From contig DYDL01000003.1 of NCBI GenBank assembly GCA_020717925.1, positions 1 through 41,870 of the forward strand: a DNA stretch of 41,870 nt, read 5' to 3'. Both the position numbers and the translations under genes were made by a program. This document shows positions 1 through 41,870 of the stretch, piece after piece. Under the pieces are notes generated by a model that made no database searches, was not told the DNA's origin, and saw nothing but the letters and a program-made list of their open reading frames with translations. How positions within the stretch are numbered: the stretch's first letter is position 1; each line of letters starts with the position of its first letter. Origin of the DNA: Desulfocapsa sp. (GTDB lineage Bacteria > Desulfobacterota > Desulfobulbia > Desulfobulbales > CG2-30-60-27).

Positions 1-2
1 TC

Positions 3-407
3 TGTGCTGCTGGCTGGGTGATCGAAGCCCGTGACTATAGTGGCTTCGCCATGGTCTGTGGCATAGCCGCAATATTTCCTGGGATCTTCTTGCTGGTGGC
101 AGCGCCTGAACTCACTCGCTATGGCGGACTTTCAGGCGTCGCCACTGCCGCGGCCGCGTACCTGTGCCTATGCAAACTGGCTGGGGCAGATCGCGCCCGT
201 ATCGTCTGGTTGTTTATCCTTGTACTTTTGTGCCTGAAGACTGTGGTTGAAACTGTCTCCCAAATGCCACTCTTTGTTCTAAGCACGAACGTAACTATCC
301 ACGTCCTGCCATCTGTGCATGCCATTGGTTGCCTGGGCGCTTTTGCAGTGCAAAGATGGGAAAGACAAAGGGGCGGCTTGAGGTGGACCCTCGTGCACGG
401 AGCTTAA
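3..407 (+). CDS. Rhomboid-family intramembrane serine protease (rhombosortase-like), 5'-partial
   Basis: Frame open from the window start; hydrophobic helices; YGGLSG catalytic-Ser motif and a late HAIG His motif typical of rhomboids. Confidence 0.65.
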   Translation, partial: CAAGWVIEARDYSGFAMVCGIAAIFPGIFLLVAAPELTRYGGLSGVATAAAAYLCLCKLAGADRARIVWLFILVLLCLKTVVETVSQMPLFVLSTNVTIHVLPSVHAIGCLGAFAVQRWERQRGGLRWTLVHGA

Positions 408-468
408 AATAATAATGGTCAGGGATAGGGCATGCAGACATTGGGGAATGGGGCAAAGCTATTGGGTT

Positions 469-840
469 TTATCTGACGCTCCAGGCATTCAGGCTAACGA
501 TCAACGATAATCCTGCAAGCAGCAGTGTTCCGATCAGCACCACTTTGTCCACTGCTTCAGAATTAAAATTTTGTCTTGTTATTTTTTGCATCACCAGGTG
601 AATATAGCTGCCCTGCGGCCTGCCTTCGCCAAGCGCATCTTTGATTTTCCAATGCCAGTCGGTAATTGGACAGTAACCGGAGCCGAGCCAGCGCCCCAGG
701 ATAAACCAGGAGCCAAGGGTGAGAAAAACCAGTACGAGGTGAGCCAAGCGCAACTGCGGAAACAGCCAGCCGAACATCACGAAAGTGATTAGCACCACGT
801 GAAAAAAATGGAATAGACCGTTTAATAACAAATATAACAC
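469..840 (-). CDS. DUF2784-like membrane protein
   Basis: H-x-x-L...FGW, HL, GYCPITDWHW motif; GTG at 840 preceded by GAGGG. Confidence 0.7.
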   Translation of the reverse strand: MLYLLLNGLFHFFHVVLITFVMFGWLFPQLRLAHLVLVFLTLGSWFILGRWLGSGYCPITDWHWKIKDALGEGRPQGSYIHLVMQKITRQNFNSEAVDKVVLIGTLLLAGLSLIVSLNAWSVR

Positions 841-859
841 AGCACCCTCTCGGCAGCGC

Positions 860-2116
860 TCAACCAGGCCGCCTGACGATTTGATCCGCATGTGTGATTA
901 CTTTTTGGAACGCGCGCAAATATTGATCAAGCAATTCCTGCGAAGCCCAGGGGAACGAAGGCAATTTCATCATCGCACCATTCACCCTTTCCGTTACCGG
1001 TAGGGACACCGCAGAATAATCCGGCACTCTCGCACCATCCGTCGGTCGCATGATATCCAGGAATGCCCCTCCCGCAAAAAAAGGTTGTTGGTGTAGCAGC
1101 GGGTAACGAGGTAAAGCGGCTATACAGCCCTCAGCCTTGAGTGCCTCGATAAATGTGCCCATCGGCATGCCAATCGCTCCAAAATCGGGACGCACCAGAT
1201 ACTCGAAATAGACACGCTGAATATGCTCCGGTGACAGAAATGTGTGGATCCCCATCTCTTCCAAGCCGGCAGACAGGTACACAAGGTTGTGGTTGCGTTG
1301 CTTGTTGTTGTCCTCTAGCCTGGCTAGCTGATTGCGCGCAATTGCTGCCGAGAGGGGCGCAATACGCGTCTTGATGCCGAAACTGGTGGCGGCAAAACGT
1401 CGCGCAGGAGTCTCCAGTTCCATGATACGGGTGATATCGCCCAAGCAAACCGCGCGCTCCCAGTATTCATACTCCCTGCATAAAAACATACCGCCTTCGC
1501 CCGCCGGGGCGAGCTTGCCCCCTTGCAGACTGAACACTGAAATGTCTCCAAGGGTTCCGCATGGTTTACCGCGCCAGAGCGCACCTTGCGCATGCGATGC
1601 ATCTTCGATCATTTTGAGTTTGTACTTCCGTGCCAGCGCCGTGATCTCCGTCATTTTGGAGGGCAAGCCCCACAGGTGTACCACCACGATCGCTTTAGTG
1701 CGGGAGGTAATCTTTTTTTCCATGTCGGCCGGGTCGAGGCCCAGGCGTTCACTTTCGCTTTCGCAAAAGACTGGTACTGCACCAAGCCAGACCAGCGGCA
1801 GCACGGAGGCCCAAAAAGTTGCCGATGGCACCAATACCTCGTCGCCCGGTTTCAGTCCAATCGCCCAAAATGCCGCCGTCAGCGCGGTGGTGCCATTGCA
1901 ATGCGCCAGCACATAGGGCATACCGGAAAAATTACGGTAATCGTTTTCCAGTTCACGGATCACCGGATGCGTGGAAATGTCGCCATCCCGCATGATTTGC
2001 AGCACGGCCTTCTCGTCGTCCTCGGTGAGGACCGGCCAACGATTTGCCTCAACCTGATCCAAGGTGACCGCAGGCTGGCCGCCCAGGATTGCGGGCAAAT
2101 TAGTGCTGTAATTCAT
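860..2116 (-). CDS. DegT/DnrJ/EryC1/StrS PLP-dependent aminotransferase
   Basis: NGTTAL, VVHLWG, IEDASHAQG, FSLQGGK(PLP Lys)...GEGG motifs; AGGAG RBS. Confidence 0.92.
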   Translation of the reverse strand: MNYSTNLPAILGGQPAVTLDQVEANRWPVLTEDDEKAVLQIMRDGDISTHPVIRELENDYRNFSGMPYVLAHCNGTTALTAAFWAIGLKPGDEVLVPSATFWASVLPLVWLGAVPVFCESESERLGLDPADMEKKITSRTKAIVVVHLWGLPSKMTEITALARKYKLKMIEDASHAQGALWRGKPCGTLGDISVFSLQGGKLAPAGEGGMFLCREYEYWERAVCLGDITRIMELETPARRFAATSFGIKTRIAPLSAAIARNQLARLEDNNKQRNHNLVYLSAGLEEMGIHTFLSPEHIQRVYFEYLVRPDFGAIGMPMGTFIEALKAEGCIAALPRYPLLHQQPFFAGGAFLDIMRPTDGARVPDYSAVSLPVTERVNGAMMKLPSFPWASQELLDQYLRAFQKVITHADQIVRRPG

Positions 2117-2142
2117 GGCGGGGTTCTCCTTGATGTTATCAG

Positions 2143-3645
2143 TTAGTTGTTGGCCAGCAAGGCATCTAAATGGTCAATAACCTTCCTGCGGTATGTTTCA
2201 AATAGTTGTGCCGCCGACATAGGGTCGCCATGGGCAAGATCCAGGGCGATATTTTTCAAGGCCTGCGCATTGGCATCATTTCCTCCCAATCCACCTCTGG
2301 GAATCCACTGGGCGATATTGGTACGGCGCCGCAAATAATCTTCCAGTGTGCAGCATAACTCATGTTGCGCGCACCATGTCGCCGTAGGAACCTTTTGCGA
2401 CAGCCCTGGGAATTCCATCTGGGTCAAGGCGGCTTCCCAGGCGTCATCCGCTCCGTAGCTCTGTGCGGTGGCGCTAACGGCTTTATTGATCAGTTTTAAC
2501 GCCTTGGATGCCATGCGTGTGCAGCCGGTGATTTTCCCACCATAGCAGGAAATCCACGGCAGGGTTTTATGTTGGATCACCTCTTGACGGCGCGACAAAT
2601 CAAGCGGATAACAACTTTCCTGATATTGACTGTCGACCACCAGCGGGCGTATCCCGCAACGCACAGAGACGATATCCGCCCTGCTGATCGGCTCACGGAA
2701 CCTGCGCGCATAATGTTCCAATAAATAATCCACATCCTGTCTCGACGCCATCAGGCCTTCGCTAATATCCGGCACCGCCGTCTCGGTCGGGCCCCATAGT
2801 GAAATGGGTCCCCAAGGGACAAAGGTGACGACATCATCGTGCTCACCCAACTCGAAAAACAGCGATGCTTGATGTTGCTCGGCGCGGGGGATGCCCAAAT
2901 ACACACCCTTGCTGAATACGTGCCGAAATGGAGAATTAATTTCAAATGCCGCGTTAACCTGATCTGTCCATACGCCTGCGCAATTGACGATCATTTTCGC
3001 TCGCACCTGACAATGCCTGCCCGCAATTTCATCCTCTACATCAAGATGCCAGCTCTTGTCTTTGGCAGAAAAAACACCGCTGTGATTGCAATGATTCAGC
3101 ACCATCTGCCCCGCGCAACGATGCGGCGCCATCCAACGATACACAAAGCGTGCGTCGGAGTGTGCCAGAAAAGCTTCTTCATAGGTCAGCGAACCGTTTA
3201 CCAGCCCGGGCTTGAGCAGTTCCTTTTCAACAAAATGATTTTCCGATCGGGGGTGCCGTCTGCGCCCCATCCCCAGCATCCAGTATAGCCAAAGTCCGGA
3301 ATGCACCCACCATTTCGCGCGGCCGCTTCCAGAGGATGGCAGATAGCGCATCATCTCCGGTGCCAGCCATTGCGCCTTCTGCTGTATTAATTGATCGCGA
3401 GAAAAGGACAACTCAATAACAGAAGCGAGGTCAAGATTTCTCAGATACAGCAACCCGCCCCAGATCATCATGCCCGAGGACTGACTGGTGCCGGAAGAAA
3501 AATCGTTTTTTTCGAGCAGAAGCGTCTTGTATCCCTGTCGGCACAACGTGTCGTACAGGCAGGCGCCATTGATGCCACCGCCAAGCACGATTACATCAAA
3601 CTCATGCTCGTTCTGTATTCTTTCAAGTAATTGCCTGCGTTTCAA
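2143..3645 (-). CDS. FAD-dependent oxidoreductase, glycerol-3-phosphate dehydrogenase/oxidase (GlpD) family
   Basis: GGGING FAD motif, DFSSGTS, GGLLYL, NCAGVWTD, GIRPL, GGKIT, EDYLRRRT. Confidence 0.85.
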   Translation of the reverse strand: MKRRQLLERIQNEHEFDVIVLGGGINGACLYDTLCRQGYKTLLLEKNDFSSGTSQSSGMMIWGGLLYLRNLDLASVIELSFSRDQLIQQKAQWLAPEMMRYLPSSGSGRAKWWVHSGLWLYWMLGMGRRRHPRSENHFVEKELLKPGLVNGSLTYEEAFLAHSDARFVYRWMAPHRCAGQMVLNHCNHSGVFSAKDKSWHLDVEDEIAGRHCQVRAKMIVNCAGVWTDQVNAAFEINSPFRHVFSKGVYLGIPRAEQHQASLFFELGEHDDVVTFVPWGPISLWGPTETAVPDISEGLMASRQDVDYLLEHYARRFREPISRADIVSVRCGIRPLVVDSQYQESCYPLDLSRRQEVIQHKTLPWISCYGGKITGCTRMASKALKLINKAVSATAQSYGADDAWEAALTQMEFPGLSQKVPTATWCAQHELCCTLEDYLRRRTNIAQWIPRGGLGGNDANAQALKNIALDLAHGDPMSAAQLFETYRRKVIDHLDALLANN

Positions 3646-3712
3646 GCTTGCGGTCCTTCGTGATGACCTGCGTTATTGACCTGCTTTTAAATTTCTCCAC
3701 CGCCGTATCCAT

Positions 3713-3776
3713 GCACCTCATCTGACCAGCGCTGTAAGCAGCAGATTGTCTACTGCTGCATTTACGAACTTCATCA
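3713..3776 (+). repeat. 64-bp imperfect direct repeat, copy 1 (pairs with 4634-4697)
   Basis: Manual alignment 51/64 identical, ungapped. Confidence 0.85.
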
Positions 3777-3876
3777 GGCCAGGATCAGGGGCAGGGACCA
3801 GGGCCAGGCCCCACATTTCGATATTTTTTTGACGAGCGAACACCCCGCTGCTTGAAATGTAGATACTCTTTTCTTC

Positions 3877-4287
3877 TCAGAGCTTGGCAAGATATTCGTC
3901 TGCAAATTCACGCGGTTTCAGCACCCGTATTTTCTGAAAACCCGAAACATGCAGTAAATGTTTGTCGCCGCTCACGATCACTTTGCTCTTGCTGGTAATG
4001 GCACAGGCAAGAAATTTGTCGTCATCTGGGTCAACGCAGACAGGCTCAGGCAAGCCTTGGGCCTGCACCATCTCTGCCTTGCTTGTCACCAGCTCAAGAA
4101 TTGGCCGCAAGTCAATGGCGGGGAACTGCTCGGCCAATGCCGCCCCGACTCTCTGGTATTCTTCAAGGATTTCCGGAGAAAGTACCAGCATCAGCGTGCC
4201 GTCGCGCCATGCTTTTATAATTTGATAGGGTGGTCCAGTGAAGAAGATGCCGGACACAAAAACGTTGGTGTCGAGGATCACCCTCAT
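3877..4287 (-). CDS. PIN-domain toxin (VapC-like)
   Basis: MRVILDTNV, EEY, DPDDDKFL, VSGDKHLL PIN acidic motifs; overlaps antitoxin stop. Confidence 0.9.
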   Translation of the reverse strand: MRVILDTNVFVSGIFFTGPPYQIIKAWRDGTLMLVLSPEILEEYQRVGAALAEQFPAIDLRPILELVTSKAEMVQAQGLPEPVCVDPDDDKFLACAITSKSKVIVSGDKHLLHVSGFQKIRVLKPREFADEYLAKL

Positions 4288-4547
4288 TTCCGGCCGCGCA
4301 CCCTGGCGATGGCTTTGGTGATATCGGATTGCTTCAGGCAGGCCTCCTTGCCTTGTCTGCGGGCCTCGGCAATCAAAGCATCAAACTCATACATGGATGG
4401 CGGCGTTATCTCCTTGAGGATAACCACGTCGTTCTCGCCCACGACCACGAATTGCGAACCAGCCTTTAACTTGAGACGCTTGCGAATATCCTCCGGAATG
4501 ACGACCTGACCTTTGGAAGACATCTTAGTGGTAGCTAAATTTGCCAT
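4284..4547 (-). CDS. AbrB/MazE/SpoVT-family antitoxin
   Basis: MSSKGQVVIPEDIRKRL signature; AGGAGG RBS; upstream of PIN toxin. Confidence 0.9.
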   Translation of the reverse strand: MANLATTKMSSKGQVVIPEDIRKRLKLKAGSQFVVVGENDVVILKEITPPSMYEFDALIAEARRQGKEACLKQSDITKAIARVRGRK

Positions 4548-4573
4548 GACCTACCTCCTGGGAACCATAGTGT

Positions 4574-4616
4574 TCTTACTGGTAAGATTGTAGCGTGGGT
4601 GGTCGGCCTCGGTCAA
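4574..4616 (-). promoter_or_regulatory. sigma70 promoter with adjoining operator palindrome for AbrB-PIN operon
   Basis: TTGACC-N18-TACAAT on minus strand; TCTTAC-tg-GTAAGA palindrome at 4574-4587. Confidence 0.6.
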
Positions 4617-4633
4617 GCAGAAAGTACAGTATT

Positions 4634-4697
4634 GCACCTCAACTGACCTGTGCCGTCAGCAGGAAATTGTCCGCCTCGGCATTTACGAACTCCATCA
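4634..4697 (+). repeat. 64-bp imperfect direct repeat, copy 2
   Basis: 51/64 identical to 3713-3776. Confidence 0.85.
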
Positions 4698-4886
4698 AAC
4701 CGTGACCAGGAAGCGGTCTGGTTTCTATCTTCACCAGTCCGGCCGCTGCCAGGATATCCGCCGGGTCTTCAAAGGTGATGACGCTTTCCGCCGCAACCGG
4801 TTTATTGCTATCCAAACGTCGGGCGCGTTTTTTCCCCGCTGGAAGAAGTCAGTTGCCGTGCCAGTTTTAATCGTCAAGCTAACCAT
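4693..4886 (-). pseudogene. Decayed HTH antitoxin (TumA/HVO_A0114-like)
   Basis: MVSLTIKTGTATDFFQRGK, frameshift, then RARRLD...ITFEDPADIL joined directly to GLVKIETRPLPGHG; central HTH missing; truncated at the repeat. Confidence 0.6.
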
Positions 4887-4890
4887 GGTG

Positions 4891-5112
4891 TTACCTATCT
4901 ACGCTGCTTGCCAGAAGTTCGAGCCATTCCCGCTCGAAGCACTTCCCACTGTTGCGCCTTAAAAATGCCGGTGCTGGTGGCCATGCCGGGCGTCGTACAT
5001 TTGCTTGCAGCCCTCTGATAATATCATGGCTGCGGAACAAATCGATCTTTATGTGGACATAGTTCGCAAAATTGGGGCCCCGGGGCGAGGTTCTAAAAAC
5101 AAGTTGCCTCAC
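4891..5112 (-). pseudogene. Decayed DUF6516/TumE-like toxin
   Basis: YDARHGHQHRHF (4962-4997) followed by TAA (4959-4961), FEREWLELL in another frame, immediately upstream of the antitoxin remnant. Confidence 0.55.
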
Positions 5113-5195
5113 CGTGAATTTGAGTTACAGTTGGAGTGAAGGCACGGGAATTTAGCAAGCACATCATCAGGCAGGGCAGCCAGGGAGAACAGAGT

Positions 5196-6038
5196 ATGAC
5201 TTTAAATGACATTGCCAGGGTTGCGGTTTTCGAAGGGAAACACATCAGGAAAACTTTCCATGAGGGGGCATGGTGGTTTTCCATTATTGATGTCGTCGAG
5301 GTACTGACCGGGAGCGACCGTCCTCGAAAATACTGGAACGACCTGAAGAAAAAACTTATTACAGAAGGCTATGGTGAAGTGTCCGAAAAAATCGGACAGT
5401 TGAAAATGACTGCCCCTGACGGCAAGATGCGCCTCACTGACTGCGCCGACACCGAGACCATGTTCCGCATCATCCAGTCTATTCCGTCGCCGAAGGTGGA
5501 GCCGCTTAAGCGCTGGCTGGCCAGGGTCGGCAGGGAGCGGATCGACGAGATCGAGAACCCCGAGCTGGCCATGGCGCGGATGAAGGAATTCTACGAGAAA
5601 AAGGGGTATCCGAAGGCGTGGATCGACAAACGGCTGCGAGGGATCGCGGTCCGGCAGGACCTGACCGATGAATGGCAAACCCGCGGGGCTGGGAGCAGCC
5701 TGGCGTATGCGATCCTCACCAATGAAATTATGCAGGGGGCCTTTGACCTGAAGGTGGAGGAGTACAAGGAGGTCAAGGGGTTGGCGCGGGAAAACCTGCG
5801 GGACCACATGACCGATATCGAACTGATCCTGACCATGCTGGCCGAGGCCACCACCACTAAATTGCACCGCGACCGAGATTCCCGCGGATTTGCACCGCTG
5901 AAGAAGGATGCCCATGATGGAGGGGCGGTGGCTGGCAGAACGCGGAAGGATATCGAGGAGCAGTCCGGCGGCAAGCCGGTCGTTTCCCCTGAGAATTTTA
6001 AGAGGCTGGCGGGGAAGGGGCGGAAGAAGCTGGCGTAG
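5196..6038 (+). CDS. BRO-N domain protein (phage antirepressor-like)
   Basis: WWFSIIDVVEVLT, YWNDLK, DGKMRLTD, IPSPKVEPLKRWLA, NLRDHMT; ATG at 5196 after GGGAG. Confidence 0.88.
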   Translation: MTLNDIARVAVFEGKHIRKTFHEGAWWFSIIDVVEVLTGSDRPRKYWNDLKKKLITEGYGEVSEKIGQLKMTAPDGKMRLTDCADTETMFRIIQSIPSPKVEPLKRWLARVGRERIDEIENPELAMARMKEFYEKKGYPKAWIDKRLRGIAVRQDLTDEWQTRGAGSSLAYAILTNEIMQGAFDLKVEEYKEVKGLARENLRDHMTDIELILTMLAEATTTKLHRDRDSRGFAPLKKDAHDGGAVAGRTRKDIEEQSGGKPVVSPENFKRLAGKGRKKLA

Positions 6039-6106
6039 TCATTTTTGTGGAAAGGGACGGGACAGGGTGCTACATTGCCCGAGGCACCATCAACAGGAGG
6101 AAGGCA

Positions 6107-6592
6107 ATGGAGACATACGGCTGGAACGAGGCCATGGGCATGCGTCTGCTGGAGAAGTTGAAGGCTGATCTGAAGATTGCCATGCGGGCGCAGGATCAGG
6201 AGGCGAAGGATGGTATCCGCCAGGTCATGAGCGAGTTTTTCAAGCTCACCGTGCCCATTGTCCTGGAGAGCGGGAAGAAGAGCAGCCGGCCCAAGAGCGC
6301 CGAGGAGATCACCAACGACGACATCCTGGGCGTGATCGCCGGGCTGGTCAAGTCCGAGAAGATCATGCTGGAGGCGAAGAAGGCACCAAGCTCCCGCTAC
6401 CTGGAACTGTTGCTCTCCTATCTGCCGCGGACCGCCTCCCGGGAGGAGGTGGCGGCCTGGGTGCGGGCCAACATCGACCTGGCCCAGTTCAAGAACACCA
6501 TGCAGGCAATGGGGCCGATCATGAAGCATTTCGGCCAGGCGGCCGACGGCGCCGTGGTCCGGGAAGTCCTGCAGGAGTTAGCCGGCGCCTGA
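6107..6592 (+). CDS. GatB/YqeY domain protein
   Basis: LKADLKIAMR, YLP, MGPIMKHFG..ADG; AGGAGG RBS before ATG 6107. Confidence 0.8.
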   Translation: METYGWNEAMGMRLLEKLKADLKIAMRAQDQEAKDGIRQVMSEFFKLTVPIVLESGKKSSRPKSAEEITNDDILGVIAGLVKSEKIMLEAKKAPSSRYLELLLSYLPRTASREEVAAWVRANIDLAQFKNTMQAMGPIMKHFGQAADGAVVREVLQELAGA

Positions 6593-6611
6593 AAGCCGGT
6601 CAGCCGGCATC

Positions 6612-7349
6612 GTGCGCAGCCGTTTCAACCAGTTGCTCCGGGCCTGCCAGGATCTCTGCTTCCCGCCGGCCTGTCTGGCCTGCGGGGTCAGACTGCCCGA
6701 TTCCGCCGGCCCGCTCTTCTGCGCCGCCTGCGCCACGGATGTCCGTCTGGTTCATGAACCCCTTTGCCGCTGTTGCGGCCGTGCCTTTCCCTGGGGGGCC
6801 GGCGGCAGCCACACCTGCGGTCCCTGCCTGAAAAAGCCCTGGCATTTCACCGAGGCACGTGCCGTGCTGCACTACTCCGATCCCGTGGCCCAGGCGGTGC
6901 AGGCCTTCAAATACCGGGGCAGTACCACCGGTCTTGCCACCTTCCGGCTGCTCAAGGAACGTCTCAGCCATCTCGATGGCCTGGCAGACCTTGACCTCAT
7001 TGTGCCCGTGCCCCTGCATGTCCATAAGCTGCGCCAGCGTGGCTTCAATCAGGCCCTGGTGCTGGCTCGCGCCCTGTTTCCCGGGCATAGGCAGCGCATA
7101 GCTCCCTCGCTGCTGGCACGAACGCGCCAGACCATTTCCCAGACCGGACTGAGTGGCCACGAACGGCGGCGTAATCTGAAAAATGCCTTTAGGGTGGTGT
7201 TTCCAGCCCAGGTTGAGGGCAAGCGTTTGCTTCTGGTGGACGATATTTTCACCACCGGCAGCACGGCCAACGAGTGTGCCAGTACCCTGCGGCGCGCCGG
7301 CGCTCAGGAGGTGCGGGTTTTGACCCTGGCGCGCGTTTCCCTGGAGTGA
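6612..7349 (+). CDS. comF: ComF family phosphoribosyltransferase-like competence protein
   Basis: N-terminal CxxC zinc ribbons, VPVPLH, RGFNQA, LVDDIFTTGST. Confidence 0.93.
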   Translation: MRSRFNQLLRACQDLCFPPACLACGVRLPDSAGPLFCAACATDVRLVHEPLCRCCGRAFPWGAGGSHTCGPCLKKPWHFTEARAVLHYSDPVAQAVQAFKYRGSTTGLATFRLLKERLSHLDGLADLDLIVPVPLHVHKLRQRGFNQALVLARALFPGHRQRIAPSLLARTRQTISQTGLSGHERRRNLKNAFRVVFPAQVEGKRLLLVDDIFTTGSTANECASTLRRAGAQEVRVLTLARVSLE

Positions 7350-7384
7350 TATGATTTAGGTGAAAGGTGAAAGGTGATGGGCGG

Positions 7385-7693
7385 TCAGGCGGGCGGGCCA
7401 TTGCCGGCTGGGCCGATGATTTCCCGGGCCCGGGTTGCGGCCAGCCCACTTACGGCCAGCCGCTTGCGGCGGCCCTGGTGGCCGCTCAGCACGGTAATGG
7501 CTGCCTTGGGAACGTGGAAGAGTTTGGCGAAGAAGGCGATGAGGGCCTCGTTGGCCTTGCCGTCCACCGGCGGCGCGGTAACGCAGACCTTCAGGGCACT
7601 GCCGAGGATGCCGGCCAGCCTCGCCTTGGAGGCCTTGGGCTGCACCTGGATGGCGAGGATGAAGCCATTGTCTTGCTCCTGCAGAAATGGCAT
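7385..7693 (-). CDS. yggU: DUF167/YggU family protein
   Basis: VQPKAS, APPVDGKANEAL, SG..GRRK. Confidence 0.9.
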   Translation of the reverse strand: MPFLQEQDNGFILAIQVQPKASKARLAGILGSALKVCVTAPPVDGKANEALIAFFAKLFHVPKAAITVLSGHQGRRKRLAVSGLAATRAREIIGPAGNGPPA

Positions 7694-7711
7694 GGAATCC
7701 TTGACCGGTGG

Positions 7712-8818
7712 TTACTTCTTCTTTTGTCCCCCCCGGGGCGCGGCCGGGGCCAGATCCTCGAAGGGATCATCCAGGCTCAGGTCGTGGTTGCCGCCGGGCG
7801 CCAGACTCTCCAGACCGTCACCCAAGAGACCGCCGGGTGCGCCCAGATCGGAGATGTCGATTTTCTCGTACAGGCCGGTGAGGTCGTCCACGTCCATGGC
7901 GGTGAAATTTTTTCCAGCCGCCGCTGACTGGCCACCGGTCGAGGCGGTGAGATCGTCCAGGTCAGCTTTGGGCGCAACGGGTTTCGGGGCAGGTGGGGCT
8001 GGTTTTTTGACTGGCGGTGGCGGCGGGGGCTCCTCGCCCAACTCCTTGCCCACGGCCTCCAGCCGTTCCAGGTAGGAGCGCAGCATCTCCCGCATCTGAT
8101 TCTGCACGGTGGTGCGCAGGCTTTTGAGTTCGCTGATCTCACCCTCGATCCGCTTCTTTTCCAGCTCGGTCTGCTGCCGCAGGTTAAAGATTTCCAGCTT
8201 GCTCTGATCAATCAGGGCCTGGGTTTCCTTGAGGCCCGCGGTTCGCTGCTCGTCAATTTCGGCCATGGTCATGGCGGCAAGTGCGTCGGTTTCTTGCTTG
8301 GCCTCCTGCCGTATGGCCGCCACCTCCCTGGTCACCGTCGCCCGCAACTCCGCCATTTCCTGCTTGGTTTTTTCCAGGATGGTGTTGCTCTCCTGCTGGG
8401 TGGCCTGACGCAGTTGGGACGCCTCCTTGCTGGACGACTCTTTAAGCGCCTTGGCCTCCTGGGCCGCGCTCTCTTTCAGGGCCCTGGCCTCTTTGGTCAA
8501 CGACTCCTGTAGGGTCTTGGCCTCCTGTTTCGCGTTGGCCAGCAGGGTTTTGGCCTCCTCCTCGCTTTTCGTCTTCATGTCCGTGCTGGTCTTGTAGGCC
8601 GAGAGGATGGCGGTGGAGAATTCCTTTTCCTTGGCCTGGTAATCGTTGATTTCAGCCTGGAAGGCCTCGAGCTGTTCCTCCAGCTTGACATTGGCGTCCA
8701 AGGCGATTTCCAGCTCTTCGGCCACCCGGCCAAGGAAGCTTGCGACCTCGTCGGCGTCAATGCCTCGCATGCGTTGGCTGAACACCTGGGAGCGGATGTT
8801 AACGGGCGTGAGCGGCAT
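7712..8818 (-). CDS. divIVA: DivIVA-domain coiled-coil protein
   Basis: MPLTPVNIRSQVF...RGIDADEVASFL N-terminus; position between yggT and yggU. Confidence 0.85.
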   Translation of the reverse strand: MPLTPVNIRSQVFSQRMRGIDADEVASFLGRVAEELEIALDANVKLEEQLEAFQAEINDYQAKEKEFSTAILSAYKTSTDMKTKSEEEAKTLLANAKQEAKTLQESLTKEARALKESAAQEAKALKESSSKEASQLRQATQQESNTILEKTKQEMAELRATVTREVAAIRQEAKQETDALAAMTMAEIDEQRTAGLKETQALIDQSKLEIFNLRQQTELEKKRIEGEISELKSLRTTVQNQMREMLRSYLERLEAVGKELGEEPPPPPPVKKPAPPAPKPVAPKADLDDLTASTGGQSAAAGKNFTAMDVDDLTGLYEKIDISDLGAPGGLLGDGLESLAPGGNHDLSLDDPFEDLAPAAPRGGQKKK

Positions 8819-8854
8819 AATCTTGTCTCCGTTGCGCAGGGGGCGGGGCTTGTC

Positions 8855-9148
8855 CTAGCCGGCCAACTGGTGCAGGGTAGGAACCAGGAATTTTTGCAGA
8901 AACATGATGGCCAGAATCAGTACCATGGGTGAAAAATCAATGCCGCCCATGGCCAGAAAGGGCAGCAGACGTCGGAGGCGCGATAGTATCGGCTCGGTGA
9001 CCGCATGCAGGAAGCGGACCACCGGGTTATAAGGGTCGGCGTTGACCCAGGAGATGATGACCCGGCCAATGGTGACCCAGATATAGGCGTCGCACACGAA
9101 GTTGATCAGATAGGCCAGGGCGCTGAAGAAGTTGCTGAGCACGAACAT
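8855..9148 (-). CDS. yggT: YggT family membrane protein
   Basis: SWVNADPYNPVVRFL..VTEP, GGIDFSP. Confidence 0.93.
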   Translation of the reverse strand: MFVLSNFFSALAYLINFVCDAYIWVTIGRVIISWVNADPYNPVVRFLHAVTEPILSRLRRLLPFLAMGGIDFSPMVLILAIMFLQKFLVPTLHQLAG

Positions 9149-9183
9149 AGCGTATTTTCTCCGTCCTCGCGGTTAGCCGCGGG

Positions 9184-9960
9184 TCAGGGGGTGGCGGCCA
9201 GCGGCAAAAGGCTGCTGGCCATGGAGGCCACGGCCAGGCTCGGCCTGGAGTCGGGCTGGGCCAGCATAAAGGGTTTCTGGGTGCGGATGGCATTGCTGAC
9301 CGCACGGTCCAAGGGCACGGTGCCCAGCAGCAGCGGCGTGATTTTGAGAAAGGTGCCCAGCACCTTGCTCATGTTGTCGAACACGGCCACTCCTTCCTTC
9401 TTGCTCGCAACGCTGTTGATCACCAGGTGAAACCGTCTTCTATTATACCTTGAAGCCAGCACCTTGATCAAGGCATAGGCGTCGGTCAGCGCGGTGGGGT
9501 CGGGCGACAGCACCACGATGTTTTCACTCGCCCAGCGGTTGAACCACAGCACCGAGTCGCCGATGCCGGCCGCCGTGTCCACCAGGACAAAGTCAAAGCC
9601 GCCTATGACCTGATCCAGCATTTCGGTGAGAAAGGCCTGTTCCTCATAGGTGAGGCTGGCCATTTCCGGCACACCTGAACTGGCCGGCAGCAAGGAGAAG
9701 CCGGGCACGATCTCGACCAGGAGGTCGGCCGGGTCGCGGCCCTCCTCCACCGTCTCCTGCAGGGTATGGCGGGTGTTGAGCCCCAAAAGGATATCGACGT
9801 TGGCCAGACCGAGGTCGCCGTCGATGAGCAGCACCCTTTTGCCCTGGTCGGCCAAGGCCACGGCCAGGTTAACGGCCATGGAGGTTTTGCCTACCCCTCC
9901 CTTGCCGCTGCTGATACAGATGATGCGGGGCGCGGTCTGCCCGGCGCTGGATTTGCTCAT
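9184..9960 (-). CDS. MinD/ParA-family ATPase, FlhG/FleN-like
   Basis: SGKGGVGKT, DGDLGLANVD, DTAAGIG, PDPTALTDAYALIK. Confidence 0.88.
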   Translation of the reverse strand: MSKSSAGQTAPRIICISSGKGGVGKTSMAVNLAVALADQGKRVLLIDGDLGLANVDILLGLNTRHTLQETVEEGRDPADLLVEIVPGFSLLPASSGVPEMASLTYEEQAFLTEMLDQVIGGFDFVLVDTAAGIGDSVLWFNRWASENIVVLSPDPTALTDAYALIKVLASRYNRRRFHLVINSVASKKEGVAVFDNMSKVLGTFLKITPLLLGTVPLDRAVSNAIRTQKPFMLAQPDSRPSLAVASMASSLLPLAATP

Positions 9961-10271
9961 GAGTGTCCGCTGCCTTTGTTGAACAGGGTAAAAAGTTGGG
10001 ACCGCTCTTCCACCGTCACCTGGCCGGCGTCGGGCTGGCAGGTGGTCTCCGCCCCCATCCTTCTGGCAACACCGCCGAGGGTAAGGGCCGTCTTCCTTAG
10101 CAGATGCGCGGCCCGGTGTTGTTCCAGATTGTCGTCATAGAGGATCAGTCCCAAAACTGTGTCGTTGGCCTCGTCGGTGATTGTCAGGGGATGGACTGGG
10201 TGGCTTATGGCCTGTTGCGCCACGGTCTCATAGAACCGGGTCGCCCCTTTGCGCTGGATGGAGTTTTTCAT
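9957..10271 (-). CDS. Hypothetical protein, 104 aa
   Basis: ATGA overlaps with both metG stop and the downstream ATPase start, implying a real coupled gene. Confidence 0.6.
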   Translation of the reverse strand: MKNSIQRKGATRFYETVAQQAISHPVHPLTITDEANDTVLGLILYDDNLEQHRAAHLLRKTALTLGGVARRMGAETTCQPDAGQVTVEERSQLFTLFNKGSGHS

Positions 10272-12187
10272 GAAAGCCTGCTGCCTGGTGGCACTGGTTC
10301 CGGCACGGTGGGCAGCACCAGTCGGCCGTCATGCTTTACGGCCAGCACCATGCCCTGGGAGGTGACGCCCATGAGTTTTGCTGGTTTGAGGTTGGCCACC
10401 AGCAAGACCTGGCGCCCGATCATCTCCTCGGGGCTATGGAACTCGGCAATACCGGCCACCACGGTACGTTCCTCGGGCGCCTGTACGGTAAGTTTAAGCA
10501 AGCGGTCCGATTTGGGGAGACGGGTCGCGGCGATCACGGTCGCCACCCGCAGTTCCACCTTCTGGAAATCCTCGTAGGCCAGCAGGTTGTCGTCAGCAGC
10601 CGGGACGACCGGGCCGGCTGCCTGCGACTGGGCTTTGGCGGCGGCCGGTTCTTCCTTTGCGGCTTTGTCCGTTTTGAGACGGGGGAACAGGTTGGGCAGC
10701 ATGGCCACCGGCGTGCCGGCCATAAGCAGCCCCCATCTGCCCTGGCTGGCCATGTCCGGCCGGGTTTCCAGGTGCAGGGCAGCGGCCATCTGGGCGGCGG
10801 CGCTCGGCATGATGGGCGTCAGCACCAAGGTGACCAACCGCAGGGTCTCCAGCAGGTGATAGAGCACCGTGGCCAGCCGGGGGGCGTTGGCCGGCTCCTT
10901 GGCCAGTTCCCAGGGGGCGTTGGTGACGATGTAGCGATTGGCCCGGCTGATCACCTCCCAGACCGCCTGCAGGGCGCGGTGGAAGGCGAAACCGTCCATG
11001 GCCGCGGTGTAGTCGGAGAGCATGGCAAGGGTTGCGTCGGCCAGTTCCTGGTCCTGCGCCAATGCCTCGCCTGGGGTTGGCACCTTGCTGTTGGCGAAGT
11101 TCTGCACCATGGTAAGGGAGCGGGAAAAGAGGTTGCCCAGGTCGTTGGCCAGGTCCGAGTTGCGCCGTGCCGCCATCGCCTCCACCGTAAAGGCGGTGTC
11201 CAGCCCAAAGACCATCTCGCGCATGAGGAAGTAGCGCACCGTGTCGACCCCGAATTGGGCCACCATTTCCAGCGGCCCGACCACGTTGCCCAGGCTCTTG
11301 GACATCTTGGCCTCGCCCATGTTCCAGTAACCGTGCACATGCAGCCGTTTATAGACCGGCAACCCCAGTGCTTTCAGCATGGTGGGCCAGAAGATGGCGT
11401 GCGGCTTCAGGATGTCCTTGGCAATGACGTGCTCCGCCGTGGCCCAGCGCGCCTCGAAGTCCGGTCCGGTCGGGTAGCCGATGCCGGTGATGTAGTTGAT
11501 CAGGGCGTCGAACCAGACGTAGGTGACGAAACGGTCGTCAAAAGGCAGGGGGATGCCCCAGGTCAGCCGCTCCTTGGGCCGCGAGATGCAGAGATCCTCC
11601 AGCGGTTCCTTGAGAAAGGAGAGCACCTCGTTTTTGTAGCGCTCCGGGGTAATGAACTCCGGATGCTCCTGGATGTGGCGGATGAGCCATTCCTGGAATT
11701 TGCCCATGTGGAAGAAATAGTTCTGCTCGGCCATCAGTTGCGGCTGGGTGTGGTGGTCCGGGCACTTGCCGTCGATCAGTTCCTTTTCCGTGAGAAAGCG
11801 CTCGCAGCCCTGGCAGTAAAGGCCGGTATAGTCGGAAAAGTAGATGTTGCCCTGGTCGTAGACCTTTTGCAGCACCGCCTGCACCGTCCGGATGTGCTCC
11901 GGGTCGGTGGTGCGGATGAAGTGGTCCGGCGCGATGTCCAATGGCGGCCAGGCCTGGCGGAACATGGCGCTGATCTGGTCGGTATAGGCCTTGGGTTCCA
12001 GGCCACCCTTTTCCGCCGCGGCCACGATTTTGTCGCCGTGCTCGTCGGTGCCGGTCTGAAAAAAGACCGTTTCACCCCGCAGCCGGCGATAGCGGCAGAC
12101 CACGTCGGCCACCAGGGTGGAGTAGGCGTGGCCCAGGTGGGGCTGGGCGTTGACATAGAAGATGGGCGTGGTGATATAGAGGCTCAT
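10268..12187 (-). CDS. metG: Methionine--tRNA ligase with C-terminal OB/tRNA-binding domain
   Basis: YITTPIFYVN, HLGH, GTDEHG, YVWFDAL, KMSKS, NLKPAKLMGVTSQGM; GGAGGAG RBS before ATG 12187. Confidence 0.96.
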   Translation of the reverse strand: MSLYITTPIFYVNAQPHLGHAYSTLVADVVCRYRRLRGETVFFQTGTDEHGDKIVAAAEKGGLEPKAYTDQISAMFRQAWPPLDIAPDHFIRTTDPEHIRTVQAVLQKVYDQGNIYFSDYTGLYCQGCERFLTEKELIDGKCPDHHTQPQLMAEQNYFFHMGKFQEWLIRHIQEHPEFITPERYKNEVLSFLKEPLEDLCISRPKERLTWGIPLPFDDRFVTYVWFDALINYITGIGYPTGPDFEARWATAEHVIAKDILKPHAIFWPTMLKALGLPVYKRLHVHGYWNMGEAKMSKSLGNVVGPLEMVAQFGVDTVRYFLMREMVFGLDTAFTVEAMAARRNSDLANDLGNLFSRSLTMVQNFANSKVPTPGEALAQDQELADATLAMLSDYTAAMDGFAFHRALQAVWEVISRANRYIVTNAPWELAKEPANAPRLATVLYHLLETLRLVTLVLTPIMPSAAAQMAAALHLETRPDMASQGRWGLLMAGTPVAMLPNLFPRLKTDKAAKEEPAAAKAQSQAAGPVVPAADDNLLAYEDFQKVELRVATVIAATRLPKSDRLLKLTVQAPEERTVVAGIAEFHSPEEMIGRQVLLVANLKPAKLMGVTSQGMVLAVKHDGRLVLPTVPEPVPPGSRLS

Positions 12188-13132
12188 TACTCCTCCACGG
12201 GGTCTTTCGGCGCCGGTTTTTGGGCGGCGGGGCGGGGGTGGCCGCTTTTTCTGGGGCCGGGCGGCCGGCTCGATGTTTTCCCATTCCGGCCGGGTGAGCA
12301 CGCGGTGGACTTTGGGATCTTCCGGGTTGATCACCACCACCGTCTCTTCCAGGACGTTGTTCTGAATCACCTTGCAGGCCACGCCATCAATCATGATCGT
12401 CTTGCCCAGTTTCGGCATGTGTTTGCGGATGGCGTGGTAGGTGTCGTACTCATAGGTGAGACAGCAGAGCAGCCGGTTGCAGAGGCCGGAGATCTTGGTC
12501 GGGTTGAGCGAGAGGTTCTGCTCCTTGGCCATCTTGATCGACACCGGGGCAAAGGTCTTGATGAACGAGGAGCAGCATAACTCCCGGCCGCAGCACCCCA
12601 GGCCGCCGATCATCTTGGTCTCGTGGCGCACGCCGACCTGACGGATTTCCACCCGGGTGCGGAACTCCTGCACCAGATCCTTGACCAGCTCGCGAAAGTC
12701 AACCCGGTTTTCCGAGGTAAAGAAGAAGATGATCTTGCTGCCGTTGAAGAAGCGCTCCACCTTGATGAGCTTCATGGTCAGGCCGTGCCGGGCGATGTGC
12801 TGCTCGCAGAGGACAAAGGCCTCGTGTTCCCGCTCGATCAGGCGCTGGAATTTTTCGTTTTCCTCGCGGCTGCCACGGCGGATAAGGGTGAAGGAGGCCA
12901 TGGACTTGTCGTTGGCCTCGGGTGGCACGGGCTGGCTGGAGCTTTTCACCCAGGCCGGTTCCGCTCCTTTTTCGGTCTGCACCATGACTATTTCGCCCAT
13001 CTTGAGGCCGGTGATACGGCCGGCGGCGGCATAGATCGGCTCGTGTTGGCGGAACTGGATGTGGCACCAGTTGACGGTCTCGGCCGGCCGTTCCTGGTTG
13101 TCCGTGTTTTCCATGGTTTCGGGCTGGGTCAT
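12187..13132 (-). CDS. PSP1 / stage-0 sporulation family (RicT/YaaT-like) Fe-S protein; reads in frame into metG in this sequence
   Basis: RVDFRELVKDL, GCCGRELCCSSF, ISGLCNRLLCCLTYE; follows holB as usual; likely native TAA (12187-12189) is in another frame. Confidence 0.85.
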
Positions 13133-13199
13133 GGTGTGATTTATCCGTGGGTTACAGGCGGCGCCAGGCGCTCGGGAAAGACAAAGACAAATTATACCA

Positions 13200-14204
13200 T
13201 CAAAGCATGGCAAAGAAAAGAACTTCGCAGACCAGCGTTGCCCGGCAGTTGTGGCCAAGCTGCCTTCTGGCAACGCGCAGGAGCTCCAGGTTGCGCAGCA
13301 GCATGGGCAGGCTCCAGCGGGTGCGGGCAATGGGCAACAGTTCGGCAAGGTCGGGGCTGGCCAGTTGTGCGTCGGTCACACCCATCTGGTGCATGATGAG
13401 ATCACGGAACCAGACACCCAGCAGGGTCAGGAGGTCCGGCAGGTCGTCCTTTCGGGCCGCGGCAGCATCGGCCCGGGCCAGGAGTGGGCCAAAGGTGGCT
13501 GGAGAGCCGGCCTGGCAATGGCACAGGGTGGCGGCGATGCTGGCCCGCTCCGCCAGCAACCCTTTTTCATGCAGCAGGCGGGCGCGTCCCAGGCTGCCTT
13601 CGGTAAGGCGCGCCAGGGCCATGGCCGCGTCCGGTTCCAGGCCGTCCAACGCGGTCAGGGTACGGGCCACCTCGTCGCAGGGCAGGGGGAAGAAGGGGAT
13701 CACCTGGCAGCGCGACTGGATGGTGGGCAACACCTTGCCGGACTCGTCGGCGGTGAGCACCAGGATGGTGTCGGTCGGCGGTTCCTCAAGGGTCTTGAGC
13801 AGACTGTTGGCGGTTTCCTTGCGCTGCATGGTGAGGTGGACGTCAGGCAGCAGCACGAAGCGCACCTTGGCCTCGTGCGGGGCAAAGCGCAGACCCTTTT
13901 GTAATTCCCGCACCTGATCGATTTTGATGATGCCCTTGATCGGTTCTACTTCCAGCAGGTCGGGGTGGCTGTTGGCCGCGAACTTGACGCAGGAGGCGCA
14001 GAGCGTGCAGGCGTCGCCGTGCTCCGGCGCCAGGCAGTTGCAGAGGGCGGCCAGGGTGCGGGCCGCCCTTTTCTTGCCCACCCCGGCCGGCCCCCGGAAC
14101 AGGTAGGCGTGGGGCATGGTCTGGTTGGCCAGGGCTCGGCCAAGGAGCTTTTTAGCCTTGGCCTGGCCCATGAGGTTGTTTATGGTGAGGGCGTCGGGAT
14201 GCAT
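13200..14204 (-). CDS. holB: DNA polymerase III subunit delta'
   Basis: HAYLFRGPAGVGK, Cys cluster, HPD, NSLLKTLEEPP, PTIQSRCQ. Confidence 0.95.
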   Translation of the reverse strand: MHPDALTINNLMGQAKAKKLLGRALANQTMPHAYLFRGPAGVGKKRAARTLAALCNCLAPEHGDACTLCASCVKFAANSHPDLLEVEPIKGIIKIDQVRELQKGLRFAPHEAKVRFVLLPDVHLTMQRKETANSLLKTLEEPPTDTILVLTADESGKVLPTIQSRCQVIPFFPLPCDEVARTLTALDGLEPDAAMALARLTEGSLGRARLLHEKGLLAERASIAATLCHCQAGSPATFGPLLARADAAAARKDDLPDLLTLLGVWFRDLIMHQMGVTDAQLASPDLAELLPIARTRWSLPMLLRNLELLRVARRQLGHNCRATLVCEVLFFAML

Positions 14205-14206
14205 GG

Positions 14207-15292
14207 TTACCAGAGGGCGGCCTGCTTGGGGCCTTTGGCGGCGGCGTCCGGCAATTCCTTTGGAACGGGTGGCGCTGCACTGGTTTGGTGGGGTGGGTGG
14301 GGCAGCGGTTCCGGGGCCATCTCGCCGGCCGCCCGGCCGCGGACAAAGAGGAAGCGCTCCATGGTCTTTTGATATTCAGACCACTGGTAGCCTGGTTCCT
14401 TGGCCTGATCCGCCAACCGATTCAGGTAGTTGATCTTGGCGTCCAGGTCGTCGATCAGGTTGAGCACAAAGGCCTCGGTCGTCATGGGCAGGGCCGGCGA
14501 GCCGAACTCGTGGCGGCCGTGGTGGCTCAGGATGAGATGCTTCAGCCGATCCGCCAGCTCCTGGGGGAAGTCCGCCAGGGTTGCGACCGCACCCTGCACC
14601 ATTTCGACGCCCAGGACGAGATGGCCCATGAGCCTCCCCTGGTCCGAGTAATCAAAGGGGGGGACATCAAAGGAGAATTCCCGGGTCTTGCCGATATCGT
14701 GGACCAGGGCGCCGGCAATCAGCAGGGGTCGGTCCAGTTCCGGGTAGCTGTCGCAGACCTTGGCCGCCAGCCGGGCCACGGCCACGGTGTGCTCAAGCAG
14801 GCCACCCAGGCAGGCATGGTGCATGTGCTTGGCGGCCGGCGCCTTGACGAACTGTTGGCTGAAGTCCGGCGCGGTGAAGAGGTGTTGCAGCAGGGCGCGC
14901 AGTTGCGGGTGCTCCAGGCCACCGATGATGGCGTGCAGCTCCTGCTCCAGGGCCGCCAGGTTGGCGGCGGAGACGGGCATGAACTGGGCCGGGTCCACCT
15001 CGGGCGGGGCCACTGCCTTGAGGTCGTTGACCTTGAGCTGGACAATGCCCTTGTAGGCCTGGGCCTGGGCCTCAACGTAAACAAAACCACCGGCCGGACA
15101 GTGCGGGGCTAGAAGTTCGGCATTGTCCCAGACCCGAGCCGCCAGGTCGCCAGTGCGGTCCATGAGGGTGAGCATTAGGTAGGGTTTGCCCCCCTTGGTC
15201 TCACCCCGGCCCATCTGCCGCACCAGGAAGACCCCGCGCACGGCCTGGCCGTCGGTTATGTCCTTGATGAATACTCCCTTGTCCGTGGTCAC
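14207..15292 (-). CDS. yhaM: OB-fold + HD-domain 3'-5' exoribonuclease, YhaM family
   Basis: PAAKHMHHA..GGLLEHT, HDIGK, LMGHL, ILSHHG, IDDLDAK. Confidence 0.88.
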   Translation of the reverse strand: MTTDKGVFIKDITDGQAVRGVFLVRQMGRGETKGGKPYLMLTLMDRTGDLAARVWDNAELLAPHCPAGGFVYVEAQAQAYKGIVQLKVNDLKAVAPPEVDPAQFMPVSAANLAALEQELHAIIGGLEHPQLRALLQHLFTAPDFSQQFVKAPAAKHMHHACLGGLLEHTVAVARLAAKVCDSYPELDRPLLIAGALVHDIGKTREFSFDVPPFDYSDQGRLMGHLVLGVEMVQGAVATLADFPQELADRLKHLILSHHGRHEFGSPALPMTTEAFVLNLIDDLDAKINYLNRLADQAKEPGYQWSEYQKTMERFLFVRGRAAGEMAPEPLPHPPHQTSAAPPVPKELPDAAAKGPKQAALW

Positions 15293-15312
15293 GAATTTGT
15301 ATCCTTTTTCCG

Positions 15313-16284
15313 CTATTCTGTAAGCTCATCGCAAAAATGCCGGGCCATCAAAAACAGCCAAGGAATTTGGCTTCTCTGCAAGAGTGAAACATTGTAGTCT
15401 GTAGCAACAGATTCCGTTGAAACAATTTGACCTAAATCAGAAATGATATACGAATGCCCATGGTTATCGGATCTTCCTGGATTAATGCACGCTCTAATCA
15501 AGGAAGTGAATACTTCAACAAAACAAGTCTGCCCACCAAGGTGTTCCCACCAATCAAGTCCAATTCTCACGGATACATTGACGGTGATTCCATTTGCCTT
15601 GAAGGCGCAGTTCCATCTGTTGCTGGGATCAATTGTTATGGCGCGAATTTTCTTTTCCTGAATGTTCCGTAGAATATGCCAATCTTTCTTGTTGGATATT
15701 TTAGGCGTTCCATACAAAACGCCATAAGTGAAGTCAATTTTTGTTCTTCCAGCAGCGTTTGCCCATGATCTATAGTTATTTATTATCGCGTCCGCAAAAT
15801 TTTCGCTCATCTCATCGTTCAAGCATCTTGGCCCGCTTTTCAGGGTTGCAAGGCGCAATAAAGATACTTCTGTTTTTCTGCCATCCAACGCCGAGTTACT
15901 GGTGTGCATCTCGCTAGCTACACACTCCCAGCCATAGGCTGGTAGCGCCACCTCTTCCACCATGCGACCCGCGGATGTCTCCATTGATGAAAACTGTTTT
16001 GCAGGAAGAATGTCGCTCTCAATTTCACTTATTTTTGTGTAGTTTTTTTGTCTAGCATGAATCAACAGGACATAAGGACTAGTACTAAACTTTTGAAAAG
16101 TTGCGTCTCCAGCAGGTAGTGATGTAATGTGAAAATCTATTTTACGCCGAAATTGATTTTCCATGGAAAGAACCCGATTACGGCATTCTTCGGATGAATC
16201 TACGTTTTCAAGTTGCGTTAGTAATGTTTTTTTAGAGATATTTCTCGGGGTTGCCTTTGGAAGTCCCTTGTGTCCGCGTGCCAT
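15313..16284 (-). CDS. Putative type II restriction endonuclease (PD-(D/E)XK-like)
   Basis: AT-rich, coupled to C5 MTase (1-nt gap); ETSAG..E, D...LKSGP..LND motif resembles GGNCC/GGWCC-type REase families. Confidence 0.7.
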   Translation of the reverse strand: MARGHKGLPKATPRNISKKTLLTQLENVDSSEECRNRVLSMENQFRRKIDFHITSLPAGDATFQKFSTSPYVLLIHARQKNYTKISEIESDILPAKQFSSMETSAGRMVEEVALPAYGWECVASEMHTSNSALDGRKTEVSLLRLATLKSGPRCLNDEMSENFADAIINNYRSWANAAGRTKIDFTYGVLYGTPKISNKKDWHILRNIQEKKIRAITIDPSNRWNCAFKANGITVNVSVRIGLDWWEHLGGQTCFVEVFTSLIRACINPGRSDNHGHSYIISDLGQIVSTESVATDYNVSLLQRSQIPWLFLMARHFCDELTE

Positions 16285-16285
16285 G

Positions 16286-17659
16286 TTATTTTATCCCTCT
16301 GATCCTTTTGACTGTTTTGGGGACTCCATACGCGGCGCCGCCATTTTCTTCATTTTCGTCCCAGACAAAGACTTTTCCGTTCTTAAACCATTGCCTTGTT
16401 CTAACATGGGATTGCATATAAACAATACGCGGCTCATATGAGCTTGCTGACGCATGCTGAGGATGCATGCCTTGATCAGAAATTAATTGGAGATTTTTCG
16501 CAAGTACATTACCCGCAACTATTCCCAATCGTATAGGAACTGCATTCCCTACCTGTGTATATTGTTCCGATACCGTACCAAAGAACTCCCAATCATCGGG
16601 AAACTCCTGTATCCTGGCATATTCACGGACTGACAGAGCACGCGTCTCCGTCGGATGGCAAAGAGAAGTGCTGGCATGATTCGGCATGGTGACCAATGTT
16701 GGACATGGAAGATCAAATGTAAGCCGCCTCCACCAGCCTGAACGCCCTCCTTTCGCAAGCCACGCCCCCCCCATCGATTCCTTTTGCAATTCTTCTGGAA
16801 GACTTCGCCAGTTCGAGCCTGGTGGAACCAATTCCAGATAGCCCTTCTTCCGTGGGCTAAAGTCAAGAACGACGGGATTCTCCTCTTTCAGGTCGGAAAT
16901 TGCATCGCCGAGCGTTTTCCAAGATTGCAATCGTGGTAGGGCAAATAGGCTCTGTTGCTTTATGGGATGATCGTTTTGTACTTGCTGGCCATGCGTTGGG
17001 GACGTGAATTCAACTTGGATGTTATAACGATTACCAACAAAGAATACTCTCTCACGGATCTGAGGCGCACCATAGTTCACTGAATTGACCTCAAAAATAT
17101 CCAAGTGATAACTGTCACCCTTTATATTTGCAAGGTCTTTGGCAAACAGTCGGACAACCGAGCCCGGTTTTTCGTCATCAGAGAGCAGTGACCCACCTTT
17201 GTCGGGCCTATCCGCAATTGGACGATGATTCAACGCTGCTGAAAGTAGACCTCTTACGTTCTCCATGAGGAAAAATTTTGGGCGTATATGTTCTACAAAC
17301 CGTAAATAATCCCACAGCAAGGTTCCACGAAGGTCTTGCGTTGTCCCTCGTTTTCCGGCGGTGCTGAAAGACTGGCATGGTGGACCTCCCACAATTACAT
17401 CAATGTCCTCAGCTCGCAAACCAATGCTATCAAGCACGGATTCTGGTGAAAGTTGCGAAATATCCGCTTCTATAACTTTCAGGTTTTTCGGTAAACGTCC
17501 ATTTTTCTGGTTAAGTCTGATCGTTTCGCAGAATGTTGAAATTTTTTCGACACACGCAACTGTTTCAAAAAGACCTGTAGCCTCAAGTCCTAGGTCTAAT
17601 CCCATGCCACCTGAAAACAGGGAAAGCACTTTATATTTTTTTACTTCTCGGTCTTCCAT
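16286..17659 (-). CDS. DNA (cytosine-5)-methyltransferase
   Basis: FSGGMG (I), GGPPCQSFS (IV), ENV (VI), QIRERV (VIII), REYARIQEFPD (IX), QVGNAVP (X); alternative TTG start 17713. Confidence 0.95.
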   Translation of the reverse strand: MEDREVKKYKVLSLFSGGMGLDLGLEATGLFETVACVEKISTFCETIRLNQKNGRLPKNLKVIEADISQLSPESVLDSIGLRAEDIDVIVGGPPCQSFSTAGKRGTTQDLRGTLLWDYLRFVEHIRPKFFLMENVRGLLSAALNHRPIADRPDKGGSLLSDDEKPGSVVRLFAKDLANIKGDSYHLDIFEVNSVNYGAPQIRERVFFVGNRYNIQVEFTSPTHGQQVQNDHPIKQQSLFALPRLQSWKTLGDAISDLKEENPVVLDFSPRKKGYLELVPPGSNWRSLPEELQKESMGGAWLAKGGRSGWWRRLTFDLPCPTLVTMPNHASTSLCHPTETRALSVREYARIQEFPDDWEFFGTVSEQYTQVGNAVPIRLGIVAGNVLAKNLQLISDQGMHPQHASASSYEPRIVYMQSHVRTRQWFKNGKVFVWDENEENGGAAYGVPKTVKRIRGIK

Positions 17660-17723
17660 TAGTTTCAACAAGTTATATGTCTTTGTTAATGATCGTGTAG
17701 CTTGGTTACCCAACAGCGGTCCG

Positions 17724-20714
17724 CTAAAAATCCAGAGTCTTCTGCCAGGCCGCCTTGAGATCGGCCAAGGGTTCCTTGAGCACGGTCTGGCCGGTGAGGC
17801 CGAGGGCGGTAAGGACGGGTTCCTGGGTTACCACCCCTACCCGGGCCGTGCCGGTGTTGGCCATGATCGCCTGGAAATCCTTCTCGTGCTCCGGTCGTAC
17901 CGTGACCACGAAGCGGCTGGCGGACTCGGAGAAGAGCAGCACGTCGTCGCGGCCGACGCCTTCGGCCGGCACCTCGGCCAGGTCGATTGCCAACCCCAGG
18001 CCGCCGGCAAAGGCGGTTTCGGCCAGGGCCACGCCCAGGCCGCCGTCGGAGCAGTCGTGGCAAGAGGCGACCAGGCCCTGGGAGATAGCCTGGGACAGGG
18101 CGCGGTAGCGGGTCATCGCCTGTTCGGCCCGAACCTGGGGCACATGGTTACCGATACCGCCCAGCAGGGCCGCGTACTCGGAGCCGCCCAGTTCAGGGTA
18201 GGTGAGGCCGAGGACGTAGACCAGGTCGCCGGCCCGCTTGGCGTCCATGGTCACGGCACGGCGGACGTCGTCGATCTTGGCCACGGCCGAGAACAGCAGG
18301 GTGGGCGGGATGGAGATCTTGGTGGCGCCGATCTGGTAGTCATTCTTCATCGAGTCCTTGCCCGAGATGCAGGGCACACCGTAGACCCGGGTGATGTCGT
18401 TAAGGGCCTGGTTGGCGCGCACCAGTTGGGCCAGCTTGTAGGGGCCGTCCGGCGTCTTGTCGGAGAGGATCGGGTCGCACCAGCAGAAGTTGTCAAGCCC
18501 GGCCATGATCTCCAGGTTGGCGCCCACGGCCACGGCGTTGCGCACCCCCTCATCGATGGCGCAGGCCGCCATGTGGTAGGTGTCGATGTCCGAGTAGCGC
18601 GGGCAGATGCCGTGGGCGATGACCACCCCTTCGAAGGAGTCCAAAAGCGGCCGGATCACCGCCGCGTCGGACGGGCCGTCGTTGGCCACGCCGGTGAGCG
18701 GCTTGACCACCGAGCCGCCCTGCACCTCGTGGTCGTACTGGCGGATGATGTACTCCTTGGAACAGATGTTCAGTCGGCCCAACAGCGTTCGCAGGGTTTG
18801 GCCCAGGTCGGGGCTGGCCGGCAGCACCGGCTCGGCGTGCACGGGCGCCACCCAGCGGGCAACCATCCGCATGGGCGGCAACCCCTTGTGGACAAACTCC
18901 ATGTCCATGTAGCCCACGGTTTTGCCTTCGTAGAGCAGATGGAACTTACCCGAGTCGGTGAAGTTGCCGAGCACCGTGGCCTCCACGTCCATGGCCGCGC
19001 ACAGGGCCAGGAAGGCGTCGAGCTTGGCCGGCGGCACGGCCAGGGTCATGCGCTCCTGAGCCTCGGAGACAAAGATCTCCCAGGGTTGCAGGCCGGCGTA
19101 TTTGAGCGGGGCGCGGTCGAGGTGCAGTTCAAAGCCGCCGGTGTCCTGGGCCATCTCGCCCACCGAGGAGGAGAGGCCGCCGGCGCCATTGTCGGTCATG
19201 CAGTTGTAAAGCCCCAGGTCGCGCGCCTTGAGCAGGCAGTCGAACATTTTCTTCTGGGTGATCGGGTCGCCGATCTGCACCGCCGTGGCCGGCGAGCCTT
19301 CGTTTAGTTCCTCCGAGGAAAAGGTGGCGCCGTGGATGCCATCCTTGCCGATGCGGCCGCCGGTCATGACGATCTGGTCGCCGACCTGGGCGCGTTTGTC
19401 CTCGCTCGGGCGGCCCAGGTGTTTGGCTGGCATGATGCCCACCGTGCCGCAGAAGACCAGGGGCTTGCCGGCAAAGCGCTCGTCAAAGACCAGGGAGCCG
19501 TTCACCGTGGGGATGCCGGACTTGTTGCCGCCGTGCTCCACGCCAAGGCGCACCCCCTCCATGATCCGCTTCGGATGCAGCAGACGGGCTGGCAGGGGTT
19601 TATCGAAAAAGGGCGAGGCAAAGCAGAAGACATCGGTGTTGCAGATGAGCTTGGCGCCCATGCCGGTGCCAAAGGGGTCGCGGTTGACGCCGACGATGCC
19701 GGTGAGCGCGCCGCCGTAGGGGTCGAGGGCCGAGGGGCTGTTGTGGGTCTCGACCTTGAAGACCAGGCTCCACTGGTCGTTGAAGCGAATGACCCCGGCG
19801 TTGTCCTTGAAGACCGAGAGACACCAGTCCCTGGCCCCCATTTTTTCGCGGATGGCCTTGGTGGAGGCGCGGATATACGAGTCAAACAGGCTGTGGATGG
19901 TGGTCGCCTCGCCGGTGACCGTGTCCTCGTAGACGATGTCGCCGCTAAAGATCTTGTGCTTGCAGTGCTCGGACCAGGTCTGGGCCAGCACCTCGAGTTC
20001 GATGTCGGTGACCTTGGCCGACAACCCCATGGTTTTTCGCGCCGCCGTTACCTCGGGCCGGGCAAAGTAGGCGCGGATGATCTTCATCTCGTCCAGGGTG
20101 AGGGCGAGCACCCCCTCCTTGCTGATCCGCACCAGTTCGGGGTCGGCAATGTCCAAATCCACCTCGGCCACCCGCACCGCGTTTTCGCCCACCACCTTGG
20201 GGGCAAAGGGCTGGATGCCGCCGACCGCGGTGAACTCCTGGTAATCCATAATGGTGTAGCGCTGGATGAGCTCATTGGCCAGGAGCTTGGCGCCGATGCT
20301 CTCCACCTCCGGGCGCGACAGTTTGCCGGCGAGCAGGAACTGGGTCGAGGTGTATACCGCCTCGTGGCGCGCCAGTTTGCGGCCCAGGAGGTAACCCAGG
20401 GCCTGGGCCGCGGTGCGGCCCTCGTTGTCCGTGACCCCGGGCCGGAAACCCACCTCGATCAGCCAGTCAAAGGCGAACCCTTTCTCCAGGGTGAGCTGCC
20501 CCAGGGACCAATCCTGGGTCACCGGGTCGCTGTAAGGCCCGGCGGCCGCCTCCCGGAGCTGGTCCACCGTGATGTCCGCCTCCACGGTGAAAACCCTGAG
20601 GGTGCGCACCGCGGTTACCGGCAGATGCAGGTCGGTATTGATGCGGTTTCTGGTCTGCGTGCCAAACGAGTCAATAATGGCGGGTTTCAGCCCCACCTCG
20701 ATGCGGGCTAGCAT
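17724..20714 (-). CDS. purL: Phosphoribosylformylglycinamidine synthase PurL (N-terminal PurS-like domains, no glutaminase domain)
   Basis: WSEHCKHKIF, KVETHNSPS, DGIHGA, DNGAGGL, SEAQERM, SGKDSM, HDCSDGG. Confidence 0.96.
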   Translation of the reverse strand: MLARIEVGLKPAIIDSFGTQTRNRINTDLHLPVTAVRTLRVFTVEADITVDQLREAAAGPYSDPVTQDWSLGQLTLEKGFAFDWLIEVGFRPGVTDNEGRTAAQALGYLLGRKLARHEAVYTSTQFLLAGKLSRPEVESIGAKLLANELIQRYTIMDYQEFTAVGGIQPFAPKVVGENAVRVAEVDLDIADPELVRISKEGVLALTLDEMKIIRAYFARPEVTAARKTMGLSAKVTDIELEVLAQTWSEHCKHKIFSGDIVYEDTVTGEATTIHSLFDSYIRASTKAIREKMGARDWCLSVFKDNAGVIRFNDQWSLVFKVETHNSPSALDPYGGALTGIVGVNRDPFGTGMGAKLICNTDVFCFASPFFDKPLPARLLHPKRIMEGVRLGVEHGGNKSGIPTVNGSLVFDERFAGKPLVFCGTVGIMPAKHLGRPSEDKRAQVGDQIVMTGGRIGKDGIHGATFSSEELNEGSPATAVQIGDPITQKKMFDCLLKARDLGLYNCMTDNGAGGLSSSVGEMAQDTGGFELHLDRAPLKYAGLQPWEIFVSEAQERMTLAVPPAKLDAFLALCAAMDVEATVLGNFTDSGKFHLLYEGKTVGYMDMEFVHKGLPPMRMVARWVAPVHAEPVLPASPDLGQTLRTLLGRLNICSKEYIIRQYDHEVQGGSVVKPLTGVANDGPSDAAVIRPLLDSFEGVVIAHGICPRYSDIDTYHMAACAIDEGVRNAVAVGANLEIMAGLDNFCWCDPILSDKTPDGPYKLAQLVRANQALNDITRVYGVPCISGKDSMKNDYQIGATKISIPPTLLFSAVAKIDDVRRAVTMDAKRAGDLVYVLGLTYPELGGSEYAALLGGIGNHVPQVRAEQAMTRYRALSQAISQGLVASCHDCSDGGLGVALAETAFAGGLGLAIDLAEVPAEGVGRDDVLLFSESASRFVVTVRPEHEKDFQAIMANTGTARVGVVTQEPVLTALGLTGQTVLKEPLADLKAAWQKTLDF

Positions 20715-20754
20715 GATGGTCTCCGTTCTTGGGCAGCGTTTAAAGAAAATTTTT

Positions 20755-20930
20755 GTAACTTCTTCAGGTGGATAGCCTATAGCGGTTTAGCCTATTAGCA
20801 ACTGAAAAATCCCCGTCCGACAGCAGCGGATACTGAACAGATTACTAGATGAGGCACACTTTACACCCATATTCCCGGCCGTTTCTTGCTAGCAGACTAC
20901 AGTCTAACAGACTAACCAACCTGAGTATTT
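20755..20930. repeat. Imperfect palindromic intergenic element (CAGGTGGATAG / TTAGACTGTAGTCTG family), copy 1
   Basis: Left arm GTAACTTCTTCAGGTGGATAG...TAGC, right arm GCTAG...CTAACCAACCTGAGTATTT; 15-mer shared with copies at 29034 and 30449. Confidence 0.7.
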
Positions 20931-20990
20931 GAACTTCCAGCCTTATACCAAAGCAGGCGGCATTTGGGTAGGGGGATTCCGGCATTTGCC

Positions 20991-21269
20991 TCATGGCCAC
21001 CGCATCGCCCCATGCAGAACCCGGATAATTTCCAGGCATTCGCCCTGAACGCGATAAGGCAGAAGGTATGGCGTGCCGGCGATAATGAACTCGCGGGTAC
21101 CCGGGGTTCTACCTGGGCGCCCCAGGTGTGGCTGTATAATCAGATCTTTTTCCACCTTGGTGATGATTTTCCGCACCAGTTTTTTGGCGGCGCCTGGTTT
21201 GTCCTTGGCAATGAAGGCGCGTAGCGATTGGAGATCTGAAACCGCTTTTGCGGTCCACCTTACTTGCAC
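20991..21269 (-). CDS. RelE/ParE-family toxin
   Basis: VRWTAKAVSDL, PHLGRPG...GTRE, YRV..IIRVLHG. Confidence 0.9.
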   Translation of the reverse strand: MQVRWTAKAVSDLQSLRAFIAKDKPGAAKKLVRKIITKVEKDLIIQPHLGRPGRTPGTREFIIAGTPYLLPYRVQGECLEIIRVLHGAMRWP

Positions 21270-21523
21270 TTCGGCGGCCTCTTCTCCTGGGGGGTATCCC
21301 AACTCGCTACCCAGTCGGCAACTGCGGCATGCTCAATCAAACGGCCACTCCTCGCATCCTGCAGGCCATCTTCAATCGCCTGTAACTGCCAGGCCTCTTC
21401 CGCAACGTACCGCTTGACCGCCTCAGCGGCGCAAAAAGATTTCGACCGTTGGGTGGCCTCGGCGAGCATGGTGAGTTGTTGCGCCAGTTCATCGGGCAAG
21501 CGGATACTGATTGTCGCTGACAT
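21260..21523 (-). CDS. CopG/RHH-family antitoxin
   Basis: TISIRLPDEL...RSKS..AAEAVKRYV, W..SWDT; AGGAGG RBS; TGTATACA/TGCATACA boxes at 21535-21561. Confidence 0.88.
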   Translation of the reverse strand: MSATISIRLPDELAQQLTMLAEATQRSKSFCAAEAVKRYVAEEAWQLQAIEDGLQDARSGRLIEHAAVADWVASWDTPQEKRPPKCK

Positions 21524-21667
21524 ATGTCACCTCCTGTATACAACATAATACAATGCATACAAAAGTGCACAAAGAATAAGGCGGAGCCCGCACTGATAAT
21601 GCAAAAACCGTACAAATTGGCAATGCAAATAACAATCCGTGCCGTTTTCGCCTTGTCTTCTTGGCGC

Positions 21668-21704
21668 GTGAATACTCAGGTGGATAGATTTACTGAGCAG
21701 TTAC
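21668..21704. repeat. Compact palindromic element, copy 2
   Basis: GTGAATACTCAG-gtggatagattta-CTGAGCAGTTAC; TCAGGTGGATAG identical to 20764-20775; overlaps vapC stop. Confidence 0.65.
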
Positions 21705-22111
21705 CGTTTTTTATTACTGGCGAATTGCACCAGATTGACACCGCCTTCATCACGCAACACGGTGAAATGATTGTCCAGGGTCAATACCGGCAAGTCGTTG
21801 GCCCGGGCCACGGCGGCAATGTAGCAATCCGCCAGGCCAACGGTGCGGCCCTTGTTGCGCAGCCGGTTGGCGAGGCCCCCTGCGCTGACCCAATTCTCCA
21901 GACTTTCAGGAAGAAAATCAAATAAGTGCGGAAACCCGAGAAGGTGAGCCGCCTGCTTTTCACTCCTCACGCCTTGCAGCAGTTCAGCTAAAATCAAGCC
22001 AAGGCAGCAGATGCGGTCGTCGTCCAGCAGCGCCGAAACCAGGCCAAAGCACGGCTCTTCCCGCCGGAAATAGGCGATCCAGGCGGAGGTATCGACCAGC
22101 ACCCTACCCAA
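21701..22111 (-). CDS. vapC: VapC PIN-domain toxin
   Basis: VLVDTSAWI, ELLQG, DCYIAA, TLDNHF. Confidence 0.9.
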   Translation of the reverse strand: MGRVLVDTSAWIAYFRREEPCFGLVSALLDDDRICCLGLILAELLQGVRSEKQAAHLLGFPHLFDFLPESLENWVSAGGLANRLRNKGRTVGLADCYIAAVARANDLPVLTLDNHFTVLRDEGGVNLVQFASNKKR

Positions 22112-22313
22112 GCCGGTGGTCTCCGTGCCGAAGTTCCTCGGCGGATAAGGAGAATTCGATTTTGCCAGCCATGCCCTTAAGTTGTTCCTTTTTCATTTTG
22201 CGAATCTCGTCCCGGACCGCCAGGATAACCGCCTCGGTCTTGTTTTTTGCCTTCACGGCGGTCATGAGTTCCTGCACAAGATCCATCGGTAAAGTTATGC
22301 TTGTTCTTTGCAT
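22104..22313 (-). CDS. vapB: VapB-type (RHH) antitoxin
   Basis: RTSITLP..LV...KNKTEAV..A..G.IEF; overlaps toxin start. Confidence 0.8.
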   Translation of the reverse strand: MQRTSITLPMDLVQELMTAVKAKNKTEAVILAVRDEIRKMKKEQLKGMAGKIEFSLSAEELRHGDHRLG

Positions 22314-22457
22314 GGCTAGCCCCCATAAAAAAATCTCATAGCATATGATGGCTAGTCCATGCTAAAATGTCAACCAGTTTATAACACCAGTTTATAACGG
22401 TCGTATTGAGTTGCTTCGGATTTTATCCCGGCACGACCTTAGTAAAGGGCAGGCAAA

Positions 22458-23309
22458 TCAGGAGTGGGCGGCTTGCTGGCGTTTTTTGAGCTGTTCTTCA
22501 ATGTGGGGCCGCAAGAGCCGGAGGGTGGGCGGGGTGTAGGAGAGTTCATAGTCCTCGAATTGCGGAATTTTGGGCACGAACTCGGGCACCAGGGCTTTGA
22601 GGTCGGCGGGCGGCGCGCTATATTTACCGGTAAAGGCGGCAATGGCTTGCTGGATGGCAGCCGCTTGCTCAAACACGGCAAGGCTATTCTGATACCGTTC
22701 CCGTAGCGCGTCATCCTGTTCCGCTGCTACCATGCCACGTAGCCAGATCACCCCGACCTCGATATCGCCACCCTCGGCCGCCAAGGTGCTGGCCAGATGC
22801 CCAAACCAGCTTGGAGCTTCGGGCTTTTCCGAGGCAATCTTGAGAAAACGCGCGGCATTACCGAAATCGCTTAAGTGGTAGAAATAGTTGAAACCCGTGA
22901 AAAAAGGCCAAATGAAATTCTCCGGCATGGCATCCATGGCCTTGTTCAGTATACGGTTGGCTTCCCGCGCGTAATCTTGGCCAATAAAGGGCAGGCTGGA
23001 ATTGCAAATAAAATAAGTATCGACGAAACGAGGATGCAAGGTGGAGGCACCATCAAGATGTTGGGTAAGGCTCTCGGCATAGTCATAAGGGTCGCGGCCT
23101 GGCTTCACTCCGCCCAAAAATACGTTGGACTTGATGAAAAGCAGCTCGCCGCCCAACTGCTTCAAATATCCCAACGCCGTCTCCTGAATGCGCGAAGCCA
23201 ATGGAAAGGCCAGTTCCACCAGCCTTTCTTGAAATAGTTGTTCCTGATGGGAAAAAAGCCCCGCATAGGCTGCGAGCAGGCAAAGCAAAACCAACAAGTT
23301 GCGGATCAT
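22458..23309 (-). CDS. Membrane-anchored TPR-like pilus accessory protein (PilG/XapA-like)
   Basis: N-terminal TM, LHPRF, W..PFFTGFNYFY; ATGA overlap with permease; downstream of pilA ABC genes. Confidence 0.7.
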   Translation of the reverse strand: MIRNLLVLLCLLAAYAGLFSHQEQLFQERLVELAFPLASRIQETALGYLKQLGGELLFIKSNVFLGGVKPGRDPYDYAESLTQHLDGASTLHPRFVDTYFICNSSLPFIGQDYAREANRILNKAMDAMPENFIWPFFTGFNYFYHLSDFGNAARFLKIASEKPEAPSWFGHLASTLAAEGGDIEVGVIWLRGMVAAEQDDALRERYQNSLAVFEQAAAIQQAIAAFTGKYSAPPADLKALVPEFVPKIPQFEDYELSYTPPTLRLLRPHIEEQLKKRQQAAHS

Positions 23310-24133
23310 TGCAAATCCCGGCGCTGGTAGATTGTGGCGGCGAGCCATAGAGCTAGAACGGTATAGGCAGCGGCAAGGCCAAAGCCAGTGGCCAAGAGAT
23401 TTAAAGACGGCAACGCCTCTTCGACAGTGATAAAGTTCTTGAAATCCAGGCGGGCAAAATCCGGGAATACTGAGGTCAGCCCGGCCAAGAATTTGGCCAT
23501 CCCTGCCTGGCTATTCGACTCCGCCAGCTTTTGCGCCACCGACTCGCGCACCACCGGCAAGCCTGAGCAGATGGCGTAAAAGGAGAGCGAGACGAGCAGC
23601 ACCGGGAAGTTGCCGCGCACCAGGCCCGAAAAAAGCAGGATCACGGAAAGCAGCATGAGCTGCATGGCAAACATGCCTCCCCAGGCCAGCAGAAAGGCGC
23701 CAACAGATAGCTGCTCAAAATAGACAGGCTTAACCAGGCCCTTAATGATTGCAAGGGTGCCGAAGCCGATGCCGCCTAGCAGCAGATTGAGCAGCAGCAA
23801 GAGAAACGCGAGCCCCGCAAACACACCCAGCACATATTCGCCACGGGAGATAGGTCGTGCGATCAGTGAATAAATAACGCGGCGCTCCTCGTCCAAGGCC
23901 ATGACTTGCACGGCGTGGAAAAAAAGAAAAATAAAGCCGGTGAGCCAGGCAACGGAGATCACAAAATCGCTAGCCGCCCGGCCAATATCGCGGGAGATGA
24001 AGTCGAAGAACAACAAGCCTCCGGCCTCGGCGGCCAGGGCGAGTGCGATCAGGCCCAACAGAGCGTGACGGCGAAGGCCGTCGAGCACCAGGAGCCTGGC
24101 CAGGGCCGCGATGCGGCGCAATTTATCCGGCAT
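23306..24133 (-). CDS. ABC transporter permease (PilI-like)
   Basis: Multiple TM helices, EERR..Y.LIARPISR.EY..G, PDF..LDFK, QRRDL. Confidence 0.85.
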   Translation of the reverse strand: MPDKLRRIAALARLLVLDGLRRHALLGLIALALAAEAGGLLFFDFISRDIGRAASDFVISVAWLTGFIFLFFHAVQVMALDEERRVIYSLIARPISRGEYVLGVFAGLAFLLLLLNLLLGGIGFGTLAIIKGLVKPVYFEQLSVGAFLLAWGGMFAMQLMLLSVILLFSGLVRGNFPVLLVSLSFYAICSGLPVVRESVAQKLAESNSQAGMAKFLAGLTSVFPDFARLDFKNFITVEEALPSLNLLATGFGLAAAYTVLALWLAATIYQRRDLQ

Positions 24134-24869
24134 GGACGCTTCCTCCTTGAACCAGGCGCAGAAAACCATCGGCCAGGGTGGCGCTGCCGGTCTGGCCGCA
24201 GAGGGCGGAAGGGCTGCCCTCGAATATGCTCTGCCCTTGGTGCAGAAGCAACACCCGGTCGGCCACCCGGTCCACGTCTTCAAGAATGTGCGAACAGAAG
24301 AGGATGGAGCGGCCTTCTTGCTTTAACTCTTGAATAAGCGCCAGAATGTCGGCGCGGCCGATGGGATCGAGCCCGCTCATGGGCTCGTCCAGAATGAGCA
24401 GTTCTGGGTCGTGTAGAAGAGCAATGGCGAAGTTAGCCCGCTGCTGCATGCCCTTGGAAAAGTCGCGCAACGGCCGCCGCCTCGCCTCCCACAGGCTCAA
24501 GCGCTTAAGCCACTTCTCGCCGCTTGCGCTGATCGACTTGGCCGTCATCAGGCAGGTGGCGCCGGTATAGCGCAGCATGTCGAGCACCGTGAGGTTGGCC
24601 GGGAAGCTCGCGGTTTCCGGTAGATAGCCGATGCGGCGGCGCAGCAGATGGTCGCGTGGGGGCTGGCCAAAGACCTGGATGCTGCCCTTGTCTGGCCGGA
24701 TGAAGTCCATGAGCAGCTTGATGCTCGTGCTCTTGCCGGCGCCGTTTGCCCCGATTAACCCAAGGGTTTCGCCCTGCCCAACCGTGAACGAAACCTCCCG
24801 AAGGGCCGTGTGCGCCCGTCCGGTAAGCTCCTTGGCGTAAGTCTTCCAAACCTGTGAAAATTTAATCAT
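24123..24869 (-). CDS. ABC transporter ATP-binding protein (PilH-like), complete copy
   Basis: GANGAGKST, FSKGMQQR, LILDEPMSGLDP, CSH. Confidence 0.93.
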   Translation of the reverse strand: MIKFSQVWKTYAKELTGRAHTALREVSFTVGQGETLGLIGANGAGKSTSIKLLMDFIRPDKGSIQVFGQPPRDHLLRRRIGYLPETASFPANLTVLDMLRYTGATCLMTAKSISASGEKWLKRLSLWEARRRPLRDFSKGMQQRANFAIALLHDPELLILDEPMSGLDPIGRADILALIQELKQEGRSILFCSHILEDVDRVADRVLLLHQGQSIFEGSPSALCGQTGSATLADGFLRLVQGGSVHAG

Positions 24870-24898
24870 GGGGACGTTGTTTACCTAGTGATTTTAAT
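24870..24898 (+). repeat. RAYT-associated site A
   Basis: GGGGACGTTGTTTACCTAGTGATTTTAAT; 23/29 to site B; abuts ABC ATPase ATG. Confidence 0.8.
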
Positions 24899-24921
24899 AT
24901 TGCGCTCGGACCCCGAAAACC

Positions 24922-25341
24922 TTACAGCACCATGACTATACAACGGGCAAATCCCTCAAGATCGTTGAGGGATTCCCGGATCACCTGATGGACCAGATGA
25001 TAGTCTATTTTCCAATACATATGCACAAGCAGATTCCGGCAGCGGGCGGCCTTTTGCAGATTGGTGGACAGTTCCGCCGGAATCACCCCGGCCGATTCCA
25101 GCAGGGCAAAACATTGGGCATACTCTTCCGGAACTTGGCGCAACTGCTTGGCGCAGACATGATAGCAAAGTTGCAGGGAGGCCTCGATGGCAACCTGCAA
25201 TCGGTAACATGCTATGTCCAACGTATCCTGATCGGCAAGAAAAGCCTGAAGCGGCAACGTCTCGATCAGCCGCAGCCGGGCCACCGAATCGCTTATTTCC
25301 TGGGCGCGGGTCCGCACCAATTCCTGATTAAGCACCGGCAA
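24922..25341 (-). CDS. hepT: HEPN/DUF86 (HepT-like) ribonuclease toxin
   Basis: RNLLVHMY (RX4HXY) motif. Confidence 0.9.
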   Translation of the reverse strand: MPVLNQELVRTRAQEISDSVARLRLIETLPLQAFLADQDTLDIACYRLQVAIEASLQLCYHVCAKQLRQVPEEYAQCFALLESAGVIPAELSTNLQKAARCRNLLVHMYWKIDYHLVHQVIRESLNDLEGFARCIVMVL

Positions 25342-25735
25342 AGGCCTCCTTGGTAGCCCTCAGCAGCAGGGGCTTGAGGTCCAGATACCGGCAGACGGTC
25401 TGCTCGAAGATACGCCCGTGGAGATCAGAATTCCTATCCACTAGGAGTTTGCCACGCAACACCTGAAACACAAACGAAACCGGCGCGTTGTTCAGAGCCC
25501 GCGCATCCACCGGACACCCAATCTGCCTACTCAAGTGATCCGACAGGTCAACGGCGAACATCTCCATGGCTAGGGGGGAAAGCCCCTCAAGATACACGCC
25601 GATGTCAATGTCATGGAACGGAATCTCGTCTAGAAACGAGCCGTGCAGATAGGCGAATTGAATCGCCTCCCGCTCTTGCAGCAGACGGCTGAGGGTGTCG
25701 ATGATCTCGTGCCGTTCCTGAGAGGAAGTCATCAT
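25328..25735 (-). CDS. mntA: Minimal nucleotidyltransferase (MntA-like) antitoxin
   Basis: YLHGSF...DIDIGV motif; overlaps HEPN gene. Confidence 0.9.
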   Translation of the reverse strand: MMTSSQERHEIIDTLSRLLQEREAIQFAYLHGSFLDEIPFHDIDIGVYLEGLSPLAMEMFAVDLSDHLSRQIGCPVDARALNNAPVSFVFQVLRGKLLVDRNSDLHGRIFEQTVCRYLDLKPLLLRATKEAFAGA

Positions 25736-25736
25736 A

Positions 25737-25765
25737 GGGGGCTTTGTTTACTGAGTGAGTTCAAT
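25737..25765 (+). repeat. RAYT-associated site B
   Basis: GGGGGCTTTGTTTACTGAGTGAGTTCAAT; contains the RAYT stop codon; 1 nt from the MNT ATG. Confidence 0.75.
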
Positions 25766-26731
25766 GGCGCGTTCCAGTTTCTTCGCCAATCTTGGCTGTT
25801 CCATGAGTATGCCTGCCCCGCGCCGTGCCGCCCGGCTCACTGCCGCCCGGCCGAGGCGAAGCATCCCGCCCGCCGACGCACCGCCATACCCCAGCAACCA
25901 GATCGCGGCATGACAGAAAACCGCGCGCGCTTCCGAGACCGCGTTTTGCCTGCCTCGCAAGCCAAGCTCCTCGGGGCGCAAACCAAATAGCCCGGCAATC
26001 CGCGTGAGCAACTCCGGCAAAGGAAGCTTTCGATCGATTTGGGCGGCCAGGCCCTTTTTCCGGCTCAGTTGCTCAAGAAAATTTTCGCCGCCCAGCACTC
26101 GCCTGTCAACAATTTTCTCGAAAAATTCCTCCGCATCCCGAGGGGCACGTCCAACCAGTTCAGGACGCCGCCCCTCGGCAATACCGTCCGCCACATAGCT
26201 CAGGTAATTTACGCGGGCCGTGGCAGGACGCTTGCCAAAATGTTGAAGAATCTCGCTCACCGCTTGACCTGGCAAGGGGTCGTGGCCCACAAGCCCGGCA
26301 TGGCCGCACCAGGGATAAAGGCCGAGGGCATCCAAATCTGGCACTACCCCGGCGCGCAAGGGGTTCAGGTGAATGTAGCGCACCAGTTCCAGAAGGTAAG
26401 TTTCTTCATCACAGACAATGGACTTGTAGCGATTCTGAAACAGATGTCCAACGCGCTGATGGCGGCGGTTGAAGTTGACCGCGTACCGGGTGAGCAGTCG
26501 GCGCATGAATTGGCTGAGTGTTGCCTCGCAAGGCTGGACCAGCAGGTGAAAGTGGTTTGGGAGCAAGGCCCAGGCATAGCAAACGGTATTAGTCTCTTCA
26601 AGGGCTCTGGCTAGATATTGGCCAAAAAGCGCGTAGTCTTTCTTGCCAAGGAAAATCTTACGCTTTTCAATACCGCGCACCATAACGTGCTGCATGAGAC
26701 CAGGCATATCGAGGCGGGCTTTGCGTGGCAT
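25748..26731 (-). CDS. REP-associated tyrosine (Y1, HUH) transposase with C-terminal HTH
   Basis: MPRKAR, HVMVRG, PNHFHLL (HUH), GHLFQNRYKS, YIHLNP, YPWCGH; C-terminal HTH-like region. Confidence 0.92.
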   Translation of the reverse strand: MPRKARLDMPGLMQHVMVRGIEKRKIFLGKKDYALFGQYLARALEETNTVCYAWALLPNHFHLLVQPCEATLSQFMRRLLTRYAVNFNRRHQRVGHLFQNRYKSIVCDEETYLLELVRYIHLNPLRAGVVPDLDALGLYPWCGHAGLVGHDPLPGQAVSEILQHFGKRPATARVNYLSYVADGIAEGRRPELVGRAPRDAEEFFEKIVDRRVLGGENFLEQLSRKKGLAAQIDRKLPLPELLTRIAGLFGLRPEELGLRGRQNAVSEARAVFCHAAIWLLGYGGASAGGMLRLGRAAVSRAARRGAGILMEQPRLAKKLERAIELTQ

Positions 26732-26737
26732 GTGAAT

Positions 26738-26766
26738 AATTTAGCGAAAATGATCGGTAAAGTCAA
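26738..26766 (-). promoter_or_regulatory. sigma70 promoter for RAYT, probably leaderless
   Basis: TTGACT-N17-TAAATT-N6-ATG. Confidence 0.6.
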
Positions 26767-26790
26767 AGTAAATCAGTAAGCAACGTCCCC
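26762..26790 (-). repeat. RAYT-associated site C (inverted)
   Basis: Minus strand GGGGACGTTGCTTACTGATTTACTTTGAC; flanked by extra GGGACACCAC (26791-26800). Confidence 0.8.
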
Positions 26791-26800
26791 GTGGTGTCCC

Positions 26801-27316
26801 ACGGCCGATGGGATCCAGACCGCTCATGGGTTCGTCAAGAATTAGCAACTCCGGATCATGAAGCAGGGCTATGGCGAAGTTGGCGCGTTGCTGCATCCCT
26901 TTGGAGTAATCGCGCAGGGGGCGTTTCCTGGCCTCCCAGAGCCGCAGGCGGGTAAGCCAAACTTCCCCCTTTTCCCGGATATCCGGCACAGACATCTGGC
27001 AGGTGCTGCCAGTGAATCGCAGCATATCGAGCACGGTAAGGTTCGAGGGGAAATTGGCGGTTTCCGGCAGATAGCCGATTTGACGGCGTATGGCTGACCG
27101 GGCTGGGGTTTGCCCAAAGATGACGATAGAGCCTGCATCGGGGCGGATAAAATCCATGAGCAGCTTGATGGCTGTGCTCTTGCCCGCGCCATTGGCGCCG
27201 ATGAGGCCAAGGGTCTGCCCTTTGTCCAGGGAGAAGGAGACGTCGTGCAGAGCGGCAGGGGCGGCGAGAAAGAGTTCCTTGGTGTATCTCTTGCAGACGT
27301 TGTCAAACTGAATCAT
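26801..27316 (-). pseudogene. Truncated paralogue of the ABC ATP-binding protein (codons 1-172 only)
   Basis: 126/172 aa identical to 24123-24869, breaks after DPIGR at the element end, lacks H-loop; ORF reads on to 26741. Confidence 0.88.
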
Positions 27317-27342
27317 GGCATAACTTTAATGGATTATCGTAC

Positions 27343-27387
27343 AAAAGAAAAGAGAAGAGGCGCCCTCTTACAGAAAGGCACCTCTTC
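27343..27387 (-). terminator. Rho-independent terminator after pilA
   Basis: GAAGAGGTGCCT...AGGGCGCCTCTTC hairpin followed by TCTTTTCTTTT. Confidence 0.75.
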
Positions 27388-27414
27388 GATCATCTTGCAG
27401 GATACAATGTAGAA

Positions 27415-28014
27415 TTATTTTACGACCCAAGCGGCAACAGCGCCGATATCGTCGGCGGCCGGGGAGTTAGCTGCCACAGAACCATTGAAGGCAACGATAG
27501 TCAGGGCGGTGGCCGTTGCAACGAGAGTCGGGTGCTGGTATATATTGGTAGTTTCTGCTTCGGTGGCGAATGTAGTGTTGCCATTCAGATGCTTTGCTGC
27601 GGCTTGATACGTCGTGGCGGGGGTAGCCGCAGCCGGTGCCAATGGAGCGCGGACAAAGAGAGTAACACCATTGCTAACGGAAACCACGGTCCCCCTATTA
27701 TTAGCATCTGCATCCACTGTGCCGAGACCATCACCGGCACTATTTCCGCCTGAGACTTCGACACCCACGGTGGGTGCAGCGGGAACGAAAGCTCCAGCGT
27801 TGGACTGAGATGTGCCGAAACGCTGCCAGTCGGCAACCAGCGCCGCTTGCGCGGTAACAGCATTCTTCAAATCGCTTAAAGACGCACTGTTGAAGCCACG
27901 AATCCGATACGCCGCAAACTGCGGAATGGCGATAGCCGCCAAAATACCGATGATCGCCACAACGATCATCAACTCAACCAGGGTAAAACCTTTTTCTTGC
28001 CGGTAAATCTTCAT
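27415..28014 (-). CDS. pilA: Type IVa major pilin (long, 199 aa precursor)
   Basis: KG/FTLVELMIVVAIIGILAAIAIPQF; GGAGG RBS; own terminator and sigma54 promoter. Confidence 0.92.
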   Translation of the reverse strand: MKIYRQEKGFTLVELMIVVAIIGILAAIAIPQFAAYRIRGFNSASLSDLKNAVTAQAALVADWQRFGTSQSNAGAFVPAAPTVGVEVSGGNSAGDGLGTVDADANNRGTVVSVSNGVTLFVRAPLAPAAATPATTYQAAAKHLNGNTTFATEAETTNIYQHPTLVATATALTIVAFNGSVAANSPAADDIGAVAAWVVK

Positions 28015-28120
28015 AATGTCTTCCTCCCTACCCTTAAATCTTGCTTGGGCAACATGCCCGCGAACCCCGTCCCCCAATTTGGTTCCATGGTATTTACAAA
28101 ATCGGTTTGGCATGTGCTTC

Positions 28121-28137
28121 TACAAATTCCGTGCCAA
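28121..28137 (-). promoter_or_regulatory. sigma54 -24/-12 promoter of pilA
   Basis: TTGGCACGGAATTTGTA vs consensus TGGCAC-N5-TTGCW. Confidence 0.7.
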
Positions 28138-28246
28138 ACAGCATTCGATTTCGGAAAAATTTTCCCATTCCCTTGACTGGCAAGGAATTACTGGAACCCT
28201 TTTTCCCTGCCGATGTTGACCTCGCCCGTGCTTGGTCAAGCATTTC

Positions 28247-28283
28247 TGACAAATTTTGTCACTTATCTGACAAAATTTGTCAG
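28247..28283. promoter_or_regulatory. Tandem perfect palindromes, probable PilR-type enhancer sites
   Basis: TGACAAA-T-TTTGTCA (28247-28261) and TGACAAA-A-TTTGTCA (28268-28282), 21 bp apart. Confidence 0.7.
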
Positions 28284-28519
28284 TCGGGCATGCGCGATAA
28301 AAAATATGCTGGTGGCAAAAAATATGCTTGTAAAAATATTTTTAATCGGTTAGGTAAAATCGAAAGTTGTATAACTTTCAAAGGGAGTTTAGTTTGTCAT
28401 TAGTGCTGTAAACATAAGAAAATGAGGTATAAAGCATAACTTATTAGATAACTATAATTGAAATCGTAAAAATTTTAGAGTGTTAGAAATTGATAGCGAT
28501 TATTTGGAGAAAATGACTC

Positions 28520-29032
28520 ATGAAAATCAACAACAATGGTTTTACCTTGTCCGAGCTAATGATGGCGCTTGCCATCCTTGGCATCTTGACGGCGACAGCC
28601 GCGCCTTCCATTGCCAAAAGCATTCCTCATTATCGTCTGCGCGGGGCTGCGCGGGATCTGATGTGCCAATTCCACCAGGCAAAGGCGGTGGCGGCCCGCA
28701 CCGGAGAAAACGTGGCCATTGTCTTCTCGCCTGATCCAGTAAACCGGTACGAGATTTTTCTGGATAATGGCGATGGCCCTGGCGGCGAGGCAGGGGATCG
28801 CATCCGCAACGGCAGCGAGCTGGTTGTGGCCACGGTCGGGATGCCCCAAGGGATTGTCATCCATGAGACAAAGTTTGGCGGCGTCGATGGCTTGAGCACC
28901 GGGTACGGCCCGCGTGGCCTGCCGTTGACCTTGGGCCATGCCGGACTGCGGATTGAGGGGGGCGATGCCATGGCCCTGCGGCTGGTATTGTCCATTGCCG
29001 GCCGGCTGCGGCTGGAGGCGGGGGAAGGGTAA
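28520..29032 (+). CDS. fimT: FimT/FimU/GspH-like minor pilin, operon 1
   Basis: NG/FTLSELM prepilin motif; LRGAARDL; first gene of minor-pilin operon. Confidence 0.85.
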   Translation: MKINNNGFTLSELMMALAILGILTATAAPSIAKSIPHYRLRGAARDLMCQFHQAKAVAARTGENVAIVFSPDPVNRYEIFLDNGDGPGGEAGDRIRNGSELVVATVGMPQGIVIHETKFGGVDGLSTGYGPRGLPLTLGHAGLRIEGGDAMALRLVLSIAGRLRLEAGEG

Positions 29033-29033
29033 G

Positions 29034-29113
29034 CAGGTTGTTTAGACTGTAGTCTGTTGGGGGGTTAGGCTGTTTCTCGCCTAAAAGACTAAACACCTTC
29101 AGACTATCTACCT
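29034..29113. repeat. Palindromic intergenic element, copy 3
   Basis: GCAGGTTGTTTAGACTGTAGTCTGTT (29033-29058) identical to 30448-30473; right arm ...CAGACTATCTACCT. Confidence 0.8.
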
Positions 29114-29122
29114 AAAATTAAA

Positions 29123-30052
29123 ATGAACCAACCGCCTCAGCATAAAACCACCGGCTTCACCCTGGTGGAGTTGATGATCGCCTTGGTGGTGGCCAGTCTG
29201 GTCCTGGGTGCGGTCTACTCTTCCTTGCAGTCCCAACACGCCAGCTACCTGGCCCAGGATCAGGTGGTGGAGATGCAGCAGAATCTGCGCGCCGCCATGA
29301 ACGTCATGGCCCGCGAGATCCGCATGGCCGGCTACGATCCTACCCTGCGGGCGTGGCGGGAGCCGACCCCGGCCTCGGTGCTTGCGGCCACCGCCAGCCA
29401 GCTCCAGATCTCCATGGACAGCAATGAAAACGGCGTGGTGGTGGACCCCGACCCCAAGCCGCCCAACACCGAGACTAATGAAGTAGTGGCCTTTGGTTTT
29501 GGCTCCGACATTGATGTGAAGCCGGCCGATGGCATTGCCGACGGTGGGGTCGCCAACCTGGGCCGCAAAACTGGCATTGGCGGCGGCTTTCAGCCCATTG
29601 CCGAAAATATCCATGCCGTGGGCCTGGCCTATGCCTTTGACGCCGACGGCAACGGCTTCCTGGACTTTAACGACCTGAACGGCAACACCATACAGGACCA
29701 GGGCGAGACCACGATCTGGGCGGTTGACACCGATAGTGACGGCGATTGGGAGGATCTGGACAGCAACGGCGACGGCTTCATTAACAGCGACGACCTGCCC
29801 GCGGTCGACCAGGACAGCAAGCTGGCAGTCAAGGCCATTGCGGGAAATCATACCGGCATTGCCATGCACCCGGAAGATGTACGCGCCGTCCGCATCTGGC
29901 TGCTGGCCCGAGCCCGCCAGCCGGACTCGCGCTATAACAACACCAGAACCTACGTGGTGGGTCGGCAGGTGGTGACGGTCAATGACAACTTCCGGCGGCA
30001 ATTGCTGGAGACGGTGGTGGACTGCCGGAACATGGGGCTGGTGCGGCAATGA
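29123..30052 (+). CDS. pilW: PilW-like minor pilin, operon 1
   Basis: TG/FTLVELM, REIRMAGYDP, VRAVRIWLLAR, CRNMG. Confidence 0.88.
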   Translation: MNQPPQHKTTGFTLVELMIALVVASLVLGAVYSSLQSQHASYLAQDQVVEMQQNLRAAMNVMAREIRMAGYDPTLRAWREPTPASVLAATASQLQISMDSNENGVVVDPDPKPPNTETNEVVAFGFGSDIDVKPADGIADGGVANLGRKTGIGGGFQPIAENIHAVGLAYAFDADGNGFLDFNDLNGNTIQDQGETTIWAVDTDSDGDWEDLDSNGDGFINSDDLPAVDQDSKLAVKAIAGNHTGIAMHPEDVRAVRIWLLARARQPDSRYNNTRTYVVGRQVVTVNDNFRRQLLETVVDCRNMGLVRQ

Positions 30053-30441
30053 GAGCGAGCAACGCGGCGGGTTTTACCCTGATGGAGGTGCTGATGGCAA
30101 TCACCCTGTTTGCCATCGGCATCATGGCCGCCGCCGGTATGCAGGTGGCCGCCATCCGGACTAATGCCACGGCCCGGATGATCAGCGAGGCCACCGTGCT
30201 TGCGTCTCGCCAGACAGAGATGCTGCTGGATCGCCCCTATCCGCATGCTGACCTGCGCCAGGTGCCGCCAGGCCAGCCCCTACCCGAGGTGGAGCAGGGC
30301 AACAGCAAGGCGTCCTGGAAGGTGCGGGATAATTTCCCGGAAATTGATACCAAGACCGTGACCCTCACGGTGACCGGCATGGAGCGGGGCCTTGAGAAAA
30401 CCGTGGTGCTTGACCGGGTCATCGCGCTGGGGGCGCGGTAG
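30049..30441 (+). CDS. pilV: PilV-like minor pilin, operon 1
   Basis: AG/FTLMEVLMAITLFAIGI..MQ. Confidence 0.85.
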   Translation: MRASNAAGFTLMEVLMAITLFAIGIMAAAGMQVAAIRTNATARMISEATVLASRQTEMLLDRPYPHADLRQVPPGQPLPEVEQGNSKASWKVRDNFPEIDTKTVTLTVTGMERGLEKTVVLDRVIALGAR

Positions 30442-30448
30442 AACCGCG

Positions 30449-30516
30449 CAGGTTGTTTAGACTGTAGTCTGTTAGGGGTTTAGCTAATAGACTAAAAACC
30501 TACAGACTATTCACCT
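30449..30516. repeat. Palindromic intergenic element, copy 4
   Basis: 26 nt identical to copy 3; right arm CCTACAGACTATTCACCT. Confidence 0.8.
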
Positions 30517-30550
30517 ACGCTGCGCAGCTAGGCTGCGCCGGAGATCTGCC

Positions 30551-31174
30551 ATGGATATTCTACACTATCGACCTGAACCGCTACAGCCTAAACCCCTACA
30601 GCCTATCCACCTGCCCTGTTCCCGGCCGCGCCGGGAGCAGGGCTTTGTCCTGCTCACCGTCCTCCTGGTGATGCTGCTGGTTGTCGTGGTCGGGGTTATG
30701 GCCACCAGTACCAGTACGGTGGAGTTGCAGGTGGCCGCCATGGATAAGTTTCATGAGCAGGCCTTGGTCGCCGGCGACTCGGGCGTTTACGTGGCGCCCA
30801 AGGTGATCGGTCGGGCCCTGGCGGAACTGGGGGTGCCGGATAACCCGAATTTCACCACCATTGCCCCCTGGTTCTATGATGAAATCATGGGGGTGGCTGA
30901 CCCGCCCGAGCCTGATACGACTCCGGAGAGTGCCCTCGCCTTCAGCCTGGGCGGCGACACCAAAATTGATATTAACATCCAGCGGCTGGGTCAGGAAAAC
31001 ATGACCGGCGGCGGATCGGAATTCGGCGCCGGCGTCGCGGGCATGGGGGCAGGCGGCCCCACCGGGGTACAGATTCTTTATTCCATTGATGCCCTGGGCA
31101 CCGGCTTGCGGAAGACCTCGTCCAATATCGTGGCCGTCTACCGGCTGATTCCAGGCACCGCCGGGGGGCTGTAA
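30551..31174 (+). CDS. pilX: PilX-like minor pilin, operon 1
   Basis: EQG/FVL (no Glu5), STVELQVA, A..AGDSG; precedes pilY1. Confidence 0.82.
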   Translation: MDILHYRPEPLQPKPLQPIHLPCSRPRREQGFVLLTVLLVMLLVVVVGVMATSTSTVELQVAAMDKFHEQALVAGDSGVYVAPKVIGRALAELGVPDNPNFTTIAPWFYDEIMGVADPPEPDTTPESALAFSLGGDTKIDINIQRLGQENMTGGGSEFGAGVAGMGAGGPTGVQILYSIDALGTGLRKTSSNIVAVYRLIPGTAGGL

Positions 31175-31177
31175 ATC

Positions 31178-34100
31178 ATGGCAAGGCTGACAGGTGCTAT
31201 TTTGCTCGCAGTGCTACTGACGGCCGGGCGTTTACTGGCCGCGGAGCCCAGCATGGCCACCTATACCGCCGTGCCGCCCTTCTTGGCCCATGGCGCCAAA
31301 CCGAATATCCTCATTATCCTGGATAACTCCCTGTCCATGAACTTCAACGCTTATGGCTCCCCGCCCGCCGCCAACGGCCTGGTGCCGAATCAGCCCTATG
31401 TCGGCCCGCCCGCCTGCGATAGGGAGTGCCAAAGCTATTATGGCTACTTCAATCCAGAGTGGTTCTACCATTTCAGCTCCACCAAATTTGTGCATAAATA
31501 CCGCAAGCTGCAGTACCAGGGCGGCGGCTGCACCAACGCCTGGCAGGTGGCGGATACCAGCGGCGCCCTAGCCTGCCTGGCCGATGCCCAGGTGGCGGCC
31601 GAGCAGTTGTGGGATGGTAACTGGCTGAACTGGGCGACCATGCGGCGCATTGATGTGGCCCGTAAGGTGCTCATGGGCGGCCGGGCCTCGGCCGCCACTG
31701 GCGTTGGCAGGCAGACCTTGTATGGCGAAGCGCCGACCCAGGCCGGGCAAACCTTTGTCAAACTCCATGACAGCACCAAGAGCAGCGGCGCGGCGGTGTC
31801 GCCGTACGCGGGCAGCTATTATTACGGCGTGGCTGACGGCGCGCTCTATGTGAGCCAGGAGAGCAATCCCTTTGCCCAGGCGGATCGTTATCCGATCGCG
31901 GTGGACAAACAGGAAGCCTATGAGCCCAACGATTTTCACGGGCACAATGTGGCCGGCGTGCTCCAACGGGTCGGCGACCTGGCGCGCTGGGGCAGCGAGT
32001 TTTTTAACCAGGGCACTGGCGTCAACGGTTCCGGCGGCTTCATCGCCCATCCCGTGGGTAGCGATATTCAGACCATTGTCGCCGATTTCGCCCATGCCAG
32101 CGCCGATACCCGCAGCCCGCTGGCCGAGGCCTTTTATGTGGCCATGCAGTATTTCCGGCAGCAGGAGGTGCAGGCCGGGCTGGATTATCCTGGTAATTCG
32201 ATTCCACACGGCAGCCCGGAGCAGGATCCATATTACAATGGCGAGGAATTCGTGCCCTGCTCTAGCAGTTTCGTCATCCTGTTCAGCGATGGCGCTTCGA
32301 CCAAGGACAGCAAGATCCCGGCGGAGTACAAGGATTACGATCATGACGGCGACCATACTGCCTGCGATGAAGAGCTTGGCAGCAACTGCGACTATGCCGA
32401 CGGCGGCACGGATTTTCTTGACGATCTGGCCCTCTATGCCCGCACTGTTGACTTGCGCCCCGACCTGGCGGGCGGGCAGCACCTGATCCTTTACCCGATC
32501 CATGCCTTTGGCAATGATGCCTCGGCCCGCATGCTCATGCAGGACGCGGCCAAAAACGGCGGCTTTGTGGACAGCAACAACAACCAGATCCCAGACCTGA
32601 ACCAGGAGTGGGATGCCAACAACGACACCCTGCCTGACACCTATTTCGAGGCCACGGACGGGGCGCGGCTGGAGGGCGCCCTGCAGAGCGCCATCGTGGA
32701 TATCTTCGCCAAGAGTGCCTCCGGCACCTCTGTTGCCATGCTGACCACCTCCGCATCTGGAGAGGGCACCGTGGTGCAGGCCTCTTTTGCGCCGCGGCTT
32801 ACCGAGGTAGCGCTGGATGGCGGCCGCCTGGAGTCCGCTACCTGGGCCGGGGCATTGCAGTCGCTCTGGGTGGATCCATGGGGCATGCTGCGCGAGGACA
32901 CCGATCAGGACCAGCAATTGGAGGTCGCGGCCGATCGGGTGGTGCGCTTTCGGGTGGACGAGCAGGGCAACACGGTGGTCGATCGCTTCGCGGTGTCGGC
33001 CGCATTTCCTTACCCTGACCTGCAAAACGACAGCCCCTTGCCCGCCGTGGCCATGACCGACCTGTGGCCGGTGTGGGATGCCGGCGCGGTGCTGGCCGCG
33101 ACCCGGCCCGACGACCGGACGATCCATACCAGTCTGGATGGCGCCGGCTTCACCGCCTTTGAGCATGCCAATGCCAACCTCATCCGTCCGTACCTCGGGG
33201 TGAAGGATGGCGTTGCCTGGGGCTATCTGGGCAACAGCCATACGGACCGGGGTGCCAATCTCATCCGCTATATCCGCGGCCAGGACACGGGATTGGCGGG
33301 CATTACCCAGGTGCGCAACCGCACCGTTAATGGCCGCACCCTGAAGCTCGGGGATACCATTCATGCCACCCCGGTGAGCGTGGCCGGGCCGCCCGACCGC
33401 TTCGGCCTGATCTACGGCGATCTCTCCTATGAGGCCTATGCCCAAAAATATACCCCGCGGCGGGAGCCTGGCACTGCCAACGTCCTGGGCCGGGAGACCA
33501 TGGTCTACGTCGGGGCCAACGATGGCATGCTGCACGCCTTTACCTCCTGGTTATACGACGCCGAGGCGCGGGCATTTATCAAGCCGGCCAGTGCCGGGGC
33601 TGGGGAGACCATTGGCGCCGAGTTGTGGGCCTATATTCCCCAGGCCCTGCTACCCCACCTGAAGTGGCTGGCTCGGCCGGATTATGGTCATGTTTATTAT
33701 GTTGACCTGCCGCCCAAGGTCGGTGATGCCAGGATCTTTCCGGATGATGCCGTGCATCCCAATGGCTGGGGCACCGTGCTGGTCGGCGGCCTGGGCCTGG
33801 GCGGCAAGGAGATCGAGGTCGTTGACGACTTCAATTATGACGGCATCGACGTCACCCGGCGCTTCACTTCAAGCTACTTCGCCATCGACATCACCAATCC
33901 GCGCGCCCCACGTCTGCTCTGGGAAAGGAGCTATGATGACCTGGGACTCACCACCTGCGCCCCGGCCATCGTCAAGGTTGGCCCTCTGGACATGAAGACC
34001 CGGACCTGGGATGACAAGTGGTTTCTCGTCCTGGGCTCCGGCCCCAGCGGGAACCAGGGGAGCTTTGATGGCTTCAACGGTAAGAGCGCAATCAACGGCC

Positions 34101-35182
34101 ATATCTATATCATTGATCTGGCCACCGGCGAGCCATACCGTAATGGAGCGCACGACTGGCTCTTTGCCACCGATGACCCCAAGGGTTTCCTGGGTGGGGC
34201 TGCCCCCTTTGACATGGGGTTGAATTATAACGTGGACGCCATCTATCTGACCGAGGCCCATGAGAATGCGGCTGGCGGCAGTGAGGGGGCGGTCTACAAG
34301 ATTACGGTTCCCTGGCTGTGCACGGCCGGCAATTGCGGCGGTGTGCCATACGGCGGCAACGCGGGCGGGTCATATGTCCGTGACCCCCTTGACCCCGCTC
34401 ACCCCTGGCGCCTGAGCAAACTTTTTGCCTCGCCACGCCCCATTACCGCCCCGCCCGCCCTGAGCCTGGACTTTGACAAGCGGGTCTGGGTCTACTTTGG
34501 CACGGGCCGTTACTTCAGCCAGGAAGACCGCGCCAGCACGGAGCAGGAATATCTGTATGGCGTCATGGACCCCTTCTTTAATCAGGAACACCGGCCAGAC
34601 TATTTTCACAATATTGATACGAGCTGCACTGTGACTGGCGATACGCTCCTGGATGGCACCGGGCTCATGGTCACCGCTGACGGCGGGGTGTATCGGGCCG
34701 ATGACCTCGGTTATTACGGTGAGTTCGAACATCTTCTGCAAGAGCAGGGGCAAAGGGACGGCTGGCGACACCGGCTGACCACCACCGGCGAACGGTCGTT
34801 GAGCAAGCCGGTGATCGCTGGCGGCTTAACCCTGTTCACCACCTTTGTCCCCAGCCAGGCGCTCTGCGATTACGGCGGCCGTAGCGCGTTGCATGCCCTG
34901 TACTTTGAAACTGGCACCGCCAACCAGCGGCCGGTTTGGGACAACGGCGTAGAGGAGATCAATCTACCCGGCATCAATACGCCCGTAACCCGGGTCAAGG
35001 CGACCCTGGACCTGGGTCAGGGGTTGGCCGCCAGTTCGGCTCTCCATATCGGCCAGGAACCGGATGGCGCCATCACCGCCATTATCCAGAAAAGCACCGG
35101 CGAACTCGCCGACCTCCTCTTCACCCCGGCCTTCAAGGTGCGCAGCGGTTTGCGTTCCTGGAAGGATATGACGGTGGAATAG
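31178..35182 (+). CDS. pilY1: PilY1/PilC tip adhesin 1 (1334 aa)
   Basis: Signal peptide, PNILIILDNSLSM (DxSxS), LGDTIHATP, YVGANDGMLHAF, VYFGTGR, C-terminal LRSWK. Confidence 0.92.
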   Translation: MARLTGAILLAVLLTAGRLLAAEPSMATYTAVPPFLAHGAKPNILIILDNSLSMNFNAYGSPPAANGLVPNQPYVGPPACDRECQSYYGYFNPEWFYHFSSTKFVHKYRKLQYQGGGCTNAWQVADTSGALACLADAQVAAEQLWDGNWLNWATMRRIDVARKVLMGGRASAATGVGRQTLYGEAPTQAGQTFVKLHDSTKSSGAAVSPYAGSYYYGVADGALYVSQESNPFAQADRYPIAVDKQEAYEPNDFHGHNVAGVLQRVGDLARWGSEFFNQGTGVNGSGGFIAHPVGSDIQTIVADFAHASADTRSPLAEAFYVAMQYFRQQEVQAGLDYPGNSIPHGSPEQDPYYNGEEFVPCSSSFVILFSDGASTKDSKIPAEYKDYDHDGDHTACDEELGSNCDYADGGTDFLDDLALYARTVDLRPDLAGGQHLILYPIHAFGNDASARMLMQDAAKNGGFVDSNNNQIPDLNQEWDANNDTLPDTYFEATDGARLEGALQSAIVDIFAKSASGTSVAMLTTSASGEGTVVQASFAPRLTEVALDGGRLESATWAGALQSLWVDPWGMLREDTDQDQQLEVAADRVVRFRVDEQGNTVVDRFAVSAAFPYPDLQNDSPLPAVAMTDLWPVWDAGAVLAATRPDDRTIHTSLDGAGFTAFEHANANLIRPYLGVKDGVAWGYLGNSHTDRGANLIRYIRGQDTGLAGITQVRNRTVNGRTLKLGDTIHATPVSVAGPPDRFGLIYGDLSYEAYAQKYTPRREPGTANVLGRETMVYVGANDGMLHAFTSWLYDAEARAFIKPASAGAGETIGAELWAYIPQALLPHLKWLARPDYGHVYYVDLPPKVGDARIFPDDAVHPNGWGTVLVGGLGLGGKEIEVVDDFNYDGIDVTRRFTSSYFAIDITNPRAPRLLWERSYDDLGLTTCAPAIVKVGPLDMKTRTWDDKWFLVLGSGPSGNQGSFDGFNGKSAINGHIYIIDLATGEPYRNGAHDWLFATDDPKGFLGGAAPFDMGLNYNVDAIYLTEAHENAAGGSEGAVYKITVPWLCTAGNCGGVPYGGNAGGSYVRDPLDPAHPWRLSKLFASPRPITAPPALSLDFDKRVWVYFGTGRYFSQEDRASTEQEYLYGVMDPFFNQEHRPDYFHNIDTSCTVTGDTLLDGTGLMVTADGGVYRADDLGYYGEFEHLLQEQGQRDGWRHRLTTTGERSLSKPVIAGGLTLFTTFVPSQALCDYGGRSALHALYFETGTANQRPVWDNGVEEINLPGINTPVTRVKATLDLGQGLAASSALHIGQEPDGAITAIIQKSTGELADLLFTPAFKVRSGLRSWKDMTVE
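35134..35182 (+). repeat. pilY1 3' end, duplicated at 35764-35813
   Basis: CAAGGTGCGCAG and CCTGGAAGGATATGACGGTG blocks identical in both copies. Confidence 0.88.
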
Positions 35183-35231
35183 AAGAAGCTGCAACCGAAC
35201 CGATTGCAATAATATAGTCCGACGTTAGACC

Positions 35232-35453
35232 TCAGGCATGTTTCACTTTGGTCTGTGCTATCCGAATGAGGGAACGAAGGGCGTCATTGACCGCCTTTGC
35301 ATCCGGGAAGGCGGCGGAAACGTCATCATCAAGTTTGACGATATTCACCCCTTGCCGATAGCGGGCGGCATACTTGCCACGTACCCCCCCGGGCATCGAA
35401 GCAAAATCATATTCCGACCTCAAATCGTCAGGCGCTTTAACAGCTTTTTTCAT
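35232..35453 (-). CDS. brnA: BrnA-like antitoxin
   Basis: DDLRSEYDF...GVRGKYA...LDDDVSAAFPD..AVNDALR. Confidence 0.8.
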   Translation of the reverse strand: MKKAVKAPDDLRSEYDFASMPGGVRGKYAARYRQGVNIVKLDDDVSAAFPDAKAVNDALRSLIRIAQTKVKHA

Positions 35454-35712
35454 AAAAATTTCGCTCCGTTCGTGTCGCTTCACGTGCTGATATGATTCGG
35501 GTCCGCTCATCCCTGTCCGTGTGAGAGACAACCAAGACCCGCCCAGCCTCTGACATGCCGATAATCAGAAAGCGGGTCTCATCGTCGGAATGGTCCAGAT
35601 CCGGGAAGACATTCGCAAGAGCGTCGGCAAAGACTGTTGCGGCTTCATTAAATGAAACCCCATGCTTGCGCAGGTTCGCGGCGGCCTTTGTTCCGTGCCA
35701 TTCAAATTTCAC
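35437..35712 (-). CDS. brnT: BrnT ribonuclease toxin
   Basis: FEW..KAAANLRKHGVSF.EA, HSDDETR, RIISAREAT..ER. Confidence 0.92.
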   Translation of the reverse strand: MKFEWHGTKAAANLRKHGVSFNEAATVFADALANVFPDLDHSDDETRFLIIGMSEAGRVLVVSHTDRDERTRIISAREATRTERNFYEKSC

Positions 35713-35737
35713 AGTCCCCCCTGTGCTTACTTTTTTT

Positions 35738-35766
35738 ATTGTATAACACAACCGGACACGATGCAA
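35738..35766 (-). promoter_or_regulatory. sigma70 promoter of brnTA
   Basis: TTGCAT-N17-TACAAT. Confidence 0.6.
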
Positions 35767-35813
35767 GGTGCGCAGTGGGCAGGCTTGCCTGGAAGGATAT
35801 GACGGTGAAATAA
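35764..35813 (+). repeat. Diverged copy of pilY1 3' end
   Basis: See 35134-35182; ends in GTG AAA TAA vs GTG GAA TAG. Confidence 0.88.
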
Positions 35814-36098
35814 GCGGTCATATGTCAGCGGTCAGCTTTCAGTTCTTCCATCACACTCCCAACTCCCCCCCCCCACAAAGTTTACAAATCATAATTAGCT
35901 GGAATAATGATAAATAATCAACCATTATTAACTTTATTAATAATGAGCCCGGCGGAATCGATATAAAATGAGCGGGTTGCATGACAACTGGCTTAGGGGC
36001 GGGGAGTGAGGAGGAATTTTTTTATGGCGCCGCGCCCCGCGGTTTGCTAAGGCTGACATCCTGCAATGGGCCGCATATTTATTGCATACTGAGCGCGT

Positions 36099-36114
36099 TG
36101 GAACGGAAATTGCT
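36099..36114 (+). promoter_or_regulatory. sigma54 -24/-12 promoter of minor-pilin operon 2
   Basis: TGGAAC-GGAAA-TTGCT, exact GG/GC spacing, 65 bp before fimT2 ATG. Confidence 0.65.
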
Positions 36115-36178
36115 CTTGCACTGGCATGAAGGGGAAGGCGCAAGGAAGGACGATCTTACCAGGGAAAGGGACAGAGGC

Positions 36179-36754
36179 ATGGGATTATTGCATAAACTGT
36201 TGCGGAGCGGGCAACGGCCAGGGCGGCATCAGGGGGGCTTCACCCTGGCGGAACTGATGATGGTCATCGCCATCATCGGTATCCTGTCCGCCATCGGCAT
36301 TCCCGCCATGGTCAGTACCTATCCAGATTACCAGCTCAAGGCGGCGGCCCGGGACATAGTCTCCAATTTCCAGAAGGCCAAGTTGGAGGCGGCGAAGCGC
36401 AACACTTGGGTCACGGTGACTTTCAATCAGCCGGTAAATGGAATAACGTATGACTACGTCGTCTTTGTGGACAGCAATCAAAACCATCAATTCGACGCAG
36501 CGGCCGACACAGCGCTCGCCCAGACTGATTTTTCCGGCTACGGCGGGGGCGTTACCATGGTTTCCAACACCTTTGGCCTGAACGCCGACGCCACCCCACT
36601 TCCTTGTTTCACCTTCACCCCTCGCGGGTTGCCGAAAGGCAACAACGACCTGGCAACAACCGGAACGGTGCGGCTCACAAACCGCAAGGGGGTCGGGATC
36701 ACCAAATACGACGTGACGCTCAACACCATGGGAGGGTTCAGCATTGTACGTTAA
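36179..36754 (+). CDS. fimT: FimT/FimU/GspH-like minor pilin, operon 2
   Basis: GG/FTLAELM, LKAAARDI, FTPRGLP. Confidence 0.85.
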   Translation: MGLLHKLLRSGQRPGRHQGGFTLAELMMVIAIIGILSAIGIPAMVSTYPDYQLKAAARDIVSNFQKAKLEAAKRNTWVTVTFNQPVNGITYDYVVFVDSNQNHQFDAAADTALAQTDFSGYGGGVTMVSNTFGLNADATPLPCFTFTPRGLPKGNNDLATTGTVRLTNRKGVGITKYDVTLNTMGGFSIVR

Positions 36755-36776
36755 TGGTGTTGCCAAAAAAAAGAGC

Positions 36777-37649
36777 ATGAGCCGGATGCGGATACAGCGG
36801 AACTCCAAAGGCTTCACCCTGGTGGAACTCATGATCACGGTCGTGATCTCCTCCTGCGTAGGCGGGGCGATCTTCGCCGCCTTTAACGCCATGCACCAGA
36901 GCTACCTGAAAGAGGACGCCACTGCCTATATGCAGTCCAATGTCCGGGCCGCCATGGAAATGCTGGAGCGCGATATCCGCTTGGCGGGCTATGACTGGAA
37001 TGGAACCATCAACCCGAGTCCGACCCTGTTTCCGGACGCGACGGTTGTTGTGCCGGGATCGCCTTCCTGGATCCATATGACCATGGACCTCAACGCGAAC
37101 AGGAGCGTGGCCGATGCCGACGAGGATATCGCCTATGGTTTCGCTCCGGCCGATGACGCGAACGGCGACGGCATCGCCGACGCGGGGGCGGCGCCGCTCG
37201 GGCGTAGAGACGGCAGCGTCGCGGTCCCAGCCTATGATCCCATGGCCACGGATATTCAAGCCATCGCCTTTGCCTATGCCTATGACGCCACTGGCGACAG
37301 AATTCCCGAAACCTATACCGTTGGCGGCACGCAACAAACCATCTGGGCCGCGAATCTTGCGGGCGACGGAAAATGGTACAATTTGGATACGAACGGTGAC
37401 GGCTTCATCGATGCCACCGATGGACCTGGCGCGGGAGGCAACGGTTTCATCGCGGGTACGGGCTCGGGCATAGCCATTAATTCGCTTAATATCCGGGCGG
37501 TACGAGTCTGGATCCTGGCCCGCGCCGCCCAGCCCGACCTCAACTATTCCGACTCAAACACCTACGTGATAGGCAACAAAGTCATTAGCCCCAACGACCA
37601 TTACCGTAGGCGGCTTCTGGAAACCACGGTGGTTTGTAAAAACAGGTAA
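36777..37649 (+). CDS. pilW: PilW-like minor pilin, operon 2
   Basis: KG/FTLVELM, RDIRLAGYD, IRAVRVWILAR. Confidence 0.88.
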   Translation: MSRMRIQRNSKGFTLVELMITVVISSCVGGAIFAAFNAMHQSYLKEDATAYMQSNVRAAMEMLERDIRLAGYDWNGTINPSPTLFPDATVVVPGSPSWIHMTMDLNANRSVADADEDIAYGFAPADDANGDGIADAGAAPLGRRDGSVAVPAYDPMATDIQAIAFAYAYDATGDRIPETYTVGGTQQTIWAANLAGDGKWYNLDTNGDGFIDATDGPGAGGNGFIAGTGSGIAINSLNIRAVRVWILARAAQPDLNYSDSNTYVIGNKVISPNDHYRRRLLETTVVCKNR

Positions 37650-37667
37650 TAACATGGGATTGTTACA

Positions 37668-38144
37668 ATGATGGATACTTGCGCGAAAAACCAGGCCGGC
37701 TTCACGCTCATTGAGGTGATGATCGCCATCATTCTCTTTGCCATCGGCATTTTGGGCGTGGCCACCATGCAGACCACCGCCACGGGAGGCAACGCGGTGG
37801 CCATGACCATCACGGAACTTACCACCGTGGCCGCCCAGCGCATGGAGGCATTCAAGGCCCTGCCCATTGCCCAGTTGGTGGACATCAACCAAACTACCCC
37901 CGCCGATACCGGCGAGGCGGGTCTCGACAACAATGGAAGCGACGCCACGGTGGCGGGCGGCGCCGACTACTATTGGAGCCAACTCGGGCAGCGCGGCGAT
38001 GTGATCATCGCGGCCAATGTCGCGCCGGGCGTGCCCACACCGATCAGCGGCCTCTCCGGTTCCACCACCATCCGAGTCATTGCCTCCACAGTGAACGGTT
38101 CCCGAACCGTTACCTTGACTTCGGTCATTAACGCCTACCCTTAA
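37668..38144 (+). CDS. pilV: PilV-like minor pilin, operon 2
   Basis: AG/FTLIEVMIAIILFAIGILGVATMQ. Confidence 0.87.
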   Translation: MMDTCAKNQAGFTLIEVMIAIILFAIGILGVATMQTTATGGNAVAMTITELTTVAAQRMEAFKALPIAQLVDINQTTPADTGEAGLDNNGSDATVAGGADYYWSQLGQRGDVIIAANVAPGVPTPISGLSGSTTIRVIASTVNGSRTVTLTSVINAYP

Positions 38145-38169
38145 AACCTGCCGCGCAAGGAACCGCACG

Positions 38170-38856
38170 ATGACACCCTCTATCTCCATCGCCAGAAACG
38201 AGAACGGCTTTGTGCTGGTGGCAGCCCTGTTGACTTTGCTCCTCCTGGTCATCATCGGCGTCTCCGCCACCACCACCTCCACCTTCGAGGTGCAGATCGC
38301 CGGTAATGAAAAAGTATACAACATGGCGTTTTACCAGGCAAACGGCGGCGTGGATCTTGGCGCGGAAATCCTGGAGCAGAACATCTCCTGCAGGACCGGC
38401 TTCCGCAACCTGAACGGTGACAATACGGTTGGCGATTCCGTTTACCAGAAATATCGCCCCCTGGTGGTCATTTCCGACTTCCAATACCATACACGCACGA
38501 GCCTGGTGTACAAACCGCTGAGCGCGGACGAGCAGGCCCTGTTGGTGGCGGCGGGGGCAACAGTCGAGGCACCCCAAATCCCCGATATGTTTTTGCCCGG
38601 CACGGTAGATCCAGCCGACCCGGATGCCACCATGCCCCGCACGCTGGTCAGCTTTGCCGGCCAAAACGAATGGAACCCGGGTGGCTCCATACAGATGGCT
38701 GCCGGTTATGAGGGACAGGGCAAGGGTTCCTCCGGAGGTGGCGTCACCATGGTCTACGATGTTACGTCCCGGCACATTGGCCTTGGCAACAGCGAGTCCA
38801 CGGTTCACCAGCAGTGGCGGCATGTTGTCGGGCAGGAAGGGCCATGCAATTATTAG
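38170..38856 (+). CDS. pilX: PilX-like minor pilin, operon 2
   Basis: ENG/FVL, EVQIAGN, AFYQANGG. Confidence 0.87.
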   Translation: MTPSISIARNENGFVLVAALLTLLLLVIIGVSATTTSTFEVQIAGNEKVYNMAFYQANGGVDLGAEILEQNISCRTGFRNLNGDNTVGDSVYQKYRPLVVISDFQYHTRTSLVYKPLSADEQALLVAAGATVEAPQIPDMFLPGTVDPADPDATMPRTLVSFAGQNEWNPGGSIQMAAGYEGQGKGSSGGGVTMVYDVTSRHIGLGNSESTVHQQWRHVVGQEGPCNY

Positions 38857-38945
38857 GAAAATCGGCCGATTGAAGGTTCATATGCCACCCTGTCGCCGCC
38901 TTTCGTGGACGGCGGGGCAGGCGCCAGAATAGAGGAGAGGTCATC

Positions 38946-41870
38946 ATGGAATCCCGCATGAGTAGGCGGACCAAGGGAATATGGCTGCTGGCCTTGCTGC
39001 TGTTGTGTCTGGGGCTAGCGAGCCCGCAATGGACGCTGGCGGTGGTGGCGGATTACTGCGATAGTTGCAACCCGGATGCCATCCCGCCCTTCCTGGGAGG
39101 CGAGAAGGATCCGCCCATGGTGATGATCGCCGCCTCCAATGACCATCAACTTTATTTCAAGGCGTATAACGATACCGTGGATCTTGATGGAGATGGGGTC
39201 GTCGATACCACCTATAAATATTCCATCACCTATTACGGCTACTTCGACAGTTCCAAGTGTTATGACTATAACACGACGGATCTGCGCTTCGAGCCCAAGG
39301 CCAGCACCGACGCGGATCACTATTGTACCGGCGCCAACGACAGCTACTGGAGCGGCAACTTCCTGAACTGGATTTCCATGTCGCGCATCGACGTGATCCG
39401 CAAGGTTCTTTTCGGCGGCCACCGCCGGGTGGACACGGCGACCACCACGATTCTGGAGCGGACCTATCTGCCACATGATGCTCATAGCTGGGCCAAATAC
39501 TACAACGGCGCCGACCTTGATAAATTGACCCCCTTTTCCGTGGCGGGCGGTCATTACACCCTGACAGACGCAGACCTCAAAAGAAACGGCCTCACCTTTG
39601 CCAATACCACCGATACCAGCAGCACCGGTTATTCACAAGCCATCACCGATCCGCCTCTTATCAAGGTAGCCAAGGGCAATTACTCATTGTGGGCCAGCAA
39701 CGAACGCTGGCAGTGCACCTGGGCTTCGGGAGCGCCGAAGGACAACCATGCCGCCGACAACTCCAATGCCGCCGCGTCAGGCATCAATGCCTATACGAGC
39801 AGTCCGGACTTTAGCAAAGGCGTTGGACAGATGAACTACGTTGCCCGTGTCCAGGCCTGCGTGCCCACGCTCATCGGCACCGAGAAATGCAAACAATACC
39901 CCAGCGGCAACTACAAGCCCCTTGGCCTCTTGCAGGTGTATGGCGACGCCAATCAGATGTATTTCGGCATGGTCGCCGGCTCCTACGACCAACACGCCTC
40001 GGGTGGATCACTGATCCGCAATGTGGGCAAAATGTCGGACGAAATCAATGTTTCCATCGACGGCACCTTCCCGCTCGTGGCGGTATCGGCCGGCGGGACG
40101 AAAGCCGACGCTGATGCCAAGGGTTTGATCAATGCCTGGAGTCTTTATCGCATTGTCGGCTATGATCATGGCGACGGCTACTATAATGACTCCGCCGCCG
40201 GTGGGGACAACTGCTCGTGGGGTCTCTCCGCCTTCGGCACGGTCACGGACGACGGCAGGTGCAAAAACTGGGGAAATCCCTTTTCTGAGATCTTTTATCA
40301 GGCCATCAACTATTTCGCTGGCGGCGGCGTAATCGGTGCCTATTACTCCGATGACTCAAGCTTCATCAGCGGCTTGAGCAAGCCTGAAGTATATAACGAT
40401 CCCTTATTGGACTCCACGATCAATCCCTCGGCCCCTCACAACTATTGCGGAAGCTTGAATATCGTGAATTTCAATTCCAGCATTCCCTCCTATGACGCGG
40501 ATGGCCTTGATTCAAATTTGGCCACAACGGGCATCTGGAATGCCGGGGATATTCCCGGCAATACCACAGCCATGACCAATGCGGTCGGCGACAGCGACCA
40601 CGAAGGCATCAACGGCAATGATTATTTTATTGGGCAAACCGCGGCCCTTACCGACCAGTTATGTACGGAGAAAGAAGTCACTTCCCTTGGCGAGGCGCAG
40701 GGGATGTGCCCCGATGCCCCGCGAATGTATGGCTCTTTCCGGGAAGCAGGGCTCGCCTATTATGCCCATACCGAGGATATCCGGGCCAAGCATCCTCTCA
40801 CCGACAACGGCGAGCTAACCATAGACACCTTTTCCGTGGCCATGGCCCCCTCCGTGCCGACCATTGAGATCCCCGATCCAAGTAATCCCAGTGTTACGGC
40901 GGTAACCCTCCTGCCCGCCTGCCGGAACACCGCGCTCAGTCCGGCCGGCAACTGCGCTGTCGTCGATTTCAAGATCGTGAGCCAGGCAATAAACGATGGT
41001 CACGGAGTCGGCAGCGGCAAGTTTTATATCAACTGGGAGGACAGCGAACAGGGTGGTGATTATGATCAGGATATGTGGGGCGTTCTTGAATACACCATTA
41101 ACGCCAATACCATTTCCATAACTACGCAGGTTATTGCACAAAGTACCGGTTACTCCATGGGTTTCGGGTATGTGCTGAGCGGCACAACGAACGATGGCTT
41201 CCATGCCCACTCCGGCATCTGCGGCTTCACGTATACCGACACTACAGACGGTACAGATGAGTTAGGGCCGGATTGCCATGGCGGCGATGGCTGTAATTGT
41301 CGTTCCGGCCATGGCACATGTACGGTTGATGGTCCATCCACAAAAGTTTATGCCCTGGCCGGGGCGGCGGGGGGATTGCTGCTCAAGGATCCGCTCTGGT
41401 ATGCCTCCAAATGGGGCGGCTTTGCCGATGGCAGCGGCAGCGGCACGATTACGTCGACGGCGCAATGGGATAAGACACACAACGCCACCGGCGGTTCGGG
41501 CGCGGATGGCCTCCCTGACAACTATTTCTATGCCACCAACCCCGGACAGTTGGAAGATGCCCTGGCCAGGGCCTTTGGTGGTATTCTGGGCGGCATGGCC
41601 TCTGGATCTGCCGCCTCGGTCGTCAGTTCGACGCGGTCCGGCGATGGCGCCATATATCAAGCCGTCTTCTGGCCTGTAAGCGACCTCGTGTCGGGAGCAA
41701 AATGGACCGGCGAGGTCCATTCGCTCTTCGTGGACGGCTTGGGCAATACCTACGAAGACACCAACGGGAACCGGCAATTGGAAACGCACGACATTTATGC
41801 CGCAGACGGCGTGACGATTATCGTCCATGCCGATCAGAAGGTGGTACTGTATTACAACACCTCCGAAAAA
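38946..41870 (+). CDS. pilY1: PilY1/PilC tip adhesin 2, 3'-partial (absent from the ORF track because it has no stop in the window)
   Basis: GAGGAG RBS; MESRMSRRTKGIWLLALLLL signal, SNDHQLYFKAYND, YYGYFD, WSGNFLNW, KPLGLLQVY, WEDSEQGGDYDQD, PLWYASKWGGF, ASGSAASV. Confidence 0.9.
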   Translation, partial: MESRMSRRTKGIWLLALLLLCLGLASPQWTLAVVADYCDSCNPDAIPPFLGGEKDPPMVMIAASNDHQLYFKAYNDTVDLDGDGVVDTTYKYSITYYGYFDSSKCYDYNTTDLRFEPKASTDADHYCTGANDSYWSGNFLNWISMSRIDVIRKVLFGGHRRVDTATTTILERTYLPHDAHSWAKYYNGADLDKLTPFSVAGGHYTLTDADLKRNGLTFANTTDTSSTGYSQAITDPPLIKVAKGNYSLWASNERWQCTWASGAPKDNHAADNSNAAASGINAYTSSPDFSKGVGQMNYVARVQACVPTLIGTEKCKQYPSGNYKPLGLLQVYGDANQMYFGMVAGSYDQHASGGSLIRNVGKMSDEINVSIDGTFPLVAVSAGGTKADADAKGLINAWSLYRIVGYDHGDGYYNDSAAGGDNCSWGLSAFGTVTDDGRCKNWGNPFSEIFYQAINYFAGGGVIGAYYSDDSSFISGLSKPEVYNDPLLDSTINPSAPHNYCGSLNIVNFNSSIPSYDADGLDSNLATTGIWNAGDIPGNTTAMTNAVGDSDHEGINGNDYFIGQTAALTDQLCTEKEVTSLGEAQGMCPDAPRMYGSFREAGLAYYAHTEDIRAKHPLTDNGELTIDTFSVAMAPSVPTIEIPDPSNPSVTAVTLLPACRNTALSPAGNCAVVDFKIVSQAINDGHGVGSGKFYINWEDSEQGGDYDQDMWGVLEYTINANTISITTQVIAQSTGYSMGFGYVLSGTTNDGFHAHSGICGFTYTDTTDGTDELGPDCHGGDGCNCRSGHGTCTVDGPSTKVYALAGAAGGLLLKDPLWYASKWGGFADGSGSGTITSTAQWDKTHNATGGSGADGLPDNYFYATNPGQLEDALARAFGGILGGMASGSAASVVSSTRSGDGAIYQAVFWPVSDLVSGAKWTGEVHSLFVDGLGNTYEDTNGNRQLETHDIYAADGVTIIVHADQKVVLYYNTSEK

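Follow-up and report, generated by a model that had tools for sequence, protein, structure and literature searches.

A pilin locus of Desulfocapsa sp. as a probable mosaic of two diverged modules with a TIRtron at the breakpoint

Type IV pilus systems exchange major pilin alleles and pilin islands, as seen in the pilin groups of Pseudomonas aeruginosa with their linked accessory genes. Transposase-promoted adjacent deletion and homology-facilitated illegitimate recombination are both general mechanisms. In the available text of PMC6060248, the ABC-transporter-like genes pilG, pilH and pilI are placed in the type IVa pilus cluster of Myxococcus. TIR-associated tyrosine transposases (TIRYT, TIRtron) were described by Di Nocera et al. 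2013 (PMC3733652) and correspond to subclass 2.1 in Quentin et al. 2018 (PMC6006769), which also reports that a toxin-antitoxin operon has taken the place of a REPtron locus in E. coli; both papers are cited here for the portions available.

The host is a groundwater bacterium, Desulfocapsa sp., represented by a MAG of 513 contigs (G000), and the main comparison was made with a genome of the same genus (G001; genus g1, family f1). In the window, that is, the whole 41,870-nt stretch analysed, all features of the pilA-ABC-element-ABC locus lie on the minus strand, in the 5' to 3' order pilA, a cut-off ABC ATPase copy (ABC1'), 10 nt, a TIR, a transposase gene, an MntA-HepT pair, a second right TIR and a complete ATPase gene (ABC2). 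We consider it probable that two diverged pilin modules of the type pilA-ABC-permease-third gene are joined as a mosaic in this locus, whichever side was the incoming one, with the TIRtron as the breakpoint.

The transposase unit and its nested toxin-antitoxin pair

The element ends in inverted repeats (arms 24867-24895 and 26765-26793). A pattern search placed the left TIR, the 15-nt GGGGACGTTGCTTAC, at 26776-26790 (minus strand) within the inverted repeat. It is followed by a gene (25748-26731, minus strand) for a 327-aa Y1/HUH tyrosine transposase-like protein of the TIRYT type (Pfam Y1_Tnp, 43.6 bits, above cut-off), in which an HFH motif and an RY within FQNRYKS can be read; a DnaA_C/HTH-like C-terminal domain was not detected in it by Pfam. 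The original prediction took this for a RAYT element. We rejected that identity, because the score against NCBIfam REP_Tyr_transpos was 66.7 bits, below the cut-off of 80, and no REP family was found in the genome. Judged by its sequence the element belongs to the TIR-flanked tyrosine transposase units (TIRYT/TIRtron), with putative activity, and equivalent TIRs starting GGGACG or GGGGACG were found at most of the 63 family loci analysed.

The right TIR is present twice. Its outer copy (24870-24884; GGGGACGTTGTTTAC on the plus strand, GTAAACAACGTCCCC on the minus strand) matches the right TIR of G001 at 15 of 15 positions and, as had been predicted, directly adjoins the ATG of ABC2. Together with a preceding relic of the transposase 3' end (...ERNIKITR and stop) it occupies 24870-24907 (minus strand), which forms a 38-nt direct repeat, 74% identical, with 25737-25774. 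The inner copy, GTAAACAAAGCCCCC (25737-25751, minus strand), is degenerate, departing from the pattern at two positions; it overlaps with the stop codon of the transposase, and 1 nt separates it from the MntA start. This direct repeat is a duplication of the right TIR and the last transposase codons. Nested between its two copies are the genes for an MntA-like nucleotidyltransferase antitoxin (135 aa; 25328-25735, minus strand; Pfam Polbeta 50.4 bits; NCBIfam MntA_antitoxin 49.5 bits, below the cut-off of 60) and, overlapping it by 14 nt, a HepT-family RNase toxin (139 aa; 24922-25341, minus strand; Pfam HepT-like 96.4 bits; NCBIfam HepT_toxin 107.3 bits, above the cut-off of 60). As first suggested, the pair may stabilise the junction.

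The G001 locus has the order pilA-TIRYT-ABC-permease-third gene with perfect 15-bp TIRs, and neither an ABC fragment nor a toxin-antitoxin pair was found in it; a toxin-antitoxin island some 4-5 kb away contains a 76% identical homologue of the pair. Since G001 has pilA-TIRYT-ABC, the element is resident at this very position in the genus and did not come in with foreign DNA. The start of ABC2 at the right end is likewise an inherited position and not a scar, save for a missing 16-nt spacer: the one before ABC in G001 carries AGGAG (a ribosome-binding site) and is absent before ABC2, upstream of which no Shine-Dalgarno-like sequence was found.

One version of the original prediction would give the element a more active part: a mobile TIRtron composite, inserted at codon 172 of a donor ATPase gene, would have supplied portable homology, and incoming donor DNA would have recombined with the recipient inside the shared element. 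The joint at the element's end suits this idea, as do the divergence of the TIRYT gene from the same-site gene of G001 (69% amino acid and 72-73% nucleotide identity, dS 0.99), which is like that of the rest of the block, the 0-10 copies of the family per genome in the order, and the same transposase-MntA-HepT layout with duplicated TIR in two Desulfuromusa MAGs (L153, L157). We nevertheless regard it as distinctly unlikely: the shared site in the sister species points to inheritance instead of insertion, G000 holds neither a second copy of the element nor a TIR repeat family (17 matches at no more than 2 mismatches against 20 for a control), the donor would need an ATPase gene already broken, and TIRtron mobility is not demonstrated in the available text of PMC3733652. 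The TIRtron was probably a landmark and breakpoint, not the vehicle.

The truncated and the complete ATPase copies

ABC2 (24123-24869, minus strand) encodes a complete PilH-like ABC ATPase of 248 aa (Pfam ABC_tran), 81-82% identical in amino acids to that of G001. The gene for an ABC-2-type permease (275 aa; 23306-24133, minus strand; weak Pfam ABC2_membrane matches, below cut-off) is 80% identical in amino acids to G001 and syntenic in the examined pilA-ABC loci. The module's conserved third gene (296 aa; 22458-23348, minus strand) is syntenic in most loci; it had been called a TPR gene, an assignment that we drop as it has no Pfam or NCBIfam match.

ABC1' (26801-27316, minus strand) is a PilH-like ABC ATPase gene (Pfam ABC_tran) of which only codons 1-172 are present. 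Its homology to ABC2 runs from the start at 27316 to codon 172 (DPIGR, ending at 26801), and the coordinates confirm that the copy stops where the element sequence begins. It has the Walker A, signature and Walker B motifs and is without the H-loop region, and its frame stays open for another 19 codons inside the element, to the ORF end at 26741. Sequence and alignment leave a 10-nt linker, GGGACACCAC (26791-26800, minus strand), before the left TIR. This linker may represent an incomplete additional TIR or the end of the ABC-derived sequence; TIRYT family members commonly have tandem or partial TIR copies upstream. The anatomy supports placing one joint of the mosaic where the left inverted repeat of the element has its outer edge.

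The two copies are identical at 126 of 172 amino acids with no gaps (BLASTP, E 3e-94) and at 68.6% of nucleotides, with a dN of 0.214 and a saturated dS of 2.18 (ratio 0.098). ABC1' has no stop or frameshift across its 172 codons and alters none of the 60 columns invariant in the other 33 sequences, which, with the low dN/dS, suggests that it is the relic of an ATPase gene working until recently. In the ABC tree ABC2 and the G001 gene form a clade (support 99/95) with ABC1' outside, joining the pair weakly (85/45), and the AU test rejects ABC1' and ABC2 as sisters at p=0.026, a modest value from 172 columns. Because of the tree and AU test, the dN/dS (with saturated dS) and the unaltered invariant columns, the origin of the copies from two diverged module lineages, and not from recent duplication, is supported; an old within-family paralogue would fit the weak placement of ABC1' equally well. 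A recent origin of ABC1' as a duplicate of ABC2 that then decayed, such as by a target or local duplication when the element moved, is extremely unlikely on the same evidence, even though the two copies lie on either side of one element and share the start ATGATT. The original argument that 73% identity is too low for a target-site duplication is upheld by the nucleotide identity, the dS and the AU test.

Among genomes of the order the best full-length identity to ABC1' was 77%, with one partial match at 82%, and among metagenome contigs it was 76%; as no donor closer than about 77% (82% partial) was found in these two sets, horizontal origin rests on phylogeny and dS and not on a matched source.

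The assembly itself could have produced such a locus by joining sequences of two strains or species that occur together, through short words common to both. The number of contigs in the MAG is compatible with this, and the Logan unitig graph branches inside ABC1' at 26999-27028 and also at 22224-22253; the central unitig has a depth of 22.8 against 28-33 in its neighbours, and relatives about 85% identical are present in the unitig data at depth 4-5. Moreover the similarity pattern of ABC1' shifts near the first branch: ABC2 agrees with G001 at 54 sites and ABC1' with G001 at 21 in nt 1-288, against 26 and 25 in nt 289-516, a split picked after the unitig break was known. However, a single unbranched 4805-nt unitig of run X1 covers 22224-27028 with 0 differences and spans both the ABC2/TIR and the TIR/ABC-fragment junctions, which makes the arrangement of one truncated and one complete copy real regardless of what lies 5' of 27028. 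Run X1 may be the source sample, in which case its unitig is not independent support; in run X2, from another study, both the central block and the pilA side are represented by identical pieces, at comparably low depth. No third copy of ABC, as might represent the true neighbour in a displaced position, was found in the MAG (next matches 33-40% identical), and ABC1' and ABC2 share in register at most 18 identical nt in a row, which is too short to mis-join these two copies. We therefore hold a chimera to be very unlikely. The doubt had been raised in the original prediction, and it is answered for both TIR junctions by one unitig; owing to the branch inside ABC1', the link of pilA to the TIR-adjacent 228 nt rests on a 30-nt overlap and the original assembly.

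Module divergence, pilin type and the proposed exchange

By NG86, for which values near or above 1 are saturated and the genes here are short, the 9 flanking genes have dS values of 0.25-0.75 between G000 and G001, and each of the 8 genes that run from the third gene (1.83) to pilA lies at 0.99-2.48. The whole 5.6-kb module is thus more diverged from G001 than its flanks, and the replacement first proposed, of pilA plus the 5' ABC fragment or else of the downstream block, has to be widened. Given this divergence at least two exchanges, in either direction, would be needed.

The pilA gene (27415-28014, minus strand) encodes a major type IV pilin of 199 aa (Pfam N_methyl 38.5 bits; NCBIfam type IV pilin models) with the leader MKIYRQEKG followed by FTLVELM..., and has an intrinsic-terminator-like hairpin 3' of it (27354-27387, minus strand; a 14-pair stem, then a T run). 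It had been described as visibly AT-richer, which is true of its GC3 (53.5% against 70-76% in the ABC copies) and less so of its overall GC (54.8% against 57.9% in the window). In the pilin tree it falls in a well-supported clade with families f6, f8 and f17 and one metagenome contig, whereas the G001 pilA is in a different well-supported clade, which supports a pilin type differing from that of the congener. The closest pilA elsewhere was only 66% identical, and no donor was found. Its 5' 110-180 nt or so are 77-90% identical to all eight relatives with the pilA region in the compared loci and could act as a homology anchor.

Old resident paralogues would explain the two ATPase copies with no horizontal transfer: of two tandem modules, one deletion from codon 172 to the left end of the TIRtron would have taken the permease and third gene of the first module along with the pilA of the second, and G001 would have lost the whole first module. 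The distant metagenome contig L089 has two complete tandem modules with ABC-permease parts 68% identical, so a tandem intermediate exists in nature, and L085 and L088 carry two pilA copies and a second ABC. The weak sister position of ABC1' also agrees, and purifying selection with intact invariant residues would suit a gene functional until a recent deletion. Nevertheless ABC, present in 53 of the 400 genomes searched in the order, is single-copy in every one, which disposes, for these near relatives, of the intact tandem paralogues that the original prediction had allowed for. No trace of a first module was found between pilA and the TIRtron in G001. The dS of the ABC2-permease-third gene-TIRYT block against G001, 2-4 times that of the flanks, and the grouping of the pilin with other families are left unexplained by this account. 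We consider it unlikely, though it keeps some weight; the insertion-plus-deletion route foreseen earlier is plausible from L089, but would still involve two diverged modules.

In the mosaic that we favour, one module (pilA and 172 ATPase codons) would now end no more than 10 nt from the outer edge of the left TIR, and the other (complete ATPase, permease and third gene) would stand after the right TIR as in the sister species. The idea of two lineages spliced with the element as the joint is accordingly kept for the left end and given up for the right, where ABC2 is in its inherited place. We infer the timing and, from the anatomy, the mechanism: one recombination may have combined a homologous crossover in a conserved flank with a joint at the TIR end that was either illegitimate or promoted by the transposase. 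Candidate flanks are the near-invariant pilin 5' end or the region upstream and, on the other side, the VapB/toxin-antitoxin island. The route could have been a one-step homology-facilitated illegitimate recombination or, alternatively, the tandem gain of a second module and then a deletion with one end at the element. In net terms such a mosaic would place a different pilA allele beside a working ABC2-permease operon.

Comparison with known systems

The element resembles the TIRtrons of the available published text in its Y1/HUH transposase-like gene, longer than RAYT, its TIRs at fixed short distances starting GGGG(A)C, its few copies per genome and the extra TIR copies often nearby. It differs in its TIR, GGGGACGT, which fits the published GGGGWSAS motif at 6 of 8 positions, in the C-terminal domain that Pfam did not detect here, and in the toxin-antitoxin pair nested between the duplicated right TIR, which is absent from the descriptions in the available portions of PMC3733652 and PMC6006769. 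With RAYT/REPtron units it shares the HUH/Y1 catalytic core and the state of a typically single-copy resident gene flanked by inverted repeats, but no REP family was found in G000, the score is below the NCBIfam cut-off and the protein is about twice as long.

As in the Myxococcus pilG/H/I cluster, as far as the available text goes, genes for an ABC ATPase and a membrane partner come directly after pilA by position, although the gene order may differ; the best NCBIfam model of the G000 pilin is the Myxococcus-type PilA. A gene cut off exactly at the element's end with no target duplication recalls transposase-promoted adjacent deletion, and one end with homology and the other without it recalls homology-facilitated illegitimate recombination; unlike in those mechanisms, the process here is read from anatomy only and TIRYT activity is putative.

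The locus is like known pilin-allele exchange in its hypervariable pilin between conserved flanks, linked to an accessory-gene module, and in pilin types distributed against the species tree. It differs from that of P. aeruginosa in that the accessory genes are an ABC transporter set and in that a relic gene fragment marks one breakpoint, which is the end of a transposase-like unit.

Layout of the pilin module and its assembly

The genome G000 is a metagenome-assembled genome (MAG) of 513 contigs (99.8% complete, 1.9% contamination) of which the window is the entire 41,870-nt contig C36, and its sequence is contained in a groundwater metagenome run. In the window the major pilin gene pilA (28014..27415; this and all the following genes of the module are on the minus strand) is followed by a strong terminator hairpin (27387-27354) and by 172 codons of an ABC ATPase gene (27316..26801), here called ABC1'. 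A 10-nt linker, GGGACACCAC, separates ABC1' from a left terminal inverted repeat (TIR), GGGGACGTTGCTTAC (26790-26776), beyond which lie a Y1/HUH transposase-like gene encoding 327 aa (26731..25748) and a degenerate inner right TIR (25751-25737) overlapping its stop. The ATG of mntA (25735..25328) is placed 1 nt past this inner TIR and hepT (25341..24922) overlaps mntA by 14 nt, after which come a relic of the transposase 3' end and a perfect right TIR (24907-24870). The complete ABC ATPase gene, ABC2 (24869..24123), has its ATG directly at this TIR. It is followed by a permease gene (24133..23306) and by the third gene of the module, a conserved gene encoding 296 aa (23348..22458), for which nothing usable was obtained from Pfam. 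Before ABC2 a Shine-Dalgarno-like sequence is missing: the right TIR continues straight to the ATG (24869-24890) and the inverted repeat reaches into the start codon (CAT/GTG arms).

ABC2, which is of the pilus-linked PilH/PilI-like class, matches Pfam ABC_tran, and the order pilA-ABC-permease-third gene is recurrent in the tabulated genome and metagenome loci. The module thus has the ATPase and permease directly after the major pilin gene that characterize a pilus-linked ABC transporter. Two adjacent pilA genes precede a single module in the metagenome contigs L085 and L088. Divergent from pilA lies a minor-pilin operon (28520-35182) with FimT/GspH-like, PilW-, PilV- and PilX-like genes and a gene for a 1334-aa PilY1-like protein, all named by position and size and not by family scan. 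This operon is a conserved flank and not part of the swapped block, since it shows 82% nucleotide identity across 6.7 kb to G001, the one further species by which the genus is represented in the collection.

The original prediction read the truncated and the complete ABC copy as the scar of a pilin-module swap, and the layout on which it was based is confirmed by sequencing run X1, which may be the source sample. A unitig built independently from this run covers 22224-27028 with 0 differences, spanning both the ABC2/TIR and the TIR/ABC-fragment junction. Run X2, from another study, gave identical pieces of the central block and of the pilA side at similar low depth, stretches that it leaves without cover being uninformative, and run X3 gave no cover. 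No third ABC copy was found in the G000 MAG. The unitig graph branches at 22224-22253 and at 26999-27028. The second of these branches is inside ABC1', so the link to this particular pilA depends on a 30-nt overlap and on the original assembly; the truncated-plus-complete ABC layout is independent of that link. In X1 the central unitig has a depth of 22.8 and its neighbours of 28-33; parts of the permease (23532-23644) and of hepT (25073-25206) are also matched, at about 85% identity, by pieces of depth 4-5. A rarer co-resident strain carrying another central block may be present, which we take as a hint only because the depths of the two flanks are just as far apart.

Origin of the two ABC copies and divergence of the module

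ABC1' and ABC2 are identical at 126/172 residues without gaps, exactly as predicted, and at 68.6% of nucleotides. Tandem ABC paralogues could have accounted for such a pair. Among 400 genomes of the order, however, all 53 that carry the ABC gene of the module have one copy each, so that tandem paralogues are absent in the near relatives. In a tree of the 172 shared columns ABC2 and the G001 copy form a clade (support 99/95) which ABC1' joins weakly (85/45), and an AU test rejected a sister relation of ABC1' and ABC2 (p=0.026). The two copies have diverged with a dN of 0.214 and a dS of 2.18 (ratio 0.098); ABC1' contains no stop and no frameshift, and it alters none of the 60 columns that are invariant in the other 33 sequences. 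This pattern argues that ABC1' remained functional through nearly the whole of its divergence and that its truncation is recent. The search for a donor of ABC1' gave none, the best identities being 77% over the full length and 82% over a part in the 400 order genomes, and 76% in metagenome contigs. In nt 1-288, ABC2 agrees with G001 at 54 informative sites and ABC1' agrees with G001 at 21, and in nt 289-516 these numbers are 26 and 25. ABC1' may therefore itself be mosaic, although this is a hint only, as the 288/289 split was picked after the unitig break had been seen.

The divergence is not confined to the ABC genes. Between G000 and G001 the dS of nine flanking genes (a housekeeping gene, a ParE-like/RHH pair, VapB and five minor-pilin/PilY1 genes) is 0.25-0.75, whereas it is 0.99-2.48 in 8/8 genes of the stretch that begins with the 296-aa gene and ends with pilA, those of the transposase, MntA and HepT among them. 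The G000 pilin falls in a well-supported clade with pilins of families f6, f8 and f17 and of one metagenome contig, and the G001 pilin in another well-supported clade. The module trees thus conflict with the genome background in the dS of the block, in a pilin clade that mixes families and in the position of ABC1' outside the genus clade. The swap predicted on the pilA side agrees with a pilin type that differs from that of G001, but the whole 5.6-kb module is diverged and not pilA alone. The raised dS of the block and the pilin clades indicate that the module acts as a cassette open to exchange, set between conserved flanks, and on these data at least two exchange events separate G000 and G001. 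No donor or near-identical allele of the module was found in another lineage, and the best identity for pilA was 66%. The first ~110-180 nt of the pilin gene are 77-90% identical to eight relatives whose loci included the pilA region, and this 5' end could therefore serve as a recombination anchor.

A resident element and the possible routes of joining

In G001 the order is pilA, a TIR-associated tyrosine transposase (TIRYT) gene, ABC, permease and third gene. Its TIRYT is 69% identical (aa) to that of the window, its ABC protein 81-82% identical to ABC2, and its TIRs are perfect 15-bp repeats; at this site neither an ABC fragment nor a toxin-antitoxin pair was found. The presence of the element at the same site argues that it is resident there in the genus and that the position of ABC2, whose start lies at the right end of the element, was inherited. 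The sole difference on the right side is that G000 is without a 16-nt spacer bearing AGGAG in G001. Of the two junctions predicted to be exact, the left one stands as a joint of two lineages, while the right one is inherited. Likewise, the tree and the dS values support one part of the original interpretation, that two diverged module lineages were joined at the left end of the element, but the element itself, a TIR-flanked TIRYT unit (TIRtron), is by comparison with G001 a resident and not the vehicle. In L070, a G001-like metagenome contig, the TIRYT at the pilA-ABC site (2865-3853) has its match split between residues 1-90 and residues 92-327, a pattern suggestive of a frameshift; in some strains the resident TIRYT may be decaying.

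The MntA-HepT pair of G000, a putative type VII toxin-antitoxin system, sits between the two copies of a duplicated right TIR, a 38-nt direct repeat (74% identical) that includes the last transposase codons. The pair may stabilise the junction, as originally proposed. HepT scored 107.3 bits with NCBIfam HepT_toxin (cut-off 60) and 96.4 bits with Pfam HepT-like, and the MntA-like antitoxin 50.4 bits with Pfam Polbeta (above cut-off) and 49.5 bits with NCBIfam MntA_antitoxin (cut-off 60). The homologous pair of G001 (76% nucleotide identity) is located 4-5 kb off, in a toxin-antitoxin island by the housekeeping flank, with the ParE-like pair on one side and the housekeeping gene on the other; the same spot is empty in G000 (~20982-20990). 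In the window this island adjoins the module (20991-22313) and is composed of an RHH/ParE-like pair (20991-21523) and a VapB/VapC-like pair (21701-22313). Two contigs of Desulfuromusa MAGs (L153:1065-3003 and L157:1-1920) have the order left TIR, TIRYT, right TIR, MntA-like gene, HepT-like gene and second right TIR, the latter with a transposase 3'-end copy before it and a pilD-like (prepilin-peptidase-like) gene directly after it; their HepT proteins are only 30-33% identical to that of the window. Since ~0.4 chance matches are expected per 10 kb per strand in the TIR-specific search for extra right-TIR copies, we relied on close tandem copies and on the L153/L157 layout only. At 64 family loci the sequence extends 1.2 kb or more downstream; of the 38 small ORFs close behind these loci, 4 encode nucleotidyltransferases and 3-4 HepT/HEPN proteins. 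Word searches of the open-access literature found no paper on toxin-antitoxin cargo in TIRtrons or on TIRYT genes at pilin loci.

From this anatomy we infer how the joining could have taken place. One joint lies at most 10 nt from the outer edge of the left TIR, and the linker may be a partial TIR copy, since family members often have TIR copies, partial or in tandem, on their upstream side. In a first route, a single recombination would combine a homologous crossover in a conserved flank with an illegitimate joint at the TIR. In a second, a second module would be placed in tandem and a deletion would then end at the element. The intermediate of this second route occurs in nature, as the metagenome contig L089 (431-7097) contains two complete tandem pilA-ABC-permease-third-gene modules with ABC-permease parts 68% identical in nucleotides and pilins of different types. 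As to direction, pilA and ABC1' could be the incoming part, or a TIRtron-ABC2-permease block could have taken the place of a resident module's 3' part; each would need a second event to account for the full dS and pilin data.

A bolder reading, which we think improbable, is that TIRtrons are recombination platforms whose right TIR captures cassettes and whose ends are pilin-module breakpoints, the ABC fragment being perhaps a homology arm. If so, such an arm could permit pilA alleles to be swapped with the working ATPase operon left untouched. The data behind it are the duplicated right TIR with MntA-HepT in G000 and the two Desulfuromusa MAGs. Moreover, TIRYT-like genes (31-69% aa identity) lie at most ~2.5 kb from a pilA-ABC module in several separate lineages (L059 from G007, L066, L084/L087, L096, L099, and G001 with L068 and L070-L072), some in the interval from pilA to ABC and others ahead of pilA in the opposite orientation. 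This closeness looks enriched against 0-10 copies per ~3-Mb genome, in small numbers and in lineages that are not independent. Beside the best 80 of more than 557 TIRYT homologues in species genomes no pilA module was found, only unrelated ABC genes and one pilin-like N-terminal match (L148).

Major pilins form part of the cell surface and are frequently used by phages as receptors; pilin alleles are known to pass from strain to strain, but the breakpoints can seldom be seen. Here a pristine ABC fragment marks one breakpoint, at the end of a TIRtron. To our knowledge TIRtrons are a poorly understood class of tyrosine transposase units that look domesticated and are not known to be active. Should the coincidence be causal, TIRtrons would gain a first concrete genomic role, as sites of breakpoints or of cassette capture at a variable surface-antigen locus, and the filled and empty sites in sister genomes would make it a tractable test bed. 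Otherwise, this is a mosaic of an ordinary kind, at a pilin locus prone to recombination in an uncultured groundwater bacterium. The case is moderately interesting: it shows a breakpoint at a pilin locus and offers a lead on what TIRtrons might do.

Classification of the element

The element was originally predicted to be a RAYT. It is a Y1 transposase unit, with 43.6 bits to Pfam Y1_Tnp (cut-off 23) and with HFH (HUH motif) and FQNRYKS (catalytic tyrosine) in the translation, but it reached 66.7 bits with NCBIfam REP_Tyr_transpos, below the cut-off of 80, and no REP/REPIN family of its TIR was found in G000, where the 15-mer gave 17 matches with up to 2 mismatches against 20 for the reversed control. 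With a score below the RAYT cut-off and a flanking repeat that is not enriched, a RAYT identity is not supported, and the features are those of a TIRtron instead.

A second copy, by which the ends could be set, was sought in G000, but the sole match was partial (73%) and fell on a paralogue in the short contig C296. This lone TIRYT paralogue (L002, C296:1-1088) is 44% identical, and its 1,088-nt contig begins at its left TIR, GGGGACGTTCTTAAC, and ends just past its stop; the G000 assembly seems to break at the TIRs of this paralogue. The family has 0-10 copies per genome in 61 relatives of the order, and 5 in G000. In most of 63 analysed family loci the TIRs start with GGGACG or GGGGACG and are placed ~45-65 nt before the ATG and at or just past the stop.

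About 190 aa of the 327-aa transposase lie beyond the Y1 domain. A Pfam search of its last 137 aa for a C-terminal HTH (E up to 10) gave only DUF3775 (E 0.085), and a PDB sequence search with the transposase gave no match at E up to 0.1. As outlined in two papers (PMC3733652, PMC6006769), the TIRYT/TIRtron class consists of tyrosine transposases whose flanking TIRs have a GGGGWSAS motif, many of these transposases with an HTH-like C-terminal extension, which in subclass 2.1 is Bac_DnaA_C-, HTH_23- or HTH_28-like. The inverted repeat of the window element has its arms at 24867-24895 and 26765-26793, and its motif agrees with GGGGWSAS at 6/8 positions. By its sequence the element matches the TIRYT/TIRtron class, which it resembles in the Y1 domain, in the flanking TIRs and in their motif.

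Follow-up and report, generated by a model that had tools for sequence, protein, structure and literature searches.

An MNT-HEPN toxin–antitoxin module between duplicated right ends of a probable TIRtron in Desulfocapsa sp.

The locus

The DNA analysed here, called the window throughout, is a stretch of 41,870 nucleotides from Desulfocapsa sp. (assembly GCA_020717925.1, contig DYDL01000003.1, positions 1 to 41,870). Its relevant features are given below from the high to the low coordinates; TA stands for toxin–antitoxin, and G001 is the sister genome used for comparison.

27415–28113: gene taken to be pilin-like
27354–27387, minus strand: terminator-like hairpin after the pilin-like gene, a 14-pair stem followed by a T run
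26802–27316, minus strand: ABC', truncated copy of an ABC ATPase gene, codons 1–172, with an ABC_tran match; frame intact; ends at the left end of the element
26791–26801, minus strand: "stutter" outside the left end, minus strand GTGGGACACCAC, followed by the start of the terminal repeat; a partial extra terminal box
26762–26790, minus strand: site C, core GGGGACGTTGCTTAC, probable left terminal inverted repeat (LE) of a TIRtron
26738–26766, minus strand: promoter-like TTGACT-17-TAAATT, overlapping the inner LE, 6 nt before the transposase ATG
25748–26731, minus strand: TIRYT transposase, 327 aa (PF01797, E 3.7e-11)
25737–25765, plus strand: site B, GGGGGCTTTGTTTACTGAGTGAGTTCAAT, probable inner copy of the right end (RE)
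25328–25735, minus strand: MNT, MntA-like nucleotidyltransferase antitoxin (Polbeta, 2.6e-13)
24922–25341, minus strand: HEPN/HepT RNase toxin (HepT-like, 1.2e-27)
24870–24898, plus strand: site A, GGGGACGTTGTTTACCTAGTGATTTTAAT, probable outer copy of RE
24123–24869, minus strand: full-length ABC ATPase, 82% aa identity to G001
23306–24283: permease gene after the ABC ATPase
20930–20990, minus strand: position in the downstream TA island that is empty here and in G001 holds the orthologous MNT-HEPN module on a G001-specific segment of about 1.09 kb

The first gene is presumed to be pilin-like from its N-terminal motif alone, and the hairpin at 27354–27387 marks the end of this upstream unit.

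Sites A, B and C

The sequence-only reading of this DNA had named three copies of one site, and these were found in the window at the coordinates listed; on recount the core of A and C was again identical at 14 of 15 positions and A and B again agreed at 23 of 29. A repeat search of the window returned A/B as a direct repeat of 38 nt (74%) and A/C as an inverted repeat. The placement relative to the genes was also as described there: the transposase stop codon (ORF 25748–26731, minus strand) lies inside B, the ATG of MNT follows 1 nt past B and that of the ABC ATPase 0 nt past A. With 6 mismatches over 29 positions, A and B must go back either to an old duplication or to separate origins.

The search pattern GGGGRCKTTGYTTAC was built from the three copies themselves, and its exact matches are therefore circular. 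The window held three exact matches and three more with two mismatches, against a mean of 0.57 matches at ≤2 mismatches in 100 shuffles of the window, none of which reached six. Over the whole 3.52-Mb genome only A, B and C matched exactly and three further places did so with one mismatch, the reversed control giving one; the 28-nt subfamily consensus, searched in the window at ≤8 mismatches, found A, B and C again, with zero in the reversed control. The genome search that had been proposed as a check thus showed a motif that is not common at random positions. Of the 401 genomes searched within the order, only G000 and G001 contained two or more exact matches, ten others having one match each and the reversed control likewise giving scattered single matches. 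Sites A, B and C are more than chance.

A genome-wide REP-like motif family was ruled out by the mere three copies in the genome. Hairpin ends of the IS200/IS605 or REP type were ruled out for A and B by folding z-scores of -0.02 to 0.61, none of them significant. The only significant hairpin lies outside C and is made of the end of ABC' and the stutter, which together form a 6-bp stem with z-scores of -3.86 on the plus and -1.75 on the minus strand.

It is highly improbable that the layout is an artefact, either of a chimeric contig or of chance likeness between short motifs. The genome is a MAG of 513 contigs, in which repeats and paralogous ABC genes invite mis-joins; against this, a Logan contig from run X1, probably the source sample, covers 22400–27028 with even depth and no differences, so that the structure is no artefact of the MAG assembly. 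The motif statistics (window, genome, shuffles and reversed controls) speak against chance, and a homologous element with the same ends is present in G001 and in three metagenome contigs.

The transposase and the class of the element

The N-terminal HUH/Y1 domain of the transposase contains NHFH at residues 59–62 and YIHLNP at 119–124, LFQNRY also being present in the translation, and H60, H62 and Y119 are invariant across 14 homologues. In the structure model (pLDDT 85) the best structural match of the catalytic domain was E. coli TnpA_REP (PDB 4er8, TMt 0.73), so the call of an HUH/Y1 RAYT-like protein was right; the score with NCBIfam REP_Tyr_transpos (NF047646) was 66.7, below the cut-off of 80. 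The C-terminal domain gave no match in the Pfam search, and its likeness to DnaA domain IV is seen from the predicted fold only (3pvp_B, TMt 0.82; 1j1v_A, TMt 0.81).

The Y1 HUH fold is shared with IS200/IS605 elements such as IS608 and ISDra2, and the chemistry to be expected is single-strand cleavage and joining. Those elements have subterminal hairpins, no terminal inverted repeats and a TnpA of about 150 aa without a helix-turn-helix, whereas the element described here has inverted repeats, no hairpins at A or B and a protein of 327 aa with an extra domain. IS91, ISCR and Helitron-type elements use a two-tyrosine (Y2) Rep-type HUH enzyme, have dissimilar ori and ter ends without inverted repeats, and capture flanking genes. 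Common to them and the present locus are an HUH enzyme, the capture of adjacent DNA in connection with end recognition and truncated genes abutting an end; the Y1 enzyme and the terminal inverted repeats set the locus apart. The REPtron of E. coli (TnpA_REP/RAYT with REP/BIME; 4er8, PMC3333891), a single-copy gene between inverted cognate repeats, resembles the element in this arrangement, in its catalytic domain and in that other strains have a TA pair (hicAB) at its locus. It differs in that A and B lack REP-like hairpins, the three copies in the genome form no abundant repeat family, so that flanking REP hairpins of such a family are absent, and the protein falls below the REP_Tyr_transpos cut-off.

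The best agreement was found with the TIRtrons. These were described, together with their transposase TIRYT and a terminal consensus GGGGWSAS, in 2013 by Di Nocera et al. (PMC3733652), and the element class itself is therefore not new. As set out there, a RAYT-like Y1 gene lies between long terminal inverted repeats with a GGGG box and without REP hairpins, and extra end copies occur singly, paired or clustered; in these points the present locus is of the same kind. Here the ends are terminal inverted repeats of about 28 bp beginning GGGGACG, the terminal box is GGGGACGT, which agrees with the published consensus at 6 of 8 positions only, and a captured TA module is enclosed by an additional end copy in direct orientation. 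No mention of cargo genes was found in PMC3733652; some may appear in its figures and supplements or in those of PMC6006769. A sister clade of homologues has the terminal box GGGGTCAG/A, and inverted repeats starting GGG(G)AC or GGG(G)TC surround the homologues at 20 of 31 loci from relatives and at 55 of 72 non-edge loci on genome contigs.

The protein also corresponds to TnpA_Y1 subclass 2.1 of Quentin et al. (2018, PMC6006769) and to RAYT Group 1 of Bertels et al. (2017, PMC5581495) in its motifs, its long DnaA_C-like C-terminal extension and its low copy number. For this subclass, PMC6006769 gives the motifs NH[YF]H, FQ and Y[IV]HLNP and a C-terminal helix-turn-helix extension (Bac_DnaA_C, HTH_23 or HTH_28-like). 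NHFH, FQNRY and YIHLNP match the entry in Table 1 of that paper, and the extension is represented by the DnaA domain IV-like fold of the model, seen here by fold and not by Pfam; the length of 327 aa exceeds the subclass median of 238. The subclass is the second largest Y1 HUH group, present in about 15% of the strains surveyed in PMC6006769, and is common in delta-proteobacterial lineages (PMC6006769, PMC5581495); our literature search found no published function for subclass 2.1, TIRYT or RAYT Group 1. As the descriptions in PMC3733652 and PMC6006769 indicate, the rule quoted in the sequence-only reading, under which IS200/IS605 Y1 elements have no terminal inverted repeats, is outdated where this subclass is concerned.

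With a probability of about 0.7, C and A represent the two inverted ends of a TIRtron, a small element encoding a TIR-associated Y1/HUH tyrosine transposase (TIRYT, TnpA_Y1 subclass 2.1, RAYT Group 1 of Bertels); it is the same element as in the sister genome and took up MNT-HEPN in the present lineage.

The captured module and the sister genome

The MNT and HEPN genes overlap by 14 nt. HEPN exceeds the cut-off of the HepT_toxin model (score 107.3, cut-off 60), while MNT stays below that of the MntA model (49.5, cut-off 60); the pair, a HepT toxin adjoining an MntA nucleotidyltransferase, is that of type VII TA systems (MntA/HepT). A close kinship with the site-adjacent pair in L150 was rejected, with only 31% identity per protein.

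In G001 the order is pilin, LE, tnp, RE, 15 nt, ABC. The element there has perfect 15-bp inverted repeats and lacks both MNT-HEPN and ABC'. Between the window and G001 the transposase shows 70% aa identity and is 28% diverged at the DNA level, while the terminal 15 nt are conserved at 14–15 of 15 positions; dS is 0.99 for tnp and 1.01 for the ABC gene. The core of A is identical at 15 of 15 positions to both ends of the G001 element, and C has its counterpart in the LE of that element. Mismatches to the 28-nt subfamily consensus number 1 in A, 6 in B and 6 in C, and the changes in B fall in the terminal box, now GGGGGCT. The comparison shows that the outer copy A has kept the consensus and that the inner copy B, which still provides the stop codon of the transposase, has lost the GGGGACG box.

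The HEPN orthologue of G001 (76% aa identity) lies on contig C56 in a free-standing pair about 4 kb downstream of the element. The segment bearing it is flanked by blastn blocks (L164 416–847 = window 21425–20990; L164 2015–3414 = window 20726–19327), between which the window has its empty place. Homology of the window with the module on C56 sets in roughly 10 nt beyond B and runs to some 20 nt past the HEPN stop, and MNT in the window has a new, shorter N-terminus without the first ~8 codons of the free-standing version. In the outgroup G015 the module is free-standing, with the long N-terminus and 59% identity. Site-like sequences were absent around MNT-HEPN in G001 and around its homologue in G015.

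As read from this comparison, it is shown that the element sat between the pilin gene and the ABC operon before the split from the sister species, and that the present lineage gained MNT-HEPN, without promoter and first ~8 codons, between two copies of the right end. The G001 element without cargo, the module free-standing there and the place empty here mean that the element captured a neighbouring TA module while its right end was duplicated. As its alternative the sequence-only reading had offered a RAYT-like element, bounded by inverted repeats, whose own 3' end was duplicated in the capture of a TA module, and the sister genome makes this the best account of the locus.

Some further observations concern the same region. 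No site is present at the source locus in G001. The direction of the move is read from the one outgroup (59% identity) together with the shortened N-terminus of MNT, and the adjoining of G001 contigs C90 and C56 was deduced from synteny with the window. An origin of A as leftover of a second transposase 3' end was considered and rejected: the final codons already lie within the ~28-nt repeat, past which there is only weak similarity. Motif and consensus searches of the genome gave no second copy of the C...A unit.

The left side of the element

ABC', which abuts site C and had been missed in the sequence-only reading, forms direct repeats with the full copy at a spacing of 2447. The aa identity of ABC' is 73% to the full copy and 73% to the G001 gene, and dN/dS against the full copy is 0.10; this value and the intact frame mean that ABC' diverged as a working gene and rule out a decayed tandem duplicate. 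Its presence on the left side needs a second event besides the capture, for which recombination with a donor carrying the element inside its own ABC gene, Campbell-type entry of a circle carrying the gene fragment, and import of the downstream operon were considered; the identities to G001 do not separate the three.

Stutters like that outside C were counted elsewhere: 14 of 91 ends have another GGGAC 4–34 nt outside, against 1, 3 and 3 of 91 at control distances outside and 1 and 3 of 93 inside. These partial extra boxes point to cutting at the GGGGAC box, to judge from the ends compared. The promoter-like site within LE has its counterpart in G001 (TTGACT-17-TAATTT), and a promoter scan found 2 such sites, not above the shuffle mean of 1.3. 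On the coding strand no terminator-like site was found between tnp and the ABC gene.

One explanation would dispense with an active element: the sites would be inert relics of a domesticated or inactive transposase, TA islands being recombination hot spots in which solo ends of 28–92 bp serve as short homologies for recombination or slippage that shuffles TA modules. It would suit an element that has been at one locus since the species split, with a single copy of the subfamily per genome, as RAYT-type genes are usually single-copy and vertically inherited according to PMC5581495. G000:C453, G001:C16 and L160 do not agree in the TA island beside mutL, which in G000 is without any site; the G001 counterpart of the empty place is bounded by a short direct repeat (CCGGAGAAATC / CCGGAATCCCC), which fits a slippage deletion; and the E. 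coli REPtron locus is described in PMC3333891 as holding hicAB in other strains. Nevertheless, we regard this explanation as unlikely: the transposase has intact catalytic residues and is under purifying selection (dN/dS 0.21 between window and G001), the terminal 15 nt are kept against the 28% DNA divergence of the gene, stutters are concentrated at the outer edge of the ends, and bare end copies without adjoining element sequence stand between TA modules, an arrangement hard to obtain by deletion alone.

Direct end copies in related loci

Integrons employ the tyrosine recombinase IntI with attI and attC sites, and their chromosomal arrays are rich in TA cassettes. The present structures are like integrons in that direct copies of a recombination-type site stand between small gene units, which often lack a promoter and in many cases are TA modules, with a recombinase gene at one end in some loci. 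They differ in that the only recombinase-type gene within the structure is the Y1 HUH transposase, with no IntI, attI or attC; the sites are transposon ends without an attC-like fold, and the orientation is not fixed.

An HUH-based counterpart can nevertheless be imagined, in which TIRYT cuts the same strand at two direct sites and a single-stranded circle of site and TA genes is pasted at another site, promoterless TA arrays building up near or away from tnp. This is possible but rather doubtful. In IS608 and ISDra2 the sites of the Y1 enzymes lie on one strand, a property that suits it. In its favour, too, TA genes stand between direct end copies beside TIRYT genes in four other loci, and in all four intervals of metagenome contig L154, which has five direct sites over 5.9 kb:

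L071: BrnT/BrnA-like and RHH/PemK between three near-identical LE copies
L030: CcdA/CcdB between direct end copies
L066: HigB-like and DUF4258/MqsA-like between duplicated LE copies
L081: Phd/PIN, flanked by two direct sites that belong to a different TIR subfamily
L154, by interval: PIN; MNT with a cut HEPN, DUF4160/DUF2442 and a YafQ-like gene; ParE with antitoxin; PIN

Counted as units bounded by direct sites, the window has one, L071 two and L154 four. An antitoxin ATG is found 11–24 nt beyond the GGGG end at three of the five sites of L154, an arrangement like that of B and A in the window. Among variant contigs that have a site and one flank in common, the other flank differs; homology breaks off at the site edge, 5 nt beyond it in L160 vs L144 and 11 nt beyond it in L145 vs L154. 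As a control, of the 20 ORFs flanking 10 simple TIRtrons only 2, both in one locus, were TA-like.

Several observations weigh against such cassettes. The module of the window derives from a locus without sites and was cut imprecisely on its 5' side, within the MNT gene, so that it was not a pre-formed site-bearing cassette; genes run in sense with the site in L071 and L030 and in antisense in the window and L154; and no TIRYT gene lies in the 2 kb or so to the left of the L154 array or in the 6.7 kb or so to its right. In L071 and in the window the outermost copies are the best inverted pair, which fits a transposon with passengers, and direct-copy intervals in L076, L086, L124, L084, L089 and L092 hold transposase fragments or other non-TA genes. 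The supporting loci are few and were found by the very feature counted. Contigs of runs X1–X3 gave no joint linking A to B or B to C, hence neither circle nor deletion joint, rare circles being beyond the reach of contigs. Four other joints in them (skips of 84–685 nt, depth 3–7.6) were short pieces of other organisms or paralogues; X2 yielded few short identical pieces and X3 no matching contigs.

The integron-like platform proposed earlier is not demonstrated at this locus, which has a single cassette whose source lies about 4 kb off without a site and whose 5' cut is imprecise; it gains some ground from TA genes between direct copies in independent lineages, from the L154 array and from the breaks at site edges. 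As to the companion expectation, variable genes recurring between direct copies with an ATG at +0/+1, TA modules do recur in the four loci and in L154, but the spacing is not general: it is 15 nt in G001, and the genes of L071 and L030 are oppositely oriented. It is a doubtful proposal that TIRYT ends may be the recombination sites of an HUH-based cassette system specialised in TA modules. Single-strand cuts at GGGGAC^G would free units of site and TA genes for joining at further copies, and arrays such as those of L154 (five sites) and L071 (three) would grow with tnp adjacent or in trans. On this view the window would show the simplest state, one cassette deep.

Proposed mechanism

For the TIRtron with a captured module, the following course may be envisaged. 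The C-terminal DnaA domain IV-like fold would bind two sub-repeats of about 9 nt per end as duplex DNA and so place the HUH/Y1 domain to nick at or beside GGGGAC^G. Aberrant joining at this nick could give rise to end stutters, duplicated ends and the uptake of nearby DNA. The transposase, MNT, HEPN and the ABC operon would be read in one transcript, either from the promoter-like site in LE or from upstream, and the unit able to move now would be C...A (1.9 kb), in which the TA pair would ride as an addictive passenger.

Significance

The locus and its counterpart in G001 form a clean before-and-after pair in which a TIRYT element has taken up a TA module from nearby, with a copy of one end on either side of it, and the related loci show that TA capture at TIRYT ends is no one-off. 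This suggests one route by which TA modules shift within TA islands and ride on small transposons. Were the cassette system real, it would provide a function for the large RAYT Group 1 / subclass 2.1 family and would represent a second, mechanistically unrelated integron-like invention, working with single-strand HUH chemistry.

Organisation of the locus

Every gene of the region lies on the minus strand of the window, and the order of genes and sites is as follows.

Genes and sites of the region in the window
28113-27415, minus strand: pilin-like gene
27387-27354, minus strand: terminator-like hairpin after the pilin-like gene
27316-26802, minus strand: ABC', a truncated ABC ATPase gene (codons 1-172)
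26790-26762: site C, the left end, between ABC' and the transposase gene
26731-25748, minus strand: Y1 transposase gene, 327 aa
25765-25737: site B, the inner right-end copy, containing the transposase stop codon
25735-25328, minus strand: MNT
25341-24922, minus strand: HEPN/HepT
24898-24870: site A, the outer right end, between HEPN/HepT and the full-length ABC ATPase gene
24869-24123, minus strand: full-length ABC ATPase gene, its ATG abutting site A; a permease gene is next

The three sites were found as the sequence-only reading had described them, with identities of 14/15 between A and C and 23/29 between A and B by our own count; repeat finding in the window returned A and B as a direct and A and C as an inverted repeat. 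The motif search that this reading had proposed as a check found no exact copy besides A, B and C in either the window or the whole genome of 3.52 Mb, and a 28-nt consensus matched only these three places in the window (reversed control, 0). Over 22400-27028 the window shows 0 differences from a Logan contig of the probable source run, which rules out that the layout is an artefact of the metagenome-assembled genome. Site A has 1/28 mismatches to the subfamily consensus and its core agrees at 15/15 positions with the ends in the sister genome G001, whereas site B has 6/28 mismatches, two of them inside the GGGGACG box; on these counts A, not B, is the better-kept right-end copy.

Transposase and class of the element

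A domain search found a Y1_Tnp domain in the transposase, whose score lies under the cut-off of the NCBI REP-associated transposase model. The protein carries NHFH, FQNRY and YIHLNP, the motifs given for TnpA_Y1 subclass 2.1 by Quentin et al. (PMC6006769, sections 11 and 15). A structure model computed with 14 homologues as input (pLDDT 85) has two domains, the N-terminal one being nearest to E. coli TnpA_REP (4er8) and also to the ISDra2 and IS608 transposases, and the C-terminal one to the DNA-bound domain IV of DnaA (3pvp, 1j1v). In the searchable text of Di Nocera et al. (PMC3733652), RAYT-like genes with long flanking inverted repeats are called "TIRtrons" and their enzymes "TIRYT"; the end consensus is given as GGGGWSAS, and end copies are described as single, paired or clustered. 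The searchable texts of Quentin et al. (PMC6006769) and Bertels et al. (PMC5581495) equate subclass 2.1 with TIRYT and name it RAYT Group 1, respectively. The element of the window belongs to this already described class.

Inverted repeats of 13-33 nt, starting with GGG(G)AC or GGG(G)TC, are present at 20/31 loci of relatives and at 55/72 non-edge loci of the genome_contigs set (80 loci, of which 8 lie at contig edges and 17 are without repeats within narrow search windows). One repeat lies about 20-60 nt upstream of the start codon and the other across the stop codon. In many ends a GGGGAC(G) box comes first and then a tandem pair of sub-repeats, each about 9 nt long; these sub-repeats may be read as candidate binding sites of the DnaA-like domain. 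A folding test of sites A and B gave no hairpin, so these ends are unlike those of IS200/IS605 elements or REPs. The genome of the window holds further TIRYT paralogues at C296 67-1050 (44% identity), C230 18626-19543 (35%) and C446 2969-3148 (61%, a fragment); the paralogue on C230 carries 16-bp inverted repeats of its own, GGGTCGCGTCTACACC.

Capture of the MNT-HEPN pair

In G001, a genome of the same genus, the order is pilin, left end, transposase, right end, 15 nt including AGGAG, and ABC ATPase, with neither MNT-HEPN nor ABC' at this pilin-ABC site. The left end there is GGGGACGTTGTTTAC and the right end is its perfect inverted copy. Amino acid identity between the window and G001 is 70% for the transposase and 82% for the ABC ATPase, while synonymous divergence is equal (dS 0.99 and 1.01, respectively) and the transposase gene shows a dN/dS of 0.21; the element has therefore probably been in place since before the split of the two species, under purifying selection. 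The terminal 15 nt are kept at 14-15 of 15 positions, and the transposase gene has diverged by 28% in DNA.

The G001 orthologue of MNT-HEPN (HEPN 76% at the amino acid level; 75.8% over 789 nt) lies on another contig, C56, flanked by blocks that match 21425-20990 and 20726-19327 of the window. These blocks place it in a toxin-antitoxin (TA) island that lies downstream of the ABC operon; provided that contigs C90 and C56 are neighbours, as their counterparts in the window are, its distance from the right end is about 4 kb. The equivalent place in the window is empty, a G001-specific segment of about 1.09 kb being missing directly after the stop codon of a ParE-like gene. The captured copy starts about 10 nt past B with a new ATGATG start, is short of about 8 N-terminal codons of MNT and of a region of about 280 nt upstream, and stops about 20 nt past the HEPN stop codon, which is the right boundary of the G001-specific segment. 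In the outgroup G015 a less closely related homologue (59%) stands by itself, has a long N-terminus and is not flanked by sites.

We conclude from these genomes that MNT-HEPN moved into the element in the window's lineage and that this move duplicated the right end. The capture of the TA pair by duplication of the element's own end, which the sequence-only reading had set second, is thus the best-supported account, the evidence being the comparison with the sister genome. The exteriors of B and A have ATGAT in common; this is only a hint that some outside bases may have been copied along with the end.

The TA island itself (20990-22313 of the window, minus strand) differs between the window and G001:C56. 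A PIN gene (21701-22111), in a block at about 21425-22097, has no counterpart in G001, and MNT-HEPN in G001 stands against nothing here.

Stutter at the ends and the left flank

An additional GGGAC occurs 4-34 nt outside the end at 14/91 ends, compared with 1, 3 and 3/91 in outside controls at three distances and 1 and 3/93 in inside controls at two. The stutter consists of tandem units made of a few outside bases and the first 5-8 bases of the end (loci L073, L079 and L067), and is also seen at the G001 left end, at L145 and L146 and at site C (26791-26801 of the window). Such units may have been left behind when the GGGGAC box was cut and rejoined several times. Stutters occur likewise at L088, L131 and other loci, and at about 6540-6577 of L056.

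ABC' breaks off at codon 172, right at the left end of the element, from which only the 11-nt stutter separates it. Its frame is intact, and its protein is 73% identical to the full copy 2.4 kb downstream (dN/dS 0.10) and likewise 73% to the G001 gene; this ratio and this identity mark it as a fragment of a once-functional, fairly distant homologue, of probably foreign or recombinant origin. Sequence comparison found no G001 counterpart for the stretch from mid-pilin to the left end, and at both ends of the element the junctions with outside DNA differ between the window and G001. The region without a counterpart might be accounted for by a recombination that exchanged the left flank as far as the element. 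The gap behind the pilin terminator seems to be repeatedly hit. In a genome of another family of the same order (L057 5392-6108, G007:C14) a different Y1 transposase of 238 aa occupies the gap between pilin and ABC ATPase; this gap is empty in G022 (L058), of the same genus as G007.

Extra end copies at other TIRYT loci

A search with 22-nt end cores (at most 5 mismatches) found extra end copies in 17/55 loci, with 34 extra matches against 0 for the reversed controls. Some copies are tandem, 22-90 nt apart, and some form small inverted pairs. Transposase fragments follow extra ends at L076, L086, L124 and, in part, L066; among the other intervals, that of L089 (weak site) has an ankyrin gene, that of L084 a gene for a DUF4143 ATPase and that of L092 (weak site) other genes over about 4 kb, while that of L112 is empty. 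Besides the window, four loci have direct copies with TA modules between them.

Order of features at the four loci
L071: site, BrnT/BrnA-like, site, RHH/PemK, left end, transposase, right end
L030: site, CcdA/CcdB, left end
L066: left end with 5' transposase fragment, HigB-like, DUF4258/MqsA-like, left end with full gene
L081: Phd/PIN between two direct sites of about 55 nt

At L071 the four 25-nt copies have 0-1 differences and similarity ends at the copy edges; the sites of L081 belong to another GGGACG subfamily and are not the adjacent gene's own end. A rough control of 10 simple elements gave TA-like flanking ORFs in 2/20 cases, both at one locus. The enrichment of TA genes between direct copies is suggestive, as the loci are few and were found via the feature counted.

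ATPase genes of the AAA_14/DUF4143 type lie between or beside end copies at L084 4253-5404, L119 6906-8048 and L157 1756-2865. L094 (7915-10560) holds a tandem pair of full elements, and L124 (4971-9040) one full and two partial transposase copies with a left end before each.

Metagenome arrays and the cassette reading

A 25-nt pattern of the window's site was found in 19 metagenome contigs, 6 with a transposase match and 13 with none. Five direct copies are spread over 5.9 kb in L154. No transposase gene was found there or on the overlapping contigs, which cover about 2 kb on the left side and 6.7 kb on the right. All four intervals contain TA genes.

Contents of the L154 intervals
Interval 1: PIN
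Interval 2: MNT with cut HEPN, DUF4160/DUF2442, YafQ-like toxin
Interval 3: ParE and antitoxin, with an ISL3 transposase fragment
Interval 4: PIN

As is the case in the window, the genes run in antisense orientation relative to the site, and 3/5 sites have an antitoxin ATG at a distance of 11-24 nt outward from their GGGG end. An identical 92-nt unit, composed of the site and a piece of the cut HEPN gene, stands at two sites of L154 (with L145, L149, L150, L152, L153, L155 and L162).

Contigs from other samples have the site and one flank in common and differ in the other flank. The homology of L145 with L154 begins 11 nt outside the site, and that of L160 with L144, L148 and contig C16 of G001 begins 5 nt outside it, L160 having on its other side a MazE/ParE-like pair in place of the BrnT/BrnA-like one, and a tandem partial site. 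On C16 (L060, 792-818) a solo site near mutL has the BrnT/BrnA-like pair on one side and a 5'-truncated HigB-like gene with HigA on the other; the mutL-adjacent island of the window's own genome (contig C453) differs again in its TA genes and is without a site.

The integron-like layout preferred by the sequence-only reading is the bolder interpretation of such loci, according to which the direct sites are themselves substrates and units of site and TA module move as cassettes. The arrays of direct sites and the breakpoints at site edges fit it, but the cassette of the window came from a site-free source by an imprecise cut, gene orientation relative to the site is inconsistent, L154 has no linked transposase and the assembled contigs contain no excision product.

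Proposed mechanism and significance

The comparisons establish the family and its inverted ends; they also show that a neighbouring TA module was captured while one end was duplicated, and that this pattern recurs elsewhere. For capture by end duplication, the DnaA-like domain would bind the sub-repeats and the HUH/Y1 domain would nick at the box; repeated or mis-joined events could then duplicate ends and take up nearby DNA. The mobile unit would now extend from C to A, stabilised by the TA pair, and the cargo and the ABC operon may rely on transcription entering from the element. A scan found no terminator-like sites between the element and its cargo or the ABC operon, and the promoter call for the element was weak.

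The element class is known; TA capture, direct ends arrayed among TA modules, and end stutter find no mention in the searchable texts on TIRYTs and TIRtrons, figures and supplements aside, and the literature on tyrosine transposases with TA passengers yielded nothing relevant besides a note on E. coli hicAB. A small transposon of ordinary appearance, from a family that is little understood, here provides a clear before-and-after record of gene capture, and the locus offers a lead, open to testing, to a possible cassette-like role for TIRtron ends.
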